A stretch of DNA of 64,000 bases from assembly GCA_030018935.1 (NCBI GenBank), contig JASEGZ010000006.1:2579-66578 (forward strand). Reading direction: 5' to 3'. This DNA comes from Syntrophales bacterium (GTDB lineage Bacteria > Desulfobacterota > Syntrophia > Syntrophales > CG2-30-49-12). The notes below the pieces were generated by a model. The model saw only the letters and a list, made by a program, of their open reading frames with translations, did not search any database and was not told the DNA's origin. The position numbers were made by a program, and so were the translations under genes. Below are positions 1 through 64,000 of the stretch, one piece after another; position 1 is the first letter of the stretch; every line of letters begins with the position of its first letter.

Positions 1-136
1 GAAAGAGTCTTCTCACGTCCCGGTCTGGATCCCGTAATGTGCACCCAACAGCGGCAAGGGCAGGGCAAACAAATCCTCCCATGAGGATGATAAGGATCAC
101 CAGAAATCCTATCCCTTTTCGCACATTTATCGTCAT
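1..136 (-). CDS. N-terminal fragment of an exported protein; the gene continues beyond the window start
   Basis: Minus-strand ATG at 136-134, then MTINVRKGIGFLVILIILMGGFVCPALAAVGC... This has a basic N-terminus, a hydrophobic core and an AxA-like cleavage site. It is too short in-window to appear in the ORF track. Confidence 0.35.
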   Translation of the reverse strand, partial: MTINVRKGIGFLVILIILMGGFVCPALAAVGCTLRDPDRDVRRLF

Positions 137-165
137 CTATGTTTTACAAAATAAGATGAACAAAG

Positions 166-1251
166 TTATTGACCATAATAATATAACTGAAAACCGAGAA
201 TATCTTCTTCTCCACCTAATCTGAGATTGAAGTCATGGATATAGTTGGCTCTTAAGGTAACTTCATTGGTCATTTTGTAAGATACCCCTAAAGTCATGGT
301 TGTATCATCAGAACCGCCTTTCTCCAGATCGTTAATAAATGATTTGATTTGGGCTTCAAGCTGCCATTTTTGATACTTAGGCACGGTATAATCTACTTCA
401 AAAAGACTGCTCAACACGTGACGGTCTTCATCCTTTCCATAAGCAATTTCCACCTTGAAGAGATATGGACGGTACAAATATTGGCTATCCAGGCCCACTC
501 TCTTCCGGAGGAGAGCCTCTTCAAAAAGATAATCACCAGTTCCAAACACTGACGGAAAAACACGCCCATAAAGGAGAGAAAAACCGTACTGGAAATTTTC
601 CGAGGAAGGTGTGCCGATCCTTCCGGACAGAAGGTAACTCCCGTCCTCTCTCGATATTTTCTCCATCCCTCCGGTACCAAGAGTAGCAGCAACTTCGTAA
701 TCAAATGAGGGGAGCGCGCCATTAACAGAGAACCCCCAATCCCGCTTAAAACCGATATTTTTTGAGGCCTGGGTTTGCAAAAGGGTAGGATGGGTATCTA
801 TAAGAGGCTCAAGGCCGAAAGGTACATCAAAGTGACCGATCTTAATATTTGATCTTCCATCATTTAATTTGAAATTAGCATAGGCATTATGGATTTCATA
901 CATGACTCTCCACTCGGTCGTAAGGGTGTCGTCCATTTTGTTCCGGTCAACATCGGTATTTAGATTGAAATTAGTTAGATTGAAATTAGCACTGGCATTC
1001 CTAAAAAGTTTTTTCCTGTGAATCATTATAGGGAATCTCACCTGCAGATCAGTTGTAACCCAATCACCATATTCCCCGGAAAAGATACGGAAATATTCAA
1101 ACCCCACAGAGTTGGCCGGATCTATCTCCCTGAATCTCAAGTTATCCCCATCAAATAGATATTCAGGAGAAAAAACAACTTCTTTATAAAAAAAGGATGA
1201 CTCATGGCTTTTTACTTTTTTCCCTTCATCTGTTGCCCAAGACCTGGGCAA
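166..1251 (-). CDS. putative outer-membrane beta-barrel (porin-like) protein without its own signal peptide
   Basis: The 361-aa ORF has an alternating beta-strand pattern and Y/F/G/N/D-rich turns (FSVNGALPSFDYEVAATLGTGG, LGVSYKMTNEVTLRANYIHDF). It is in the same frame as the upstream FadL-like ORF, separated only by one TGA (1305-1303) and 17 sense codons. Confidence 0.45.
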   Translation of the reverse strand: MPRSWATDEGKKVKSHESSFFYKEVVFSPEYLFDGDNLRFREIDPANSVGFEYFRIFSGEYGDWVTTDLQVRFPIMIHRKKLFRNASANFNLTNFNLNTDVDRNKMDDTLTTEWRVMYEIHNAYANFKLNDGRSNIKIGHFDVPFGLEPLIDTHPTLLQTQASKNIGFKRDWGFSVNGALPSFDYEVAATLGTGGMEKISREDGSYLLSGRIGTPSSENFQYGFSLLYGRVFPSVFGTGDYLFEEALLRKRVGLDSQYLYRPYLFKVEIAYGKDEDRHVLSSLFEVDYTVPKYQKWQLEAQIKSFINDLEKGGSDDTTMTLGVSYKMTNEVTLRANYIHDFNLRLGGEEDILGFQLYYYGQ

Positions 1252-1302
1252 TTCCTTACTTCCTCCGCCAAACTGGCGAGAGAAAGTAAAGGCAAGGTCA
1301 TA

Positions 1303-2610
1303 TCAGTTATGTTTCACGCCGGGATAGGGTTCTCCCCACGCGGTACCTACCATGAAGTCTAAATTCCATACATCCCATTGATAACCAAAGCCAATATTAG
1401 CATACTGGATGGGGTCTCCAATGATGGATGTAGCAAAACCTGCTGCTTCATTAGGTACCCCGGAGTCATCAGACATGTACCCTCCCCTTAGAGTTAAACG
1501 TTTATTGTACTTATACTCTAATCCGAAGCGATATGAATCGGCGGCAGACCAATCCGGATCTTTTACAATATCTTCTTTCAGCAAAGGCTCTTTTTTTTCA
1601 AGATGTAGATCTGCGAAGGGCCACTTAAATTTAGTCCAGTCAATCCTTTGCCAGTCAGCCGTCAAAGTGAGAGTTTGCGTCGGTTTATAAGCTATCCCCA
1701 CACCCCAGGAAGGAGGGTAGACGAACTCATGATAATAGTTGGTCTTTTGTTCAAGATCCATCATCGGTTGGCCATCAGGTCCGCGGATTGTGAACCAGGC
1801 ACCCAAATCACCGTTAACATCGAATTTGGCTCCGGTGCGGAAGATCGCTCCCAGGCTCCACTTGGGGGAAAATTTATATAAAAAACCTATCACGCCCTGC
1901 ACCCCCATTCCATCCGCTTCTGCGTCAATCCCGGAGCTGTAATCGGGTTGCCAGGAGACGTTTGAGTTCCTGTAATCCTTTTCAATATCTCCTTGTAACT
2001 TTAAATACACAAGGTCTAAACCGACACCCAGCGATAATTTGTCAGTAATCTTTTTTGCAATGGAAACATTAAAGTCCATAAGCATTACCATGAAGAAAAG
2101 GGATGCATCGATATCTGCATCCGTAGTGTCTTTTATCGTATCTTCCCACCTGCTATAGGCGCCGGCAATGGGGAAAGCGCCTACTCCAATGGTGTAATCA
2201 CCGAAATTTTTGTGTGCCGTGATAGCAGGCATGGCAGCAGCAAACGGCCAAAATTCCCTGTAATCATCAAACTGTTTGGGTTCGGTAGGATAGACTCGGC
2301 TAAAATAATCTCCTTTAGTCCAATCTTGCTCAGCCGGATCGAGGTTGCTTACAGAATTACGGTCCCGCAAGAAAGAGCTCATTGTGTAAAGACTAGCCGC
2401 GAACCCTGCCCCTTTTAATTGTGCAAGACCCGAGGGATTCCAGTGAACTGCAGATGAATCATCTGCTAATCCAGTGAACGCACCACCCATGGTCATTGCC
2501 CTTGTACCCACGCCTTCTACGTACATTCCGCTGGCCCTTGCCAACTCGAAAGTGAAAAAAAACATAAGAAGCGCCGAAATACCTACGCACAAAAATAGTT
2601 TCTTCATCAT
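1303..2610 (-). CDS. FadL/TodX-family outer-membrane hydrophobic-compound transport protein
   Basis: Signal peptide MMKKLFLCVGISALLMFFFTFELARA. Family-typical N-terminal motif GVGTRAMTMGGAFTGLADDSSAVHWNPSGLAQL. Beta-barrel-like composition throughout. Confidence 0.8.
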   Translation of the reverse strand: MMKKLFLCVGISALLMFFFTFELARASGMYVEGVGTRAMTMGGAFTGLADDSSAVHWNPSGLAQLKGAGFAASLYTMSSFLRDRNSVSNLDPAEQDWTKGDYFSRVYPTEPKQFDDYREFWPFAAAMPAITAHKNFGDYTIGVGAFPIAGAYSRWEDTIKDTTDADIDASLFFMVMLMDFNVSIAKKITDKLSLGVGLDLVYLKLQGDIEKDYRNSNVSWQPDYSSGIDAEADGMGVQGVIGFLYKFSPKWSLGAIFRTGAKFDVNGDLGAWFTIRGPDGQPMMDLEQKTNYYHEFVYPPSWGVGIAYKPTQTLTLTADWQRIDWTKFKWPFADLHLEKKEPLLKEDIVKDPDWSAADSYRFGLEYKYNKRLTLRGGYMSDDSGVPNEAAGFATSIIGDPIQYANIGFGYQWDVWNLDFMVGTAWGEPYPGVKHN

Positions 2611-2759
2611 TTTAATCCTCCTAAGGATAAAAAGATAATTTGAGCCTGTTCAATACTACTATCAATCTCAAAAAAGGAATTTCTTATACAATACACTAAG
2701 GGGAGAGGGGATTGAAAAATTACCCACTCAAGATGAGAAAGAGCCAACTTTTTAATGTT

Positions 2760-3821
2760 CTACATCTCTTCTTCTATCCGGAACTCCCAGCTACACCACA
2801 CATCCTCTGGATGACTGTCAGGTGGGCATACCAAACACCTCATCTTCAGTTTTGGGTCTATTGTCTCGGCGAACTTTTTAAACAGGGCTACTCCCACCGG
2901 TTTACAGGGAAATTCTCCTCTTTTGTCTCTTATCCTTGCCTTTTGGGGGGTACAATCTGTTACATTAAATACTACCCTCTCATTCGTAACCTCAGGGAAT
3001 TCGTAATCCATACCTGGAACCCATATCTGAAAATTGAGGGCCTTTGCAAGGGCCGGGATACCACCCCCTTCGGCAATATTAAGTACCCTCTTGAGCCTTC
3101 GTGCCTCTGTCACACCGTATCTTTCCCATATCTTTATGTCTATATCTATAGCCGTATCAAGGTCAAACCGTTCTTCAATATCGATGAACCACAGACCATC
3201 TATAGTAATTATATTCTTAGAATACATCTTTATTAGTTCTACAAGTATTCCTTCTGGAAGATCGAAGTAATCAATTTTGGCCTCCCCCTTAATTTCTGTA
3301 GTAGGTTCATCTTTGAGCCGGAACTTCCAGCTACACCATACATCCTCTGGATGCTCATCAGGGGGACACATTAAACACTCCATTTCTAATCTAGGATCAA
3401 TTGCCTTTGCAAAAGGAGCAAATAGGGCTTCTCCAACAGGTTTGCACTTAAACTCTGGTCTGTTATTTCTTATCCGTGCCCTTTGGACAGTGCAATCAGT
3501 TACATTGAATACTACGCTCTTCTCCGTAACCTCAGGGAATTCGTAATCCATACCTGGAACCCATATCTGAAAATTGAGGGCCTTTGCAAGGGCGGGAATA
3601 CCCCCATCAGTGATATGCAATGCCTTCTTTATTCTCCTCGCCTCTGTTGCACCATATCTCTCCCAGACTTTTGTGTCTATCTCTATTGCCGTATCCAACC
3701 CGAATTTCTCCTCCACATTCACGAACCATAACCCATCGACAGTCATGGAATTTTTAGAATAGGTCTTTAAAAGATCGACGAGAGTTTTTTTTGGGAGCCC
3801 CATTAAATCAATCTTTGCCAT
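2760..3821 (-). CDS. uncharacterised protein made of two tandem ~180-aa repeats, each with a conserved 5-Cys motif
   Basis: Both halves share DGLWF..EE.F.LDTAI.ID.K.WERYG.TEARR...GGIPALAKALNFQIWVPGMDYEFPEVT...VFNVTDCT.Q.ARIR..R.EF.CKPVG..LF..FA..IDP.L.M.CL.CPPD.HPEDVWCSW.FR. The DNA period is exactly 540 nt. Confidence 0.7.
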   Translation of the reverse strand: MAKIDLMGLPKKTLVDLLKTYSKNSMTVDGLWFVNVEEKFGLDTAIEIDTKVWERYGATEARRIKKALHITDGGIPALAKALNFQIWVPGMDYEFPEVTEKSVVFNVTDCTVQRARIRNNRPEFKCKPVGEALFAPFAKAIDPRLEMECLMCPPDEHPEDVWCSWKFRLKDEPTTEIKGEAKIDYFDLPEGILVELIKMYSKNIITIDGLWFIDIEERFDLDTAIDIDIKIWERYGVTEARRLKRVLNIAEGGGIPALAKALNFQIWVPGMDYEFPEVTNERVVFNVTDCTPQKARIRDKRGEFPCKPVGVALFKKFAETIDPKLKMRCLVCPPDSHPEDVWCSWEFRIEEEM

Positions 3822-3983
3822 TTAAGTGCCTCCTTAAATGAATAATCACTTACCTCATATCTTTTTTATTGATCATTGATTATCTGTAACCTAAATCTGG
3901 TTTTGTCAAAAGTCTTTAAACAAAAATGCCTAAAACTCTTGATTTTTAATATGTTGTGTATATTTTACTTACCTCCCCCCTAT

Positions 3984-4007
3984 GGTAGGACAGGCGTCTC
4001 GCCTGTC
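3984..4007. repeat. REP-like hairpin (GTAG head plus palindrome), left copy flanking the RAYT remnant
   Basis: ggtaggacaggcgtctcgcctgtc. Stem gacaggcg/cgcctgtc. It is the exact reverse complement of 4313-4336. Confidence 0.75.
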
Positions 4008-4312
4008 ATGTTATCGGTGTCTATCCAGCCTTGTATGTATAACCACTTGTAATCTCCGTATTCTCTTGATAAATTCGCCTTCATAGGATTATTCGCTATA
4101 TAGCCAAGCTTCTCCAAAAATTCCCCTTCATCCCTTATAACCCTGTCATAGTTCTCATCTTGCCATACTTTGCCCTTTCTATCTGATATTTTGTTAATCT
4201 GATGTGCACTAAAGCTTTTGATACTGTGCATTATTTTTGGTAATGCATCCATAGGGTTTATTATCATATGAACATGATCATTTAATACAACAACAGCAAA
4301 GAGTTCATATCT

Positions 4313-4336
4313 GACAGGCGAGACGCCTGTCCTACC
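4313..4336. repeat. REP-like hairpin, right copy (inverted) flanking the RAYT remnant
   Basis: gacaggcgagacgcctgtcctacc, the reverse complement of 3984-4007. Confidence 0.75.
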
Positions 4337-4460
4337 GGAATTGATAAACTTTCATCTTTTATATCAACTTCCCTTTTTTTCATAAAACTTTTGACAATAT
4401 CGCAAATGCGGTGTACCCCTGGTAATCGGAAATGATCAGGGCCATTGATTGCAATACTCA

Positions 4461-5000
4461 TTACCGGAGCATCTTTTCTCTCTTGTCCAGTTGAATCTCC
4501 AAATTTTTTAAGAGCTGGATATCTTTCCTCAGTTGTTCATTCTCCTGACGGAGTTTCGTCATCTCCGCCTGGAACTTATCGTCCAGCAACCGAATCTCCC
4601 TCTTCAACTGTTCATTCTCCCCACGAAGTCTCCCTATATCAGCATCGGCCTTTTCGATCAGCTTCCGATCGGAGACATTTTTCGCCTTACATAATTGCAT
4701 CTCATCAATGAGACGGAGCAAAACCTCAGACAGACTACGCCATTTACTCTCAGGATGCACCTTCAGTAATGCATCAAATGCTGATCTGGCCTTCGTATAG
4801 TCAGCCATCTGCTCAAGACCACCTAAATAAAACATCCCCTCATTAAAGAGGGCTGAGTCTGTTTTTTCTTTTAACGGAGAAATGATGCCCGGAGGAGATG
4901 TCCTATCAATAGGGGGGGGTAAAGTATGGGCACAGGCTCCCAAGAGGACAATAAACAGCCAGAGGATAAAATTCTGTATTCTCTTCATATAGCAGCCCAT
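4461..5000 (-). CDS. lipoprotein with a TPR-like N-terminal part and a C-terminal coiled coil
   Basis: Lipobox LLGAC after a hydrophobic leader (MKRIQNFILWLFIVLLGAC). Heptad-rich C-terminus (LRGENEQLKREIRLLDDKFQAEMTKLRQENEQLRKDIQLLKNLE). Confidence 0.6.
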   Translation of the reverse strand: MGCYMKRIQNFILWLFIVLLGACAHTLPPPIDRTSPPGIISPLKEKTDSALFNEGMFYLGGLEQMADYTKARSAFDALLKVHPESKWRSLSEVLLRLIDEMQLCKAKNVSDRKLIEKADADIGRLRGENEQLKREIRLLDDKFQAEMTKLRQENEQLRKDIQLLKNLEIQLDKREKMLR

Positions 5001-5004
5001 TGCT

Positions 5005-6354
5005 TTAAGTATCTCTGTTCTCTTTATCTATGTCTTCCTGCTTAACACAGTTACTGCCCGGTAGTTCTTTCGCATACTCCTTTAACTCTGCAGCCGCCAT
5101 CGCCATTTCGAGAGGACTTTTAAAACGTCTCCCATCGTCGGTCACGATGGCAACGGTCAAGGTAATGAGGGGGAATTTTTGTTGGGTACCCCTCCTGTCT
5201 CTCCCCATAATAAATCCATTCAGTCTGTCTTCTTCACGGTAAAACTTTAAAATACGGCGATCAAAATCTGCGATAAGTTGCCTGCTCAGGTGTTCTGCCC
5301 GCCCGGGTTCGGAAATAATCACAAAATCATCTCCACCAATGTGGCCGATGAATGCGTCTTCCTGGTCCTGACCTGATGTCCCACGATGGCTCATCAGGAT
5401 ATCGGCTACTTCTTTGATGACCTCACTACCCCATGCATATCCATATTTATCGGCAAAAGGTTTAAAATTATCAAGATCAACATGGCAGAGGGAAAACACA
5501 ATTTTTTCTGACAGCCGTCTTTCAATCTCTCTCTCGATCGCCATATTGCCAGGAAGACCGGTCAATGGGCTCGCATCAAGGTTTAGAACCTCAAGCGCCT
5601 TGAGACGTTCACCCATAATAAGAAAAGCGCGGGCCAGGCTGCCAATTGCATCCGGGTGGTTCATGTTGAAGCTATGATCAAACTGCCCCTCAGCAATAAG
5701 AGCCGTTGCCCTTTCTAACTTCCTGAGGGGCCTGGCAATATTATAGGTAATGAGTAGGGCAAGAGAAAATCCTACAATGAGGCTTACCGAACTGAGAATA
5801 ACTGTTATCCTGGATGCCTCTATACTCTGTGCCTTAATCAGGTTCATCCGGGTATCAATGCTCTTTTGGGCATTCCTCTCGATAGCATGTAGAGACGAAG
5901 CTATAGCTTCTATGTTTTTTTTCCCGGAATTCTCCGACAGGGTGTTGGCTTCTTCGGTAAGATTTTCCTGAATTAGCGATATCTCCCGGGAAAAGATATT
6001 GCCATACCGCTCGTGCAGCAACGATACCCGGGATAGCGTCTTCTCCTGGCCGCCAATCCGATTTTTTTCGAGAGCCTTCAGGCTTTCCTTAAATTCTCTA
6101 CTTCGTGTCCAGAATATCGCGGCAAGGGAAGGATCTTTAAGGATAAGATATTTCTTTTCCACACTTTCCTGGGCGAGAAGGGTATCTATCATCTTCTTAC
6201 TGGTATCCAGGACGATAAAATCATGGGTGATGATGGCATAGGCCAATTTATTGAGATTTTGCAGACTTATAAAGGCATAGGCACTTGCCACCACGGTCAA
6301 CAAGGCCATGGCCAGATAACTTAAAAGCAACTTGGTGTTTATTGTCAGCTTCAT
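5005..6354 (-). CDS. membrane sensor with HAMP and GGDEF-type (GGDDF) diguanylate cyclase domains
   Basis: N-terminal TM segment, a second TM followed by HAMP (ARPLRKLERATALIAEGQF), then TGLPGN...VDLDNFKPFADKYGYAWGSEV...IGGDDFVII. Confidence 0.8.
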   Translation of the reverse strand: MKLTINTKLLLSYLAMALLTVVASAYAFISLQNLNKLAYAIITHDFIVLDTSKKMIDTLLAQESVEKKYLILKDPSLAAIFWTRSREFKESLKALEKNRIGGQEKTLSRVSLLHERYGNIFSREISLIQENLTEEANTLSENSGKKNIEAIASSLHAIERNAQKSIDTRMNLIKAQSIEASRITVILSSVSLIVGFSLALLITYNIARPLRKLERATALIAEGQFDHSFNMNHPDAIGSLARAFLIMGERLKALEVLNLDASPLTGLPGNMAIEREIERRLSEKIVFSLCHVDLDNFKPFADKYGYAWGSEVIKEVADILMSHRGTSGQDQEDAFIGHIGGDDFVIISEPGRAEHLSRQLIADFDRRILKFYREEDRLNGFIMGRDRRGTQQKFPLITLTVAIVTDDGRRFKSPLEMAMAAAELKEYAKELPGSNCVKQEDIDKENRDT

Positions 6355-6375
6355 TCCTTCTACAGATACACACCT

Positions 6376-7818
6376 CTAACCCTTGATACACCCAAGGGAA
6401 CGCAGCCTCGCCACCTTTTTAGAGATACCAGCTTCGTGTACCACATGGACAACCTGATCCAAATTCTTATATGCCTCCGGTATCTCCTCCCGCAGGGTCC
6501 CCTTCCCGCTGGCCATGACGATGATACCCTTTGCAGCCATCTCTTTTGCAATTGATCTGCCGCTGCTTGCCTTTGTGGCCTGGTTACGGCTCATCACTCG
6601 CCCGGCGCCATGACAGGTACTCCCAAAGGTATCATTAAATGCCTTATCTGTACCAACCAGCACGTAGGAACCTGTCCCCATATCTCCCGGTATCAAGACA
6701 GGTTGCCCCCATTTGATATACCGCTCCGGCAGTGATGGGTGACCAGGGGGAAAGGCCCGTGTGGCACCCTTCCGATGGACACAGAGTTTTACCTGTTTTT
6801 CGTCTACAGGAAACGTCTCGATCTTGGCAATATTATGACAGACATCGTAGAGCAGACGCATCCCGATCTCGCGGGGACTTTTGTGGAGGACCCTTTCAAA
6901 TGTTTCTCTTGTCCAGTGCATCAACATCTGCCTGTTGGCCCAGGCATAATTGGCGGCACAGGCCATGGCGGAAAGATAATCCCTGCCCTCAGCCGAATTC
7001 AGATAGGCACAGGCCAGTTGTCTGTCGGGAAGGGAAAGCCCCAACTCACCGCTATGCTTTACCATCCTTGCCAGGTAATCATCACAGACCTGATAACCAA
7101 GGCCACGGGAGCCGCTGTGAATAAGGACCGCGATCTGATCTTTTTCGAGTCCGAAGGCAGCAGCAATAGTCTTGTCAAATATCTCTTCCACAATCTCAAT
7201 CTCGAGAAAATGATTCCCTGAACCGAGAGTACCGAGCTGTTCTCGCCCCCGTTCCAATGCCTTTGTACTGACCTTTTCCGGGTCAGCCCCTTCCATCCTC
7301 CCCCCGTCTTCCGTTGCCGTGAGATCATCAGGTGTGCCATATCCCTGATCTACAGCCCATTTTGCCCCTTCCTCCAGGACCTTTTTCTCCTCCCTTTCGG
7401 AAAGCTTAAGGACACCTCTTGATCCGACACCAGTGGGAATATCCCGAAATAGGGTGACCACCAGTTCCTTAAGACAATCCTGTATATCATCAAGGCTAAG
7501 CCGGGTTGTCATCAGCCGGCAGCCACAGTTGATATCGTAGCCTACCCCACCCGGAGATATAATCCCCTCTTCCATACAAAAAGCTGCGACCCCCCCTATG
7601 GGAAACCCATAACCCCAGTGCATATCAGGCATGGCAAGAGAATACTTAACAATTCCCGGTAGATGTGCTACATTTGCTACCTGTTTCGGGCTCTCCCCTG
7701 CGCCCATTTCTCTGATAAGCTCCTCGCTTGAATAAATGATTCCCGGGACCCTCATTCCTCCGACCGGTGTAATCATCCAGCGATATTCGTCTATCCTCTT
7801 CAGCACAATATCAGACAT
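6376..7818 (-). CDS. rtcB: RNA-splicing ligase RtcB
   Basis: Motifs GSGNHFLEIE, HSGSRGLGYQV and CHGAGR, with a length typical of RtcB. Confidence 0.95.
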   Translation of the reverse strand: MSDIVLKRIDEYRWMITPVGGMRVPGIIYSSEELIREMGAGESPKQVANVAHLPGIVKYSLAMPDMHWGYGFPIGGVAAFCMEEGIISPGGVGYDINCGCRLMTTRLSLDDIQDCLKELVVTLFRDIPTGVGSRGVLKLSEREEKKVLEEGAKWAVDQGYGTPDDLTATEDGGRMEGADPEKVSTKALERGREQLGTLGSGNHFLEIEIVEEIFDKTIAAAFGLEKDQIAVLIHSGSRGLGYQVCDDYLARMVKHSGELGLSLPDRQLACAYLNSAEGRDYLSAMACAANYAWANRQMLMHWTRETFERVLHKSPREIGMRLLYDVCHNIAKIETFPVDEKQVKLCVHRKGATRAFPPGHPSLPERYIKWGQPVLIPGDMGTGSYVLVGTDKAFNDTFGSTCHGAGRVMSRNQATKASSGRSIAKEMAAKGIIVMASGKGTLREEIPEAYKNLDQVVHVVHEAGISKKVARLRSLGCIKG

Positions 7819-8227
7819 CGAAAACTACCCTTCCGACCCATCCTTCCCCATTTTCTCTAATCAATGCCTGGTGATAGGTCACGGCCTTGATTTCCGTTTT
7901 TATCCTGTGCCTGTTAGGCTCAAAAGGTTCTCCCCTCACCTCCCCCATTAGGTGATGAGGGTTTATTTCCGCAATTGCATAATCGCTAAGGATCAGACCC
8001 TCTCCATTGAATAGATAAAGGACATCTCGTAGATAGTTTACCAGGAGATCCTCCCAGTCTGCTCCCTCAGTGACGATTGCCCGTACCTCGGTTATCTTGA
8101 CATCTTGCAGATCTGTCATCAGATCGAAGATGGCAAAGGCGGCATTGACAAAAAGTTCCTCCACGGTTTTGCCATATATCTCCACCCCTAAATCCGCCGT
8201 ATGGTCAAACACCCTGTACCTCTTCAT
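7811..8227 (-). CDS. archease (RtcB activator)
   Basis: The N-terminus MKRYRVFDHTADLGVEIYG is archease-typical. The gene overlaps the rtcB start by 8 nt. Confidence 0.85.
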   Translation of the reverse strand: MKRYRVFDHTADLGVEIYGKTVEELFVNAAFAIFDLMTDLQDVKITEVRAIVTEGADWEDLLVNYLRDVLYLFNGEGLILSDYAIAEINPHHLMGEVRGEPFEPNRHRIKTEIKAVTYHQALIRENGEGWVGRVVFDV

Positions 8228-8242
8228 GTTCTGAGACCTTTG

Positions 8243-8274
8243 AAAAAAAGGCGCAGGCTAAAGCCTGCGGCTAC
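8243..8274 (-). terminator. GTAG-REP hairpin acting as a rho-independent terminator after gyrA
   Basis: The minus strand reads GTAGCCGCAGGCTTTAGCCTGCGCC followed by TTTTTTT. The TAG of the GTAG head is the gyrA stop codon. Confidence 0.65.
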
Positions 8275-10724
8275 AAAGTTTCGTCTGATGCAGCCTCCCT
8301 CTCGGCCCGGGCAAGACCGACCAATCTTTCTTCAGGTTCCAGATCAATCAGTTTTACACCCTGGGTAACACGGTGGATAAGAGGCACCTCTTCCACCTTT
8401 AACCGTATAATCTTGCCGGTATCACTGATCAGAATAACATCCTCATCACCGCTTACCTGAAGAATTCCGGAAACGTATCCCACCCTGCGGACTGTCTTGA
8501 AGTTGATGATCCCTTTGCCTCTTCTGCTCTGAAGTCTGTACTTCGCTACAGCCGTCCTCTTGCCAAAGCCATTCTCGGAAATAGTAAGAATGGAACTTCC
8601 CTCCGTTGGTATCTCCATTCCTACTACCACATCGTCGGCATCTATCAGGATACCCCTGACCCCCCTGGCAGTTCTGCCGGTAGATCTGATATCCGTCTCC
8701 TTAAACCGGATGGCTTTTCCTTTTCTGGTGCCAAGAAAAATGTCCTGATCACCCGTCGTGAGCTGGACATCAATAAGTTCGTCATCTTCATCAATAGCGA
8801 TAGCAATAATTCCCCCCGCTCTTGGATTGGAATAAGCTCCCAGATCGGTCTTTTTGACGATCCCCTTCTTCGTGGCCATAACCACCGATTTATCATTGGT
8901 AAACTCTCTGACAGGGACAATAGTAGCGATGCGCTCTCCCTCTGATATATTTATCAAATTGACGATGGCCTTTCCCTTTGCTGCTCTTCCTGCCCGGGGA
9001 ATCTGGTGCACCTTAAGCCAGTACAGCCTCCCCCGTTTCGTGAAGATCAGGACATATGCATGAGTGGAAGCAATAAATATCCTCTCGACGAAATCCTCTT
9101 CTCTAGTTCCCATGCCCATCTTACCGCGTCCTCCGCGGTGTTGACTCTTGTAAAGGCTCACAGGGTTTCTTTTAATGTATCCCGAATGAGATACCGTAAC
9201 TACCATATCTTCCTCGACAATCAGGTCCTCAATATCAATATCTTCAGAACTAACAATGATTTCCGTCCGTCTCTCGTCACCGTACCGTGCTTTGATCTCC
9301 TCAAGTTCTGCCACGATCACATCCAGAATCTTGCGGGGATCATCGAGGATACCCTGTAACTTTACAATCGTCTCAGATACACCGGTGTATTCCTCATCAA
9401 TCTTCTCCCGCTCCAGACCGGTCAAACGCTGTAACCTCATCTCAAGAATAGCTCTGGCCTGCACCTCACTGAGATTAAATTTTTCACAGAGAACAACGGC
9501 GGCCTCCTGTGGATTTTTTGAGCCCTTGATGACTTCTATCACTGCATTGATGTGGTTGAGAGCCGTAATAAGTCCTTCAAGGATATGGGCCCTTTCCCTG
9601 GCCTTGCCCAGTTCGAATGAGGTCCTCCGGGTAGCCACCTGTTTTCTGAAATTGACAAAACTCTCTATGATTTCCTTCAGGTTAAAAACCCTCGGCTGAC
9701 CATGTTCGATAGCCAGCATAATGACCCCAAAGGTAATCTCCATCTGGGTATATTTGTAAAGTTGATTAAGGACCACTCCGGCGGGATCATCCCGCTTCAG
9801 ATCAATGACAACCCTGATACCCTCCCTGTCTGATTCATCTCTTAGATCAGCAATACCGCTTATCTTCTTTTCCCTCACAAGTTCGGAAATCTTCTCTACG
9901 AGATTAGCCTTGTTGACCTGGTAGGGAAGTTCGGTGATGATAATACTCTCTCTTTCCTTTTTCTCATTCTTCTCAATCAGGACCCTTGCCCTTATCCTGA
10001 TGATCCCCCTTCCTGTTTTATATGCAGAGATGATGCCCTCTCTCCCGTTGATGAAGCCGGAAGTGGGGAAGTCCGGACCATGAATGTAATGCATCAGTCC
10101 CTCTACTGTTAGATCCGGGTTTCGCATGAGTGCAATTGTTCCGTTAATGACTTCACGGAGATTGTGGGGGGGGATATTGGTGGCCATACCTACAGCGATA
10201 CCGGAACTGCCATTTAAGAGAATCACAGGTATCCTGGACGGTAAGACGGTCGGTTCCTGCAAAGATTCATCGTAATTCGGCACGAAATCAACGGTCTCCT
10301 TTTCCAGATCGGCCAGAAGCTCCTCGGCAATCCTATCCATTCTCACTTCTGTATACCTCATGGCTGCAGGTGGGTCACCATCTATAGAACCGAAGTTTCC
10401 CTGCCCGTCAACGAGGGGGTATCTCATAGAAAAATCCTGGGCCATTCTGACTATTGTGTCATAGGCCGCCACATCCCCATGGGGATGATATTTACCGATT
10501 ATATCACCGACGATCCTTGCCGACTTTTTGTACGGTTTATTCCACCGGTTTCCCATCTCATGCATGGCGTAGAGTACCCTTCTATGAACCGGCTTCATAC
10601 CATCTCTAACATCGGGAATAGCCCTGCCGATGATGACGCTCATCGCATAATCAAGATAGGACTTCTTCATCTCATCTTCAATATTAACCGGTATGTTCTT
10701 ATGGTGATAACGCTGTTGATCCAT
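8271..10724 (-). CDS. gyrA: DNA gyrase subunit A
   Basis: GKYHPHGD (QRDR), AAMRYTE (catalytic Tyr) and a C-terminal beta-pinwheel repeat region; 817 aa. Confidence 0.97.
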
Positions 10725-10743
10725 AAAGCTGTCCTTGTAATCA

Positions 10744-10792
10744 AGGCTGAAGACTGAAGGTTATTTTAAAATTCTTCAGCCTTCAGTCTTCC
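10744..10792. repeat. 7-nt-periodic hairpin (CTGAAGA/CTGAAGG arms) between gyrB and gyrA
   Basis: aggctgaagactgaagg-ttattttaaaatt-cttcagccttcagtcttcc. The arms are complementary. Confidence 0.7.
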
Positions 10793-10796
10793 TAAC

Positions 10797-13304
<2,508 letters not shown>

Positions 13305-13306
<2 letters not shown>

Positions 13307-14429
13307 AAAACCTAAGCGGCATAACAGCACAGATATAATTATCATTACCCAAAGGCCTGATAATACCGGGCCTTACCCCAACACCAACATCAAAACTAAC
13401 CATGTCTTCATCAATAACCTCTATAGCATCTATCAAGAAATTCACACTATACCCCACCCCAACTTCTCCCCCTTTATATGACACGGGAATCTCCTCGTTT
13501 GCCTCACCCACATCCGGATTATTTAAACTAAACACCATCATGTCCTTTATTAACCTGATCATAACCCCATCACACCCCTCACTCGATACAACATTCATCC
13601 TCCTCAAAGCACGCAACACTACATCCTTATTAAAGCAAACTATCTCCCCCGTATCTACTGGTATAACTCTACGATAATCTGGATACTCATCATTAACCAG
13701 ACTAACCTTTAACGTCGCACTGCTCGTCTTAACAACACACATATCTTGATGAACCCCCATCACAACACCACCGGTTTCATCCTCAACAAGTCTCCTAATC
13801 TCAACCACTCCCTTCCGCGGTATAATTATTCCCTTATCAAGCTCACAAAATTCTACCCCCTCAAAGACCCCACCCACACAACTAATAGCCAACCGAAATC
13901 CATCTGTCGCTACCATTTTAGCCACACAGGCACTTCCATCCTTTTCAACCTTAAAGAAAACTCCGTTTAAGTTCCCCTTCTTTTCATCGGTAGACATTGC
14001 AGAAAATGTCTTACGAATAAGCTCATACAGGATATTTCCCTCAATCCTAAATAATCCAACATCTATCTCATCTCCAATATTCGGGAAATCATCAGCCGGC
14101 ACACCAGGTATCTTATAAACTACCTTACCGCAAGTCATTGTCACCGTATTATGCTCATCCTTTTTTAAATAAATCATATCTCCATAAAGCTCTCTGATCA
14201 TCTCATATAATTTCCTGGCAGAAAGTGTAATGTCACCTTCAACTATAATTTTTGCATCATAATCCGCTATCAAGCTAATTTCCCTGTCTGTCGCAATAAT
14301 CCTGACCTTATCCCCTTTTGCCCTAATAAGTACATTATTGAGAATTGGTAGAATTGTTCTCTTCTCAACTACACCAAGTGTTTTTTGAACCCCACCCAAG
14401 AAAGTATCCCTCCGTATGCTTAATTCCAT
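13305..14429 (-). CDS. dnaN: DNA polymerase III beta sliding clamp
   Basis: 374 aa in the position between dnaA and gyrB. Family-like N-terminus (MELSIRRDTFLGGVQKTLGVVEKRTILPIL) and C-terminus (...AVMPLRF). Confidence 0.9.
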
Positions 14430-14797
14430 ATTCTATACACTCCCTTTTAATTTAATTTTTATATTTTTGTAGCCAGTAAAATAATAAGGCTATGGGCTAA
14501 AATCTATTACCTCTTGCCTATAGCCCTATACTTAATACGGGGTAACCCATAGAATAACATAATCCATATTGAGACTTTATGAAAGAATTATTCTACTAAC
14601 ATCAGACAAATTCTATTACTTCTTTTTCAAGATTTTAAAAACTATAGTAATAGTAATAGTAATTGTTGATAAGTGAAAACACGTAAATCATATAGTAATT
14701 ATAATTACATAAAAGGAACAATTTTGTTTACTACTTGTATAAAAGATGACCTAAATAATTTAAATTAAAAACCAATTTGTTATTTGCCGAACATTTC
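14430..14797. promoter_or_regulatory. AT-rich dnaA-dnaN intergenic region; candidate oriC / DNA-unwinding element
   Basis: 368 nt, very AT-rich. Contains the direct repeat tagtaatagtaatagtaat and one near-consensus DnaA box TGTTGATAA at 14664-14672 (consensus TGTGGATAA). Confidence 0.35.
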
Positions 14798-16189
14798 CTA
14801 ACTCCCTTTACTTAAAGAATCCTCAATATCCTCAATAATCTTTCTAAAATTCACATCTATCTCAATTAACCTCTTTATCTTATTATTTGCATAAATCACC
14901 GTTGAATGATCTCGTCCTCCTATTTTTCTCCCAATATCTGGAAAAGAGGTATTGGTTAGCTTTCTTGAGAGATACATAATAACCTGTCTTGGTAGAACAA
15001 GACTTTTATTTTTATTTTGTGATTTAATATCTGATATCTTAAGGTTAAAGTTACCTGTTACTGCTTTGATAATTTCATCAATCGTTATTTCTTCTCTTTT
15101 GTTTTGTTTGAGTATCTTCCTAAGAACCTCTTTTATAAGGTCTATATTAATTACTCTACCAGTTAGGGAAGAATAAGCGTTGATCCTGATGAGAAAACCC
15201 TCTAATTCCCTAATACTAGATTGAGTAATTGAGGCAATATAATGTGCTGCATTACTCGATAGAGAAATGTTATTTTCCTGGGCTTTTTTTTCAATAATGG
15301 CGATTTTGGTCTCTATTTCAGGTGGTTGTATATCAGCGATGAGACCCCATTCAAATCTGGATCGTAATCTTTCTTCAAGATCCGGGATATCTTTGGGAAA
15401 CTTGTCACTTGTAACAACAATTTGTTTACCTGAATCATGAAGGGTATTGAAAGTATGAAAAAATTCTTCCTGCGTCCTTCCTTTTCCAGCGATAAATTGA
15501 ATATCATCAATAAGAAAACAATCAATATTTCTAAATTTTTCCCTGAATTTTTGCATTTTATCATATCTGATTGAGTTGATCAGCTCATTCATAAATGCTT
15601 CTGCCGAGATATAAATTACATTCATTTCTGAGTGGAGGGAAAGTGTCAGAAGACCGATGGCGTTAAGTAGGTGTGTCTTTCCTAGACCGACACCACCATA
15701 GATAAACAGAGGATTGTAGTTCTTCGCCGGTTTTTCCGCTACAGCTAGAGATGTTGCGTGGGCAAAGCGATTGCATGGACCAACTACAAACCTATCGAAA
15801 GTGTAGTTTGGATTAAGGGACGGATGAGTTCCTGTTTTGCGGGTCTTCTTAAGAGAAACATCAACTTGTTGCCCATGATTCCTGGTCTGACCTGTTAAAT
15901 TCTGGTCCTTCCCGCTGCCATGTGGCTCTATTGTAAACTCAACATTAAAATTCATACCTGCAACAGAGGTGAGAGAAGTTTTAATTACAGAAAAATAATT
16001 TTCCACAACCCAATCCCTGAAAAACTTATTTGGCACAGATAAACTAATATTGTTCTTATCAAGAGAAGCGATCTTAATAGGCTTAATCCAGGTTTCAAAA
16101 TTCTGTGGACTAACCTTTTCTTGAATAATTTTAATGCTTTTTTCCCAGAGTATATCCAAATTTAAACACCTTATAAACAGGCTTATCAA
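14798..16189 (-). CDS. dnaA: chromosomal replication initiator DnaA
   Basis: Walker A GGVGLGKTHLL, Walker B LIDDIQF, and C-terminal DNA-binding region RQVIMYLSRKLT..SFPDIGRKIGGRDHSTVIYA. The true start may be the in-frame TTG at 16159 (LDILWEKS...), which leaves the DnaA-box-like sites 16171-16179 and 16183-16191 in its promoter. Confidence 0.93.
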   Translation of the reverse strand: MISLFIRCLNLDILWEKSIKIIQEKVSPQNFETWIKPIKIASLDKNNISLSVPNKFFRDWVVENYFSVIKTSLTSVAGMNFNVEFTIEPHGSGKDQNLTGQTRNHGQQVDVSLKKTRKTGTHPSLNPNYTFDRFVVGPCNRFAHATSLAVAEKPAKNYNPLFIYGGVGLGKTHLLNAIGLLTLSLHSEMNVIYISAEAFMNELINSIRYDKMQKFREKFRNIDCFLIDDIQFIAGKGRTQEEFFHTFNTLHDSGKQIVVTSDKFPKDIPDLEERLRSRFEWGLIADIQPPEIETKIAIIEKKAQENNISLSSNAAHYIASITQSSIRELEGFLIRINAYSSLTGRVINIDLIKEVLRKILKQNKREEITIDEIIKAVTGNFNLKISDIKSQNKNKSLVLPRQVIMYLSRKLTNTSFPDIGRKIGGRDHSTVIYANNKIKRLIEIDVNFRKIIEDIEDSLSKGS

Positions 16190-16195
16190 CAGTAA

Positions 16196-16890
16196 TTAGT
16201 CTTTAGTTACCATCAAAATTGACACCAACCGGTTTAATTCTTCTTTTGTGGCAAACTTAATTTCAATCTTCCCCGCCCTTTTACTCTGGTTTATGCAGAC
16301 CACTGTCATCAATTTTGACGACAGTTCCTTTTCCAAAGCTATAATCGTCAAATCCTTGTTAACAGCTTTCCCTTTAGGGGGACCTTCTTTTATCTTTTTA
16401 ACCCATTTTTCCATTTCTCTTACGCTGAGGTCCCTTTCGACGATTAGCCTAGCCTAAGCACTCTAATCTGTTCTTCCCCCGAATTCAGGGTGAGGAGGGG
16501 TCTTGCATAACCGGCGGTAATTTTTTTCTAAATCAAAGCATCCTTAACTTCCGAAGGAAGTTTTAACAACCTGATTGTATTGGTAATTGTGGGATGAATT
16601 CAACTTCTACTCCGATCAAATCCTGGTTGGCCGGTACCATATCGAGATATGGTATCATAGTACTTACAACCACTTCCCTTAGAGGAACTTTACCGATCAG
16701 GGTATGATAAAGATTTTTTTCTCGAGCTGAGTCCCTGTTAATCCCCATGCCACTACTGGCATTGCCCTGGGGATCGCAATCTATAAGGAGAGTTTTCTTT
16801 TCCGCTGTTGCCAGGGACGCAGATAGATTGAGGGCGGTTGTTGTCTTGCCCCCCCCTTTTTTGATTGGCTATACAGATAATTTTACGCAT
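16196..16890 (-). pseudogene. decayed parA'-'parB remnant
   Basis: ParA N-terminus MRKIICIANQK... is disrupted at an A6G8 run (16849-16862), then continues GKTTTALNLSASLATAEKKTLLIDCDPQGNASSGMGINRD...DLIGVEVE. This fuses at about 16605 to the ParB HTH/C-terminal part (TITNTIRLLKLPSEVKDALI-TAG-KKITAGYARPLLTLNSGEEQIRVL). A 5-nt tandem duplication (tagcc tagcc, 16445-16454) then shifts the frame before ...RLIVERDLSVREMEKWVKK...IEIKFATKEELNRLVSIL. Confidence 0.75.
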
Positions 16891-16984
16891 AACAGTGTAG
16901 GAATTTCTCTCGACATGATGAGCACAGACGATCAGACCATTTAACTTAAGCTTTTAAATTAAAAGCAACGATTAAATAGGGGAA

Positions 16985-17180
16985 CCTTTGAAAATTGTCT
17001 TCGAAAGTGCTCAAAATCTTTTGACGATTATGCATCATTTAGTTTCGCTGCCAGGGCAAAACTCAGGCTTCGCCTTCAAACAGTTGCCCTGGCGGGCGCT
17101 TCGCTGCGATGGCAGAGCCCCCCTCCCCGAAAAAATCTTTGCTTCGCCCTTCACGAAGCCAATTTTCAGTTTTTCAAAGG
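16985..17180. mobile_element. MITE-like ~196-bp repeat, copy A
   Basis: Imperfect terminal inverted repeats (cctttgaaaattg ... caattttcagtttttcaaagg). The ~150-nt core is identical to copy B at 33713-33909. Internal 10-bp stem gccagggcaa/ttgccctggc. Confidence 0.6.
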
Positions 17181-17267
17181 TCTCATAGGTGTTAGATAAA
17201 TACCAGAAAAACAGCTATTTGTGTGTATCTGCGAAAGTTTATGTCGTAATTAAATGGGTTAGTGTTT

Positions 17268-17304
17268 CTTATTGTGGTTAATTTTGTTAATACCACAAAA
17301 TAAG
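17268..17304. promoter_or_regulatory. imperfect palindrome upstream of copA (possible metalloregulator operator)
   Basis: cttattgtggttaa-ttttg-ttaataccacaaaataag, located ~95 nt upstream of the copA start. Confidence 0.25.
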
Positions 17305-17397
17305 ATTTTTTTAAAGAAATATTTACGAGGGAAAGGATAACATGAAAACAATAGGCGAGAGGCAAGGGGCAATATCCCATCACCCATTGCCTGTGTC

Positions 17398-19673
17398 ATG
17401 AAGGTATCAGGAAGGCAGGATACAATATTGTCTGAGAAGGTGGTCCTTCACATTGGCGGAATGACCTGTGCCGCCTGTGTTCGGCGGGTGGAACTGGCGT
17501 TAAAGGCGGTTGCTGGTGTCAGAGATACGGCTGTAAATCTTGCTACTGCAAGGGCAACGGTTGTGCATGACAGGGACTGGGCCGGTATTGAAGCACTAAA
17601 AGGGGCAATTACCGGACATGGCTACGAGTTCTTGGGTGTTCTTGGCGATGTTCCTGAAGATCCCATTACAGCAGCCCGGGAGAAAGAGATTAAGGAATTA
17701 AAAATCAAGTTCAGCTTTGGCATGGTGCTCAGCATCATCATATTTATAGGCTCCATGCAACACTGGTTTTCGTTTCTTATGGCCGTCCCGAGACAGGTCA
17801 TGCTGATTACCATGTTTGTACTCACAACTCCCGTGGTATTCTGGGTGGGAAGCCAGTTTTATATTGGTGCCATCAAGGCTTTGAGACAAAAGACCACAGA
17901 CATGAACACGCTGGTGGCAGTGGGGGCACTTTCCGCTTATCTCTCCTCTATTTTAGCGACCTTTTTCCCCCAGGTCTTTGCAGATGCAGATATGGCCGCC
18001 CACAGTTACTATGACAGTGCCGCCATGATTATTACCCTGATCCTTCTCGGGCGTTTGCTGGAAGCGAAGGCCCGAGGAAAAACCTCTCGGGCGATCAAGG
18101 GCCTGATGGGACTCAGACCCAAAACAGCCCGTGTTATCCGGGATGGGCAGGAGATGGATGTTCCGATTGATGAGGTGAGGGAAGGGGATCTGCTTATCGT
18201 CCGGCCAGGGGAAAAGATTGCTACCGACGGGATAGTTGTTTCCGGGGCCTCAACGGTAGATGAGTCCATGCTGACCGGTGAGAGTATGCCGGTGACTAAA
18301 GAACCCGGACAACAGGTATTCGCTGCTACATTGAACAAGACTGGAAGTTTTACTTTTAAGGCCACAAAGGTAGGTGCCGAGACTACCCTGGCTCAGATTA
18401 TCCGTCTTGTTGAAGAGGCCCAGGGATCTAAAGCTCCAATCCAGAGACTGGCAGACAGAGTTGCCTCCGTATTCGTACCTGCCGTATTTATTATTGGTAT
18501 ATTCACTTTTGTGGTCTGGTACTTTTTTGTTTCCCCTCCCCTCTTTAGCCGTGCCCTGTTGAATTTTGTATCCGTGCTGGTGATTGCCTGTCCCTGCGCT
18601 CTTGGTCTGGCAACGCCTACAGCGGTTATGGTTGGTACGGGTCTGGGAGCAGAAAATGGTATCCTGATCAAGGGTGGGGAGAGCCTTGAAAAAGCTTACA
18701 AACTCACGATGGTAGTATTTGACAAGACCGGCACCCTCACCAGGGGGAGGCGGGGGTTACAGATGTAATTCCGGCACAGGGTTTTTCTCAGGATAAGATT
18801 TTAAGCATTGCCGTTTCCATAGAGGCCACTTCTGAACACCCTCTCGCTCAGGCTATTTTGGAAAGGGGTCGCCGTGAGCAGGTGCTTCCTGGGCATACCG
18901 AGCAATTTGAGGCACTGTCAGGCCTCGGTGCTAAAGCGATCCTGAGAGGTCAACCGTGTTTACTGGGCAGCCTGCAGCTTATGGAGAAGGAGGGTGTACA
19001 GATGAATGATCTCGATAGGGAGGCCGAGCAGCTATCCGGTGAGGGGAAGAGCTGTGTTTTTGTCGCTGAGGGGAATCAGGCCATTGGACTTATCGGCCTT
19101 GCCGATGTACCCAGGCCATCGGCGAAGGAAGCTGTTTCTACCTTAAAGGACATGGGACTGAAGGTTGCCATGATTACAGGAGACAATGCCAGTACGGCTA
19201 TAACCATCGGGACGGTGCTTGGTATTGATAAGGTCGTGGCGGGGGTCTTACCTGCCGGCAAGGCTGATGAGATCAGACGTATACAGAAGCAGGGAGAGGT
19301 CGTGGCGATGGTAGGAGACGGCATCAATGATGCGCCTGCTCTGGGAACCGCTGATCTCGGCATCGCCATCGGGGCCGGGACAGATGTCGCTATAGAGGCG
19401 AGTGACATCACCCTTATAAACAATGACCTGCGGTCGGTGCCGGCAGCTATCAAACTTTCCCATAGGACAATGAAGACGATCAGACAGAACCTTTTCTGGG
19501 CATTTATCTATAATATCCTGGGAATCCCTATCGCCGCCGGGGTATTGTACCCCTTCTCCGGTATCCTTTTAAATCCTGAGTTTGCCGCCGCGGCCATGGC
19601 CTTGAGTTCCTTCTCTGTGGTCGGCAATTCCCTCCGCCTGAGGAGGGCGTGGCAGACTTCTAAAATCCCTTAA
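17398..19673 (+). pseudogene. copA: copper/heavy-metal P1B-type ATPase, interrupted by a 1-nt frameshift just after DKTGTLT
   Basis: HMA domain [15 protein letters not shown] motif ([10 protein letters not shown]), DKTGTLT, then the frame is lost in a G-run at 18743-18756. The downstream frame (18858..19673 ORF) continues with ...[10 protein letters not shown]...SEHPLAQAI...GDGINDAPAL. Adding one G restores [10 protein letters not shown]. Confidence 0.88.
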
Positions 19674-20451
19674 ACGATGGTTCTCTCTTTTCCTTAAAAG
19701 CATTGATTGCTTCAATCATGTCCTGGGTATAAAAATTATGTCCCTCCAGTGCCAGCGAAGTATCGAGAATCAGGTTGGTAAAAAACTTTACGTTTTTGTT
19801 AATGGCAACTTTTGTGGCATTAATTGCCTGAGTAGGCCCATTGGCCAGCCTCTGGGCGAGTTCATAAACTATTTTGTCAAGTTCTTCGGGGGGTACAGCT
19901 CTGTTAATCAGTCCCATTCTTTCGGCCTCTCCGGCCAAAATAGCATCCCCTGTCAGCAATAACTCCTTGGCCTTGCAAATACCAACAAGCAGTGGCCAGA
20001 TCACGCAGCCGCCGTCTCCTGCCGCGATCCCGACCTTTACATGCGGATCGGCAAATTTAGCTTTTTCCGAGGCGATGATAATGTCACAGAAAAGCGCTAG
20101 GGTAGCGCCTAACCCCATCGCCGGGCCATTTACTCTGGCGATGATAGGTTTTTCCAATTCAAGGAGGTCATTAATTATTTTTTTCCCTTCGGAAAGCATC
20201 TGTCCCAACATAACTTTATCGGATATTTTCTTGAGCCAGTCGAGGTCGCCGCCGGCACAAAAAGCTCTTCCCGCTCCCGTGAGAACAACAACGTTTGTTT
20301 CTGGATCGTGCTGGACATCCCGGAAAATTTCCGCCAGCTCATAATGTAACCGGCCATCCACGGCGTTCAACTGTTCTGGCCTGTTCATGGTTAAAGTCAA
20401 AACCTTTCCGTCCCTTCGGGTTAAAATTCTCTCATATTTTGCGTAATCCAT
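19660..20451 (-). CDS. enoyl-CoA hydratase/isomerase (crotonase) family protein
   Basis: VVVLTGAGRAFCAGGDL and the ...GPAMGLGATLALFCDI oxyanion-hole motifs. Confidence 0.85.
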   Translation of the reverse strand: MDYAKYERILTRRDGKVLTLTMNRPEQLNAVDGRLHYELAEIFRDVQHDPETNVVVLTGAGRAFCAGGDLDWLKKISDKVMLGQMLSEGKKIINDLLELEKPIIARVNGPAMGLGATLALFCDIIIASEKAKFADPHVKVGIAAGDGGCVIWPLLVGICKAKELLLTGDAILAGEAERMGLINRAVPPEELDKIVYELAQRLANGPTQAINATKVAINKNVKFFTNLILDTSLALEGHNFYTQDMIEAINAFKEKREPSFKGF

Positions 20452-20507
20452 CGGTACGTACTCCTTTCCCTGATTTCATTTAGTTCTTCCTGAAAAACGG
20501 GGAAGCT

Positions 20508-21230
20508 TTAAAGAACCGGAATCCTTTCCCCGAAGATGTCTCTTCCAATCCTTACGATCGTCGCCCCCTCTTCGACAGCCACCCGGTAGTCTACTGACAT
20601 CCCCATGGAGAGTTCCCGCATTTCCACGCGCTCAATTTGTTCCTCAATAATCCTGTCTCTCAATTTCCGCAGGGCCACAAAATACGGCCTTGTTTTTTCG
20701 GGATCATCAAACCAGGGAGGCATGGTCATCAGTCCATAAACCAACAGATTCTCAAGGGTAGCCACATTTCGGATCAGATCAATCGCCTCTTTCGGGGAAA
20801 CGCCATTTTTCGTTTTCTCCCCACTTATGTTGACCTCGATCAGGACCTTGGTGAGATGCCCTGAGGCTTTTGACCTTCTGTCGAGCTCAATGGCAAGGTC
20901 CATTCTGTCCAAGGAATGGATCATATCGAAAAGTCCCACCGCATATTTGGCCTTGTTGGTCTGGAGGTGGCCTATCATGTGCCACTCGATAGGTTTACCC
21001 AACTTTTCCATTTTTCTCTTTGCCTCCTGGACATAGTTCTCGCCGATAATATCCACCCCGGCCTCGATAGCCTCCATAATGTGGTTTTCGTCTACCGTTT
21101 TGGTCACAGCCATGAGCCTGATCTCAGAGGCATGTCGTCCGGTCCTAAGAGCTGCCTCGGCAATATTGCTTCGGATTTTCTCGATGTTAGCCTTGACTGT
21201 CCGCTCCATGATTTTCTTAGGAAAATTCAA
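20508..21230 (-). CDS. yggS: YggS-family pyridoxal-phosphate homeostasis protein
   Basis: LMAVTKTVD, IIGENYVQEA, WHMIGHLQTNKAKY, MGMSVDY. Confidence 0.9.
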   Translation of the reverse strand: MNFPKKIMERTVKANIEKIRSNIAEAALRTGRHASEIRLMAVTKTVDENHIMEAIEAGVDIIGENYVQEAKRKMEKLGKPIEWHMIGHLQTNKAKYAVGLFDMIHSLDRMDLAIELDRRSKASGHLTKVLIEVNISGEKTKNGVSPKEAIDLIRNVATLENLLVYGLMTMPPWFDDPEKTRPYFVALRKLRDRIIEEQIERVEMRELSMGMSVDYRVAVEEGATIVRIGRDIFGERIPVL

Positions 21231-21810
21231 TAGCCCCGATACTTTTCAGTACTTCCACAACCTCGCAGAGGGGAAGACCCATAACGTTCGTATAGGAACC
21301 ATGGATCTCCCTAATAAAAAGAGCACTCATCCCCTGGACGGCATATCCCCCTGCCTTGTCGTACGGTTCATCCGATCTTACGTACCACGCCAGTTCGTCC
21401 TCCGGGATTTCCTTAAAAATTACCAGAGATTCGACAACATTCCTGATGAGAACGTCTATTGTTTTCCTTTCGATAGTAAAACCGGTAAAGACCCTGTGCT
21501 CCTGTCCGGAGAGCTTGCCCAGCATCTCTTTTGCCTCAGCAGTTGTCCTGGGTTTGCCCAATATTTCACCATGGATGATGACAATGGTATCTGCTCCCAG
21601 TACCCAGGCGTCGGGATGTCGGCTGGCAATGACCCGTACCTTGTCCTCTGATAGCCTTAAAACATGTTCCCCCGGGGTTTCGCCCTTCAGGTATGTCTCA
21701 TTTACACAACCTGGTATGACCTCAAAGTGTAATCCCGTAAGTTTCAAAAGCTCAATTCTACGGGGGGAGGCAGAGGCTAAGATGAACCTTCCCGCAGCGA
21801 CGATCCCCAT
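21217..21810 (-). CDS. maf: Maf-family nucleoside-triphosphate pyrophosphatase
   Basis: ILASASPRRIELL, GADTIV, DKAGGYAVQG. Confidence 0.9.
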   Translation of the reverse strand: MGIVAAGRFILASASPRRIELLKLTGLHFEVIPGCVNETYLKGETPGEHVLRLSEDKVRVIASRHPDAWVLGADTIVIIHGEILGKPRTTAEAKEMLGKLSGQEHRVFTGFTIERKTIDVLIRNVVESLVIFKEIPEDELAWYVRSDEPYDKAGGYAVQGMSALFIREIHGSYTNVMGLPLCEVVEVLKSIGAIEFS

Positions 21811-21825
21811 TCCCCTACCCCTCTT

Positions 21826-22125
21826 TTATTTTTTATCCATTTTGATCTTCATCATCACGATAAAGGCAGTTAATATGAAGCCAATGGCATTTCCGATGAT
21901 GATCGGGAAGGCCCTGATTAAAAGGCCGTAAATGAACCATAGAAAAATAGCGGAGGACAGAATGACAAACGTCATGAGAGACAGGTCTTTTGTGTTTTTT
22001 GTTTTATAAATCTTTACCACCTGTGGCACCATAGAAATGGTTGATAAAAGGGCTGCCAACAATCCAACCATGTTGATAAAGAGGTCCATGTATCTACGCC
22101 TCCAGTGCAGGTAAGGGACACTCAT
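21826..22125 (-). CDS. SemiSWEET / PQ-loop small sugar transporter
   Basis: 99 aa with three predicted TM helices and the PQ motif (VPQVVKIYKTKNTKDLS). Confidence 0.7.
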   Translation of the reverse strand: MSVPYLHWRRRYMDLFINMVGLLAALLSTISMVPQVVKIYKTKNTKDLSLMTFVILSSAIFLWFIYGLLIRAFPIIIGNAIGFILTAFIVMMKIKMDKK

Positions 22126-22131
22126 CCTGTA

Positions 22132-23619
22132 TTACAGATATTCTCTCATGTTTTTTGCCTCGATGGTTTTCACCACCGTCTTGACGTTCTGTGAAGAGCC
22201 TCTTTTACAGATCAGGAGGGAATCTTCCGTCTCTATTACCAGCAGGTCTTCCACCCCCACCAGGACAACCAGTTTTTGGGGGCTATAGATGAGGGAATTT
22301 CTGGTATCCACGCCGATAAAATTTTCCCGTCTCCATATCACATTTCCCCTTTCGTCTTTGTCCGCTATCTCCCAAAGGGCATCCCAACTCCCCAGATCGT
22401 TCCATCTGAACTCCCCCTTGAGGAGGAGGACATCGTTGGCCTTTTCCATGACACCATAATCAATGGAAATAGGGACGATCTCTCGGTACACCTGTTCGGT
22501 AATATCACCCTCCCTGTCTGTCCCCACGGCACTTTCTATATGGAGAAGACCTCGGTAGAGATCGGGAAGCCATTGTTTAATGGCCTCAAGAATTGTGGAG
22601 ACCTTCCAGATAAACATACCACTATTCCAGAAGAAACCACCATCCTCAAGAAAAGTCTTTGCCAATTCAAAAGAGGGTTTTTCCCTGACAGACCTGACCT
22701 CATAAATATCTTCTCCTCCTATGGTGGCTTTCAAATCACCCTGTTCGATGTAGCCATAACCGGTTTCCGGCCCGGTTGGTTTGATGCCGATGGTGAGGAG
22801 ATAATCTCCCTGCTGTGCCATCTTGGCAGCAACGACTAAGGTGTGAAGGAAACGTTCTTCATCGGCAATCAGGTGATCTGACGGCAGAACTACCATGACG
22901 TCTTCCCCGGCCTTTTTTTTGATATGCAGCGCTGCGAGACCGATACAGGGGGCGGTATTTCTGCCCACTGGTTCAACAATAATGTTTTCTCTTGGAATTT
23001 CGGGCAATTGTCTCATCAGTTCATCGGCATGGCTTCGACCTGTGACGATCAGGATGTTCTCCACCGGAACGAGAGGTCTTATCCTGTCCACTGTTTCTTG
23101 AATGATGGTCTTTTCACTGATGATGTCTAATAGATGTTTTGGCTTCGACTCCCTGCTTCTCGGCCAGAACCGTGTGCCCTTGCCACCGGCCATGATCACT
23201 GCATACATTAGGGGTAATCTTTCCTCCTGCTGATTGGATTTTTCGGAAAGGAACTTTAAATTTTTAAGACTGCTTTTTGAAAGAATCGTTCTCGGCGCCG
23301 TCCGTAATGCCGAAGTCTTTCCCTTCAGCATCAGGATGGCATTTTGCCTGACCCTTTCCCTGTCTTCAGGATGGATGAGGCTTAGGGCCTCCCTGCCCAA
23401 TAATTCTTCCTCGCTGAAACCACTATATTCTTTAAACTTTTGGTTCACGAACTTAAATCTACCATTCTGGACTACATAGATGCCGATCGGGGAGTTGATC
23501 ATCAGAATCTTATGCAGCTCCTCATCCTCAATGAGCGTCTCCTTAAAATTTTTTTCTAACAGCCCTGTCTGTTCTTTCAGTTCTTGGGAAAGTGGTTTAT
23601 CAAACTGACTGTCGGTCAT
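22132..23619 (-). CDS. manC: mannose-1-phosphate guanylyltransferase with an in-frame N-terminal partial-PAS extension
   Basis: From residue 138 (ATG at 23208): MYAVIMAGGKGTRFWPRSRESKPKHLL and the rest of the NTP-transferase/ManC fold. Residues 38-100 resemble the first half of a PAS domain (NSPIGIYVV..GRFKFVNQKFKEYSGFSEEELLGREALSLIHPEDRERV). Confidence 0.85.
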   Translation of the reverse strand: MTDSQFDKPLSQELKEQTGLLEKNFKETLIEDEELHKILMINSPIGIYVVQNGRFKFVNQKFKEYSGFSEEELLGREALSLIHPEDRERVRQNAILMLKGKTSALRTAPRTILSKSSLKNLKFLSEKSNQQEERLPLMYAVIMAGGKGTRFWPRSRESKPKHLLDIISEKTIIQETVDRIRPLVPVENILIVTGRSHADELMRQLPEIPRENIIVEPVGRNTAPCIGLAALHIKKKAGEDVMVVLPSDHLIADEERFLHTLVVAAKMAQQGDYLLTIGIKPTGPETGYGYIEQGDLKATIGGEDIYEVRSVREKPSFELAKTFLEDGGFFWNSGMFIWKVSTILEAIKQWLPDLYRGLLHIESAVGTDREGDITEQVYREIVPISIDYGVMEKANDVLLLKGEFRWNDLGSWDALWEIADKDERGNVIWRRENFIGVDTRNSLIYSPQKLVVLVGVEDLLVIETEDSLLICKRGSSQNVKTVVKTIEAKNMREYL

Positions 23620-24044
23620 AAGGTATCTCCCCTATCTTTCTTAATTTTCCAGAGGTTACGGCCAATCCTTTCGTGGATGAGCTGGGAGGCAAGGTTGTTT
23701 CCCCCGACACCAACCCGTATGGATACCAATGTTGTCTCTCTGGAGACGTATTCAATGGAGATGACAACCTTCTCATCCTCGACAGTCGCCGTTATCTTGC
23801 CCGTAGCGATCTTCCGGTTCGTCTCCACTCCAGAAGCCTTCATGTCGGCGAGGGTTTTTTCACAGGCCTTCCAGATATCCTCGAAGGGAAGGTTATACTC
23901 CATCGTTAAGAGCCCGTCTGTGTAAATGAACTGTCCCGAACTGATCCCGACGGTTCTGCCACCCACCACGAAGGCAGTATCGCAGCCCGCAATCAGCAGG
24001 ATGCTGATAAAAATCATTGCTATTTGCTGAACACTCTTCGACAT
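23616..24044 (-). CDS. small lipoprotein of unknown function
   Basis: Lipobox LLIAGC after a hydrophobic leader; 142 aa. Confidence 0.6.
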   Translation of the reverse strand: MSKSVQQIAMIFISILLIAGCDTAFVVGGRTVGISSGQFIYTDGLLTMEYNLPFEDIWKACEKTLADMKASGVETNRKIATGKITATVEDEKVVISIEYVSRETTLVSIRVGVGGNNLASQLIHERIGRNLWKIKKDRGDTL

Positions 24045-24062
24045 AATGCTCCTCTCCTTTTT

Positions 24063-24171
24063 GTAAGCGTTCAGCGGTCAGGAAGAAGCTGAATGCTTAT
24101 AGATAGTAAACATCTGACGGGGTAAGCCTTTGTCTTTACTGAAAGCTGACGGCTGATAGCTGAACGCTTAC
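24063..24171. repeat. long hairpin built from 7-nt-periodic arms (CTGAnnG type)
   Basis: gtaagcgttcagc (24063-24075) pairs with gctgaacgcttac (24159-24171). Arm interior: ctgaaag ctgacgg ctgatag ctgaacg. Confidence 0.65.
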
Positions 24172-24202
24172 TCTTTTTTACAATTGCAGGGAATACCCTG
24201 AT

Positions 24203-24227
24203 GTAGCCGCAGGCTTTAGCCTGCGCC
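24203..24227. repeat. GTAG-REP hairpin, copy 2
   Basis: gtagccgcaggctttagcctgcgcc, identical to the reverse complement of 8250-8274 and of 54254-54278. Confidence 0.8.
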
Positions 24228-24294
24228 TTAACACCGATGAATGCGTATTTTGTCAATAATCTTAGGGTAAGTTGGACTATCTGTCAATGCGATT

Positions 24295-25173
24295 TTAAGA
24301 TAAAGGGGAGAGGAGAAAATGGTAGTATATTGCGGCAATGATAGCCCAGAGTAAAATGGCGACCGTTAAAAGAATGCACCCTATGGCCAGCATTTGGTGA
24401 ATGATTGTTTCTCCCTTCTTTTCACGATAGCCCATCAAGAAACCGAGCAGAATACCGGAGACAAGACCTCCCCCATGTGCCCAGTTATTGATTCCCGCAA
24501 CCAGCAGGCCAAAGATAACAAGTCCTACAACCCACCCCATAGCCTGCCTGTAAATGGCATGTCCGTACAAACCTCCCCTGCTTTTCCCATAATAGAGAAT
24601 GGCGCCGATGAGGCCGCAGATACTACCGGATGCCCCGATGGTGAAAGGGATCTGAACCAGGCAGGATATAAAGAATCCAACTATGCCGGTGGCTATATAG
24701 ATGATCACAAAACGATAAAACCCGAATTCACGTAATACAAACGGCCCTAATTGTCCCAGGGCGGCCATGTTAAAAAAGATATGGAGGATGCCACCGTGGA
24801 GAAAGGAAGCCGCAACAAGGGTCCACCAGCGATTAAATCCGGCTATGGGTATGGTTCCCGTTGCCCCCAGGAGGAAAAGACTCCTGCTCCCGGGGGATAA
24901 AAAAGTCAGCGGATTTGCCGACAGACCAACAGCAGAAGAACTTAAGAGAAGGGAAAGGATGTAGAAGGAGATATTGGTATAAATAATGGCCCTCACAATA
25001 TCAACTGATCCTCTTTTGCCTGAAGAACCGCTGAAGAAATGGATTATTCTTCGCAAGCCAGGCCTGGATAGGCCACAGTAAGGACAGACAGGTTCATCTG
25101 TGCTGATCAGCTTCCGGCAATTCGGACAGAGTATGGGGGGTTTTTTAGTACGGGACATACAAATACCCCTCAT
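24295..25173 (-). CDS. rhomboid-family intramembrane serine protease with an N-terminal zinc ribbon
   Basis: CPNCRKLISTDEPVCPYCG; catalytic GASGSICGLIGA; downstream AHGGGLVSG; multiple TM helices. Confidence 0.85.
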   Translation of the reverse strand: MRGICMSRTKKPPILCPNCRKLISTDEPVCPYCGLSRPGLRRIIHFFSGSSGKRGSVDIVRAIIYTNISFYILSLLLSSSAVGLSANPLTFLSPGSRSLFLLGATGTIPIAGFNRWWTLVAASFLHGGILHIFFNMAALGQLGPFVLREFGFYRFVIIYIATGIVGFFISCLVQIPFTIGASGSICGLIGAILYYGKSRGGLYGHAIYRQAMGWVVGLVIFGLLVAGINNWAHGGGLVSGILLGFLMGYREKKGETIIHQMLAIGCILLTVAILLWAIIAAIYYHFLLSPLS

Positions 25174-27242
25174 GCATCTACGACAATTTTAGAGAAATCG
25201 GCGATTCTGTGGAACAGCATGAATATCTCTCTGAGGAGGGAAAGCCGGTTATACCTTGTCTTTTCGTCCTCTGTCATGACCAATACAGAATCAAAAAAAT
25301 CGTCCACCGGTTTTCTCAGGCATGCCAGTTCAATCAGCGCGGGACGATAATCGTCGCTGTTAGTATAGGTGAGTACCCTTTCCTTTCTTTTCAGGAAGGC
25401 ATCGTAGAGATTCTTCTCTTCATCCATCTCAAACAGGGCAGGGTCTACGGAACCTTCTTTAAAATCTCCGATAATGTTACCCACCCGCTTGAAGGCAATC
25501 ACCAGTGGTTCAAAATCTGCGTGAGACTTGAATGTTTTCAGGGCTTCAATTTTTTTTACAGACCTGACTATGTCTGATACACCCGAGGTGAGGACGGCAT
25601 CAACGACATCGTAGGGGTACCCCTGGGAGAGGAGCCGGTTTTCCAATCTTCCCTTAAAAAACTCCAGGACATCGGCCTTTGTCTCTGAGGGTCTTTTTAG
25701 TTTACCGCCGAGAAGCGAGAGGCTTTCACTGACCATCTCTTCCAGCAGGAAGGAGTAACGCTTATGGAGAATAATGTTAATAATACCGAGGGCCTGACGT
25801 CGTAAGGCGTATGGGTCCGTATCTCCCGTGGGGATCAGGTTTACACCGAAGAACCCCACGATGGTGTCCATCTTGTCTGCCATGCTGACGATGGCGCCCT
25901 CATCCGTTTCCGGCAGGTCGGAACCGGCTGCCACGGGGAGGTAATGCTCATAGATCGCCTTTGCCACCACAGGATTTTCACCGGCAAGCAGGGCATATTC
26001 CCGGCCCATGACCCCCTGAAGCTCTGCAAATTCACCGACCATCTGGGTGTCTAAATCGGCCTTGGCAAGGACAGCCACGCGGTCCACCGTTTCCTTAAGG
26101 GCAGGATTTATCTGCTCTGCCATATAGGCGGCAAGTTTTCGGAAACGCTGTACCTTGTCATAAGAGGTGCCGAGGAGGGTGTGAAATACAACGTACTGCA
26201 AATTCTCGACGCGACGCGCAAGGGAAATCTTCTGGTCTTCATCGAAGAAGAACTTTGCATCGGCCAGCCTGGCACGGATAACCTTTTCGTTTCCCCTGCT
26301 AACAACTGTTGGATCGCGGGCCAGGGTATTGTTAATGACGATAAAATGGGGCATCAGTTCACCCTTCTCATCTACAAGAGGGATGTACTTTTGATGGGAG
26401 ATCATGGAGGTGATGAGAACCTCCTGGGGGAGTTTCAGGTATTCCCGGTCAAAGCTACCGCTGACAACTGTCGGATATTCAACGAGAAAGGTCACTGTCT
26501 CGAGAAGTTCGTCGTTAAGGAGGGCCCGCCCGGAAAGAGACCTTGCAATCTTTTCCGCCTCTTCGATGATGGTCCTCTTTCGTTCCTGATGGTTTACAAT
26601 CACAAAGTTTTCTCTTGTTTTTGTCAGGTATTCATCCATGTTCCCCACGGCAAAATAAGCGGGGCTCATGAAGCGATGGCCGCAGGTCCTGTTGCCGCTT
26701 TCTATATTTCCGATTTTAAACGGCACCGTCCGGCCGCCGTAAAGGGCAAGTATCCAGTGAATCGGCCGGGCAAAGCGAAGTTCCAGATTCAACCAGCGCA
26801 TCGTTTTTTTAAAGGGGAGGGAGGTGATGAATTCCGATAAGATATGGGGCAAGAGGGTTTTTGTCTCCTCACCGGGGATTTCCTTCCGTGAAGAGATGTA
26901 TTCACCTTTTTCCGTGGTAACCATCTTTAGCTCCGAAATGGTAACTCCCTGATTCTTTGCAAAACCGATGGCGGCCTGCGAGGGGTTTCCCCGGTCATCG
27001 AAAGAAACACCCCTGACCGGTCCGAGTTTGACGACAATCTGGTCTTCCTGCTTTTCCGAAATATCGGCAACATAGAGGCAAAGCCTCCGCGGTGTGGCCA
27101 TGGTGACGACCTTGCCGTGTCGGAGCCGTTGGGAGAGAAGCTCTTTCCGGATCATTTCATCCATATCTCTCATCGCCTTAGGTAAAAAGGCGGCGGGGAT
27201 TTCTTCCGTTCCTATCTCAAGTATCAAGTCCTTGGCCATCAA
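25170..27242 (-). CDS. glyS: glycine--tRNA ligase beta subunit
   Basis: 690 aa with N-terminus LILEIGTEEIPA. It follows glyQ directly. Confidence 0.95.
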   Translation of the reverse strand: MMAKDLILEIGTEEIPAAFLPKAMRDMDEMIRKELLSQRLRHGKVVTMATPRRLCLYVADISEKQEDQIVVKLGPVRGVSFDDRGNPSQAAIGFAKNQGVTISELKMVTTEKGEYISSRKEIPGEETKTLLPHILSEFITSLPFKKTMRWLNLELRFARPIHWILALYGGRTVPFKIGNIESGNRTCGHRFMSPAYFAVGNMDEYLTKTRENFVIVNHQERKRTIIEEAEKIARSLSGRALLNDELLETVTFLVEYPTVVSGSFDREYLKLPQEVLITSMISHQKYIPLVDEKGELMPHFIVINNTLARDPTVVSRGNEKVIRARLADAKFFFDEDQKISLARRVENLQYVVFHTLLGTSYDKVQRFRKLAAYMAEQINPALKETVDRVAVLAKADLDTQMVGEFAELQGVMGREYALLAGENPVVAKAIYEHYLPVAAGSDLPETDEGAIVSMADKMDTIVGFFGVNLIPTGDTDPYALRRQALGIINIILHKRYSFLLEEMVSESLSLLGGKLKRPSETKADVLEFFKGRLENRLLSQGYPYDVVDAVLTSGVSDIVRSVKKIEALKTFKSHADFEPLVIAFKRVGNIIGDFKEGSVDPALFEMDEEKNLYDAFLKRKERVLTYTNSDDYRPALIELACLRKPVDDFFDSVLVMTEDEKTRYNRLSLLREIFMLFHRIADFSKIVVDA

Positions 27243-27260
27243 AGGTCTCCAGGTTGAAGA

Positions 27261-28151
27261 TCATGATTTTGCGCCCCCTAAGATTTTTTCTCTCAAGGGG
27301 TATCCCATTTCCTCCCGCTGCCTGAGATAACCTTCCGCACAAATCCTGGCCAGATTTCTCACCCTCCCGATATAGCTCGTGCGCTCGGCGACACTGATCG
27401 CCCCCCGCGCATCGAGAAGGTTAAAGGTATGGGAACACTTGAGGCAATAATCATAGGCGGGCAGGATAAGGCCCTTTTCGGCTGTTCTCAGGGATTCTTT
27501 TTCATACATCCCAAAGAGATCCCGCAGCATTTCAATATCCGCTGTTGCAAAATTATAGGTGGAAAATTCCACCTCACTCCGGTGGTGGACATCCCCGTAT
27601 CTGATATTATCATTCCATTTCAGGTCGAATACATTATCTATTTCCTGGATATACATGGCTATACGCTCAATACCGTATGTCAGTTCAACACACACGGGAT
27701 TGAGATCGAATCCACCGACCTGCTGGAAGTATGTGAACTGCGTTATCTCCATCCCATCGAGCCATACCTCCCAGCCCAGACCCCAGGCGCCCAGTGTCGG
27801 TGATTCCCAGTCGTCTTCCACAAAACGGATGTCGTGATCAAGGGGGTCTATGCCGAAGCTCTTCAGGGAGTCGAGGTAAAGATCCTGAATGTCCGGGGGT
27901 GAGGGCTTCATGATCACCTGATACTGGTAGTAGTGCTGCAACCTGTTCGGGTTTTCGCCATACCTGCCGTCTGTGGGTCTCCGGGATGGCTCAACGTAAG
28001 CCACATTCCATGGTTCCGGTCCCAGAACCCTGAGGAACGTTGCCGGATTGAAGGTGCCCGCTCCTACCTCAATATCGTAGGGCTGCTGGATGATACATCC
28101 CTGGCTGGCCCAGTATTTTTCGAGGGCAAAGATCAATTCCTGAAAGGTCAA
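27261..28151 (-). CDS. glyQ: glycine--tRNA ligase alpha subunit
   Basis: [65 protein letters not shown]. Confidence 0.97.
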
Positions 28152-28542
28152 CTTAAGCCTCCGGTAAAAATTGAATTTTGCATGGAAGAGATAATTTTTA
28201 ATTTTTCCTAAGTCTTTTTGCTGTTGACATCTGTTCCTGTCCCCTGTTAAAATAATTGCGTTTTATTGATAACAGGAGTGGGGCAAATTTACCAGAAAAA
28301 TCATTCAATCTAATAAGTGGTTTATCAGGGCATATCGGCCTGATAAACAAGGGTTCCTCGATAGTAGGAGCGCATTTGCATAAATTTCCGCCCATATTCA
28401 GGATAACAACTATATGGAGTCCAATAAAATAGTTGACATTAGAACCGTAGACATATGCCGATTGCCCTCGGCACATGTGGGGTAGTTGCCTGGATCATAT
28501 GTCAACAAATTTTCTGGTTTGTATATATTCATGAGATAGTTT

Positions 28543-29427
28543 ATGCCGTTATTTAAAGTCCTTTCAGATCTGATACTAGAAAAGATTGAACGCCAGGAGT
28601 TTGACAATGAAGAAGAACTTCATCGTTTGATCGAGAAGAATCTCATGTATGTGATGGGTATTAGAATAATTGCTACCGAATACCCAATTCCAAATGGGAG
28701 AATTGATACTCTGGGCCTTGATGAGGATGAAATTCCAGTTATCATCGAATATAAGTGGAAAAAAGATTTGAGTGCCATTGTCCAAGGTCTATTTTACTTG
28801 GATTGGGTGATGCAAAATAAAAGACCCTTCGAGTCTATTGTAAAAGACAAACTGGGAAAAGACGTAAATGTGAACTGGTCAACTCAGCCACGTTTGCTTA
28901 TCATTGCTCAAGTTTTTGACATCAAGGAATTGGCTGCTATAAACCAGATGGGACCAAGTGTAGAACTTATCAAATATTCCTTGTATGAAGGCTTATTCAA
29001 TATTGAGAATGTGAATATCATCAAAAGTAAATCTGTTCCCAAAGCAACTTTAGAAGAAACTGAAGTTGAAAAATATACAGTTGAAGCATTAATGAAGAAA
29101 GCTAGTCCAGAGATTCGCGAGTTATTCTCGACATTAAGGGACAGGATTCTCGGAATATCAGAGGCTGTATGGGAAAAGGTGGGTGCATTCTATTGTGATT
29201 ATCGTACCATCTCAACTTTCACTAGCGTTCAAGTTCAAAAACAAAAGTTAAAAATCCTGATTAAGATGGGGAATAAAAAGGCTAATGACCCTCAGAATAT
29301 ATGCAAAGCAGTTCCATCTACTTATGGGTATGGTCTTCTCAATACCCAATTTGAGCTATCGAAAAAGGAAGAATTTGACTACGCCATGATACTGATAATG
29401 CAGGCTTATAATTACATTTCAGAGTGA
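28543..29427 (+). CDS. PD-(D/E)xK nuclease-like protein (NucS/DUF91-type core) with an uncharacterised C-terminal domain
   Basis: The pattern ...EYPIPNGRIDTLGLDEDEIPVIIEYKWKKD gives D...E-x-K nuclease-core spacing. From memory only, the C-terminal half resembles DUF5655-type domains. GC is markedly lower than in the flanks. Confidence 0.5.
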   Translation: MPLFKVLSDLILEKIERQEFDNEEELHRLIEKNLMYVMGIRIIATEYPIPNGRIDTLGLDEDEIPVIIEYKWKKDLSAIVQGLFYLDWVMQNKRPFESIVKDKLGKDVNVNWSTQPRLLIIAQVFDIKELAAINQMGPSVELIKYSLYEGLFNIENVNIIKSKSVPKATLEETEVEKYTVEALMKKASPEIRELFSTLRDRILGISEAVWEKVGAFYCDYRTISTFTSVQVQKQKLKILIKMGNKKANDPQNICKAVPSTYGYGLLNTQFELSKKEEFDYAMILIMQAYNYISE

Positions 29428-29469
29428 GATTAAATCTGTCTAAAAGCCGCCTAACCTATAAGGATTGAT

Positions 29470-29490
29470 ACGACCTGCAAGGTCGTTTTC
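29470..29490 (+). terminator. stem-loop plus short T-tract after the nuclease-like gene
   Basis: acgacct-gca-aggtcgt followed by tttc. Confidence 0.4.
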
Positions 29491-29576
29491 AATCCATTGT
29501 TCAACCACCGGCTCAAGCCGACCGTGAAAAGCACGGCGGGTTAGCTGGCAACACAAAATCACATGGGAGGTAAAAG

Positions 29577-30605
29577 GTGATCGAGAGGAAACGCCCGAGC
29601 CATGAAGCCATGGCGGAGGAGTTAGAAGTTCGGGAACCATCGGGAGAGTACGCCCGCAACAAGGACATTCCGACTTTCTTTGGCCAGCCGTTGGTCAAGG
29701 GTTCTTTTACTCAAATCGATGCCGCTCAAATGGCCCCAGATATTCCAACTTTGTTCTACAGACATCCGAACGGGGAAATTTGGATCGGAGACGCTGTTGC
29801 CTGGCTTCGCTCTCTGAAAAGTGAGTCGGTTGACCTGATCTTTGCTGACCCACCTTACAACATCAAGAAGGCAGAGTGGGATAGTTTCGAGTCACAAGAA
29901 GAGTACGTTAAGTGGTCGTTGCAGTGGATAGAACAAGCAGCACGCGCCTTGAAGCCAACCGGCACGCTCTACGTCTGTGGGTTCTCCGAAATCCTGGCCG
30001 ATATGAAACTTCCTGCGTCACGCTTCTTTAAAGGATGCAAGTGGCTGGTTTGGCACTACAAGAACAAAGCCAACCTTGGTTCTGATTGGGGACGTTCACA
30101 TGAAAGCATTCTCCACTTCAGAAAGAGCCAACAGTTCACTTTCAATGTGGACGATGTGCGGCTTCCCTACGGCAATCACACATTGAAATACCCCGAACAT
30201 CCGCAGGCTGAGACCAGCCAATACGGGAAAGGCCACAGCGGTAAGGACAGGCTTTGGCGGCCACATCCTAAAGGGGCCAAGCCCAGAGATGTGATTGAAA
30301 TCCCCACGACGTGCAACGGAATGCACGAAAAGACGCCTCATCCTACTCAGAAGCCTGAAGAGCTCTTGAGAAGGATCGTCCTGGCATCATCAAACGAGGA
30401 CGATTCGGTGATCGACCCGTTCCTCGGGTCGGGAACGACTACTGTCGTGGCTGAGCAACTTGGTCGAAAGTGGAAAGGGTGCGACATCTCCCTTGAATAC
30501 TGTCAATGGGCTGCCCGAAGAATTGAACTCGTGGAGGATTGGCCGGTTGAGAAATGGATCCAATACGACCTTGAGAACGCCGAACGAAGGAAGTCCATTC
30601 GATGA
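29577..30605 (+). CDS. beta-class N6-adenine/N4-cytosine DNA methyltransferase
   Basis: Motif IV DLIFADPPYN precedes motif I VIDPFLGSGTT, which is the beta-class order. The 3' end overlaps the next ORF (ATGA). Confidence 0.9.
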   Translation: MIERKRPSHEAMAEELEVREPSGEYARNKDIPTFFGQPLVKGSFTQIDAAQMAPDIPTLFYRHPNGEIWIGDAVAWLRSLKSESVDLIFADPPYNIKKAEWDSFESQEEYVKWSLQWIEQAARALKPTGTLYVCGFSEILADMKLPASRFFKGCKWLVWHYKNKANLGSDWGRSHESILHFRKSQQFTFNVDDVRLPYGNHTLKYPEHPQAETSQYGKGHSGKDRLWRPHPKGAKPRDVIEIPTTCNGMHEKTPHPTQKPEELLRRIVLASSNEDDSVIDPFLGSGTTTVVAEQLGRKWKGCDISLEYCQWAARRIELVEDWPVEKWIQYDLENAERRKSIR

Positions 30606-31558
30606 CAGAAGTTACATTAGCAGACCTGCAAGCAAGTGTCCAGGATAGATCGGCCTTTGGCACTCTATCCGACTACTTTACCTTATGCGAGGCCTTTCTC
30701 AGGCTCGTCCAAAGCACGCAGCCCACGCGCATTGTTTCACCTTCGCACCAGAATTACATTTTCTACCAGTACGATGAAACTTACGCTCACAGAATCACCC
30801 GTCCTCTGAACGTTGATCTGTTCATCGAGTCAGCCGGCGATTTCAGGGTAGCGTTTGAGAGGTTCATCGCCTTTCTTGCCGACCTAAGGCAGAACCAGGA
30901 AGCAGCCGCTGGCCGAAGGGGCCGCAATAGTTATATTGAGTCGAAAGAAATCAATAAAGTCGTCTATACTGTCCAGCAGGCTGTTGGTGCCGTCGGTGAC
31001 TCCTTCGATAGCCCCAATCAGTCCAGAAAGCGGGTGGGGCAACTCTTCGAGACGCTGGTCAAACTCATCATCCAAGAAGTGGGTTTGGTGTGTGAACCAC
31101 GCACTATCAGTATCCCAATCCCTGGATATCCTGGTTATGAAATGTCCTACGAGTTGGATTTGGTATTCTCTCACAATAAGGCAATTGTGGCTTCTGAGAC
31201 CAAGTTCATACACGTCTCAGAGATCGTCGGCTCAGTGAAGACCACGAGCAAAGACCGGATAGACAAAGTGTTCCTCGATAAGTACCTCTTGACGAAGCTG
31301 CTCGGTAGAGACGTACCTGTAGTGGGAATCTTCCTGCATGACGTTCAGCGTGCCCGTAGAGGGAAAAGTATCTTCGGGATTAACTCCACCTTTAAGAGTA
31401 ACCACTTCTTGGGCTATACGGTCGCGTTGAACAAACTGGATGGCGTCTATTACGTTGACCCCAGGCCAGAAATGGTTACCAATGAACGGCTACGCGAGCA
31501 AATATATGACTTTCAGCAATTCCTGGTAAAGGATTTGTGGTCGCTTTCAAGCAGATGA
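30602..31558 (+). CDS. candidate type II restriction endonuclease, partner of the adjacent methyltransferase
   Basis: Translationally coupled to the MTase. Possible PD-(D/E)xK core YELD186(x12)E199-T-K201, followed by SVKTTSKDR. No family is confidently recognised. Confidence 0.5.
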   Translation: MTEVTLADLQASVQDRSAFGTLSDYFTLCEAFLRLVQSTQPTRIVSPSHQNYIFYQYDETYAHRITRPLNVDLFIESAGDFRVAFERFIAFLADLRQNQEAAAGRRGRNSYIESKEINKVVYTVQQAVGAVGDSFDSPNQSRKRVGQLFETLVKLIIQEVGLVCEPRTISIPIPGYPGYEMSYELDLVFSHNKAIVASETKFIHVSEIVGSVKTTSKDRIDKVFLDKYLLTKLLGRDVPVVGIFLHDVQRARRGKSIFGINSTFKSNHFLGYTVALNKLDGVYYVDPRPEMVTNERLREQIYDFQQFLVKDLWSLSSR

Positions 31559-31588
31559 GCGAGATTCTTCGAAGGTTGCCAGCTAACG

Positions 31589-31754
31589 TCGGCTGTTGAG
31601 CGGAAATTCGGAGGCGGGATGAACGTAGTTCATCAAGCCAGAGAATTTTCAGCTCTAACGCCCTTGATAGGCGGAGCGCGAGCGACGCCTCAAGGGCATT
31701 AGAGCCCAAAGGGCTCAACAGCCGACGATAAGCTGACCGCTTGCGGTCAGCTTA
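31589..31754. repeat. nested inverted-repeat element plus terminal hairpin downstream of the R-M pair
   Basis: Outer perfect 14-bp inverted repeat gtcggctgttgagc (31589-31602) / gctcaacagccgac (31714-31727). Inner imperfect palindrome gctctaacgcccttga..ggcg / cgcctcaagggcattagagc (31653-31706). Small hairpins at 31619-31635 and 31703-31717. 9-bp stem aagctgacc/ggtcagctt at 31731-31754. Confidence 0.6.
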
Positions 31755-31899
31755 TCAGAATCTTAAACAGATGAATGGTAAGATAAAGGCTGTAACAGAA
31801 AACCTCTCTTGACAAACCCTACAATTCTCATGAGTCTTATGCGATCGGGAACAAACCAGCTTCCGGCATCGTGTAGTTCGTAACTTAAGGAAGAGGTTT

Positions 31900-32826
31900 T
31901 TAAAAAGCCGTCTCTGTTTTTCCCTTCAGGCCGAGGATTTTACGTGCATCATCGGGTCCGGCAACATCACGGTTCAACATCTCTGCCAGTTTTACTACCT
32001 TTTCCACCAGTTCGGCATTGCTCTTCGCCAATACATTTTTCTTTATATAGATGTTGTCCTCGAGACCAACCCTGACGTGTCCCCCCATGTGGATAGCCAT
32101 GGTGGAAAGGTTGATCTCTGCAACTCCCACACCGATTACAGACCATGAATAATTGGCCTCCCCGAAGAGGACATCAGCCTTTGTTTTCAGATAGGTCAGA
32201 TCCTCAGGTGTCCCCCGAATCCCTCCCAGAACACCCATAACAAATTGGATATGAAATGGAGGACTCATCAGGCCTTTCTGTACCAGGTAGTCAAGATTGT
32301 AAAGATGCCCTACATCGTAGACCTCCAATTCCGGCTTCGTATCATTCTCCTTTACGATCGAGCAAAGATATTCCAGGTCTTTGAAAGTGTTCTTAAAGAC
32401 AAAATCCTTGCTCATCTCCAGGTACTCTTGTTCCCATGAGTATTTAAACTCCTTTATGGAAGGGAGTACAGGATGGAGGGCAAAATTTATGGAACCCAAA
32501 TTGAAGGAGCACATCTCCGGCCTAAAGAGAGGAATGGTGGCTGCCCGTTCTTCAATGGTCATGAGTGCGGAACCGCCTGTGGAGATGCAAACGACCGCAT
32601 CGCTTTTTTCTTTGATGGGGGTAATGATCTCCCGAAAGTGCTCAGGATCAGAGGAAGGAAGACCGTCGGCAGGCCTCCTGGCATGGATGTGGACAATTGC
32701 CGCTCCCGCTTCTGTCGCCTCGATTGCGGAGTCGGCAATCTGCCTTGGTGTTATCGGCAGATAAGGGGTTAGCGAGGGCACGGTAGCCCCGCCGGTAATT
32801 GCGGCTGTAATAATCAGTTTTTCCAT
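31900..32826 (-). CDS. BKACE-family (3-keto-5-aminohexanoate cleavage enzyme-like, DUF849) protein
   Basis: N-terminus MEKLIITAAITGGATVPSLTPYLPITPRQIADSAIEATEAGAAIVHIHAR is typical of the family. Confidence 0.85.
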   Translation of the reverse strand: MEKLIITAAITGGATVPSLTPYLPITPRQIADSAIEATEAGAAIVHIHARRPADGLPSSDPEHFREIITPIKEKSDAVVCISTGGSALMTIEERAATIPLFRPEMCSFNLGSINFALHPVLPSIKEFKYSWEQEYLEMSKDFVFKNTFKDLEYLCSIVKENDTKPELEVYDVGHLYNLDYLVQKGLMSPPFHIQFVMGVLGGIRGTPEDLTYLKTKADVLFGEANYSWSVIGVGVAEINLSTMAIHMGGHVRVGLEDNIYIKKNVLAKSNAELVEKVVKLAEMLNRDVAGPDDARKILGLKGKTETAF

Positions 32827-32858
32827 GATGTATCTCTTTCCTTCATAGTTACCGCGAG

Positions 32859-33660
32859 TTATTCCTCATCCACGATCGCGATGGGACGAACCCAACCGGC
32901 ACTGGCCCCTTTTATCTTTATCGGGAAACAGCAAACGGTGAATCCAAAAGGCATGTTGATGGCCGACAGGTTCGCCATCTTTTCCATATGGCAGTAACAG
33001 GCCTCAATTCCCGCGAAATGCGCTTCCCAGACGACCTTTGGATCGCCTGTATACTGGAACTCCTTGGCCAAATACGGAAGTGGACGGTCCCAGCTCCAGG
33101 CATCTATCCCCACCACCTTTACCCCTTGCTCCACAAGAAAGAGGGTGCTTTCCCTGTCCATCCCCGCCCCCTTCACAAGATACTCCTCTTTCCCCCCAGG
33201 CCTCGTCAGCTCCGGTTTGAATAAGCACTATGTCCAGAGGCTTGATGGTGTACTGTATCCGCTCAAGTTCCTGTTTTATGTCCTTTACTCTTATCCTTTC
33301 GCCGTCCGCCATGTGGCGGAAATCGAGGACCACCCCATCGTTGAAACACCATTCCAGAGGTATCTCATCAATAGTCAAGGCTCGATTGCCATGATCCATC
33401 GTAGGGTGATAATGGTAGGGGGCATCGAGGTGTGTGCCCGAGTGAGTAGTAAGCCATAGCATTTCAAATGCCCATCCGAGACCTCCCGGCAACTGTTCCT
33501 TTTTGATCCCCGGGAAAAAATCCTTCATCTGCTCGGCACCCTCCATATGGTCACGGTAGTCTATCTTTGGGATCATCATAGGAGGATCGCTGGGCAGGCC
33601 TGATTCAATAGCTATACTGAGATCAATAAAACGCTTACGCGACATGGTCAGTCCCTTCAC
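32859..33660 (-). pseudogene. cyclase-family (kynurenine-formamidase-like) protein with a +1 frameshift in a homopolymer
   Basis: HSGTHLDAPYHY motif in the upstream part (33004..33660 ORF). The frame is lost in the C6 run 33192-33197. Removing one nucleotide joins ...ADEAWGKEEYLVKGAGMDRESTLFLVEQGVKVVGIDAWSWD (32859..33176 ORF). Confidence 0.8.
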
Positions 33661-33712
33661 AAATGTGCCACTTCTTGTACGATCAGAGCCGATTTGTAAT
33701 TACTCAGGGAGA

Positions 33713-33909
33713 GCTTTGAAAATTGCCTTCATCAGGGCTTCAAAATCTTTTTTCGACCATGCATCATTTAGTTTCGCTGCCAGGGCAAAACTCAGGCTTC
33801 GCCTTCAAACAGTTGCCCTGGCGGGCGCTTCGCTGCGATGGCAGAGCCCCCCTCCCCGAAAAAATCTTTGCTTCGCCCTTCACGAAGCCAATTTTCAGTT
33901 TTGCAAAGC
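33713..33909. mobile_element. MITE-like ~197-bp repeat, copy B
   Basis: Same orientation as copy A and an identical ~150-nt core. Terminal inverted repeats gctttgaaaattg ... caattttcagttttgcaaagc. Confidence 0.6.
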
Positions 33910-34109
33910 TCTCTCAGGAGCCAGAATTCAGGAACCGGAATAAAAAAAAGGAGGGGGAATCGCTCATCTTAGGTTTTCCATTTTCAACGGCTACCTAACA
34001 CGATGGGAAATCTGTGTCAATATGAAAAGCCGTTGACCCGTTCCAAACCGTAGGGTTGTTGTTTGCATTCAGTTTTAACGTGTGATAAACGTACCAAAAT
34101 CTTAAACAA

Positions 34110-36323
34110 ATGAGAGGAGTTCCGATGAAAGCAGTTGAACTGATAGAGAGGGCAAAATCGGAGGGAAGGACGGCTCTCAACGAGGCGGAAGCGAAACAGT
34201 TGTTGAAATGTTACGGTGTGCCTGTGGTGGAGGAAACTGTTGTAGAAACTCTCGATGATACCGTGGCGCAGGCACGGATCACAGGCTTTCCTGTGGTGCT
34301 GAAAGGGCTTGGCTCTCGGCTGACACACAAGACAGAGCGGGGGCTTGTAAGACTTAACCTGAAGGATACAGATGATGTCCGTAGCGCTGCACGGGAGATA
34401 TTGGATGCTGCTGGTGATGACCTCGAAGGCTTTCTTATCCAGCCCATGCTTTTGGGAAGACGGGAGTTTGTGGCCGGCCTGTTTCGTGACGTCCAATTCG
34501 GACCGGTCGTCATGTTCGGTTTAGGTGGTGTCTTTACCGAGGCCCTGGATGACGTTGTTTTCCGCCTGGCTCCCCTCAACGAGGTTCATGCCGCTTATAT
34601 GCTGGATGAACTTCGTGCTGCTCCTCTCCTTGGTCCCTTTCGTGGTGAGCGGGCAGTTGAACGAGAGCAGATTGTCCAAACACTGTTAGGCTTGTCTCGC
34701 CTGGGGCTGGACTATCCAGAAGTGACGGAAGTTGATGTCAATCCCCTGCTGATCAGTCCGGATGGTAAAGTGAGAGCTGTAGATGCACTGGTCATACTTG
34801 GTGAAAAAACCGGTACAAAGACCGTTTATCCTCCTGTGGGAGCAAGGGCAATGCGGGATCTGTTTTATCCAAACTCTATCGCTATTGTCGGTGCATCTCC
34901 CAGATTTGGCAAGTGGGGACACAGGATTTTTACCAATATTGCAGGAGGGGATTTTAAAGGGGAACTCTATCTTGTTAACGCGAAGGGTGGCAAGATCGCC
35001 GGGAGACATGTGTTCAAATCTGTTACTGAGATTCCGGGTCAGGTTGATCTTGCGATCGTCATGATTCCCGCCGACAGGGTACTGGAACTAATTCCGCAGC
35101 TTAAGGTAAAAGGTATTAAAAGTATGCTCGTCATTACCTCCGGTTTCAGTGAAACCGGTGAACAGGGCCGACATCTTGAGGAGCAACTTGTCAGGGAGGC
35201 CCGTGAGGCGGGTATCTTGGTGCTTGGACCAAACACGATGGGGATCTGTAACCCCCATTACAGCCTGTACGCTACGGGCGCCCATGTGCGTCCGAAGCCC
35301 GGCTCAATGGCGCTTGTTACCCAATCCGGTAATCTGGGGGTGCAGCTTTTGGCCTTTGCCGAGAGAGAAGGAATCGGTATACGCGCCTTCTGTGGCTCGG
35401 GAAATGAGACAATGGTCACGATAGAAGATTGTATGGACGCTTTTGACGTGGATGATCTGACGAGGACGGTGGTTTTATACATCGAAAGTATCAAAGATGG
35501 CCGCCGCTTCTTTGAAACGGCCTGCCGAGTAGGTCTCCAAAAACCTGTTGTGGTGCTCAAAGGAGGACGCACCCGTGCAGGAGAACAGGCTGCTGCCAGC
35601 CATACGGGGGCGCTGGCTTCCGACCTCAAGGTCTTTGGGGCCGCTTGCCGTCAAGCGGGGATTGTCCTGGTGGAACAACCAATGGATCTCCTGGATCTGG
35701 CTGCCGCTTTTACTTCCTTGCCGTTATTGAAGAGTAAAAGGGTAGCCATTGTGACCATGGGTGGCGGCTGGGGGGTCGTTACCGCCGACTTGTGTGTCGA
35801 ATATGGATTGGAAGTGCCTGACCTGTCGTCAGAAATCATCTCACAGATCAATCAGATCCTCCCCCCTTACTGGAGTCATTCTAATCCCATTGATCTGGTG
35901 GGGGAACGTGATCCCAAGATCCCGATCATGGTCATAGAAGAATTGTTAAAGTGGGATGGTTGTGATGCCCTTATTTACATGGGGATTCTGGGACATGTTT
36001 TTTTTGTCAGGTGGCAGGTCAACTCGATGAGGATTGTTGAACAAGACTATGACCTTGCCGCCCTCGAAAATCTCCCCCGGCAGCAGGCTCGAGTGGAACG
36101 GAGTTTAATCGAACATGTGGTGAGAATGATGGAAAAGTACGAAAAGCCTGTGGTGGGCGTGAGTATGATTTCCGACGAAACTAGCCGAACGATAACCGAC
36201 ATCGAGGGAAGTCCTTACAAAGGAGTTTCCTTTCTCACACCTGAACGGGCAGTCAAGGCCCTGGCCAAGATGTATACCTATGGATGCTGGCGAAACGGTG
36301 AAGGTGTTCTCCACGGGGAATGA
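34110..36323 (+). CDS. ADP-forming acetyl/acyl-CoA synthetase (fused ATP-grasp, CoA-binding and ligase-CoA domains)
   Basis: N-terminal ATP-grasp (EAKQLLKCYGVPV...GFPVVLKG...VMFGLGGVFTE), then CoA-binding (PNSIAIVGASPRFGKWGHRIF) and succinyl-CoA-ligase-like parts (GPNTMGI, ASHTGALA). The likely true start is the ATG at 34125, preceded by gagagg. Confidence 0.85.
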   Translation: MRGVPMKAVELIERAKSEGRTALNEAEAKQLLKCYGVPVVEETVVETLDDTVAQARITGFPVVLKGLGSRLTHKTERGLVRLNLKDTDDVRSAAREILDAAGDDLEGFLIQPMLLGRREFVAGLFRDVQFGPVVMFGLGGVFTEALDDVVFRLAPLNEVHAAYMLDELRAAPLLGPFRGERAVEREQIVQTLLGLSRLGLDYPEVTEVDVNPLLISPDGKVRAVDALVILGEKTGTKTVYPPVGARAMRDLFYPNSIAIVGASPRFGKWGHRIFTNIAGGDFKGELYLVNAKGGKIAGRHVFKSVTEIPGQVDLAIVMIPADRVLELIPQLKVKGIKSMLVITSGFSETGEQGRHLEEQLVREAREAGILVLGPNTMGICNPHYSLYATGAHVRPKPGSMALVTQSGNLGVQLLAFAEREGIGIRAFCGSGNETMVTIEDCMDAFDVDDLTRTVVLYIESIKDGRRFFETACRVGLQKPVVVLKGGRTRAGEQAAASHTGALASDLKVFGAACRQAGIVLVEQPMDLLDLAAAFTSLPLLKSKRVAIVTMGGGWGVVTADLCVEYGLEVPDLSSEIISQINQILPPYWSHSNPIDLVGERDPKIPIMVIEELLKWDGCDALIYMGILGHVFFVRWQVNSMRIVEQDYDLAALENLPRQQARVERSLIEHVVRMMEKYEKPVVGVSMISDETSRTITDIEGSPYKGVSFLTPERAVKALAKMYTYGCWRNGEGVLHGE

Positions 36324-36345
36324 GGCGTGATGAAGAGTCACTACA

Positions 36346-36390
36346 TAGGCTATGGGCAAGAGGTGATAGGCTATGGGCGATGGGCGCGAT
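36346..36390. repeat. 7-nt-periodic repeat (ATAGGCT/ATGGGCn/AGAGGTG) between convergent genes
   Basis: cataggctatgggcaagaggtgataggctatgggcgatgggcgcg. Confidence 0.6.
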
Positions 36391-36397
36391 TCAAGGG

Positions 36398-37096
36398 TCA
36401 GGAGGGTACAGGAGTGTCCTGCAACAGGCCTTCGGCCCATCCCCAACAGCGATCATCTGCGTCCTGGTTTTCCCTCATCTGCTCTTCCACCTGGAGCCGG
36501 ATAGTTTCAAAGCTCTCCGCATCCAGGTGTTCCGGTATGTAAAGGGGTCTGTCCCAGCGGATGAGAACCTGGCTGAAAGGTTTGGGGATCAGGAAACGAT
36601 CCCAGCTCTTCAGGATCCAGGCTCGGTCAACAGATGCGTAGAGTGGGAAAATCGCTGCCCCGGACAACTGAGCCATCGTAATAAGCCCCTCCTTAACCAC
36701 TCCCCTCGGCCCCTGGGGACCGTCCACTACATGAGCGGCAAGCTGATGATGTGCTATGTCTGTCACCATGGCGGCAAGGGCCTTCCTACCATTACGGGAA
36801 CTGGACCCCCTGACAGGCCGAATATTCAGACGGCTCATTATGCTTGCAATCATTTCTCCATCACGGCTCTGGCTGATCATTACGGAAGGTGAAAAAACAC
36901 CGAGCCTCTTTGCATAGCTCATGAACAGGAAAATACGCTGGTGCCACGCGGCAATGATCGCCCTGCCCCCGCCGTTGAGATGGTCAACGAGCCAATCCTC
37001 ATCCCGCACACTGATCCTGACCAGCAAGAAGTATAAACGGATGAGGTAATAGAGGAACGGTATAATGCCAAATTTTATGGCCAGGCGTTTGATCAT
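36398..37096 (-). CDS. DUF374-type lysophospholipid-acyltransferase-like protein
   Basis: N-terminal TM segment, AAWHQRIF, and SQSRDGEMIASIMSRLNIRPVRGSSSRNGRKAL. The family assignment is from memory of the motif. Confidence 0.65.
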   Translation of the reverse strand: MIKRLAIKFGIIPFLYYLIRLYFLLVRISVRDEDWLVDHLNGGGRAIIAAWHQRIFLFMSYAKRLGVFSPSVMISQSRDGEMIASIMSRLNIRPVRGSSSRNGRKALAAMVTDIAHHQLAAHVVDGPQGPRGVVKEGLITMAQLSGAAIFPLYASVDRAWILKSWDRFLIPKPFSQVLIRWDRPLYIPEHLDAESFETIRLQVEEQMRENQDADDRCWGWAEGLLQDTPVPS

Positions 37097-37140
37097 AGGA
37101 GCAATCTCCTCTGAATATGCGGTTTAACCGGGGATGTGTT

Positions 37141-37833
37141 TCACGTGAAACATTTCGGCTTCTCTGTTCCCATATTCGTATAATTAAATTTGTGGAGTGG
37201 ACACCCTTCACAGCGAGGGGTTTTGGTACAGAAAGTCTTTCCCGTATTGACCAGGAGGGCGTGATACTGCTTGTACAGAGGAACGCTGTGGGGAAGATGT
37301 GTCATGAAGAGTTTCTGAATTTCTCCATAGCTTGCACCTTCACAGATGATATCATGCCTCTGCAGAATCCTTCGCGTATATGCATCAACGACAAATATCG
37401 GCTTTTCCCCTGCATAGAGGAGAATACTATCCGCCGTCTCTTCTCCAATACCCTTGACGCGCAACAGTTTCTCTCTCAGGTGCCGGAAGTCTTCCAAAAA
37501 CATCCTCTCAAGGCTTCCATCGTATTCCTCATGCAGATACTGGACAAAAGACTTTAGTCTTCTGGTTTTGATACGGTAATATCCTGAAGGTCTGATGAGT
37601 TCTGCCAGAATCTCGTTCTCTGTCTCCAGAATCCTTTCTGGATGGAGAAGTCCTTTTGATTTCAGCTTATCTATGGCGATTTCAACATTGTGCCAGGCCG
37701 TGTTCTGGGTTAGTATTGCACCAACAATCACCTCGAAAGGAGACTCACCAGGCCACCAGTGCAGATCACCAAAGTAAATATTTAGTGAATCATAGAGCGA
37801 AAATAGGCATTGACCGACAGTACGTGCGTACAT
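37141..37833 (-). CDS. endonuclease III-like HhH-GPD DNA glycosylase with an Fe-S cluster loop
   Basis: AILTQNTAW, helix-hairpin-helix LLRVKGIGEETADSILLYA, and C-terminal CxxxxxxCxxCxxxxxC-like motif (FCTKTPRCEGCPLHKF). Confidence 0.8.
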   Translation of the reverse strand: MYARTVGQCLFSLYDSLNIYFGDLHWWPGESPFEVIVGAILTQNTAWHNVEIAIDKLKSKGLLHPERILETENEILAELIRPSGYYRIKTRRLKSFVQYLHEEYDGSLERMFLEDFRHLREKLLRVKGIGEETADSILLYAGEKPIFVVDAYTRRILQRHDIICEGASYGEIQKLFMTHLPHSVPLYKQYHALLVNTGKTFCTKTPRCEGCPLHKFNYTNMGTEKPKCFT

Positions 37834-37946
37834 ACAGATCCAGGCTTCCAGATGATTTCACGGGGCACAATCGCATCAGCCATATTACCTGCCGGAAAGT
37901 CCCCTCTATCAGATGGTAGGAAGTTTAATTTGTTGCCTAGGGGACT

Positions 37947-39437
37947 TTATTTACGGAGGGGTACAAAAAAAGTTGCCTTCCCTCGCTTGAGCAAAAGCAG
38001 GATACCATTTTTTGCCTTTCCCTTTGATATTTCCCGGAAATAGTCCTTTAGGGAGTATATTTTCACTTTGTTGACCTGGAGGATGATGTCCATGGGACGG
38101 ATACCGGCCTCATCCGCGGGACTTCCCTCTTGCACCTCCGCCACAATAACGCCGGTTTTTGGGGAAACATCGAGATGTCGGGCAATTTCCGGTGTGATCT
38201 CCTGGACGGTCATCCCGAAGCCTTCACTTTTTTCCCTTACCGCCGCTAATTCTGACTGTTCTTTCCTTTCTGCCACGACAACCTGAAAAGTATTTTCCTT
38301 GCCATCGCGCAGGACTTTTACCGAGATATTATCTCCCACATGAGATGAGGCGATAATCATTAATAATTCGTGGGTATCTTTTGTCTTTTTGCCATTTACC
38401 TCGATCACAATGTCACCTGTCTTCAGGCCGGCCCTGTCGGCAGGATCCCCCTCGAAGACTTCAGCAATCAGGGCGCCATTTTTAGTTTTCAGTTTAAGGC
38501 TCTGGGCAATATCTTCTGTGATCTCCTGGACGGAAACACCAATCCAGCCCCGGGACACCTTTCCTTTTGTCTTCAGGTCGGGCAGAATATCTTTAGCCAT
38601 GTTGACCGGGATGGCAAATCCGATGCCCTGTCCCTGGGCAACAATAGCGGTATTGATTCCTATCACCTTGCCTTCCATATTGAATAGCGGCCCACCACTA
38701 TTTCCTGGATTGATGGAGGCGTCTGTCTGAATAAAGTTGTCGTAGGGACCTGCGCCAATCACACGACCCTTGGCGCTGACTATGCCGGCTGTAACCGTCT
38801 GTTCGAGTCCGAATGGATTACCAATGGCAAGAACCCAGTCACCTACACGCAATTTTTCTGAATCACCGATCTCTACTACAGGTAGAGAGTTGTCCGGTTT
38901 TATTTTAATCAGGGCGATGTCTGTTTTCGCATCCTTACCGATGATCTTCGCCTCATATTCTTTTCCATCGGAGAGTTTTACCAGTATTTTCTCAGCTCGT
39001 TCCACCACGTGATTGTTTGTAAAGATGTAACCATCATGGCTGATAATAAAACCGGAGCCGAGGCTTTTCTGCTTGAATTCCCTCCGTGGTACATCGCCGA
39101 AAAATCTCTCGAAAAAATCGTCTCCCCCAAAATAGCGATCAAAGGGAGAACCTCCACCAAAGGGGGACCTGAATGCACCACCTGCCCGAATTGTCTTGGT
39201 AGTGCTGATGTTTACAACTGCAGGTTTTAATCTCTCAGCAAGTTCAGCAAACGAGACAGGGGCAGGCAGGCTTCCCCCCGTTGAAGAAACAGCCGAGGCC
39301 ATCTGTATATCCGGTCCTACAGGGCTAAAAGAGGAACGTAACACCTCTACGAGAGAAACGACGAAAAAGCCGATTAAAAAAGCCAGCAGAAACATGATAA
39401 AAGTTTTTCTGTTTTCCTTTTTCATATAATCCTCCAT
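37947..39437 (-). CDS. htrA: DegP/HtrA (Do-family) periplasmic serine protease with two PDZ domains
   Basis: Catalytic triad context TNNHVV, DIALIK, GNSGGPLFN; two PDZ-like regions; N-terminal TM/signal segment. Confidence 0.92.
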   Translation of the reverse strand: MEDYMKKENRKTFIMFLLAFLIGFFVVSLVEVLRSSFSPVGPDIQMASAVSSTGGSLPAPVSFAELAERLKPAVVNISTTKTIRAGGAFRSPFGGGSPFDRYFGGDDFFERFFGDVPRREFKQKSLGSGFIISHDGYIFTNNHVVERAEKILVKLSDGKEYEAKIIGKDAKTDIALIKIKPDNSLPVVEIGDSEKLRVGDWVLAIGNPFGLEQTVTAGIVSAKGRVIGAGPYDNFIQTDASINPGNSGGPLFNMEGKVIGINTAIVAQGQGIGFAIPVNMAKDILPDLKTKGKVSRGWIGVSVQEITEDIAQSLKLKTKNGALIAEVFEGDPADRAGLKTGDIVIEVNGKKTKDTHELLMIIASSHVGDNISVKVLRDGKENTFQVVVAERKEQSELAAVREKSEGFGMTVQEITPEIARHLDVSPKTGVIVAEVQEGSPADEAGIRPMDIILQVNKVKIYSLKDYFREISKGKAKNGILLLLKRGKATFFVPLRK

Positions 39438-39556
39438 ATTTTTATCCTCACCGTGTTAAAATTTCTTGTAACTCATTTTAAACATCAAGGCGTTATTGTC
39501 AATACCAAAAACTGTGATCACTCCTGCGAACTCAGATCGTAAAGAGGGTCCTGCCG

Positions 39557-40393
39557 CTATCCTGTGTCATATTCCTCCATTTTTACAGGGTTGGTCAGTT
39601 GGCCTATTTTTTCAATGGCGATGGTTATCATGTCACCCTCCCGGAGAAATATGGGTGGTTCTCTTGTAAAGCCAACACCTTCCGGGGTACCTGTTAAAAT
39701 CACCGTGCCGGGCAGCAACGTCATAGACCTGCTCAAATCACTGACGATTGCAGGTATATCGAAGACCATGTCGGATGTGTTGGAATCCTGGAGGGTAATA
39801 CCATTGATGATTGTACGGATACGCAGATTATGAGGGTCTGGAATTTCATCCCTTGTAACTAAGCATGGACCAAGAGGACAAAAGGTATCAAAACTCTTCC
39901 CCCTGACCCACTGCTTTTTTTGTTTTTCAATCTGCCAGTCTCGTGCACTGACATCGTTAGCACAGGTATATCCCAGGATATAGTTCATGGCATCAGAGGG
40001 GGAGATGTTTTTTGCCTTTTTACCGATAATCACGGCCAGTTCCGCCTCGTAATCAACCTTATCGGGACCTGCCATGGGAAGCAGGATCGGCGCCATGTGT
40101 CCTATGACACTGGTCGTAGCCTTCATGAAAATCACAGGGATTGCAGGGTATGAAGTCTTTGTCTCATCGGCGTGTTTTCTGTAGTTGAGGCCGAGCGCTA
40201 AAATGTTACAGGGTAAAAGGGGAGACAGGAGATGTTTTATCCTTGCCGACTCTGGTGTGACGTCAAAATCACCAAACAGGCCCCCCCTGATGATTCGGGC
40301 CTTTCCCGATAGCTCTGGTTCATAGAGCCCGCATAATACTTGATCATCTTCGGAGAGAAAGCGAATCAATTTCATGATTGTACTCCTGAGCAA
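39557..40393 (-). CDS. fumarylacetoacetate hydrolase (FAH) family protein
   Basis: VDYEAELAVIIGKKAK, and GTPEGVG near the C-terminus. Confidence 0.88.
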   Translation of the reverse strand: MLRSTIMKLIRFLSEDDQVLCGLYEPELSGKARIIRGGLFGDFDVTPESARIKHLLSPLLPCNILALGLNYRKHADETKTSYPAIPVIFMKATTSVIGHMAPILLPMAGPDKVDYEAELAVIIGKKAKNISPSDAMNYILGYTCANDVSARDWQIEKQKKQWVRGKSFDTFCPLGPCLVTRDEIPDPHNLRIRTIINGITLQDSNTSDMVFDIPAIVSDLSRSMTLLPGTVILTGTPEGVGFTREPPIFLREGDMITIAIEKIGQLTNPVKMEEYDTG

Positions 40394-40399
40394 ATAATA

Positions 40400-40482
40400 G
40401 TCATAAGTCGTAAGTCATAAGTCGTAAGTCATAAGTCATAAGTCATAAGTCATAAGTCATAAGTCATAAGTCATAAGTCGTA
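40400..40482. repeat. tandem heptamer array (GTCATAA/GTCGTAA), about 12 units
   Basis: 11 full units plus one partial, in perfect 7-nt register. It lies between the divergent FAH and fabD genes. Confidence 0.9.
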
Positions 40483-40545
40483 TTATTATACCTAACATCA
40501 TATTATTTATGAGACAAGCATTTTCTCTTGATTTTTCGTTGAACT

Positions 40546-41520
40546 GTGATATTAGAGAACAGCAAAATTATGGAAGAGAAGGGTACAGCGATCGTTTTCC
40601 CCGGTCAGGGGTCTCAACGACCCGGCATGGGGAAAGACTTTCACGATAATATTCAAGTCAGCCGGGACACTTACCGGGAGGCTTCCGATGCCCTAAGGTG
40701 GGATGTGGCTGCCATGTGCTTTGGAGAAGATGAGCGGCTCAATCTTACTGAATATACCCAACCCTGTATCCTTACAACTGAAATTGCCATGGTTCGTGGC
40801 CTGTATGCCCTTTACGGTTTTTCACCGGCTCTTTTCGGGGGTCACAGTCTCGGTGAATTTACCGCCCTGGTCTGTGCTGGTGTCCTTCCGTTGGCGGAAA
40901 CCTTACGGATTGTCCAGATTCGTGGTCGTTTGATGCAGGAGGCGGTACCTTTAGGTCTCGGAGGTATGTCGGCGGTTATTGCGGAGGATTTAGATGTAGA
41001 TATTATCCGTCGTACCTTGGTGGAGCTCCCGCTTGATGTGGCGAATGTCAATTCCGCCAATCAGGTAGTGATCAGTGGTAAACTAAAAGCCATGCCCGAG
41101 GCGGAGGCAAGGCTACGGAAGACACTGGGCGGGGATCGGCCGTTTCGCTTCGTTCCCCTCAATGTGAGCGCCCCCTTTCACAGCCGTTTTATGAAACCGA
41201 TTGAGGGGCCCTTTGAGGAGGCGTTCCGGACTTATGGAAGGGGTTTAAATCCCGAAAAGGCAGGGAAGGTAACCTCCAATTATAAGGGGGGATTTCATTC
41301 TGCCCATCACGAGGAAATCCTAAGAAGCATGGTGTCTCAATTAAGTAACACCGTCCAATGGAAGGAAAACATGAAGACACTTGCCCGGCAAGCAGATACG
41401 ATCTATGAGGTTGGTCCCGGCCGTCCTCTCCGGGAGTTTTTCCGGACAATCAATGTAACCTGTTCATCAGTGACGACCCTTTCCGCAGCAGAGCGATTGT
41501 TTGAGGAAAATAGGGAATAA
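40546..41520 (+). CDS. fabD: malonyl-CoA:ACP transacylase
   Basis: VFPGQGSQRPGMG, GHSLGEFTAL, QVVISG. The probable start is the ATG at 40570 (MEEKG...). Confidence 0.9.
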   Translation: MILENSKIMEEKGTAIVFPGQGSQRPGMGKDFHDNIQVSRDTYREASDALRWDVAAMCFGEDERLNLTEYTQPCILTTEIAMVRGLYALYGFSPALFGGHSLGEFTALVCAGVLPLAETLRIVQIRGRLMQEAVPLGLGGMSAVIAEDLDVDIIRRTLVELPLDVANVNSANQVVISGKLKAMPEAEARLRKTLGGDRPFRFVPLNVSAPFHSRFMKPIEGPFEEAFRTYGRGLNPEKAGKVTSNYKGGFHSAHHEEILRSMVSQLSNTVQWKENMKTLARQADTIYEVGPGRPLREFFRTINVTCSSVTTLSAAERLFEENRE

Positions 41521-41526
41521 GATATT

Positions 41527-41577
41527 AAGTCATACGTCTTATGACTTATGACTTATGACTTACGACTTACGACTTAA
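41527..41577. repeat. tandem heptamer array (CTTATGA/CTTACGA), inverted relative to 40400-40482
   Basis: aagtcatacgt cttatga cttatga cttatga cttacga cttacga cttaa. The units are the reverse complement of GTCATAA/GTCGTAA. Confidence 0.9.
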
Positions 41578-41591
41578 TTTCAGGGGGCCAG

Positions 41592-42791
41592 ATGGATTTC
41601 AATCTCACGGATAGCCAACAAATGTATGTCGAACTGGTAAGTAAGTTTGTCAGGAACGAGATAATCCCTTGCGCAATGGTCCTGGAAAGGGATCATGTAT
41701 TTCCCATGGAGATCATCGCCAAGGCGTGGGAGATCGGGATCATGAACCTCTCCATCCCTGAGTCCGTCAAGGGATATGAGGTGGATGTTATCTCCACCGC
41801 AATGATTGTCAAGGAATTGTCTTACGGAGATACAGGTATCGCAACATCAGTAATGTGTAACGATCTGGCAAATGCGGTTGTTGCGCAACATGGTACGGAT
41901 GAACAAAAAGAGGCTTTTCTGAAACCTTTTGTGGAGAGTCCCCTTCTTGCCTCTTTCTGTCTGACAGAACCGGGGGCCGGTTCCGATAACTCTGCCATGA
42001 CGACTTTCATCAGGAAAAGGGACGAGGGGACGTACCTCCTCAACGGTGCAAAATGCTTCATTACCAATGCCTCCTATGCCTCACAATTCACCGTTTTGTG
42101 CAAAGTCGGGAAGCCTACCGGTAATTTTATGGCCTGTGCGATCGTTCCTTTACCACCAACATCCCGCCATGATGCAACTTCCCCTGTTCTCGAAAGTAAA
42201 GAGATCGCTCTTCCCTATGGCGGGAAGATACTCATCGGCAAACCGGAAGATAAATTAGGTCAGCGTCTCTCAAATACTGCCAGTGTGACCTTTGAAGATG
42301 TTGTCATCGAGAATGACCAGATAATAGGCGACAGGAGATTGGGGTTCAAGTATATCATAGATGTTCTTGACTACGCCCGGCCAATGGTAGCGGCAATTGG
42401 TGCAGGCCTTGCCCGGAGGGCCCTGGACATCACACTGGCATACACAAAAGAACGAAGACAATTTGGACAGAGGATCTGTGACCTGCCCATCGCACGGGAT
42501 ACTTTAGTTAAGATGTGGAAAAAAGTTGAACTGGCAGATCTGGCGCTGATAAGGGCAGCCTGCAAGGTTCAGGAAAATGCCCCGGACAGAGGTATCTACG
42601 CCTCTTTTGCCAAGAATGTCGCCGCAGAAGCAGCCCTCTTCTGTGCTAACGAGGGTCTCCATCTCCATGGCGGTTATGGTTTCATCTCAGAATATGAGAT
42701 CTCAAAACTGGCAAGGGATGTTCATATTATTGATATTTATGAGGGTGTCCGGGAGGTCCAAGATATGATCATCGGAAGGGAGATCGTGTAA
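41592..42791 (+). CDS. acyl-CoA (or acyl-ACP) dehydrogenase family flavoprotein
   Basis: FCLTEPGAGSD, HGGYGFISEYEISKLARD, IDIYEGVREVQ. Confidence 0.9.
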   Translation: MDFNLTDSQQMYVELVSKFVRNEIIPCAMVLERDHVFPMEIIAKAWEIGIMNLSIPESVKGYEVDVISTAMIVKELSYGDTGIATSVMCNDLANAVVAQHGTDEQKEAFLKPFVESPLLASFCLTEPGAGSDNSAMTTFIRKRDEGTYLLNGAKCFITNASYASQFTVLCKVGKPTGNFMACAIVPLPPTSRHDATSPVLESKEIALPYGGKILIGKPEDKLGQRLSNTASVTFEDVVIENDQIIGDRRLGFKYIIDVLDYARPMVAAIGAGLARRALDITLAYTKERRQFGQRICDLPIARDTLVKMWKKVELADLALIRAACKVQENAPDRGIYASFAKNVAAEAALFCANEGLHLHGGYGFISEYEISKLARDVHIIDIYEGVREVQDMIIGREIV

Positions 42792-42794
42792 TTT

Positions 42795-43790
42795 ATGCTC
42801 TATCTTCATGGTCTAGGTCATTTTTTCCCAGAAAACATCATTACCAATCAGTTTCTCGAAGAGCTGGATATAGGAACGACCGATGAGTGGATTCTCGAGA
42901 GGGTCGGTATCCGCACCCGCCACACGGTTCTTCCTCTGGATTATATAAAGATGACAAAAAACCGCGATATACGGGCGGCGCTTGAAGCCAGCATGTATAA
43001 TCATGCCCAGATAGGAGCCGCTGCTGCCCGGATGGCCCTTGAGCAGGCTGGAATCAAAAAAGAAGATATCGGGCTTCTCATCTCGGGGAGTTCCGCTCCC
43101 GATAATGTCTCCCCTGCAGAGGCATCTGTCATCGCGGCGGAATTGGAAATCGAAGTCCCCGGCTTTGATATGCACTCGGCCTGTTCGACTTTCGGCATGC
43201 AGATCAATTTCCTTAATAAGATGAAGCCGGAGGCGTTGCCCCCTTTCACCTTAGTGGTTGTCCCGGAAACCAGCACTCTTTGTATGAATTATTCTGATCG
43301 AAGTAGCGCCGTGCTTTTCGGTGATGCGAGCGCCGCTGCTGTCGTATCCACTACCGTCCCTTCACGGATAGCCTGTATTACATCTGATTTTGGTGCGAAA
43401 CCCTCAGACTGGGACAAGGTGAATGTCCCCCGGCTGGACTACTTCCGGCAGGACGGGAATGCAGTGCAGAAATTTGCCATTCGTAAGACGGCGGAATTGT
43501 TACGTCAGTTGTTACCGTCTTTTCCTGTAAAGGCGGAGCGCTTAAAATTTATCGGCCATCAGGCAAATTGGGGTATGCTGCGTACTGTCTGTGAGCTTAC
43601 GGGTATCGAGGAAGATAATCACTGGTCCAATGTGGTGGATTTCGGCAATACGGCGGCGGCCGGCGCCCCCGGTGTCTTGAGCCAACACTGGCATGAACTC
43701 CGCCCCGGGGATTATATCGCCATTATTGTGGTAGGAGCGGGACTTTCCTGGTCTCCTCTAATGCTGAGGGTGGAAGAAGAGACGCAATAG
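42795..43790 (+). CDS. KAS III-type (FabH-like) 3-oxoacyl synthase
   Basis: Cys-His-Asn triad contexts DMHSACSTFG, GHQANWGML, FGNTAAAGAP. Confidence 0.85.
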   Translation: MLYLHGLGHFFPENIITNQFLEELDIGTTDEWILERVGIRTRHTVLPLDYIKMTKNRDIRAALEASMYNHAQIGAAAARMALEQAGIKKEDIGLLISGSSAPDNVSPAEASVIAAELEIEVPGFDMHSACSTFGMQINFLNKMKPEALPPFTLVVVPETSTLCMNYSDRSSAVLFGDASAAAVVSTTVPSRIACITSDFGAKPSDWDKVNVPRLDYFRQDGNAVQKFAIRKTAELLRQLLPSFPVKAERLKFIGHQANWGMLRTVCELTGIEEDNHWSNVVDFGNTAAAGAPGVLSQHWHELRPGDYIAIIVVGAGLSWSPLMLRVEEETQ

Positions 43791-43800
43791 GAGGTGGTTT

Positions 43801-44535
43801 ATGAGCGAGAAACCGGTCGCCATTGTAACCGGCGGTGGCACGGGTATCGGCGCTACATGCTGTCGAGCCCTTGGAAAGGTGGGATTCCGGGTATGCATTC
43901 ACTACCGGGGCAGTGAGGATGAGGAGGGGGCAAAGGCCGTTCTTTCTGAAGTCAGGGATAGTTTTCTTCTCCAGGCAGACCTGACAGATCTCGATCAGGT
44001 GGAAGCGATGGTTTCCCATTTAAAAGGGGCATCAGAGGAGGTTGAAGTTTTAGTCAACAATGCGGGAATTACCATCAATAGCGCAATCAACGGGATGAAA
44101 ATTGCGGAATTCGACGCGCAACGCGCCATGGTACGGGGCGTCTGGTACCTTACCAAACGAATATTGCGTTTATTCTTGCTCCGGAAGAACAGGGGACGTA
44201 TCATAAATATATCCAGTGTCGTGGGACACACGGGTAACGCCGGTCAGATCCCCTACACGATGGAAAAGGCAGCCCTCGATGCCTTTACAAAATCCCTGGC
44301 CAAGGAGTTGGTCGGGCGCAATATCCTGGTAAATTCAGTTGCTCCGGGGTTTATTGATACGGGCATGACGGAACATCTGCCGAAAGAGGTGCGGGAAAGG
44401 GTCCTTGCCGGCATCCCTCTGGGCCGTATGGGACGTCCCGAGGAAGTGGCCGAGGTGGTAGCCTTTCTCGCGACAGGCGCCTCTTACATTACCGGTAGTG
44501 TTATCCATGTAAACGGGGGGCTGTACGGTGGCTGA
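43801..44535 (+). CDS. fabG: 3-oxoacyl-ACP reductase (SDR)
   Basis: TGGGTGIG, NNAG, S...YxxxK (PYTMEKAAL), PGFIDT. Confidence 0.9.
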   Translation: MSEKPVAIVTGGGTGIGATCCRALGKVGFRVCIHYRGSEDEEGAKAVLSEVRDSFLLQADLTDLDQVEAMVSHLKGASEEVEVLVNNAGITINSAINGMKIAEFDAQRAMVRGVWYLTKRILRLFLLRKNRGRIINISSVVGHTGNAGQIPYTMEKAALDAFTKSLAKELVGRNILVNSVAPGFIDTGMTEHLPKEVRERVLAGIPLGRMGRPEEVAEVVAFLATGASYITGSVIHVNGGLYGG

Positions 44536-44577
44536 GGATTTGGTTCCGGCTTGTCCGGGTTAGGGAGTTATTTATAG

Positions 44578-45855
44578 ATGAGAAACAGAGTTGTCGTAAC
44601 AGGCATGGGGGTTGTGGCCCCCAATGCCCATGGTTTAGATAACTTTGAGGCGGCTCTCCGGGAGGGTCGCTCAGGCATTCGATTTTTGCTGGAGCTTGCG
44701 GCATTAAATTTCTCCTGTCAGATAGGTGGTATTCCCCAGGATTTTGAGAGTATCCGGCAGAGATATTTTGACGAGGAAAAACTGCTCTCGATGAATGACA
44801 ATATTGGGTATGCCTCCGTTGCCTCCGTGGATGCCTGGAATGATGCAGGTCTTATCGTACCCGACCCTGAAGGTGAAGTAGTGGATTGGGACACGGGTGT
44901 AATCGTCGGCTCCGGCATCGGCGGCATGGATACGATTGCCAAGATACTTGTTCCCATGGTTAACGAGGGTAAGAGCCGCCGTCTGGGAAGCACCGTTGCG
45001 GAACAGGTCATGCACAGCGGAACCAGCGCCCGTATTGCCGGCTTACTGGCATTGGGAAACCAGGTAACCTCAAATTCCTCCGCCTGTAGTACAGGAAACG
45101 AGGCGATAATAGATGCCACGTGGAGGATCCGTGTAGGGTTGGCCAAACGTATCCTGGCCGGCGGATCTGAAGGGGCGTCTCCCTATATATGGGCCGGTTT
45201 TGATGCGATGCGCGTCATCGCCCGCAAGTTTAACGACCGGCCGCAAGAGGCTTCACGACCCATGAGTGCAACGGCAAACGGTTTTGTCCCCAGCGCCGGG
45301 GCGGCTATTCTTATGCTTGAAGAATTAGAGTGCGCTTTGCAGCGTGGGGCGCGCATATACGCAGAGGTTATTGGAGGATATGTTAACTGTGGCGGACAGA
45401 GGACCGGTGGTTCTATGACAGCTCCCAATCCAGATGGGGTAAGGCGCTGTATCAGAGGCGCTATCGCTGATGCAGGCATTGATGCCCGTCAGATAGACAG
45501 TATTAACGGTCACCTGACTGCCACCTTTGCCGATCCCCTCGAGGTGAAGAACTGGTCAGAGGTCCTGGGACGCGGCCCCGGAGACTTTCCCTATATCAAT
45601 GCCACCAAGTCAGTAATCGGCCATTGCCTGGGAGCAGCCGGGGCTATAGAAAGTGTGGCGGTTGTTTTGCAGCTTTACAAAGGATTCCTTCATCCATCAC
45701 TTAATTGTGAGGATATCCACCCAGACATCGCTTCTTTCTCGGAGAAGGTACCGCGGACATGTATGGAGTTTCCAGCGTTGCGAATCATTGCCAAGGCGGC
45801 TTTCGGTTTTGGTGATGTCAACAGTTGCTTGATTTTTAAGAAATGGGAAGGATAA
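44578..45855 (+). CDS. KAS I/II-type (FabF/FabB-like) beta-ketoacyl synthase
   Basis: Active-site contexts SSACSTGNEAI, INGHLTAT, SVIGHCLGAAGAIE. Confidence 0.9.
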   Translation: MRNRVVVTGMGVVAPNAHGLDNFEAALREGRSGIRFLLELAALNFSCQIGGIPQDFESIRQRYFDEEKLLSMNDNIGYASVASVDAWNDAGLIVPDPEGEVVDWDTGVIVGSGIGGMDTIAKILVPMVNEGKSRRLGSTVAEQVMHSGTSARIAGLLALGNQVTSNSSACSTGNEAIIDATWRIRVGLAKRILAGGSEGASPYIWAGFDAMRVIARKFNDRPQEASRPMSATANGFVPSAGAAILMLEELECALQRGARIYAEVIGGYVNCGGQRTGGSMTAPNPDGVRRCIRGAIADAGIDARQIDSINGHLTATFADPLEVKNWSEVLGRGPGDFPYINATKSVIGHCLGAAGAIESVAVVLQLYKGFLHPSLNCEDIHPDIASFSEKVPRTCMEFPALRIIAKAAFGFGDVNSCLIFKKWEG

Positions 45856-45884
45856 TTTAAAAAAATTTTTACGAGGAGAAAAGT

Positions 45885-46142
45885 ATGGACGAAAAGAAAA
45901 TCTATGAAGAATTAACAAATATTTTGAGACTTTACGCAAAAAATCCAGAAGAGCTTGAAAAAGCTACGAGAGATACCCATATCTTAAATGATCTCAAGGT
46001 AAATTCCGCACGTCTCGTAGATGTTATTATCAAATGCGAGGATGTTTTTGGTATCAGCATAGAAGACGATGAGGCGGATAAAATAAGAACCATAGGAGAT
46101 GCACTGGAGATTATAAAGGGTAAAGTAGAAGTGACTGCTTAA
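45885..46142 (+). CDS. divergent acyl carrier protein
   Basis: 85 aa and acidic. The helix-II context LKVNSARLVDVIIKCEDVFGISIEDDE has a Ser in the phosphopantetheine position, in place of the canonical DSLD. Confidence 0.75.
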   Translation: MDEKKIYEELTNILRLYAKNPEELEKATRDTHILNDLKVNSARLVDVIIKCEDVFGISIEDDEADKIRTIGDALEIIKGKVEVTA

Positions 46143-46251
46143 TATCAGGGTATAATTAAGGCGAAAGTTTTTCGATGTCTCCAAAAATGTTATTAAGCAG
46201 GTATCATAATTCTTTGAAGGATAGTTTGTTTCCGATAAGTTCGGAGAATGG

Positions 46252-47082
46252 GTGATGATGACAAGTGTAACCAAAGGGCTTTTACAACTTCAATATATTC
46301 TGGGTTGGATGGCAATCTTTATCCTTGGCCCACTATATTTCACTGCCATCAAACTGATGAGATACCGGGTGAGGGGCCTCAAGGAACTCAGGCGGGAATT
46401 TTCCCTGCAACTCAAAAAGCATGAAGGTCCATGGATCATCTGTGCCAATCACCTGACGATGGTTGATTCTATGCTCTTAACCTATTCAATTGCATCGTTA
46501 TGCACCCACCTCAGGCATTATCGAGTGCTTCCGTGGAATTTACCGGAACGGGATAATTTTCAGCGGAGCATCTTCCTGACGGTGTTCTGTTACCTGGCCA
46601 AATGTATTCCTATCAATCGCGGCGGCGATCGCAAAGAAATGAAAAAGACACTCGATAAGTGTGCCTACCTCTTGAGGAAGAAGCAGCCTCTGATGATTTT
46701 CCCGGAGGGGGGGCGTTCCCGTACCGGCCGTGTGGATGCGGAAAATTTCTCTTACGGCGTGGGCCGTTTTATCAAGGATGTTGATAATTGTAAGGTTATG
46801 TGTATTTATCTCCGGGGTGACGGTCAGGAGACCTACGGGACAATTCCTAAGTTTGGTGAACGTTTTACCGCGCTCGTGAGTGTCCTCGAACCACAAAAGA
46901 CGGAGCATAGTGGTCTCCGCGCGCAACGATACTATGCCGAGGAAATTATAAAACGCTTGGCGCAACTGGAGGAAGATTACTTTGTCTTACGTGGGCAACG
47001 ATATAGTGGACTTGACCGATGCCGGTGCGAGGGGAAAGAGCCGGAATATACGCTTCGTCAACCGCGTTTTTATTCCAGATGA
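46252..47082 (+). CDS. PlsC-like lysophospholipid/1-acylglycerol-3-phosphate acyltransferase
   Basis: N-terminal TM segment, HX4D box (NHLTMVD) and FPEGGRSRTG. The last ~30 codons overlap the next gene and may not all be coding. Confidence 0.8.
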   Translation: MMMTSVTKGLLQLQYILGWMAIFILGPLYFTAIKLMRYRVRGLKELRREFSLQLKKHEGPWIICANHLTMVDSMLLTYSIASLCTHLRHYRVLPWNLPERDNFQRSIFLTVFCYLAKCIPINRGGDRKEMKKTLDKCAYLLRKKQPLMIFPEGGRSRTGRVDAENFSYGVGRFIKDVDNCKVMCIYLRGDGQETYGTIPKFGERFTALVSVLEPQKTEHSGLRAQRYYAEEIIKRLAQLEEDYFVLRGQRYSGLDRCRCEGKEPEYTLRQPRFYSR

Positions 47083-47662
47083 GCAGAGGCAAATATTTGA
47101 CTCTTCGCATCCCGATATCGTACTCTGGGCTTTGTGGGCCGGTAAGGAAACTGCGTATAAGATTATAAGAAAATCTATCTCTGGCGCTCCTTTCATACCG
47201 TTACTTTATAAAGTAAGCTGCCCAGAAAATTGTAAAAGGGCAGGCAGGTTTCCCCTCGAAAATGACCATATTCCTGGAATTACTGATACACCGTGGGGTA
47301 AAGTTACAATAAGAATCTTCATTACCTGCGATTACATACACTGTATCGGAACCATGGATCTTTCAGGAGGAATAGATTCAGTCGTCTGGAAGGTAGACCT
47401 TCTTCCTCCAGTCGCGGAAGCTATAGCGGAATATGAAGATGAATCGGCCTTTCTGCGTGAAACTATCAGAAGACATCTCTCGGTATTTCTGAATCGGACT
47501 CCAGAAGAAATTGAGATACGGCGTTCCGAAGGCGCCTTAGGCCCCCCCTTCGTATACTTAAAAGATAAGCCTGCCGGGATTGATATCAGTCTAAGTCATG
47601 ACGGCAAGTTTACCGCTTATGCCTTCATAATTTCCGGTGATAAGCTGTTCTCTATTTCTTAA
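46982..47662 (+). CDS. 4'-phosphopantetheinyl transferase
   Basis: VGNDIVDL, WAGKETAYK, ISLSHDGKFTAYAF. The start is uncertain (TTG 46982 or GTG 46991). It overlaps the acyltransferase ORF by ~100 nt. Confidence 0.7.
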   Translation: MSYVGNDIVDLTDAGARGKSRNIRFVNRVFIPDEQRQIFDSSHPDIVLWALWAGKETAYKIIRKSISGAPFIPLLYKVSCPENCKRAGRFPLENDHIPGITDTPWGKVTIRIFITCDYIHCIGTMDLSGGIDSVVWKVDLLPPVAEAIAEYEDESAFLRETIRRHLSVFLNRTPEEIEIRRSEGALGPPFVYLKDKPAGIDISLSHDGKFTAYAFIISGDKLFSIS

Positions 47663-47706
47663 ATTTATCAACTAAGCTTTGTAAACCAGAATTTTACGAA
47701 ATCATC

Positions 47707-48492
47707 ATGATTGCTGCCATAGAACGTTTAGGCGATGCCTCTCTCAACACAACCAGATCATTACGGGATACCATTTCCTTTGCCATGCGGGTCATTTTAA
47801 GGATGTTTGACAGAAAAACTTACAACAGCGCCATGAAGATGGTTCTCATCGATCAGATATATTTTACCTCTGTCCAGATTTTACCTTTATTTATAACTGC
47901 TTCGGTTATCTTTGGTTCACTTTTGACCGGCATCGTTTTTAAAGTTATTAAAGATTTGGGTTTGGTAGAATACTTAGGGCGCATCTTGATGGGTTTTGTG
48001 GTTACAGAAATGTCCCCCTTTATTACTGTAATGCTGATTGCCCTGCGGTCAAGTTCTGCCATTAATACCGAAGTTGCCGTGATGAAAGTCAATAAGGAAT
48101 TAAAAACGTTGGAAGTGTTTAATATTGATGTTATCAACTACCTGTTCTTACCAAGGATCATCAATGGTATGATATCACTTATCTTATTGAGCAGCCTTTT
48201 TTCCATTGTGGTTTTGACAAGCGGTTTATTATTCTCCAGGATTATACTGGGGATGAGTCTGGACGCTTATACCCGTGTTCTATTAACTTCGGTTGATTTT
48301 TCTGATATAATTATTCTCATTTTAAAATGTGCCACCTTTGGCTTTTTTATTACATTACTTCCCATACGATGCGGTATGACTGCTTCCAACGAGTTGACAA
48401 GTATCCCCGTTTCGGTCTTAAATGGGATGGTAAAGGTCTTTATCTCTATCGTGATCATTGAGGTGCTGACATTAATCGCAAGGTCTATTTAA
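47707..48492 (+). CDS. mlaE: MlaE-family ABC transporter permease
   Basis: 261 aa and multi-TM, with typical MlaE/YrbE layout and conserved region (QIYFTSVQILPLFITASVIFG). Confidence 0.85.
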   Translation: MIAAIERLGDASLNTTRSLRDTISFAMRVILRMFDRKTYNSAMKMVLIDQIYFTSVQILPLFITASVIFGSLLTGIVFKVIKDLGLVEYLGRILMGFVVTEMSPFITVMLIALRSSSAINTEVAVMKVNKELKTLEVFNIDVINYLFLPRIINGMISLILLSSLFSIVVLTSGLLFSRIILGMSLDAYTRVLLTSVDFSDIIILILKCATFGFFITLLPIRCGMTASNELTSIPVSVLNGMVKVFISIVIIEVLTLIARSI

Positions 48493-48527
48493 GGCTCTTT
48501 GAAGACAGAGATATACTCAACAGAGAG

Positions 48528-48953
48528 TTGGAAGAATTTATCACAGAAAACAAAGGGCGGCTGGGTTTGGTTTCCCTTGATGCGCCTCTCATCTCGAACC
48601 TTGATGTATGGATCAATATTGCCCTGATCAGGGAGTATCACCAGAATCTACCGAGAACGGAAGCGGAGGATATGGTCTTTGAATATCTGCGAAGATATGG
48701 CATGGAAAACACGGCATATAAAAGAAACTCTGCTTTAACTAACAGAGAGCGGTTTTGTGCGATGCTTTTGAGGGCCGCGATGGTCGCGGATGCCGTCATC
48801 GTGATTGACAGACCTTTTACGATAATACCGGATCTTAAAGATGCCTCCTTTATTGACGAGGCCATAAAAACGAGCGACGATCTGTTTACACAGTGCCATA
48901 TTTTCGACTATACATGGAACAAAGACCGTTACAGGATGAGTGATGCCTGCTAA
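48528..48953 (+). CDS. N-terminally truncated, degenerate ABC ATPase (MlaF position) lacking a Walker A
   Basis: Only the Q-loop-to-Walker-B part is recognisable: RLGLVSLDAPLISNLDVWINIAL, degenerate signature ALTNRERFCAMLLRA, and Walker-B-like VIVIDRPF. The frame is open back to the mlaE stop, but there is no room for a P-loop. Confidence 0.6.
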   Translation: MEEFITENKGRLGLVSLDAPLISNLDVWINIALIREYHQNLPRTEAEDMVFEYLRRYGMENTAYKRNSALTNRERFCAMLLRAAMVADAVIVIDRPFTIIPDLKDASFIDEAIKTSDDLFTQCHIFDYTWNKDRYRMSDAC

Positions 48954-49863
48954 AAAAATTGAATTCAAAGTTGGGTTGTTTATCATTGTGACGACACTAT
49001 TGATCATTGGCTCCTTAGGGTATGTAGCCTATAAAAAGGGAATCTTTGAGGAAGTACATACCTTTACCCTCTCGTCGAAATCGGGCGAAGAACTGACAGA
49101 GGGGATGCCCGTCGTTTTTGCGGGTTTCAAGATAGGTGTTGTCCATAGCTTAGAGCTCAGTGAGAACGGAAGTGTTATTATCAAGATCAGGGTACCGGAA
49201 CGTCACGTCAAGTGGATAAGGTCAGACAGCAGGTTCATCGTCAATAAACCTTTCATCGGTTCCTCCCGTATTGTCGTCTTGACGGATGACTTGGGCAGTC
49301 CTGTGTTGTCAAAGGAAAAAGTGCCAGAGGTGACCACAGCCAGTGACATCAACGAGGCGATAAAGAAACTCCAGCCAATCTTTGAAGAAGTGAATAAGAT
49401 AACGGCAAATGTCGAAAAAGTGACGGCGAATCTGGCTGATCCCCAGGGCGACGTGCGGAAAATTCTGAGAAACTCCGAGCAAATCACCGCTCAAGTTGAT
49501 TCCATCCTTAAAGACGATGTGCGAGAAATTTTGAAAAACTCCGAGCAAGTCACCGTCCGGGTTGATTCCATCCTTCAAAAGGTGGATACGATGGCGGCAA
49601 AGACTGATGAAACGATGTACGGGAAAGAGGGACTTCTGTCCCTGGTGCGCAAAATCCTTGAAGACTTGCTTGTTAAGCTTGGGAGAATAGATGCCGCCCT
49701 TGATAATGTCGTCAAGATCAGCGCTGATACGGCTGACGCCACAACGGATCTTAGACTATTGAGAAGCGAGATCGAGGCGACCGTGAATTCTATTAACGAC
49801 ATGGTAAAGGAATTGAACAGAAAGATACCCTTTAAAGAGAAACCTGAGATAAAACTTCCATGA
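48940..49863 (+). CDS. mlaD: MlaD/MCE-domain protein with an extended helical C-terminus
   Basis: N-terminal TM anchor (VGLFIIVTTLLIIGSLGYVAY), MCE domain (GMPVVFAGFKIGVVHSLEL), and helical repeats in the C-terminal half. Confidence 0.8.
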   Translation: MMPAKKIEFKVGLFIIVTTLLIIGSLGYVAYKKGIFEEVHTFTLSSKSGEELTEGMPVVFAGFKIGVVHSLELSENGSVIIKIRVPERHVKWIRSDSRFIVNKPFIGSSRIVVLTDDLGSPVLSKEKVPEVTTASDINEAIKKLQPIFEEVNKITANVEKVTANLADPQGDVRKILRNSEQITAQVDSILKDDVREILKNSEQVTVRVDSILQKVDTMAAKTDETMYGKEGLLSLVRKILEDLLVKLGRIDAALDNVVKISADTADATTDLRLLRSEIEATVNSINDMVKELNRKIPFKEKPEIKLP

Positions 49864-50522
49864 AGATATTTTTATGTTTATTCGCTTTTTCTATCTTGCT
49901 TGTCGGGTGCGGAGCAAAGCCTGTCCCTAACTGGAAAAATGTGAGCTTCCATCAACTGGAAAGTTATAAAAAGAGCTATTTAATCGGCAAGGTGAGGATC
50001 GCCGAACTCCACTTCTCTAAAGCCATAGAAGAGATAAAGAAAAGCGGCGATCTGAACATCCTGGCCATGGCTTACCTGACAAAATACGCCGTAAACGTCG
50101 CTGTCCTTGAGGATTTCGATGATCGTGATTATTTACAGATAGACTCTGTGCAACATGATCCTAAGAACAAGAACTTTTACAACTTTTTAAAAGGTGTCTT
50201 TGATCAGGTTGATGAAAGGTTGCTTCCCGGGGAGTACAGGAATTTCCTCAAGACTCTCAGGCATGGGAGGGAGGGTGCAATGGAACAGGAAATTGCCAAC
50301 ATAGAGGATCCCCTCTCGAAACTCATTGCCACCGGTTTGCTTGTGCGACATCACAGGTGCCCTGAGATGATTTTGCAGGTCGCTGCCGATACGGCTTCAG
50401 CGAACGGGTGGAAGAAGGCCCTCGTGGCCTATCTCGAAAAGCTTCAGTCCATCTACGAAGCAAAAAAAGAGATGGAAAAAGCAGCCAATGTTCAAAAGAG
50501 GCTCCAGCTTATAAAGAATTAA
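49860..50522 (+). CDS. lipoprotein of unknown function, last gene of the Mla-like operon
   Basis: Lipobox LLVGC. The start overlaps the mlaD stop (ATGA). Confidence 0.6.
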   Translation: MKIFLCLFAFSILLVGCGAKPVPNWKNVSFHQLESYKKSYLIGKVRIAELHFSKAIEEIKKSGDLNILAMAYLTKYAVNVAVLEDFDDRDYLQIDSVQHDPKNKNFYNFLKGVFDQVDERLLPGEYRNFLKTLRHGREGAMEQEIANIEDPLSKLIATGLLVRHHRCPEMILQVAADTASANGWKKALVAYLEKLQSIYEAKKEMEKAANVQKRLQLIKN

Positions 50523-50661
50523 ACGCCGTATGATTTATTGCTTGAAAATTCAGAAAAAGCAGGAGTAATTTTAATAGTTTTATTTCGTCTGATAGACGGG
50601 TGCAACTATTCTGGGGACAGGCGCTATGGCTAATAACATTTTGGAATTATGGTGAAGGAAA

Positions 50662-50937
50662 ATGAGCATTACGGTAATAATTCCGGGTTCATTGAAAGAC
50701 TGGTTCGGTAGCAGTGATCAGGCTACCTGTGAGGGGAAAACCATGGGGGAGTGCATTGATGATCTTGACAGTAAATTCCCCGGCTTTAGACGCAGAGTGG
50801 TTGATGAAAAAGGGGGGATCAGTAGTTCTGTCATGATCTTCCTTGATGGACAGAACCTCCGATCACTGGACGGGCTGGCCACTCCTGTGAAGGATGGCGA
50901 TGAGGTAAGCATTATTCCTTTTGCGGCAGGGGGGTGA
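50662..50937 (+). CDS. MoaD/ThiS-family ubiquitin-like beta-grasp protein with a C-terminal Gly-Gly
   Basis: 91 aa, ending ...VKDGDEVSIIPFAAGG-stop. RBS gaagga lies upstream of the ATG. Confidence 0.8.
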   Translation: MSITVIIPGSLKDWFGSSDQATCEGKTMGECIDDLDSKFPGFRRRVVDEKGGISSSVMIFLDGQNLRSLDGLATPVKDGDEVSIIPFAAGG

Positions 50938-51469
50938 TAAAAAAAAGATGATTGTAGACAAACCGGAGTCCCATTTTATCTTTGTCTTCCACCCAAAAAT
51001 CTTCGAGGGCAAGAAGTACACGGTATATGAGGGCAAAGAGCTCACCAACGGTGAGGTTCTTCAATACTGGGGGAAGTGGATTGTCCTGGGAGAAAGGCCA
51101 TGGCTTGATGAATTGGCCCGAAAGCTTGACCGGTACGTAGAAGAGGAGGTAATCCCCTGTATCAAATATGATCGCAACCCTTCTGTGAACCTTGGTCTGG
51201 CAGAAGCTGTCATGATGGTGTACTGCGACAGGCGCAAAAGTGAGGAGATCTGGCAGATACTCCGGCAGCATGGGGTAAGGATCAAGGCCTGGGTCTCGGA
51301 ACGGGAGACGATGGAGATGTGGAAACCCGGCGGAGTACTGTTGGAACGGTGGATTGCCTCAATGAATCTCGATGAAGAGGAGGCCAGGGCTACCCGGGAG
51401 GATGCAGGAACAAGCCTGGGTTATATTTTTGATCACCCCGACGAGATCTTTTCCCCTTGGGCACAGTGA
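50921..51469 (+). CDS. uncharacterised 173-182-aa protein translationally coupled to the Ubl gene
   Basis: Clean ORF. The likely start is the ATG at 50948 (MIVDKPES...), 11 nt after the Ubl stop. The motif run GKWIVLGERPWLDELARKL...VMMVYCD...WVSERETMEMW faintly recalls DUF1917/BLES03-like proteins. This resemblance is from memory only and unverified. Confidence 0.6.
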   Translation: MRQGGDKKKMIVDKPESHFIFVFHPKIFEGKKYTVYEGKELTNGEVLQYWGKWIVLGERPWLDELARKLDRYVEEEVIPCIKYDRNPSVNLGLAEAVMMVYCDRRKSEEIWQILRQHGVRIKAWVSERETMEMWKPGGVLLERWIASMNLDEEEARATREDAGTSLGYIFDHPDEIFSPWAQ

Positions 51470-51509
51470 AGATAAACGGTGTGGTATTTGAAATCTTAAG
51501 GGAGGGAAC

Positions 51510-52388
51510 ATGGTTGACTTTGCAAAACAGTTGAAGGTTCCATCACTGGACCCCTACTTTTTTGTCCTCGAGGAGGACAGGATTAACATGGACAGGCTGG
51601 AGAAGCTCTCGGAGAGGCATCCGATTAACATCCTCATAACTGGTAATCAGGGGTGCGGTAAATCCTCTCTAATAAGACAGTTTGCCAGTTATTATCAGAG
51701 ACCTATGGCCATCTTTCAGGTAGGGCTCCTTTTAGAGGCCGGGCAGCTTTTTGGGCAGCAGAGGTTGAAAGATGGTGAAACCTTTTATCAGAGTTTCTTA
51801 TTTCCCAGGGTCATTCGTGTCCCAGGGTGTGTCATCCATCTGGAAGAGATCAACAGGTCTGAGAACCCCCATGCCTTGAATGAGCTCTTTTCGGTACTGT
51901 CAGAGGAGCGAAGCATCTGGATTGATGAGCTTGGCCTTGTTGAGGTAGCTCCCCGGGTGATCTTTTTTGCCACCATGAATGAAGGTGTAGAATTTTCAGG
52001 TACGGATGAACTGGATGCCGCCCTGAAGGACCGGTTTTACCGCATCCGTCTTGAATACCCTCCTGTAAGTATAGAAAAGGAGATCCTTGTCCTTAAAACT
52101 GGCGTTTCCCCGTCTGTGGCGGGTGACATTCTCAACATAGTGAATAAATTGAGAAGCAACAAACAGTCACCTATTGATATCTCTATAAGGCACAGCCTGA
52201 TGATTGCGGAACTTGCCGCCACGGGGGCGCCTTTACGGGAGGCCATTATCTATAGCCTTCAGATATCAATGGATATCCTCGAATCGTTGCTCCTTTCCAT
52301 CCATGTGGAAACGGGTGATACGGAGGTAGAACCCCGTCGTTACGAACGATATGTTCCACCAGGCTATATTCCGTCGCAGGGAGGTTGA
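51510..52388 (+). CDS. MoxR/AAA_5-type AAA+ ATPase (CobS/CbbQ/NorQ/CoxD-like)
   Basis: Walker A GNQGCGKS, Walker B VIHLEEIN, sensor ATMN, LKDRF; RBS ggaggg. Confidence 0.88.
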   Translation: MVDFAKQLKVPSLDPYFFVLEEDRINMDRLEKLSERHPINILITGNQGCGKSSLIRQFASYYQRPMAIFQVGLLLEAGQLFGQQRLKDGETFYQSFLFPRVIRVPGCVIHLEEINRSENPHALNELFSVLSEERSIWIDELGLVEVAPRVIFFATMNEGVEFSGTDELDAALKDRFYRIRLEYPPVSIEKEILVLKTGVSPSVAGDILNIVNKLRSNKQSPIDISIRHSLMIAELAATGAPLREAIIYSLQISMDILESLLLSIHVETGDTEVEPRRYERYVPPGYIPSQGG

Positions 52389-54151
52389 TACCGGTGAATA
52401 TCAAAATTGCCGAGAGTAATAATGCACCAGCCAAGAATTACATAGCTCCAGAAGGCCCTCAAAAGGCGTACTCCAGATACTGGCGGAAGAATTATTCCCG
52501 TCATGAGGCTACTGAGCTGGCTACAGTTCTGACTGCCATGCGCAAGGTAGCCGGTCACATCGGCATTAATGTCAAACCTGTTTTCTGGCGGGGCATGTCC
52601 GCTTCTCCAGATAATTCTATTGTCTTGGAGCCGGCTGAAGTCAGGGGAATGTATCCCGTTCCTTTCCGAAAAATTGACCTTCTGGTGGGGCAGGTTGTCC
52701 GCGAGGCCTTTGGGTGTATTGAATGGGGTGACTGGGTAAAAGACCAGGTCAAACAACGGCGCTCCCCATTACCGGAAGGGCTAAAAGATTATCTGAGTAG
52801 TTTTATCTCTGTCGTGGAAGACCTGTACATCGCTGAACTGGTCCGCCCCACCGTCTGGCACCTTTACCTCTCAAAATATTGGGGATTTCTTATCCGCAAA
52901 AGGGAAAGGGATCCTTCACTCCCGCCAACCGCAGCAAGTCTGGCGAGTATCTGGCGGGGAATGGTGTTCTTTCAAACCTTGCCCGATAATCTTCACCATT
53001 ACTATGACGATCTGATAGAAATCTTGCTGGAATATTCTCAGACCATTAGAGAGCTAAAGGGTCTTTCCACACTGGCCGAGAGGAGAAATAGAAGAGTCGA
53101 GATATACCTTGAGATGTGGGACCGCATTTGCTCGATCATTGAAGAGTGGGAAAAGTTTGTCCCCTCTCCCGATGGGGTGAATATTCAGGATGAGGCCGCC
53201 CCCAAGGTCAAAACGCCCGAGGCCTTGAGAGAAGAAAAGGAAGAGAATCCTGACCGGGATGATAATAAAGAAGAGGAGCCAGCGGGGCTTGATGAGGAAC
53301 TTGCCGCTCAGATCAGTTTCAAGCTGGATGAGGGAGAGTCTGATTTAACCCAGCATATATCGGTGGCTGTTGAGGATCCTCAGGCAAAGGCAATGAATAC
53401 AAGCTTCACCCGGGCAGTTGCCAAATGCAATGTAAGTGCAGATCAATCACAGGTGGAACGTTTAAAGAGAATATTCCAGAGACAGAAGGCCCTGATCAGA
53501 AGAGCGAGAATAAAAGGTATTATAAGGGGCGTGGATATGGGAAAGATAGATGCCCGGAGACTATATCGAGTACCTCTGGATGGTAAGATATTTAAAAGGA
53601 AAGACATTTCAGGTTCTGACTACTCATGGAACATCAGTATTGTAGCAGATGCCTCAGCCTCCATGGCAGGAAGGGGAATAACCGATAGAGCGTGGACGGT
53701 GGCGGAGCAGACCTTTGTCTCCCTTACGGAAGCGGCAAAGGGTTTCTTTAATCGTCTGGAGGTTTTCGGTTATCAGGAACAGACCCGCCAGTGCAATCTC
53801 GTACGGCTATACCAGGGAGGTGAATTATACACCATAATTCCTACAGGCCAGACCCCGACGGGTCAGGCAATCATAGCCGCCGCCATGCTCATGAAAAGGA
53901 ACGATAAAAGAAAGTTGATCATTCATATTACCGATGGGGCTGCAAATTGCGGGCTGAACGTGGTTGATGCCCTGGAGTACTGCCAGAAAAACAGGATCGA
54001 ACTCATAACTATCGGGTGCGGGTGTAATCTCCAGACAAGACAGTTTCTACTGGAACGGTATCCCCGGGGGACGGTTTATCTGATGGATGACATTCGGAAC
54101 TTACCGGAAGGTCTGGAAAATCTTTTTCGGGACAGGCTCTTAAAGAAGTAA
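52385..54151 (+). CDS. CobT/NorD/CoxE-like protein with an acidic linker and a C-terminal VWA (MIDAS) domain
   Basis: Acidic stretch EEKEENPDRDDNKEEEPAGLDEE. MIDAS elements VADASASM ... TPTGQA ... HITDGAAN. It overlaps the AAA+ stop. GTG at 52394 is the better-spaced start behind gggagg. Confidence 0.85.
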   Translation: MIPVNIKIAESNNAPAKNYIAPEGPQKAYSRYWRKNYSRHEATELATVLTAMRKVAGHIGINVKPVFWRGMSASPDNSIVLEPAEVRGMYPVPFRKIDLLVGQVVREAFGCIEWGDWVKDQVKQRRSPLPEGLKDYLSSFISVVEDLYIAELVRPTVWHLYLSKYWGFLIRKRERDPSLPPTAASLASIWRGMVFFQTLPDNLHHYYDDLIEILLEYSQTIRELKGLSTLAERRNRRVEIYLEMWDRICSIIEEWEKFVPSPDGVNIQDEAAPKVKTPEALREEKEENPDRDDNKEEEPAGLDEELAAQISFKLDEGESDLTQHISVAVEDPQAKAMNTSFTRAVAKCNVSADQSQVERLKRIFQRQKALIRRARIKGIIRGVDMGKIDARRLYRVPLDGKIFKRKDISGSDYSWNISIVADASASMAGRGITDRAWTVAEQTFVSLTEAAKGFFNRLEVFGYQEQTRQCNLVRLYQGGELYTIIPTGQTPTGQAIIAAAMLMKRNDKRKLIIHITDGAANCGLNVVDALEYCQKNRIELITIGCGCNLQTRQFLLERYPRGTVYLMDDIRNLPEGLENLFRDRLLKK

Positions 54152-54167
54152 CATTAGCAATCAATAG

Positions 54168-54313
54168 GCGTTCAGCTATCAGCTATCAGCAAAAGCAGAA
54201 AGATACAAGGGGAAGTCCACAACTCCGGGGGCAAGTTTTCCTGCGTAAGTTAAGGCGCAGGCTAAAGCCTGCGGCTACAATTTATTGATTGCTGATCGCT
54301 GATGGCTGAATGC
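54168..54313. repeat. long hairpin with 7-nt-periodic arms (CAGCTAT/GCTGATn) enclosing a GTAG-REP hairpin (54254-54278)
   Basis: gcgttcagctatcagctatcagcaa (54168-54192) pairs with ttgctgatcgctgatggctgaatgc (54289-54313). The inner ggcgcaggctaaagcctgcggctac is identical to 8250-8274. Confidence 0.75.
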
Positions 54314-54337
54314 TTGCATTAAGGTGGTGGTGAGGCC

Positions 54338-54479
54338 ATGGTGATTGGGGAGAGCACCGTTGTTAGTATGCATCTTACCCTGAAGGACCAGAGCGGAAGG
54401 GTGTTGGAGAGTACCATGGGCAGGAATGGAACTTCACTATGAGGTACAGATTCTGGATGTAAGGCCGGATAACCAGTAG
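54338..54479 (+). pseudogene. remnant of an FKBP-type (SlyD/FkpB-like) peptidyl-prolyl isomerase with its middle deleted
   Basis: MVIGESTVVSMHLTLKDQSGRVLEST... matches a SlyD-type N-terminus and stops at 54440. A second frame gives MELHYEVQILDVRPDNQ-stop, a typical FKBP C-terminal strand. About 100 central residues are absent. Confidence 0.55.
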
Positions 54480-54480
54480 T

Positions 54481-55686
54481 TTGTGCTCTACGGAAGACCG
54501 CGAATTTTCACCAGAGGCGATAGGTGATAGCCCCTTGCCTCAAATTTTTACTGACCGAGCAAGCCAGATGGAAGATGAAAGAGGCAATTTTGTAGATATC
54601 ACGCGGGAGAAGTTTTACCGGGCAGTGGCGGAGTGTAAGCCCCTCTTTGCCTGGTTTAGTCTCACCGATGCCTGTAACCTGAACTGCAAGTATTGTTTTA
54701 CCGATGCCAAGTACTATCCTCCGGGTTCCCCAGACCCCCCTCATCATGAATTGAGTACAGAAGAGGTATTTAGTATTATTGATAATATTGCCGAAGCGGG
54801 CACTGAGATAGTGATGTTTGCCGGGGGGGAACCAACCTTGAGGGAAGATCTGGTTGAGATAGTGAGATATGCATCCAGCCGGATACGTGTGGCGATGAAC
54901 AGTAACGGTTATCTTTTAGATGAGCGTCTCTGCCGGGATTTGGCAAGGGCTGGTCTTTCCCAGGTAAAGATTAGCGTGGATGGTATGGAAAAGAATCATG
55001 ACTGGAATAGAGGGGAAGGGTCTTTCCAGAGGACGATGGATGCTCTCAGGAACCTGGTGAAGGTCGGTGTTCCCAAGGTAATATTGATCATGACACTTAC
55101 GAACCTGAATTATGATGAGCTGGGGAAAATGGTAGAGCTCTCCATGAATATGGGGATGGATTTTACCATGGTTGAGTTTCTGCCGTTGGGGAGGGCCTCT
55201 GAGGGAAAAGAATGGACCTTATCAAAGGAGCAGTTGGAAAGGGCACAGCGGTACTTAGTGGAAGCGCAAGACCGGTATGGATGGCAGAAAGTGTCCTTTG
55301 AAAACCGCTATATTGTTGCCGAAGACGAATACTGTAAGAGGATCTGCGCTGATCCGAACGAACCTTGCAATTTTTACGATTTCTGCGTGGGGTGTGTCAG
55401 CGGCATATATAGTTACTCTATAACCGCTTCCGGGAAAGTGACGACGGGAGATATAATGACCCTGGAAGTGGGTGATTTAAAAAAGGAAAAATTAAAGGAT
55501 ATCTGGGAAAATGCGGAATTGCTTAAAGTTATAAGGAACAGGGAAAATCTGAAGGGCAAGTGTGGAAAATGCCAGTACAGATATATCTGCGGGGGGTGCA
55601 GGAGGAGGGCCTATACCTATACAAGCGATCTCATGGCTGCTGACCCAGGCTGCTGGAGAGGCGCAGGTGACAAATCCGAGACCTAA
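54481..55686 (+). CDS. radical SAM enzyme with a SPASM-type C-terminal Fe-S domain
   Basis: CNLNCKYC (CxxxCxxC), GGEPTL, and C-terminal CGKCQYRYICGGCRRRAY plus additional Cys (CVGCVSG). The start is uncertain (TTG 54481 or ATG 54568). Confidence 0.9.
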   Translation: MCSTEDREFSPEAIGDSPLPQIFTDRASQMEDERGNFVDITREKFYRAVAECKPLFAWFSLTDACNLNCKYCFTDAKYYPPGSPDPPHHELSTEEVFSIIDNIAEAGTEIVMFAGGEPTLREDLVEIVRYASSRIRVAMNSNGYLLDERLCRDLARAGLSQVKISVDGMEKNHDWNRGEGSFQRTMDALRNLVKVGVPKVILIMTLTNLNYDELGKMVELSMNMGMDFTMVEFLPLGRASEGKEWTLSKEQLERAQRYLVEAQDRYGWQKVSFENRYIVAEDEYCKRICADPNEPCNFYDFCVGCVSGIYSYSITASGKVTTGDIMTLEVGDLKKEKLKDIWENAELLKVIRNRENLKGKCGKCQYRYICGGCRRRAYTYTSDLMAADPGCWRGAGDKSET

Positions 55687-55695
55687 CAGAAAATG

Positions 55696-55756
55696 AGACT
55701 GAAGACTGAAGACTGTTAGGAGGCTATCAGGCTCCTTCAGCCTTCAGCCTTTAGCC
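55696..55756. repeat. 7-nt-periodic hairpin (GACTGAA / CCTTCAG arms)
   Basis: agactgaagactgaagactgtt-aggaggctatcaggct-ccttcagccttcagcctttagcc. Confidence 0.7.
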
Positions 55757-55771
55757 TAAATACCTAATAAT

Positions 55772-56518
55772 ATGCCTGAAGAGCCGGAAATGATAACCGA
55801 GGAAGAACTGAGGCGGTACAACCGACAGCTTTCCCTCATCGGGAGGGAGGGTCAGGAAAAACTCAAGAGGGCTAAAATTCTGATCGCCGGGGCGGGGGGG
55901 TTGGGCTCACCGATAGCCACATACCTTGCCTTTGCAGGCGTCGGGTGTATTGTAATCGCCGATAATGATACCGTTTCCGTGAGCAACCTCAACAGGCAAA
56001 CCCTACACTGGCCCTCCGACGTGGGCAGAAAAAAAACAGCCTCAGCAGAAGAAAAGATACGGGCCATGAACCCTGATGTGGAGGTAGAGGTGATCTCCTG
56101 CACGATTGGGGAAACAAATGTAGACGAGATTGTGGGGGATGCCGACTTGATCGTTGATGCGCTGGACAATTTTCCCGCCAGATATCTCCTGAACAGTGTT
56201 GCCGTTACACGTCATATCCCCTTTTTTCACGGCGCCGTCAGGGGATTCCACGGCCAGGTCATGACAGTTATACCTCACCAGACGGCCTGCCTTAGATGCG
56301 TCTTTCCCCAGAGTCCTCCCGCGGAAACCTTCCCGATCATCGGGGTGACCCCTGGTGTGATCGGTTCCATCCAGGCGACCGAGGTCATTAAGTACCTTAC
56401 GGGTAAAGGAGAACTGCTGACAAACAGATTGTTGCTCTGGGACGGCCTGTCAGGGGAGATGAATTTCCTCCAAGTGAAGAGAAATCCGTCCTGTCAGGAT
56501 TGTAGTCGGGGAAAGTAA
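55772..56518 (+). CDS. ThiF/MoeB/HesA-family E1-like adenylyltransferase (no rhodanese domain)
   Basis: RYNRQL, Rossmann GAGGLGS, DxD..NLNRQ, two CxxC pairs (CLRC, CQDC). The crossover loop reads TFPIIGV, so it lacks the Cys found in E. coli MoeB (TCVEAGV). Confidence 0.9.
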   Translation: MPEEPEMITEEELRRYNRQLSLIGREGQEKLKRAKILIAGAGGLGSPIATYLAFAGVGCIVIADNDTVSVSNLNRQTLHWPSDVGRKKTASAEEKIRAMNPDVEVEVISCTIGETNVDEIVGDADLIVDALDNFPARYLLNSVAVTRHIPFFHGAVRGFHGQVMTVIPHQTACLRCVFPQSPPAETFPIIGVTPGVIGSIQATEVIKYLTGKGELLTNRLLLWDGLSGEMNFLQVKRNPSCQDCSRGK

Positions 56519-56531
56519 AAGTGGATTATCT

Positions 56532-58421
56532 CTATTCCTTGCGGAGGGCCGCTTCTATTTCCATCTTCTTTATCGTAATCAGGAGGGCCGTAAGGGCGGC
56601 CTGCGTCATCCCCGGTATCCGCTCGGCCTGTCCGATGGTAGCAGGTTCTAATCTGGTTAATTTCATCTTCAATTCGGTGGAAAGTCCCGGGATGGAGGAG
56701 TAGTCCACGTAGGAAGGGATTTTTTTGTCCTCCAGTTCGGCCATCTTCTTGACCGCCTCGACCTGCCGTTTTATGTACCCTTCGTATTTAGCCTCGATCT
56801 CGATCTGCTTTTTGACCATCCGATCCAATACCGGTTCCCATCCAGCGAAAACTTTCAGATCATCGTAGGTGATTTCATTCCGTTTGAGGAGCTGGTACAG
56901 AGTTGCCGGATTTTTAATTGGTTTAGATCCCATTTTGACAAGGGTCGTGTTGACATCTGGGTTGGGGTAGACTTTTACGGCAGAGAGCTTTTTAATGCCC
57001 TCCTCCACCTGCCGGACCTTTTCCTGGAGATGTTCGTAATGCTCCCGACAGATCAGACCCAGGTCATATCCTTTACCCATCAGACGGATGGCGGCGTTAT
57101 CCTCCCTCAGGATCAGCCTGTATTCAGCCCTCGAGGTAAACATCCGGTACGGTTCATCAACACCCCTGATCACAAGGTCATCAATCATGACCCCCATGTA
57201 GGCATCAGACCGGTGGAGAATAAAGGGAGGTTTTTTCTGTACCGCCAGTGCGGCGTTGATGCCGGTCCACAGCCCCTGTGCGGCAGCCTCCTCGTAGCCG
57301 GAAGTACCGTTGATCTGTCCGGCGAGGTATAGACCGGCAACGAGTTTGGTTTCGAGGGTCCTTCTGAGTTGTGTCGGTTGTACGAAATCATATTCGATAG
57401 CATAGGCTGATCGCATGATCTCAGCCTGTTCGAGGCCGGGAACGCTGTGGACAATATCTTCCTGAAGTGCAGGCGGCATGCTGTTGCCCAGACCTTTGGC
57501 GTAAATCTCCTCGGTGTCGAGACCTTCAAACTCGAGAACCACCGGATGTTTTTCTTTATCGGCAAAGCGCATCACCTTATCTTCGAGGGAAGGACAGTAA
57601 CGGGCGCCGATCCCTCTGATAATGCCCGAGTAAAGTGGAGATTGCCCGATATTGTCTCTGATGAGCCGGTGTGTTTCCTGTGTTGTAGAACTGAAATACG
57701 AGGGAAGCCTCTCTTCACGCAGTTTTTCTGTGGTAAAAGAAAAGGGCTGCGGATCGGGATCGCTGTCCTGGCGTTCCAGCCTTGAAAAATCAATGGATGA
57801 GGCCCTTAACCTTGGGGGGGTTCCCGTCTTCATTCTGCCCATTTCAAAACCAAGTTCCTTAAGGCAGGCCGCCAGTTGAATGGAGGCGATTTCACCGGCC
57901 CGGCCCGCCGGGTAATGGGCAGTACCGACGTGGATCAATCCATTCAGAAACGTTCCTGTGGTAATGATCACGGTTTTCCCGCCGTAAAAGAAACCGGTAT
58001 TATCCTCCACACCAATCACCCTGCCTCTGGCGATTATCAGGCGATCCACAAGGGCCTGGCGGAGATGCAGGTTCTTCTCCTTTTCCAGGATGGCCTTCAT
58101 AGCAAGCCGGTAAAGCTGCTTGTCACACTGGAACCGTGTGGATTGGACGGCCGGTCCCTTCGAGGCATTCAGCAGACGAAAGTGGACGGCTGTCCTGTCG
58201 GCGACCTTTCCCATCTCGCCGCCCAAGGCATCAATTTCCTTGACGAGTTGACCTTTGGCCAGGCCGCCGATCGCCGGATTGCACGACATCAGAGCGATGG
58301 AATCGAGATTGATGTTAAAGAGAAGAGTTGTACAGCCCATCCTTGCCGCAGCCAGGGCCGCCTCACAGCCAGCGTGACCTCCTCCCACCACGATAACGTC
58401 GTAGTTCTTATGCAAACCCAT
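56532..58421 (-). CDS. mnmG: tRNA uridine 5-carboxymethylaminomethyl modification enzyme MnmG (GidA)
   Basis: YDVIVVGGGHAGCEAA at the N-terminus when started at the ATG at 58421 (SD gaggaa upstream). The family is conserved to the C-terminus. The 94-codon upstream extension in the ORF track is not MnmG-like. Confidence 0.95.
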   Translation of the reverse strand: MGLHKNYDVIVVGGGHAGCEAALAAARMGCTTLLFNINLDSIALMSCNPAIGGLAKGQLVKEIDALGGEMGKVADRTAVHFRLLNASKGPAVQSTRFQCDKQLYRLAMKAILEKEKNLHLRQALVDRLIIARGRVIGVEDNTGFFYGGKTVIITTGTFLNGLIHVGTAHYPAGRAGEIASIQLAACLKELGFEMGRMKTGTPPRLRASSIDFSRLERQDSDPDPQPFSFTTEKLREERLPSYFSSTTQETHRLIRDNIGQSPLYSGIIRGIGARYCPSLEDKVMRFADKEKHPVVLEFEGLDTEEIYAKGLGNSMPPALQEDIVHSVPGLEQAEIMRSAYAIEYDFVQPTQLRRTLETKLVAGLYLAGQINGTSGYEEAAAQGLWTGINAALAVQKKPPFILHRSDAYMGVMIDDLVIRGVDEPYRMFTSRAEYRLILREDNAAIRLMGKGYDLGLICREHYEHLQEKVRQVEEGIKKLSAVKVYPNPDVNTTLVKMGSKPIKNPATLYQLLKRNEITYDDLKVFAGWEPVLDRMVKKQIEIEAKYEGYIKRQVEAVKKMAELEDKKIPSYVDYSSIPGLSTELKMKLTRLEPATIGQAERIPGMTQAALTALLITIKKMEIEAALRKE

Positions 58422-58440
58422 AGAATTCCTCTGTCCAGAG

Positions 58441-58475
58441 GGGCGATAGGCTATCGTCTCTTGCCTCTTGCCTAA
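58441..58475. repeat. 7-nt-periodic repeat (GCGATAG GCTATCG TCTCTTG CCTCTTG CCTAAAG)
   Basis: Lies in the divergent mnmG / kinase-like intergenic region. Confidence 0.6.
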
Positions 58476-58609
58476 AGAGAGAGTTATAAAGGCAAAAACA
58501 GAATAACACTTTTCCCCTCGAGAGTTCAACCCCGAAAGAACGGCACAACTTGTGTAATTAACAATTTTTATGTTATAAACTGCGCACGGGAAGCGATTGG
58601 AGTAAGATA

Positions 58610-60199
58610 ATGACCCATCCGAAATTGGTCGAGACGATGAGCAAACCAGAATTCTATCCCCACATGCCGGAGAGGGTTGAACTAATCCAGACCCATGCCT
58701 CATACATATTTATCGCGGGGGATTGTGTTTACAAGGTCAAGAAGGCCGTTGATTTCGGTTTTCTTGATTTTACCGACCTCGATAAAAGGAAGTACTTCTG
58801 TCATGAAGAACTGAGGCTCAACCAGAGGCTGGCCCCGGAGACGTATCTTGAGGTTGTCGGGATCGGTGAGGATGTGGGTGGCAACATCGTCCTGGGAAGG
58901 GGAGAACATATCGTTGAATATGCCGTCAAGATGAGGAAACTCCCCCAGGAGAGGATGTTGAAAAAACTGCTCGCCGCGGGGGAGGTTGATGTTTCCATCA
59001 TGGAAGCCATCGCCAGAAAGCTGGTGGACTTCCACAGGAACGCAGCGACGGGGGACAGGATCAATCTGACAGGGGGGATAGAGACGATCCGCCGCAACCA
59101 CGACGAAAATTTTGCCCAGACAAAACCCTATCTCGAGATAACCATCCCTGAATACCAGTACCGGTTTATCAAATCCTATGCCGATGACTTTATGGATAAA
59201 AAGGAGGCCCTCTTCAGGAAAAGGGTGGCGGACCATAAAATCAGGGATTGCCATGGAGACCTGCACCTTGAGCATATCTGCATCACCGACAGCATTGTCA
59301 TATTTGACTGTATCGAGTTTAACGAACGGTTCAGGTTTGAGGATGTGGCTGCCGAGGTGGCCTTCTTAGTCATGGACTTAGACTACAACGGTTACACGGA
59401 GTATGCCGATGCCTTTGTAAGGGCCTATATCGGATATGCCGGTGATGGTGATATCCATACCCTTCTCAATTTTTACAGATGCTACTACGCCTATGTGCGG
59501 GGTAAGGTCACGAGCTTCATGATAGATGATAAGACCATGCGAGAGGAAGGACGTCGGGTAGCTGTGGAGGCTGCCTCTCGTTATTTTGATCTGGCTTACA
59601 CTTATGCTGCCCGCTTGGAAAAGCCGACCCTGATCCTGATGGCAGGACTGATGGGAACGGGAAAGAGCGTCCTGGCCAGAAATATTGCCCCCCGCCTTGG
59701 CGCCGAGGTCATTCGCACCGACGTTCTGCGTAAGAAGATTTTCCACCTCGCGCCCACGGAACGCCATTACGAAGATTTTGGCAAAGGCATATATTCCGAT
59801 GAGGTCTCCCGGAGGACTTATGAAAAGGCGCTTGCCATAGCATGTGAAAAGCTCCAGGAGGGCAGATCGGTCATTATTGATGCTTCCTACAAAAGACGAG
59901 AAGAACGAATGAAGGCAGCGAGGGCGGCGGAAAAAGCCCTTGCCGACTTCTTTGTTATTGAGTGCATCTGCCCGGAAGAGGTCATTAAAGAGCGTCTTCA
60001 TGCGAGGACGTCTGATTCGGACGAGACCTCGGACGGACGGTGGGAGCTTTTCCAGACCCAGAAGGGTGATTTTGACGAGATTACAGAGATTCCAGAAAAG
60101 AATCATCTGATCATAGATACCTCCCCGAAACCTGAGGAATCCGCACAAAGGACTATCTGGCAGATAAAGAGGAAAGAGGCGAGGGGCAAGAGGCGATAG
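58610..60199 (+). CDS. bifunctional APH-like kinase-fold domain plus P-loop (AAA_33-type) kinase domain protein
   Basis: N-terminal half has the protein-kinase/APH fold (CHGDLHLEHI, VIFDCIEFN). C-terminal half has a P-loop (MAGLMGTGKSVLA). Confidence 0.8.
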   Translation: MTHPKLVETMSKPEFYPHMPERVELIQTHASYIFIAGDCVYKVKKAVDFGFLDFTDLDKRKYFCHEELRLNQRLAPETYLEVVGIGEDVGGNIVLGRGEHIVEYAVKMRKLPQERMLKKLLAAGEVDVSIMEAIARKLVDFHRNAATGDRINLTGGIETIRRNHDENFAQTKPYLEITIPEYQYRFIKSYADDFMDKKEALFRKRVADHKIRDCHGDLHLEHICITDSIVIFDCIEFNERFRFEDVAAEVAFLVMDLDYNGYTEYADAFVRAYIGYAGDGDIHTLLNFYRCYYAYVRGKVTSFMIDDKTMREEGRRVAVEAASRYFDLAYTYAARLEKPTLILMAGLMGTGKSVLARNIAPRLGAEVIRTDVLRKKIFHLAPTERHYEDFGKGIYSDEVSRRTYEKALAIACEKLQEGRSVIIDASYKRREERMKAARAAEKALADFFVIECICPEEVIKERLHARTSDSDETSDGRWELFQTQKGDFDEITEIPEKNHLIIDTSPKPEESAQRTIWQIKRKEARGKRR

Positions 60200-60219
60200 G
60201 CGAGAGCCCATAGCCCCTC
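60176..60219. repeat. 7-nt-periodic repeat (AGGCGAG GGGCAAG AGGCGAT AGGCGAG AGCCCAT AGCCCCT), inverted relative to 58441-58475
   Basis: It overlaps the last codons and the stop of the kinase-like gene (..EARGKRR-stop). Confidence 0.6.
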
Positions 60220-60974
60220 TAGCGGAGGGGGGACAGTTTCATCGTTTGGAAATGGCGGGTTGCCCTTTCTTTCAGGTCAGGGCTGTCAAAGTTCTTAACG
60301 ATTTCTTTATCACTACAGTTGCCGAAAAAGGGACTTACCGTATCTTTTTCCGGATCCACCACCCATACCTGGATGTCCGTTTCCTTGCTATGTTGCTCTC
60401 TGTAGAAACGGATAAAGAGTACCGGGGTATTTTCCGTAGGAACAACGATTACCTGGGTCCCGTCGGGACACTGATGGGCGAAGGCGATAGTGGGGAGGAG
60501 AAGCAAACGAAGACTGGTGTTGTCTTTTGTTGCTGTAAGTTCTTTTGAGTCTATCGGTTCGTCTCGATTGACGATAGTGAAACAAGTGTAGCCTGATTTT
60601 TTTAGAAAGGAGGAGATCACCGTTTCCAGTTGGGGTAATATCATGGGAGCCCGTGTCCTGATGAGTCTCCTGAAGGCTTGTTCCATCTCATTCATGAAGG
60701 ATCTGTGAACGTGAGGGGCGTAAAAGGCCTCCCCCAGATAATCTCTCCGCACCAGGGATGGGGAAAAGATGGATACGGGGTTACTGACTATACTCTCGAA
60801 TATTATCTCTGCTGGCTCACCCCTTAGTTGTTCTTCTAATTGGGTCTTGCTCTCGTTGTCCAGCTTCTCGATCTCCGATCCTATTGCCTGCCTGATTTCC
60901 CCTTCAGAGACGACCTTGTACTCCGAGAGGTAGGAGGTAAGGTTAGAGAATATTTGTGGCAACACATTTTCCAT
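60219..60974 (-). CDS. hypothetical protein downstream of the CooC-like ATPase
   Basis: 251-aa ORF with no recognisable motif. Its 5' end overlaps the ATPase ORF by 94 nt. Confidence 0.5.
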   Translation of the reverse strand: MENVLPQIFSNLTSYLSEYKVVSEGEIRQAIGSEIEKLDNESKTQLEEQLRGEPAEIIFESIVSNPVSIFSPSLVRRDYLGEAFYAPHVHRSFMNEMEQAFRRLIRTRAPMILPQLETVISSFLKKSGYTCFTIVNRDEPIDSKELTATKDNTSLRLLLLPTIAFAHQCPDGTQVIVVPTENTPVLFIRFYREQHSKETDIQVWVVDPEKDTVSPFFGNCSDKEIVKNFDSPDLKERATRHFQTMKLSPLR

Positions 60975-61744
60975 GAGCTTTCCCCTGTTGAGGAAACAGT
61001 TCTGGTCATCAGCTCTGCTATGGCAATGACGGCAGGGGAATCGTCAGGGAGGAAGAGAAACGGTTTCCCTTCCCGGTCGTATCTGGTTATATTTTCATCG
61101 AGCGGAATGGTGCCCATGATTGCCATCCCCGATTCCCTGCAGAAATCACGGTCTTGCTCGGTTACCTTGTTGACTATCAGGCAGGATCTTGCAAATCTGA
61201 CTTCTAATTTCTTTGCCAGTGCCTCGATCGCCTTTGCCGTTTCCGTTCCCCTTTTTGTAGGATCGGTGACTATAAAGAGGAAATCCATGTTACGTATGGT
61301 GCGGCGACTTATGTGCTCCATGCCCGCTTCGCAATCAATGACAGTATAGTCAAACTTCCCGTACATTTTGTCGAGCATGTGACGCATCATATCATTGATG
61401 AGACAGTAACACCCCGGCCCTTCAGGTCGTCCCACCGAGAGGAACTGGAAATCAGGTGTCTTTTCCACTATGCCCCAGAGTTGATTTTCTATCATCAGGT
61501 CCAGCGAGACGCTGCCTGGCGTGGGTTGGAGGGAATCCCTGTAGACTTCCTCCCGGATGTCACCCACGGTTTTCCTCACCCTTATCCCTAAGGCACTACT
61601 GAGACTCATAGCCGGATCGGCATCTATGGCCAGAATCTTAAGGTGTCCATCTTGCTGGGACAGTAGAGAGATCATTATTGAGGAGATAACGGTCTTTCCC
61701 GTACCTCCCTTCCCCGTAACGGCTATGGTGAGATTTCTGTTCAA
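60881..61744 (-). CDS. CooC/MinD-type P-loop ATPase (metal-centre maturation factor-like)
   Basis: Deviant Walker A VTGKGGTGKT, and a CxC motif in EGPGCYCLIN as in CooC-type Ni-insertion ATPases. The C-terminal ~30 residues look like read-on into the next gene. Confidence 0.8.
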   Translation of the reverse strand: MNRNLTIAVTGKGGTGKTVISSIMISLLSQQDGHLKILAIDADPAMSLSSALGIRVRKTVGDIREEVYRDSLQPTPGSVSLDLMIENQLWGIVEKTPDFQFLSVGRPEGPGCYCLINDMMRHMLDKMYGKFDYTVIDCEAGMEHISRRTIRNMDFLFIVTDPTKRGTETAKAIEALAKKLEVRFARSCLIVNKVTEQDRDFCRESGMAIMGTIPLDENITRYDREGKPFLFLPDDSPAVIAIAELMTRTVSSTGESSWKMCCHKYSLTLPPTSRSTRSSLKGKSGRQ

Positions 61745-61755
61745 TAGATATTTCC

Positions 61756-62475
61756 TTACCAGGGAGCCCCTGGACCCTGGGGGGAGGGTGTTGTCTCTGG
61801 CGATTTTTTTGGGGCTTCTTCCTCGGCGAGATGTTTTTTGGTCTCACGGATGAAGTAACTTACCTTGTAATCGAGACCGAGGTTTGCGTAGTCTCTTGTA
61901 ATCGTTTCAAATCTTCCCAAGGCCGCTTTATATCTCTTCTTCTTGAAGTAGAAGTTTCCCACGTAAAACTCATGTTCACCGAGTCTTTTTTTGCAATCCC
62001 TGAGCTTTTTTTCTGCCAGGAAGGAGAATTTGCTGCCGGGAAAGCGGGAGATCAGTCTTTCAAATTCTTTCCGTGCCTTCCATGTCTCTGACTGATCTCT
62101 ATCTATACTGGACATCTGTTTATAATGACACATACCGAGCTGATATATCGCATAGGGGAGGTTTTCATTCGTCGGATGGAGATTGATAAAATCATTATAG
62201 GTCATTTCAGCTTCCGCATATTCACCTTGACTGAAATGGGAATCGGCGATACCTATCTCAGCAAGGAGGGCAACCTGACTCAAGGGATATTCCTCTTTCA
62301 CCCTCTGGAAGAGTTTGATGGCCTTATCGTAACGACCCTTCCCGTAGTGGTTATACCCCTGCTGGTAGAGAGCTTCGGGTGTAGCCTTGGTCATGTCGGC
62401 ACGTTTCCACCAGGCACATCCGGACAGAGAGAGCAGCAGGGCAAGGATAAACAGAAAAACTTTCTTACGACACAC
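61756..62475 (-). CDS. bamD: outer-membrane protein assembly factor BamD (TPR lipoprotein)
   Basis: Lipobox LSLSGC. TPR repeats (YQQGYNHYGKGRYDKAIKLFQ..., AEIGIADSHFSQGEYAEA..., AIYQLGMCHY). Confidence 0.85.
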   Translation of the reverse strand: MCRKKVFLFILALLLSLSGCAWWKRADMTKATPEALYQQGYNHYGKGRYDKAIKLFQRVKEEYPLSQVALLAEIGIADSHFSQGEYAEAEMTYNDFINLHPTNENLPYAIYQLGMCHYKQMSSIDRDQSETWKARKEFERLISRFPGSKFSFLAEKKLRDCKKRLGEHEFYVGNFYFKKKRYKAALGRFETITRDYANLGLDYKVSYFIRETKKHLAEEEAPKKSPETTPSPQGPGAPW

Positions 62476-62575
62476 AATTCACCTCTTCAAGCGGGGAACA
62501 TACTCAGGAGCCAGAAATCAGGAGACAGAATGAAAATAACTTTCTTTTGGTTCTTGGCTCTTGAGTAATTACAGG

Positions 62576-62908
62576 TTATAAACCCTTGTTGACAAATTCT
62601 ATCAGACGATCCTTCGCTACCAGGCCAACAAGCGTATCCAGCACCTTCCCATCTTTAAACAGAATAAGGGTCGGTATGCTCTTTATGCCATATGCCGCCG
62701 CTTTATTGGGATTGTCATCCACATTGAGTTTCGTAACCTTGACGCGCCCTCTGTATTCCTCTGCGAGGTCGGCGATAATCGGGCCTATCGTCTTGCAGGG
62801 GCCACACCAGGGAGCCCAGAAATCAACCAGGGCAGGCTTTTCCGATTTAAGGATTTCCTCATCAAAGTTATTCTCATTAACATGGATTAAGGGACTTTCC
62901 TTTTCCAT
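62576..62908 (-). CDS. trxA: thioredoxin
   Basis: WAPWCGPCK active site. The ATG at 62908 is preceded by a strong SD (aaggagg), so the 20-codon upstream extension in the ORF track is unlikely. Confidence 0.92.
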   Translation of the reverse strand: MEKESPLIHVNENNFDEEILKSEKPALVDFWAPWCGPCKTIGPIIADLAEEYRGRVKVTKLNVDDNPNKAAAYGIKSIPTLILFKDGKVLDTLVGLVAKDRLIEFVNKGL

Positions 62909-63039
62909 TGCGCTTGCCTCCTTTTCACTGGATGTGACTGTATGCCACATTAAACCCTCTGATGTCAAATGCTATTATTTATCCTGACATTGCAAGATCA
63001 GTCAGTAACCGGTAAATTTCCCATAGAATGACCGAGTCT

Positions 63040-63068
63040 TTGACAAATCTCCATGCATCTGTTACGAT
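63040..63068 (+). promoter_or_regulatory. sigma70-like promoter upstream of the MTAP-family gene
   Basis: TTGACA (63040-63045), a 17-nt spacer, then TACGAT (63063-63068). Confidence 0.35.
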
Positions 63069-63134
63069 CCCTAATAATTTGAACTTTAGGTCACTTTAGG
63101 CACTTCCAACTTTAGGCACTTGACTTAAGATTTT

Positions 63135-63848
63135 ATGGAACCTCTCGGCATCATAGCCGGTTCGGCGTTCTTCCAGAGGAGGGAGATTTTTGGGCCCCTG
63201 GAGGAAAAGATGGTGGAAAATGAGTTCGGCCAGGCCATTGTCTTCCTTTCCGATACAGTTATCCTTGTACCGAGGCATGGTAAAGAACCCCCGCATTATA
63301 TCCTCCCCCATCTGATCAATCATCAGGCCAACCTGAGGGCATTGAGAGACTTTGGAGTTAGAGAAGTCATCGGGATCAATTCCACCGGTTCTCTGAGACG
63401 AGGACTAAAACCCGGGACGATCGTTGTCCCCCATGACTTTATCATGCTTTTTGGAGGGCCGACCATCTTTTCCGTAGAACCTGTCCACATTACGCCGGTC
63501 CTGAGTGAAGATCTCCGTCAGAGACTCATTGACGCAGCTATTGAATGCGGTTTTGATGTCGTCAGGGAAGGTATCTACTGGCAGACCAGAGGGCCAAGGC
63601 TGGAAACAAAGGCTGAAATCGCGATGATGTCGCAATTTGCGGATCTTGTGGGAATGACAATGGCCAGTGAGGCGGTAGTTGCAAAAGAACTGGATGTATC
63701 TTATGCGGCTCTCTGTTCGGTGGATAATTATGGTCATGGCCTCGGGGAGAGGGAGTTAACCATGGAAGAGATATCGCAGCATGCCGCCAGAAATGCCGAG
63801 GCAATGACAAGAATTATCACGAGCTATATGGAAAGGAGAAAGGGATGA
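63135..63848 (+). CDS. MTAP-family purine nucleoside / methylthioadenosine phosphorylase
   Basis: LGIIAGSAF, RHGKEPPHYILPHLINHQANLRAL, GINSTGSL, VGMTMASEAVVAKEL. Confidence 0.85.
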   Translation: MEPLGIIAGSAFFQRREIFGPLEEKMVENEFGQAIVFLSDTVILVPRHGKEPPHYILPHLINHQANLRALRDFGVREVIGINSTGSLRRGLKPGTIVVPHDFIMLFGGPTIFSVEPVHITPVLSEDLRQRLIDAAIECGFDVVREGIYWQTRGPRLETKAEIAMMSQFADLVGMTMASEAVVAKELDVSYAALCSVDNYGHGLGERELTMEEISQHAARNAEAMTRIITSYMERRKG

Positions 63849-64000
63849 AATTTTCCCAGAAAGGGGACGGCGGCGAGACAAGTTTACTCGGCGGACAGCG
63901 GATTCCGAAATACGATCCGAGACCGGATACCTACGGGACACTGGATGAAGCCAGCTCCGCTCTCGGTGTGGCTAGAGCGATGGCAAAAAATGGTAAGGTG
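63845..64000 (+). CDS. PduO-type ATP:cob(I)alamin adenosyltransferase (5' part; continues past the window)
   Basis: MKFSQKGDGGETSLLGGQRIPKYDPRPDTYGTLDEASSALGVARAM matches the family N-terminus (T..GD.G.TSL..G.R..K...R.EA.G..DE). The ATG overlaps the previous stop (ATGA). Confidence 0.8.
   Translation, partial: MKFSQKGDGGETSLLGGQRIPKYDPRPDTYGTLDEASSALGVARAMAKNGKV

Follow-up and report, generated by a model that had tools for sequence, protein, structure and literature searches.

Type II fatty-acid synthesis (FAS), a textbook pathway and a target of drugs, is known for two steps, enoyl reduction and dehydration, at which different bacteria use unrelated enzymes. The canonical cluster, plsX-fabH-fabD-fabG-acpP-fabF, is linked to the opening step of phospholipid synthesis, and the genes for dehydration (fabZ/fabA) and enoyl reduction (fabI/K/L/V) are encoded elsewhere. 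The Syntrophales locus analyzed here resembles this system in that a discrete malonyl-CoA:ACP transacylase, KAS III, ketoreductase, elongating KAS and ACP are encoded in one operon, which is tied to the same phospholipid step. It differs in four respects: an LPLAT acyltransferase takes the place of plsX, an acyl-CoA dehydrogenase-family flavoprotein (ACAD) that of the reductase, all of the operon enzymes score below the NCBIfam equivalog cut-offs, and a second, divergent ACP (ACP2) is accompanied by its own phosphopantetheinyl transferase (PPTase). Furthermore, no FabZ/FabA-type dehydratase was found in the family to which the analyzed genome belongs.

We propose, at a little short of even confidence, that the locus represents a core membrane-lipid operon in its Syntrophales form, common to almost all of the order. 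In the proposed scheme, FabD, KAS III, FabG and KAS I/II would perform the initiation and elongation reactions of type II FAS, ACP2 would carry the acyl chain after being armed by the PPTase, and the ACAD would perform enoyl reduction with electrons from an electron-transferring flavoprotein (ETF). The PlsC-type acyltransferase would then move the finished acyl chain to a glycerolipid acceptor.

The window, that is, the whole stretch of 64,000 nucleotides that was analyzed, contains the locus at positions 40546-50522. An ORF check of the window found 12 co-directional ORFs in the order given in Table 1; a first-pass annotation of the same DNA had counted eleven genes, although its own list named twelve. 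The gene identities that it assigned agree with the Pfam and NCBIfam domain calls and the motifs, and the last ORF, which it took for a lipoprotein, indeed has a lipobox. The start codon of FabD is uncertain by up to ~15 codons, as the orthologue alignments start at residues 1-15. The operon ORFs contain no stops or frameshifts and their catalytic motifs are intact, and shuffled sequence contains terminator-like sites at least as often as the stretches between the genes do. The genes 5' of the operon in the window encode an FAA-hydrolase and DegP, and the cultured species Syntrophus aciditrophicus has a histidine kinase there. A TGGCA-N7-TGC motif of the -24/-12 type was identified 5' of fabD in 7 of the 13 loci scanned, the window and the related genome G011 being among those that lack it. 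The locus thus has neither the motif nor the neighbouring sensor kinase expected of a sigma-54-controlled form of the operon.

Table 1. Genes of the locus, with positions in the window
Product	Position	Strand	Evidence
FabD-type malonyl-CoA:ACP transacylase	40546..41520	+	PF00698 92 bits; TIGR00128 231 bits
ACAD-family flavoprotein, enoyl-reductase slot	41592..42791	+	PF02771, PF02770, PF00441
KAS III (FabH-type), initiating condensing enzyme	42795..43790	+	PF08541, PF08545; NF006829 183 bits
FabG-type 3-oxoacyl-ACP reductase	43801..44535	+	TIGR01830 233 bits
Elongating KAS I/II-type condensing enzyme	44578..45855	+	PF00109, PF02801; TIGR03150 292 bits
ACP2, dedicated carrier protein, DLKVNSARLVD motif	45885..46142	+	PF00550 22.3 bits
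Membrane-anchored LPLAT/PlsC-type acyltransferase, HX4D intact	46252..47082	+	PF01553 56.8 bits
AcpS-like PPTase, ~100-residue insert	46982..47662	+	PF01648 36.2 bits, residues 4-67
MlaE-family permease	47707..48492	+	PF02405 147.9 bits
Conserved half ABC-ATPase	48528..48953	+	Q-loop to Walker B alignment to solved NBDs
MlaD/MCE-domain protein, long helical C-terminal half	48940..49863	+	PF02470 29.5 bits, residues 41-109
Lipoprotein, unnamed all-helical family	49860..50522	+	lipobox LVGC

The window's own genome (G000) is a 96%-complete metagenome-assembled genome of 2.07 Mb in 90 contigs, so that absences from it are not proven; G011 (99%) gives the same pattern. In G000, the FabD of the locus (231 bits, E 1.9e-68, against the TIGR00128 cut-off of 260.9) is the only one found by tblastn and HMM searches, and its KAS III (below the NF006829 cut-off) is the only FabH-type enzyme found, the other matches scoring at most 59.5 bits and falling in frames of ~480 aa. 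The KAS III has the catalytic Cys (ACS), His (HQAN) and Asn (GNT), and in four of five genomes no FabH other than the operon copy reaches E <= 1e-20. The FabG (cut-off 297.75 for TIGR01830) is 37% identical to a canonical FabG on contig C48, and the KAS I/II (cut-off 493.75 for TIGR03150; 252 bits to the KAS I model), in which the ACSTG Cys and two His are present, is 34% identical to the canonical FabF of the same genome. The first-pass annotation had suggested looking for a separate canonical fab operon, and considered its view to fail if this were the only fab set and the ACP clustered with housekeeping AcpP. A canonical fabG-acpP-fabF set scoring above the NCBIfam cut-offs is located on another contig, so the locus is not the only fab set, and it differs from a housekeeping fab operon as had been claimed, by its own carrier and PPTase, an HX4D acyltransferase and an ACAD in the reductase position.

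The carrier protein is distinct from housekeeping AcpP: ACP2 scores 41 bits against the TIGR00517 cut-off of 70.45, which places it outside that family, and is 27-31% identical to the AcpP of the same genomes. The divergent VNSARLVD that was noticed earlier in place of DSLD is real; the DLKVNSARLVD motif is invariant in ACP2 orthologues, as is Ser41, which aligns with the Ser of the AcpP DSL motif. The PPTase that accompanies this private carrier, as annotated, has an AcpS-type domain (PF01648 cut-off, 25), with a C-terminal ISLSHDG strand following the insert, and its gene overlaps that of the acyltransferase by 101 nt; a similar overlap is found in S. aciditrophicus. A separate canonical AcpS is encoded on contig C50. 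The two carrier systems, ACP2 and the canonical AcpP-FabF-FabG set, coexist and would share the load, a point that weighs against the proposed core role.

The acyltransferase scores well above the PF01553 cut-off of 23, starts with a hydrophobic N-terminal helix and contains the motifs NHLTMVD and FPEGGRS, but reaches only 39 bits against the TIGR00530 cut-off of 102.95 and is therefore no PlsC equivalog. In G000 and G011, the PF01553 proteins are this enzyme and an 881-aa ligase-ACP-acyltransferase fusion only; in S. aciditrophicus, they are the operon orthologue and one PlsC only. None of these three genomes yielded a PlsX or a PlsY. Because no PlsX, PlsY or PlsB-type enzyme was found, we infer that the acyltransferase would perform one of the two housekeeping glycerol-3-phosphate acylations. 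It occurs in 133 of 151 Syntrophales genomes, mostly in single copy, and in only 6 of ~386 genomes of the same phylum outside the order. The eight-gene core from FabD to the PPTase keeps its gene order in 13 of the 15 loci compared across the order, S. aciditrophicus included; in the remaining two, FabD is elsewhere in one and a contig end cuts the other. The operon is dispensable in some members of the order, since it is missing altogether from several Syntrophales lineages that still have a FabD.

This dispensability suits an alternative explanation, in which the locus is an accessory pathway that builds a specialised acyl chain on its private carrier, transfers it to a lipid acceptor and sends it to the outer membrane via the adjacent Mla-like system, bulk lipids being made from AcpP. 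The conserved ACP2 with its own PPTase beside a canonical AcpP/AcpS pair, the paralogous FabG and KAS, the scores below equivalog level and the -24/-12 type motif in many relatives, which suggests regulated expression, are all consistent with it. However, FabD, FabH, a dehydratase and a reductase are all missing from the canonical set and occur only in the operon; in the complete S. aciditrophicus genome, no FabD and no strong FabA/FabZ match lies outside it. With the acyltransferase being one of two and PlsX and PlsY not found, the specialised role proposed in the first-pass annotation is improbable for the only FabD and FabH of the genome.

The Mla-like genes bear on the same question. An MlaE permease (with a paralogue on contig C70) and an MCE-domain MlaD with an N-terminal hydrophobic helix are present, as in MlaFEDB. 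The 141-aa protein between them matches ABC ATPases, MlaF and LptB included, only over their residues ~70-170, a segment running from the Q-loop to Walker B; Walker A is missing, the signature (LTNRE) and Walker B (DRP) are degenerate, as had been recognised, and the protein is not a catalytic MlaF. It is conserved, with a dN/dS of 0.25 and orthologues in 94 of the 151 genomes of the order. The lipoprotein has no Pfam match and no solved-structure match at E <= 0.001; its AF2 model (pLDDT 82) consists of twelve helices, and its Atlas clusters are unnamed and mostly from Thermodesulfobacteriota. The FAS-like genes had been described as fused to an Mla-like operon, but the two merely adjoin each other locally, in two families only: in most genomes the half-ATPase marker lies away from the FAS operon, and it is kept where the operon is gone. 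Judged by this gene order, the MlaE/half-ATPase/MlaD/lipoprotein genes are a separate, predicted lipid-transport module that happens to adjoin the operon in the window's lineage, which argues further against this alternative; overall, we regard the accessory pathway as unlikely.

Within the core operon, the assignment of the ACAD is central. Its three domains (PF02771, PF02770 and PF00441) all score above cut-offs, which places it in the family, and 15 orthologues all retain the catalytic Glu in the IYEG motif (mean column identity 80%). Among proteins of solved structure, MCAD and Bcd are its best relatives, with CarC also in the list, and its top NCBIfam match is the Etf-dependent acryloyl-CoA reductase AcrC. 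The locus encodes no FabI, FabK, FabL or FabV, and the SDRs checked in its own genome all have YxxxK; the FabV search ran without a positive control. Outside the order, in the otherwise collinear operons of G365, G518 and G343, the slot of the ACAD is occupied by a 312-319-aa SDR with YAA(I/V)SAAK (Y-x6-K), for which the best NCBIfam match is FabL. The ACAD thus sits where an enoyl reductase would be expected, as first noted, and this replacement makes it likely to be the enoyl-thioester reductase of the cycle, with electrons from an ETF. In the complete S. aciditrophicus genome, the searches turned up neither a FabI-type SDR nor FabK, nor any further enzyme known for enoyl reduction. In a metagenomic relative, FixC-FixX-EtfB genes directly follow the acyltransferase-PPTase pair; in the window genome, no ETF gene adjoins the operon. 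G000 also has a FabK-like gene (299 bits against a cut-off of 453) inside a CoA-ester operon, and this could be the reductase instead of the ACAD.

The flavoprotein could also act oxidatively, as an acyl-ACP dehydrogenase by the logic of MbtN or FabX, which would convert saturated acyl-ACP2 to 2-enoyl-ACP2; the double bond would then be a feature of the product or lead into unsaturated chains, and the ACAD would not be the enoyl reductase. The retained catalytic Glu and the coupling of the ACAD with a FabA-like protein and KAS I/II in the ancestral operon are in keeping with such a role, and acyl-carrier dehydrogenases (MbtN and prolyl-PCP dehydrogenases) are among its NCBIfam/PDB matches, but these are far weaker than MCAD, Bcd and AcrC. 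Given that the ACAD replaces a reductase-type SDR, and that the complete S. aciditrophicus genome offers no other known candidate, we consider oxidation decidedly unlikely.

Of the components of type II FAS, the malonyl-CoA:ACP transacylase and the condensing enzymes are present in the locus and a FabZ/FabA dehydratase is not. As the first reading had it, no dehydratase is visible: the KAS III-FabG and FabG-KAS gaps measure 10 bp and 42 bp, and independent groundwater contigs span both junctions without a dehydratase gene, so the absence is no assembly artefact. TIGR01750 and PF07977 (FabA/FabZ) have no match anywhere in the own genome, and PF07977, present in 146 of 151 Syntrophales genomes, was not found in G000 or G011; hence the locus, although supposed to be self-contained, is not. 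In relatives, the operon has two extra genes, FabA-like and FabZ-like. This comparison of gene orders shows an ancestral operon that, as reconstructed, held both dehydratases, and from which the window's family excised both cleanly.

With two of ten ancestral genes gone, the operon might be a decaying, non-functional relic, and the dN/dS of its KAS III is indeed 0.18 vs 0.07 in relatives. Yet the same dehydratase-less form occurs in independent samples, the reading frames and catalytic motifs are intact, and between two dehydratase-less genera, at dS ~1 (~0.7-1.3), dN/dS is 0.08-0.27 for all 12 genes, similar to that in dehydratase-bearing relatives. The operon genes are still under purifying selection after the dehydratase loss, and decay is extremely improbable.

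A different use of the reduced operon would be a truncated salvage pathway, in which KAS III (or KAS) adds one C2 unit to an acyl-CoA from beta-oxidation and FabG converts the product to (R)-3-hydroxyacyl-ACP for lipid A, while bulk chains are salvaged from substrates by the ligase-ACP-acyltransferase fusion and placed by the two acyltransferases. The lack of FabA/FabZ-type dehydratases in G000 and G011, the AMP-ligase/ACP/PF01553 fusion itself, the small genome and its >20 ACAD paralogues, which suggest heavy beta-oxidation, fit such a scheme; LpxC and LptFG are also encoded, and the presence of LpxC implies that ACP-bound 3-hydroxyacyl chains are needed. Salvage would, however, need neither the ACAD nor the elongating KAS, yet both (omega 0.10 and 0.09, respectively) are constrained as in dehydratase-bearing relatives, and we judge it an unlikely explanation as well. 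Conservation of the ACAD candidate and the elongating KAS suggests that, as in the core membrane-lipid operon proposed above, a full elongation cycle would still run, with dehydration provided in trans by a non-FabZ enzyme. Candidates would be the MaoC-type hotdog hydratases of the window's family: MaoC domains were found in G000, G011 and G032, and none in S. aciditrophicus. Their gene neighbours, encoding CoA-transferases, thiolases and DUF35 proteins, give them a catabolic look.

Of the earlier interpretation as a whole, the distinct operon, the private carrier and the ACAD in the reductase slot have held up; self-containment, the specialised product and the Mla fusion have not. The locus matters because the order's only FabD, FabH and FabA/FabZ genes form one operon with an ACAD flavoprotein, and a known enoyl reductase, PlsX and PlsY were not found in this order of syntrophic anaerobes, S. 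aciditrophicus included. The dehydratase-less family is a natural experiment, in which the operon was kept without its hotdog dehydratases; the loss points either to a dehydratase that has escaped recognition or to membranes made partly by synthesis and partly by salvage of hydrocarbons or fatty acids that the cells degrade.

Several other described systems share parts of this organization. Mycobacterial FAS-II (fabD-acpM-kasA-kasB, MabA, HadABC and InhA) likewise has a second carrier beside FabD and KAS genes, and its dehydration by MaoC-type hotdog proteins, not FabZ, is a precedent for the proposed trans-dehydratase. It differs in extending FAS-I products to mycolic acid precursors and in using the SDR reductase InhA, and its operon, unlike the locus, is without an acyltransferase and a PPTase. 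PlsM of mycobacteria, a PlsC homologue with HX4D, acylates both glycerol-3-phosphate and 1-acyl-G3P and is thus a small LPLAT enzyme able to start phosphatidic acid synthesis (PMC10593935); it uses acyl-CoA and has no predicted membrane helix (PMC10593935). The comparison with the locus acyltransferase is at the level of the family. As in MlaFEDB, an MlaE permease and a single-MCE MlaD are encoded with an ABC-ATPase-derived protein, but this is a 141-residue fragment, the locus has no MlaB or MlaC gene, and its last gene is for a helical lipoprotein whose family is unnamed. Finally, the Etf-dependent reductive ACADs (Bcd/EtfAB, CarC and AcrC) belong to the same family as the locus ACAD and physiologically reduce enoyl thioesters with Etf electrons. 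Their substrates are CoA esters of energy metabolism and their genes lie beside etfAB, whereas the locus ACAD is encoded in a FAS operon, has a middle-domain insertion and has no adjacent etf gene in the window genome. It is a doubtful but tenable proposition that this protein represents a new class of ETF-dependent enoyl-ACP reductase, the sole one in Syntrophales, and that the window's family runs FAS without FabZ/FabA by means of an unrecognised, non-homologous enzyme.

The lipid locus comprises twelve ORFs in one direction, not the eleven counted in the first-pass annotation, whose gene identities and architecture were otherwise confirmed in every detail. According to Pfam and NCBIfam matches, the operon encodes, in this order, FabD, a three-domain flavoprotein of the acyl-CoA dehydrogenase type (ACAD), KAS III, FabG, KAS I/II, an ACP (ACP2), a PF01553 (LPLAT/PlsC-type) acyltransferase, a PF01648 PPTase, MlaE, a 141-aa protein, an MCE-domain MlaD and a 220-aa protein with a lipobox. 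The catalytic motifs of KAS III (Cys/His/Asn) and KAS I/II (Cys/His/His) are intact, the acyltransferase has HX4D and FPEGGRS, and the ACAD retains the Glu of IYEG. All fab-type enzymes of the operon score below the NCBIfam equivalog cut-offs, with the KAS I/II falling under those of both FabF and KAS I.

Coordinates of the operon and of associated features
Feature	Sequence	Coordinates	Strand	Content
Operon	window	40546-50522	+	
Upstream heptamer array	window	40400-40482		(GTCATAA/GTCGTAA)n
Downstream heptamer array	window	41527-41577		reverse-complement unit
Half-ATPase	window	48528-48953	+	141 aa
Downstream module	window	50662-56518		ThiS-like, orphan, MoxR AAA+, VWA, radical-SAM-SPASM, ThiF-E1 (Pfam)
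881-aa fusion	own genome, contig C75 (L083)	2534-5179	-	acyl-AMP ligase, ACP domain, PF01553
FabK-like flavoenzyme and flanking crotonases	own genome, contig C19	20058-23163 (L040 8059-11163)		FabK-like, 299 bits, below cut-off; one crotonase apparently split into two overlapping ORFs, one intact; glycyl radical enzyme gene just downstream
bioA-bioF interval	S. aciditrophicus, contig C1	~205500-211350 (L043 12515-18352)		third KAS (296 bits to FabF); small ORF with weak FabA-domain match

The assembly to which the window belongs, as contig C77, spans 2.07 Mb and is 96% complete. The first-pass annotation had set the locus apart from the housekeeping fab genes and had named as the contrary case a genome in which it is the only fab set. 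A partial canonical set, fabG-acpP-fabF, with all members above the curated cut-offs, was found on contig C48, and a canonical AcpS on contig C50; hence the operon is not the only set, and this part of the interpretation stands. The description of the locus as self-contained does not. The genome contains no FabD besides the operon copy, no second FabH-type enzyme (other matches reach at most 59.5 bits and lie in thiolase-like frames of ~480 aa) and no FabZ or FabA domain anywhere. With its sole FabD and sole FabH-type enzyme, the operon is therefore neither self-contained nor redundant, and it supplies parts missing from the canonical set.

The operon acyltransferase was detected in 133 of the 151 sampled Syntrophales genomes, mostly in single copy, and in just 6 of ~386 genomes in the rest of the phylum. 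The order of the eight-gene core from fabD to the PPTase gene is kept in 15 fetched loci, with the exceptions of one genome (G007) in which FabD is encoded elsewhere and one locus ended by the contig end. This set includes a 3,179,300-bp single-contig genome, taken as Syntrophus aciditrophicus SB, in which the sole FabD and the sole strong FabA/FabZ genes are those of the operon. Of five genomes tested, four have no FabH at E<=1e-20 other than the KAS III of the operon. The operon is thus best read as the de novo fatty acid synthesis system of Syntrophales, not a second one. The S. aciditrophicus genome also carries a third KAS and a small ORF between bioA and bioF, which look like a dedicated pimeloyl-ACP module.

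Most relatives possess two additional operon genes. The first, placed between KAS III and FabG, encodes a protein of 196 aa that strongly matches the FabA domain; the second, placed between FabG and KAS, encodes a FabZ-like protein of 159 aa. Since operons outside the order also carry both dehydratase genes, their presence is ancestral. Both are absent from the window and from G011, a 99% complete genome of another genus in the same family, where spacers of 10 and 42 bp are found. The FabA/FabZ domain (PF07977) occurs in 146 of the 151 genomes of the order and in neither of these two. The dehydratase-less form also appears in independent groundwater metagenome contigs spanning both junctions. 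Between the window and G011 genera, dN/dS is 0.08-0.27 at dS of about 0.7-1.3, similar to the 0.02-0.29 among dehydratase-bearing relatives of S. aciditrophicus; judged by these substitution rates, the remaining genes of the operon are not decaying.

LpxC is present, and ACP-bound (R)-3-hydroxyacyl chains are therefore required. In the main alternative, the pathway is truncated, the operon adding a single unit to acyl-CoA from catabolism to supply lipid A, and bulk chains being salvaged. We favor instead a full elongation cycle, in which the dehydratase would act in trans, because constraint persists on the ACAD, as reductase candidate, and on the elongating KAS (dN/dS between the two dehydratase-less genera of 0.10 and 0.09, respectively). 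MaoC-type hotdog proteins, which are present in the family of the window (four in its own genome) and have no member in S. aciditrophicus, are candidates only for the missing dehydratase; their genes, among them one at 2545-3009 of contig C19 and a pair on contig C63, neighbor those for CoA-transferases, thiolases and DUF35 proteins, a catabolic context. The FabK-like gene and flanking crotonases on contig C19 were considered as substitutes for the lost dehydratase and reductase, and dropped: the FabK-like genes of G011 are just 29-39% identical and lack flanking crotonases in the fetched loci, and the C19 copy lies within a glycyl-radical-enzyme/CoA-ester operon.

Several observations bear on the ACAD as a candidate enoyl reductase for this cycle. 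Among solved structures it is closest to MCAD and butyryl-CoA dehydrogenases, with the Etf-coupled Bcd and CarC also among the matches, and its best NCBIfam match is the Etf-dependent acryloyl-CoA reductase. In collinear operons of three genomes outside the order (G365, G518 and G343), the neighbor of FabD is a 312-319-aa SDR with a Y-x6-K motif (YAAI/VSAAK) and FabL as best NCBIfam match; in G365 its gene is placed exactly between FabD and KAS III. S. aciditrophicus lacks a FabK-like gene, and its SDRs at E<=1e-10 number just three, of which two match FabG best and the third has a classical YxxxK motif. Most metagenomic contigs with distant relatives of the acyltransferase are too short to reveal gene context; in one of 4651 bases from a JGI metagenome (L075, acyltransferase 38% identical), FixC, FixX and EtfB are encoded directly downstream of the acyltransferase-PPTase pair, followed by one gene cut by the contig end. 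Taken together, these features are best read as an SDR enoyl reductase having probably been replaced in situ by an ETF-dependent ACAD. A complex prediction for two ACAD copies with ACP2 scored 0.01 and speaks neither for nor against this reading. A search for FabV (PF12241) was uninformative, as it gave zero matches anywhere, positive controls included.

Upstream of fabD, a TGGCA-N7-TGC motif was found in 7 of 13 loci, where about 0.03 would be expected for each locus; neither the window nor G011 has it at this position. In the window, inverted heptamer-repeat arrays bracket fabD, and relatives have a sigma-54-type motif at the site of the upstream array. Directly downstream of the operon lies the ThiS-like to ThiF-E1 module listed in the table.

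The first-pass annotation had described the locus as fused to an Mla-like operon. Among the fetched loci, however, the two are adjacent only in the families of the window and of S. aciditrophicus. Orthologues of the 141-aa protein occur in 94 of the 151 genomes of the order, mostly far from the operon (at 1.64 Mb versus 1.87 Mb in G007), and also in genomes without the operon; the Mla-like tail is thus an independent module. The 141-aa protein matches ABC ATPases solely over the segment from Q-loop to Walker B, and was rightly called degenerate: Walker A is missing, and the signature and Walker B are degenerate. In this half-length form, as a protein of ~140-190 aa, it is kept order-wide between the MlaE and MlaD genes. 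With a dN/dS of 0.25, this half-ATPase is predicted to be a non-catalytic NBD remnant under selection. The lipoprotein is all-helical and belongs to an unnamed family; a fold search with its model against solved structures gave no match at E <= 0.001, only weak helical-repeat hits, and an Atlas search returned unnamed clusters only. In the literature searched, we found no description of the operon, of an ACAD-type enoyl-ACP reductase or of Syntrophus fatty acid synthesis; the dehydratase-less form, the housekeeping evidence for the operon and the finding that the Mla-like module is independent are new here.

The operon probably also contributes to phosphatidic acid synthesis. Searches of the genome of the window, of G011 and of the complete genome of S. 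aciditrophicus recovered neither PlsX nor PlsY, and PlsB would likewise match PF01553. The first two genomes encode two PF01553 proteins each, the operon enzyme and an 881-aa AMP-ligase/ACP/acyltransferase fusion adjoining lptFG; in S. aciditrophicus, the PF01553 proteins are limited to the operon-enzyme orthologue and one 271-aa PlsC. The fusion, of which similar versions of ~890 aa occur in other Syntrophales, looks like a one-protein route for fatty acid salvage into lipids. Glycerol-3-phosphate requires two acylations, and with two PF01553 enzymes per genome and neither PlsX nor PlsY, the operon acyltransferase most likely performs one of them. The literature searched yielded no account of how Syntrophales starts phosphatidic acid synthesis; a precedent is provided by mycobacterial PlsM, a PlsC homologue that acylates glycerol-3-phosphate (PMC10593935).

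Follow-up and report, generated by a model that had tools for sequence, protein, structure and literature searches.

A conserved six-gene module with a ubiquitin-like protein, an E1 and a MoxR/VWA pair as a candidate accessory unit for fumarate-adding glycyl-radical enzymes

Fumarate-adding glycyl-radical enzymes, of the benzyl- or alkylsuccinate synthase type, attack oil hydrocarbons without oxygen. Here we describe six genes (g1 to g6), found in a 64-kb stretch of DNA (the window), that with a probability we put at roughly 0.55 form a detached accessory module, for maturation or maintenance, of such an enzyme, most likely an alkylsuccinate synthase encoded elsewhere. The conserved context of these genes in relatives suggests that a hitherto undescribed ubiquitin-like/E1 step takes part in the production or upkeep of hydrocarbon-activating glycyl-radical enzymes; in the open-access literature we found no paper tying ThiF, MoeB or MoaD to the fumarate-adding enzymes.

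All six open reading frames were confirmed as co-directional, as the preliminary description had it, with minor coordinate corrections. The part identities it proposed for g1, g3, the VWA domain of g4, g5 and g6 were upheld by Pfam and NCBIfam profile searches, which we used for family assignment. The module and the elements within it are as follows.

50662-56518, plus strand: six-gene module
50662..50937, plus strand: g1, MoaD/ThiS-type ubiquitin-like protein (Ubl), 91 aa (PF02597, 1.7e-13; C-terminus ...DEVSIIPFAAGG)
50948..51469, plus strand: g2, predicted BLES03-like protein (eIF4E/phosphothreonine-lyase fold), 173 aa (homologues, AF2 model, fold and profile matches)
51510..52388, plus strand: g3, MoxR-class AAA+ ATPase, probable BssE-type paralogue (AAA_5, 2e-19; weak CbbQ_C match)
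52385..54151, plus strand: g4, 588-aa VWA protein with MIDAS, probable BssF-type paralogue (C-terminal VWA, 7e-6)
54153..54313, no strand: REP-like long hairpin in the g4-g5 spacer (25-nt arms, 88% complementary)
54338..54477, plus strand: presumed FKBP/SlyD-type gene remnant (two frames, internal stop)
54568..55686, plus strand (ORF opens at 54481): g5, radical SAM plus SPASM protein, 372 aa (Radical_SAM, 3e-34, plus SPASM)
55696..55757, no strand: hairpin of CTGAAG-type repeats in the g5-g6 spacer (repeat type also at 10747-10786)
55772..56518, plus strand: g6, MoeB/ThiF-type E1 adenylyltransferase, 248 aa (ThiF, 7.8e-78)

The g4 start may instead be the GTG at 52394, which is preceded by GGAGG, and that of g5 is most likely the ATG at 54568 because homologues are about 370 aa long.

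The order g1 to g6 was also found in four Syntrophaceae/Smithella loci (L005, L007, L010 and L011), three of which (L007, L010 and L011) have different flanking genes, and all six families occur, in another order, in a Dehalococcoidales operon/contig (L079). The preliminary description had made its proposal depend on co-occurrence elsewhere, and this is what these loci display. The unit formed by the six genes is real and conserved, and it moves as a whole, with the Smithella order kept despite differing flanks and the six families together in L079. The hairpin repeats previously described between g4, g5 and g6 were borne out by folding: 54165-54314 gave -68.6 kcal/mol (z = -6.6) and 55687-55771 gave -28.6 kcal/mol (z = -3.9). 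These are REP-like repeats; the inner palindrome of the g4-g5 hairpin recurs at 8248 and 24202 of the window, and the closest relative (L005) lacks the g4-g5 spacer. The remnant in that spacer, which translates to MVIGESTVVSMHLTLKDQSGRVLEST...* and, in a second frame, to ELHYEVQILDVRP, we take to be FKBP from a reading of the translations alone. No intact FKBP gene occupies its position in the relatives' loci, and it is not part of the module.

The most diagnostic gene of the module is g2. It begins at the ATG at 50948, and nearly all full-length homologues (173-178 aa; 110 homologues in all, 42-96% identity) agree with its length of 173 aa. The preliminary description gave it 173-182 aa and could not place it; indeed, no Pfam or NCBIfam family was found for g2 even at E<=10, but a BLES03-like domain emerged from structure and profile comparisons. 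The AF2 model (pLDDT 94.6) gave BLES03 (1ztp) as the best fold match (E 2e-3, TM 0.41 over 107 columns), followed by eIF4E, and the family profile likewise had BLES03 as its best match (E 0.01), with the GKW, AK[YV]S and CVYxDD motifs aligned. Pfam Bles03 was matched by a distant member of the superfamily. The alignment of 25 sequences has 24 invariant columns, among them lysines K43, K73 and K113, and the fold search returned no likeness to MoaE, ThiG or CysM. We infer that g2 is a prokaryotic BLES03-like protein. It also occurs naturally fused to a full-length BssF-like protein (P0364; E 3e-62 against g4; three contigs from three sources), to DUF4125 (P0357) and to an EngA GTPase (five members); the last of these fits no enzyme-maturation account.

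Homologues of g2 were found in about 87 stretches among the 185,579 species genomes searched, or about 0.05% of species. The carriers are nearly all strict anaerobes, many from lineages known for anaerobic hydrocarbon degradation, and include Smithella, Desulfosarcina alkanivorans, Desulfobacula and Desulfatiglandales, as well as Desulfosporosinus Tol-M, where g2 lies on a contig titled 'bssA'. Across 82 non-redundant g2 loci, a Ubl gene adjoins g2 in 78, and an AAA+ gene (53), a VWA gene (49), the AAA+/VWA pair (about 50) or an E1 gene (38-44) lies close by; the order Ubl-g2-AAA-VWA is tight and frequent. A marker for fumarate-adding enzymes was present at 30 of the 82. Of the 35 loci flanked by at least 8 kb on each side, 20 have such a marker less than 10 kb from g2 and 15 have none within 10 kb, and the marker-free loci lie partly among housekeeping genes (e.g., Firmicutes L085 and L086, Dehalococcoidia L072). 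The contexts include PFL-like and Gly_radical genes with BssC_TutF and BssB_TutG small subunits, a BssD-like activase, AAA_5 and VWA genes; gene orders such as BssE-like, g2, Ubl, BssF-like (L069) and glycyl-radical enzyme, Ubl, g2, E1 (L087) are seen. Other conserved neighbours, namely a methylmalonyl-CoA-mutase-like gene, MeaB, an AMP ligase, an acyl-CoA dehydrogenase and a sigma-54 regulator, are alkylsuccinate-pathway genes. Identity to the g2 of the window is 62-67% beside AssA-like enzymes and 42-55% beside BssA-like ones, and in three Desulfosarcina species g2 differs by the type of the adjacent enzyme, so the g2 subfamily follows enzyme type, not taxonomy. Together, these data establish g1, g2 and g6 as a conserved triad found inside glycyl-radical enzyme clusters or travelling with them. 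The triad is not universally needed for these enzymes, because denitrifying toluene degraders, which have bssE and bssF, were not among the g2 matches in the 185,579 species genomes.

The same clusters suggest an identity for g3 and g4. Walker A, Walker B and the DRF motif are kept across 55 relatives of g3, and the MIDAS residues (D-x-S-x-S, T, D) across 53 relatives of g4. Identity between g3 and the AAA+ genes located after the glycyl-radical enzyme genes of L001 and L002 is 55-57%, and that between g4 and the VWA proteins adjacent there is 30-31% over the full length; the second AAA+ and VWA copies of L001, which follow Ubl-g2, reach 65% and 43%. By these identities the pair is paralogous to the AAA+/VWA pair at the bssE/bssF position of glycyl-radical enzyme clusters, a label that refers to gene position in the clusters and not to Thauera or Aromatoleum reference sequences. 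The earlier assignment as CobS/CobT-like falls, since the cobaltochelatase model gives g4 21.8 bits against a cutoff of 779. In toluene degraders bssE encodes an essential AAA+ protein and bssF a required VWA-family protein, disruption of which abolishes growth on toluene, and their function is described as unknown (PMC7285207, PMC5874301).

The remaining genes resemble known families without meeting their specific models. For g5, AhbD was the best NCBIfam match and was rejected as its identity (206 bits against a cutoff of 500). The g5 family occurs in only about 7 of the 82 g2 loci, including inside the module in L079 and L053, and in three further loci (L089, L090 and L091) it lies beside BssF-like VWA, glycyl-radical enzyme, glycyl-radical enzyme activase and AAA_5/VWA genes. 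The Ubl g1, which ends in IIPFAAGG, narrowly exceeded the cutoff of TIGR01687 moaD_arch (52.5 against 49.5 bits) and scored under that of the SAMP1 model (52.6 against 60). In relatives the Ubl ends in AAGG (43), AAAG (13), another x-GG or AAG sequence, or FAGA/FAAA, so that the last residue is sometimes Ala, not Gly. The E1 g6 has two CxxC pairs and neither a rhodanese domain nor a conserved crossover-loop Cys; among 43 g2-linked E1s the Zn Cys4 site is 88% conserved, and again neither the conserved Cys nor a rhodanese domain is found. It scored under every NCBIfam equivalog cutoff (e.g., 279 against 449 bits for MoeB PRK08762, its best match type). The view of one functional module that is not canonical Moco, thiamine or cobalt chelatase machinery therefore stands, with g1 only a broad archaeal-type MoaD and g6 below the equivalog cutoffs. 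So does the reported absence of E2 and JAB: moaE, thiG, cobN, JAB and E2 are all missing among the conserved neighbours in relatives, as are sulfur-mobilising (rhodanese, cysteine desulfurase) and JAMM protease genes at the g2 loci. The absence of the last three, the Ubl tails that end in Ala and the marker-free loci count against the accessory role.

The preliminary description saw no obvious client, and relatives supply one: their Ubl-g2 and AAA+/VWA pairs sit inside clusters for fumarate-adding glycyl-radical enzymes. Profiling of approximately 45 large ORFs in the window, a set that leaves out about 15 further ORFs, brought up no gene for a glycyl-radical enzyme, and for the window's own Syntrophaceae/Smithella-like genome the client is inferred. 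In the module-bearing Smithella M82_1 and SC-D17 (L010 and L046), assA lies elsewhere in the genome (PMC5606693, PMC4208337). In the proposed mechanism, g6 would adenylate the small-residue C-terminus of g1, and sulfide or persulfide would resolve the adenylate to a Ubl thiocarboxylate, the simplest route because the E1 has neither a thioester Cys nor a rhodanese domain, and one that plausibly fits sulfidic or methanogenic anaerobes. The BLES03-like g2 would be the dedicated receiver of the Ubl tail, with a role like that of MoaE or ThiG though not their fold, and its conserved Lys/Tyr/Trp/Arg beta-sheet face may be the binding or reaction site. It would then dock on g4, whose MIDAS site may hold the client, while the g3 hexamer would remodel the client for modification or for cluster or subunit insertion. 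In lineages with g5, the SPASM enzyme could add a radical step on the same client.

It is possible, if unlikely, that the Ubl is instead a tag, isopeptide-linked after E1 activation to a lysine of g2 or of the glycyl-radical enzyme, and that the VWA/AAA+ pair recognises the tagged protein, such as an enzyme damaged by oxygen or with a quenched radical, and unfolds or extracts it. SAMP and TtuB are ligated without E2 or E3, g1 scores no lower against SAMP1 than against MoaD, and the invariant lysines, the tight gene order, the g2-VWA fusion and the binding of ubiquitin-pathway partners by VWA domains elsewhere (proteasomal Rpn10) all agree with tagging. However, conjugation of SAMP by UbaA needs the crossover-loop Cys that these E1s lack, and neither a JAMM/JAB deconjugase nor an E2 is a conserved neighbour. 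Moreover, characterised MoxR/VWA pairs insert cofactors or metals or remodel enzymes and do not degrade (PMC9976466, PMC8718961). We consider it improbable that the genes form a self-contained pathway to a sulfur-containing small molecule or cofactor for anaerobic hydrocarbon metabolism, one not acting on the glycyl-radical enzyme, in which a Ubl thiocarboxylate, g2 as a 'synthase' and the SPASM enzyme make a product that the AAA+/VWA pair inserts. The part list does formally parallel MoaA/MoaD/MoaE/MoeB plus a CoxD/E-like inserter, g5 also matches MoaA-type and tungsten-cofactor maturase models of NCBIfam (1e-30 to 1e-33), and in some genomes the triad stands alone among housekeeping genes; yet g5 is rare at g2 loci, g2 is unlike MoaE, ThiG and CysM, the pair is specifically of BssE/F type, and g2 subfamilies vary with the type of glycyl-radical enzyme.

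Two further readings carry very little weight. That g1 and g6 are an ordinary housekeeping MoaD/MoeB (Moco) or ThiS/ThiF pair merely adjoining an unrelated MoxR/VWA pair is very doubtful: against the moaD_arch score of g1 and the MoeB match of g6 stand the unmet equivalog cutoffs of the latter, the tie of Ubl to g2 without moaE or thiG as conserved neighbours, the rarity of the family, and the two or three copies of Ubl/E1 or g2 in several loci. That the Ubl/E1 pair is the basis of an anti-phage or conflict system, as in CBASS Cap2 or the Bil systems, seems the least likely of all; distant g2-superfamily members are fused to TIR, Macro, nucleotidyltransferase and PD-(D/E)XK domains, and g6 weakly matches Cap2 E1 domains, but PADLOC gave g1 to g4 no specific match and the E1 and radical SAM genes only superfamily-level ones, the neighbours are catabolic genes and not defence islands, and the module has no effector domain.

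Compared with known systems, g3/g4 have the same two-protein architecture as BssE/BssF (TutH and partner), but they are a distinct sub-lineage that comes after the Ubl-g2 pair instead of after the enzyme genes and here adjoins no glycyl-radical enzyme gene. Like NorQ/NorD, CbbQ/CbbO and CoxD/CoxE, they combine an AAA_5 ATPase with a large adaptor bearing a C-terminal MIDAS VWA domain; unlike in those pairs, the client class here would be a glycyl-radical enzyme, and we know of none of them with a Ubl/E1 pair. The AhbD/NirJ-type SPASM enzymes, the best NCBIfam matches of g5 (1e-60), align over the full length including the SPASM Cys cluster, but g5 is surrounded by glycyl-radical enzyme, AAA+ and VWA genes rather than by those of haem synthesis. 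BLES03 (C11orf68) belongs to the eIF4E/SpvC-OspF phosphothreonine-lyase fold group and has the three motifs in common with g2, but the likeness is weak: additional helices at the C-terminus and another set of invariant Trp/Arg residues distinguish g2. Its K159 and Y175, proposed to be catalytic (PMC4159009), align with K73 and Y92 of g2; the lyase function of BLES03 is itself a computational proposal only. Finally, MoaD-MoeB, ThiS-ThiF, SAMP-UbaA and TtuB-TtuC, of which the archaeal SAMP-UbaA and Thermus TtuB-TtuC are dual-use systems, resemble g1 and g6 in pairing a beta-grasp Ubl with a flexible small-residue tail and an E1 of about 250 aa with the nucleotide-binding GxGGxG, catalytic Asp and Zn Cys4. 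In contrast to these, tails here may be AAAG, AGA or AAA and equivalog cutoffs are unmet, the Ubl partner is a putative BLES03-like protein rather than MoaE, ThiG, TtuA or a JAMM protease, and the genomic link of the module is to radical enzymes.

Parts of the six-gene module are genomically tied to clusters of fumarate-adding glycyl-radical enzymes (GREs), the benzylsuccinate and alkylsuccinate synthases (Bss and Ass). Our best reading, to which we give a probability of roughly 0.55, is that the module acts as a helper of such enzymes; the chemistry we propose for it is less probable than the role. The preliminary description had listed six co-directional genes, and the ORF list puts every one of them in its place, with starts shifted slightly. 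That of g2 was corrected to the ATG at 50948, which gives the length of nearly all full-length homologues; g5 probably starts at 54568 because its family members are about 370 aa long; and the start of g4 may also move. The genes and the remnant among them are as follows.

50662-50937: g1, MoaD/ThiS-type Ubl (ThiS/MoaD family by profile search), 91 aa, ending ...IIPFAAGG
From ATG 50948: g2, BLES03-like protein, 173 aa
Following g2: g3, MoxR-class AAA_5 ATPase by profile search
Possibly from GTG 52394, with GGAGG upstream: g4, 588 aa, acidic linker and C-terminal VWA/MIDAS domain
54338-54477, in the g4-g5 spacer: broken FKBP/SlyD-like frame, N- and C-terminal pieces in different frames and the middle absent (the FKBP label is our reading of the translation)
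Probably from ATG 54568: g5, radical SAM/SPASM enzyme
Following g5: g6, ThiF/MoeB-type E1, 248 aa

Genes g1 to g4 are spaced by 10, 40 and about 5 nt (or a 4-nt overlap), and Shine-Dalgarno sequences are present. Both remaining spacers, g4-g5 and g5-g6, hold strongly folding hairpins (z = -6.6 and -3.9), and each hosts one copy of one of two short palindromic REP-like intergenic families in the window, the first at 54249-54279, 24202-24232 and 8248-8276 and the second at 55699-55747 and 10747-10786. Since the closest relative (locus L005) does not have the g4-g5 spacer, this stretch is a recent insertion that lies outside the system.

The proposal that the six genes form one conserved unit was borne out in other genomes. 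The window gene order recurs in L005, L007, L010 and L011, and three further loci (L006, L008 and L009) differ from it by the loss of g5 only. The Mla/MnmG flanks are common to L005 only, so in Smithella the module stays together in other surroundings. The same six families are found again, tightly packed but in another order (rSAM/SPASM-AAA-VWA-Ubl-E1-g2), in a Dehalococcoidales locus (L079) from another phylum.

A scan of 185,579 species, with one genome per species, placed g2 in only 87 stretches, whose titles name mostly strict anaerobes: Smithella and other Syntrophaceae, Desulfosarcina alkanivorans, D. widdelii and D. variabilis, Desulfosporosinus sp. Tol-M (on a contig titled 'bssA'), Desulfobacula, Desulfotomaculum, Desulfatiglandales, Desulfatibacillaceae and Dehalococcoidia. 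Anaerobic degradation of hydrocarbons is a trait of many of these lineages. For Smithella it has been described (PMC5606693, PMC4208337). Denitrifying toluene degraders appear to lack g2 in the same scan. Neighbours were counted by comparing reference proteins with all ORFs of 84 loci, of which 82 were non-redundant.

Neighbours of g2 and recurrent gene orders
Ubl adjacent to g2: 78/82 loci
AAA+ within 10 kb of g2: 53/82 loci
VWA within 10 kb of g2: 49/82 loci
E1 near g2: 38/82 loci (44 by clustering)
Fumarate-adding enzyme marker within 10 kb of g2: 30/82 loci
Order Ubl-g2-E1: 11 loci
Order Ubl-g2-AAA-VWA: 10 loci
Window gene order: 5 loci, including the window
AAA-VWA-Ubl-g2 variants: also recurrent

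In the first contexts fetched, the Ubl and g2 genes lie directly downstream of PFL-like/Gly_radical, BssC_TutF and BssB_TutG genes and of genes for an AAA_5 ATPase, a VWA protein, a PNPOx-like protein, DUF4125 and a radical SAM activase with a ferredoxin domain, which in NCBIfam matches the benzylsuccinate synthase activase best. Because NCBIfam has no model for fumarate-adding alpha subunits, a GRE in these clusters was recognised by its small subunits, BssC_TutF and BssB_TutG, and by the BssD-like activase. One locus sandwiches g2 and the Ubl gene between BssE-like and BssF-like genes (L069), and another reads GRE-Ubl-g2-E1 (L087). Unsupervised clustering of the neighbours added genes of the alkylsuccinate route: methylmalonyl-CoA-mutase-like, MeaB, AMP ligase, acyl-CoA dehydrogenase, PrpD, NMO and a sigma-54/PAS regulator. 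Other proteins recurring in the clusters are a 128-aa protein (L001, 8262-8648), a 561-aa GAF-like protein (L001, 14061-15746), DUF4125 (about 190 aa; L002, 10594-11169) and DUF4037 (308 aa; L001, 18013-18939), the last matching in size the 307-aa BssJ of Azoarcus (PMC5874301).

No GRE was found among the roughly 45 large window ORFs profiled, a set that covers all but about 15. Two ORFs of about 810 aa proved to be GyrA and GyrB, and one of 737 aa an acetyl-CoA-synthetase-like ligase. Nor were GRE subunits and an activase found in the same operon as the AAA+/VWA pair, either among the profiled window ORFs or within 10 kb in the Smithella relatives. In the genomes of Smithella M82_1 (L010) and SC-D17 (L046) the assA clusters are reported to lie elsewhere (PMC5606693, PMC4208337), an arrangement consistent with a module of helpers that is detached. 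Of the 35 loci in which g2 has 8 kb or more of sequence on either side, 20 carry an enzyme marker and 15 have none nearby.

Several other features of the window were recorded.

1303-2610 and 2760-3821 (- strand): FadL/TodX-type outer-membrane transporter for hydrophobic compounds beside a DUF6125 protein
6376-8227 (- strand): RtcB RNA ligase and its archease partner, adjoining gyrA
8271-16189 (- strand) and 16190-17397: gyrA, gyrB, dnaN and dnaA in a row
17398-18768 (+ strand): 456-aa ORF with the HMA and actuator domains alone of a P-type ATPase; a second ORF, 18858-19673 (+ strand), follows
29577-31558 (+ strand): N6/N4 DNA methylase, then, after a 4-nt overlap, a 318-aa protein that has no Pfam family
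40546-50522 (+ strand): fatty-acid-synthase-like set directly upstream of the module (acyltransferase, acyl-CoA dehydrogenase, KAS III, ketoreductase, KAS, ACP, lysophospholipid-type acyltransferase, phosphopantetheinyl transferase), then MlaE/MlaD-like genes and a 220-aa lipoprotein-like ORF

The gyrA-dnaA row lies beside the lowest GC of the window (0.34 at 14-16 kb), so the window probably spans the region of the chromosomal replication origin. The presence of the FadL/TodX-type gene would be consistent with hydrocarbon or fatty-acid uptake. The ORFs at 17398-19673 may represent one heavy-metal ATPase gene that is split or frameshifted, and those at 29577-31558 may be a restriction-modification pair. 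The set at 40546-50522 is probably a separate operon for lipid synthesis and transport, since it is shared with L005 only.

The AAA+/VWA pair appears to be of the BssE/BssF type. Compared with the AAA+ genes located after the GRE genes in L001 and L002, g3 shows 55-57% identity; the VWA partners of those genes align with g4 along its whole length at 30-31%. The first of these loci holds a second AAA+/VWA pair directly after Ubl-g2, closer to g3 and g4 (65% and 43%), and several clusters hold both pairs, with g3/g4 belonging to the sub-lineage that follows Ubl-g2. The Walker A/B and DRF motifs are kept across 55 relatives and the MIDAS residues across 53. The architecture, a MoxR AAA+ followed by a protein of about 580 aa with a C-terminal VWA domain, homologous to the GRE-following pair, matches the literature description of bssE/bssF (PMC7285207); Pfam and NCBIfam hold no BssE/BssF model, and the assignment is one of homology to GRE-adjacent pairs. 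The CobS/CobT-like label first given to these genes had to be dropped: g4 scores 21.8 bits against TIGR02442 (cutoff 779) and there is no cobN among the neighbours. The closest NCBIfam model to g3, GvpN, gives 60 bits (cutoff 267).

The Ubl g1 scores well above the cutoff of PF02597 (51.3 vs 22.5 bits), narrowly passes that of TIGR01687, the archaeal-type MoaD subfamily (52.5 vs 49.5), and falls narrowly below that of the SAMP1 equivalog NF041918 (52.6 vs 60). The window copy ends in AAGG, with a C-terminal Gly-Gly, and the tail in most g2-linked loci is DE-x-x-I-I-P-x-A-A-G-G. In the wider g2-linked family 13 tails read AAAG and Dehalococcoidia-type copies end in Ala (3 FAGA, 1 FAAA), so the Gly-Gly rule is relaxed. 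Its presumptive partner g6 passes only the superfamily model PF00899 and falls below the equivalog cutoff of every named E1 in NCBIfam.

Scores of g6 against named E1 models
PRK08762: 279 bits, cutoff 449
PRK08328: 261 bits, cutoff 339
UbaA: 230 bits, cutoff 450
PRK05690: 224 bits, cutoff 266
ThiF TIGR02356: 214 bits, cutoff 275

Across 43 g2-linked E1s of about 250 aa, the nucleotide-binding motif and catalytic Asp are conserved and the Zn Cys4 is kept in 88%; a conserved crossover-loop Cys and a rhodanese domain are both absent. This pattern is that of MoeB and predicts adenylation only.

The protein that could not be placed in the preliminary description, g2, appears to be a distant relative of BLES03, and the remaining domains of the module come from known families. 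Its 110 homologues are of near-fixed length, 42-96% identical and unnamed, and an alignment of 25 has 24 invariant columns, including S8, Y24, W41-G42-K43, K73-D75-R76, D94-R96 and K113-W115. There is no Pfam or NCBIfam family for g2, and Pfam was empty for 25 family members even at E<=10. The gathering score of Bles03 (PF08939) is not reached; g2 has no match and a distant relative (P0384) scores 21.3 bits against 23.1. A profile search of 1.84 billion representatives returned 151 proteins at E<=1e-3. A wider family of proteins of about 135 aa shares g2 residues ~35-140, and one of its members matches Pfam Bles03 at 2.8e-4. The AlphaFold model of g2 is very confident (pLDDT 94.6). Foldseek gave no strong match; human BLES03/C11orf68 (1ztp) comes first at a weak E of 2e-3 and TM of 0.41, ahead of eIF4E structures and small ferredoxin-like proteins. 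With a profile of 58 members BLES03 again comes first in the PDB, weakly (E 0.01). None of the 584 Foldseek matches has a MoaE, E2 or JAB fold, g2 itself has no sequence match in PDB or Pfam, and we rejected these identities.

The profile alignment pairs GKW (G127-K128-W129), AK-S and CVY-DD motifs, with K73 of g2 at K159 of BLES03 and Y92/D94 at Y175/D177. BLES03 has been argued, by computation only, to share the fold and catalytic Lys/Tyr (K159, Y175) of SpvC-type phosphothreonine lyases (PMC4159009). By transitivity, the superfamily-invariant residues of g2 would occupy these catalytic positions.

The link of g2 to the Ubl is one of adjacency, that to BssF one of fusion. The fusion (P0364), seen on three contigs from three sources, joins g2 to a complete BssF-like protein that is 28% identical to g4 residues 28-586 (E 3e-62). 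In another protein (P0357) g2 is fused to DUF4125, otherwise a regular gene of these clusters. A third type, in P0363 and four cluster members (635 aa, several sources), places the g2 domain at the N-terminus of an EngA/Der-type double GTPase and is explained by none of the readings considered here. Identity to the window copy is 62-67% for g2 proteins beside AssA-like enzymes and 42-55% beside BssA-like ones, and those of three Desulfosarcina species are only 42-46% identical to each other. By these identities the g2 subfamilies track the neighbouring enzyme type rather than taxonomy, and the window copy belongs to the alkane-type group. The gene also occurs as a triple tandem after Ubl-E1 on a Dehalococcoidia contig (L072, 1370-3252) and as a duplicate in Desulfosporosinus sp. 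Tol-M (L059, 10001-11500); a single genome may have several clients or specificities.

The enzyme g5 is a radical SAM protein with a SPASM domain whose best match is AhbD/NirJ2 at 1e-60. It is not the AhbD haem b synthase, scoring 206 bits against a TIGR04545 cutoff of 500. Of the 82 g2 loci only about 7 contain the gene, and the taxonomic spread of its family overlaps that of g2. The contexts of three more distant family members place it in the same guild as the rest of the module.

L089, Peptococcaceae: rSAM, BssF-like VWA and g5-like genes beside a mutase
L090, Desulfosporosinus: ThiF gene, then a ferredoxin-domain (activase-like) radical SAM gene, with g5-like directly after
L091, Nitrospinota: GRE, activase, g5-like, second SPASM, AAA_5 and VWA genes

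As a helper of GREs, the module could work as follows. The E1 would adenylate the Ubl, and, because the E1 has no thioester Cys, the adenylate would be resolved by sulfide or persulfide to a thiocarboxylate, less likely by Lys. g2 would take the Ubl tail on its conserved beta-sheet face and sit on the VWA adaptor, the MoxR ring would remodel the client (the succinate synthase itself or its small Fe-S subunits), and the SPASM enzyme would contribute a radical step in the lineages that have it.

Conjugation of the Ubl as a tag, for which the score of g1 against the SAMP1 model might speak, seems unlikely to us. Unsupervised clustering of the g2 neighbourhoods brought out no E2, JAMM, rhodanese or cysteine desulfurase genes. 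Some Ubl-g2-E1 triads lie among housekeeping genes, as might be expected of an independent thio-cofactor pathway, a reading that we consider more doubtful still beside the ties to GRE clusters. That these are simply housekeeping Moco or thiamine genes is very improbable for all the family resemblance of g1 and g6; Moco, thiamine and cobalt chelatase readings of the module were rejected from curated cutoffs and from the neighbouring genes.

Some distant g2/BLES03-like proteins (P0476, P0394, P0373/P0428 and P0382) carry fused TIR, Macro, nucleotidyltransferase and PD-(D/E)XK nuclease domains, which hints that the domain may bind a nucleotide or phosphorylated ligand in conflict-type systems. 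A defence system is the least probable reading of the module itself: PADLOC has no match for g1-g4, and those for g5 (viperin) and g6 (Cap2 E1 domain) are at superfamily level only.

Within the GRE helper role, a bolder version is a long shot. Here g2 would be an active BLES03/phosphothreonine-lyase-like enzyme that, with the E1-made Ubl thiocarboxylate, performs a new post-translational sulfur chemistry on the GRE or its small subunits. Conceivably, elimination would give a dehydro-amino acid, to which the thiocarboxylate sulfur is then added. The BssE/F-like AAA+/VWA pair would hold and remodel the client, and certain lineages would have a SPASM radical step as well. In that case the strictly anaerobic alkyl- and benzylsuccinate synthases bear a missed modification or assembly step, which could account for the difficulty of reconstituting them.

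In aquifers, sediments and oil reservoirs, fumarate-adding GREs initiate the degradation of alkanes and alkylbenzenes without O2, and the functions of bssE and bssF are described as unknown (PMC7285207, PMC5874301). That a Ubl, an E1 and a BLES03-like partner share the GRE neighbourhood in strict anaerobes, together with a natural g2-BssF fusion, offers testable hypotheses on the cargo of the AAA+/VWA pair, turns this long-open question into specific experiments and makes the module a set of candidate helper genes for co-expression toward active enzyme. It should surprise specialists of both fields. Our search of the open-access literature (subscription journals were outside its scope) found no relevant link of glycyl-radical, benzyl- or alkylsuccinate synthases to ThiF, MoeB or MoaD, and no description of the content of assJ, assK or assF. 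A Ubl/E1 pair that, with a BLES03-like partner, connects to the BssE/F-type machine of radical enzymes for hydrocarbon activation appears to be a new system, provisionally undescribed. With it the orphan human family BLES03/C11orf68 would acquire a prokaryotic branch whose genetic context is defined, and the short list of bacterial pathways that use a Ubl and an E1 gains a GRE system.
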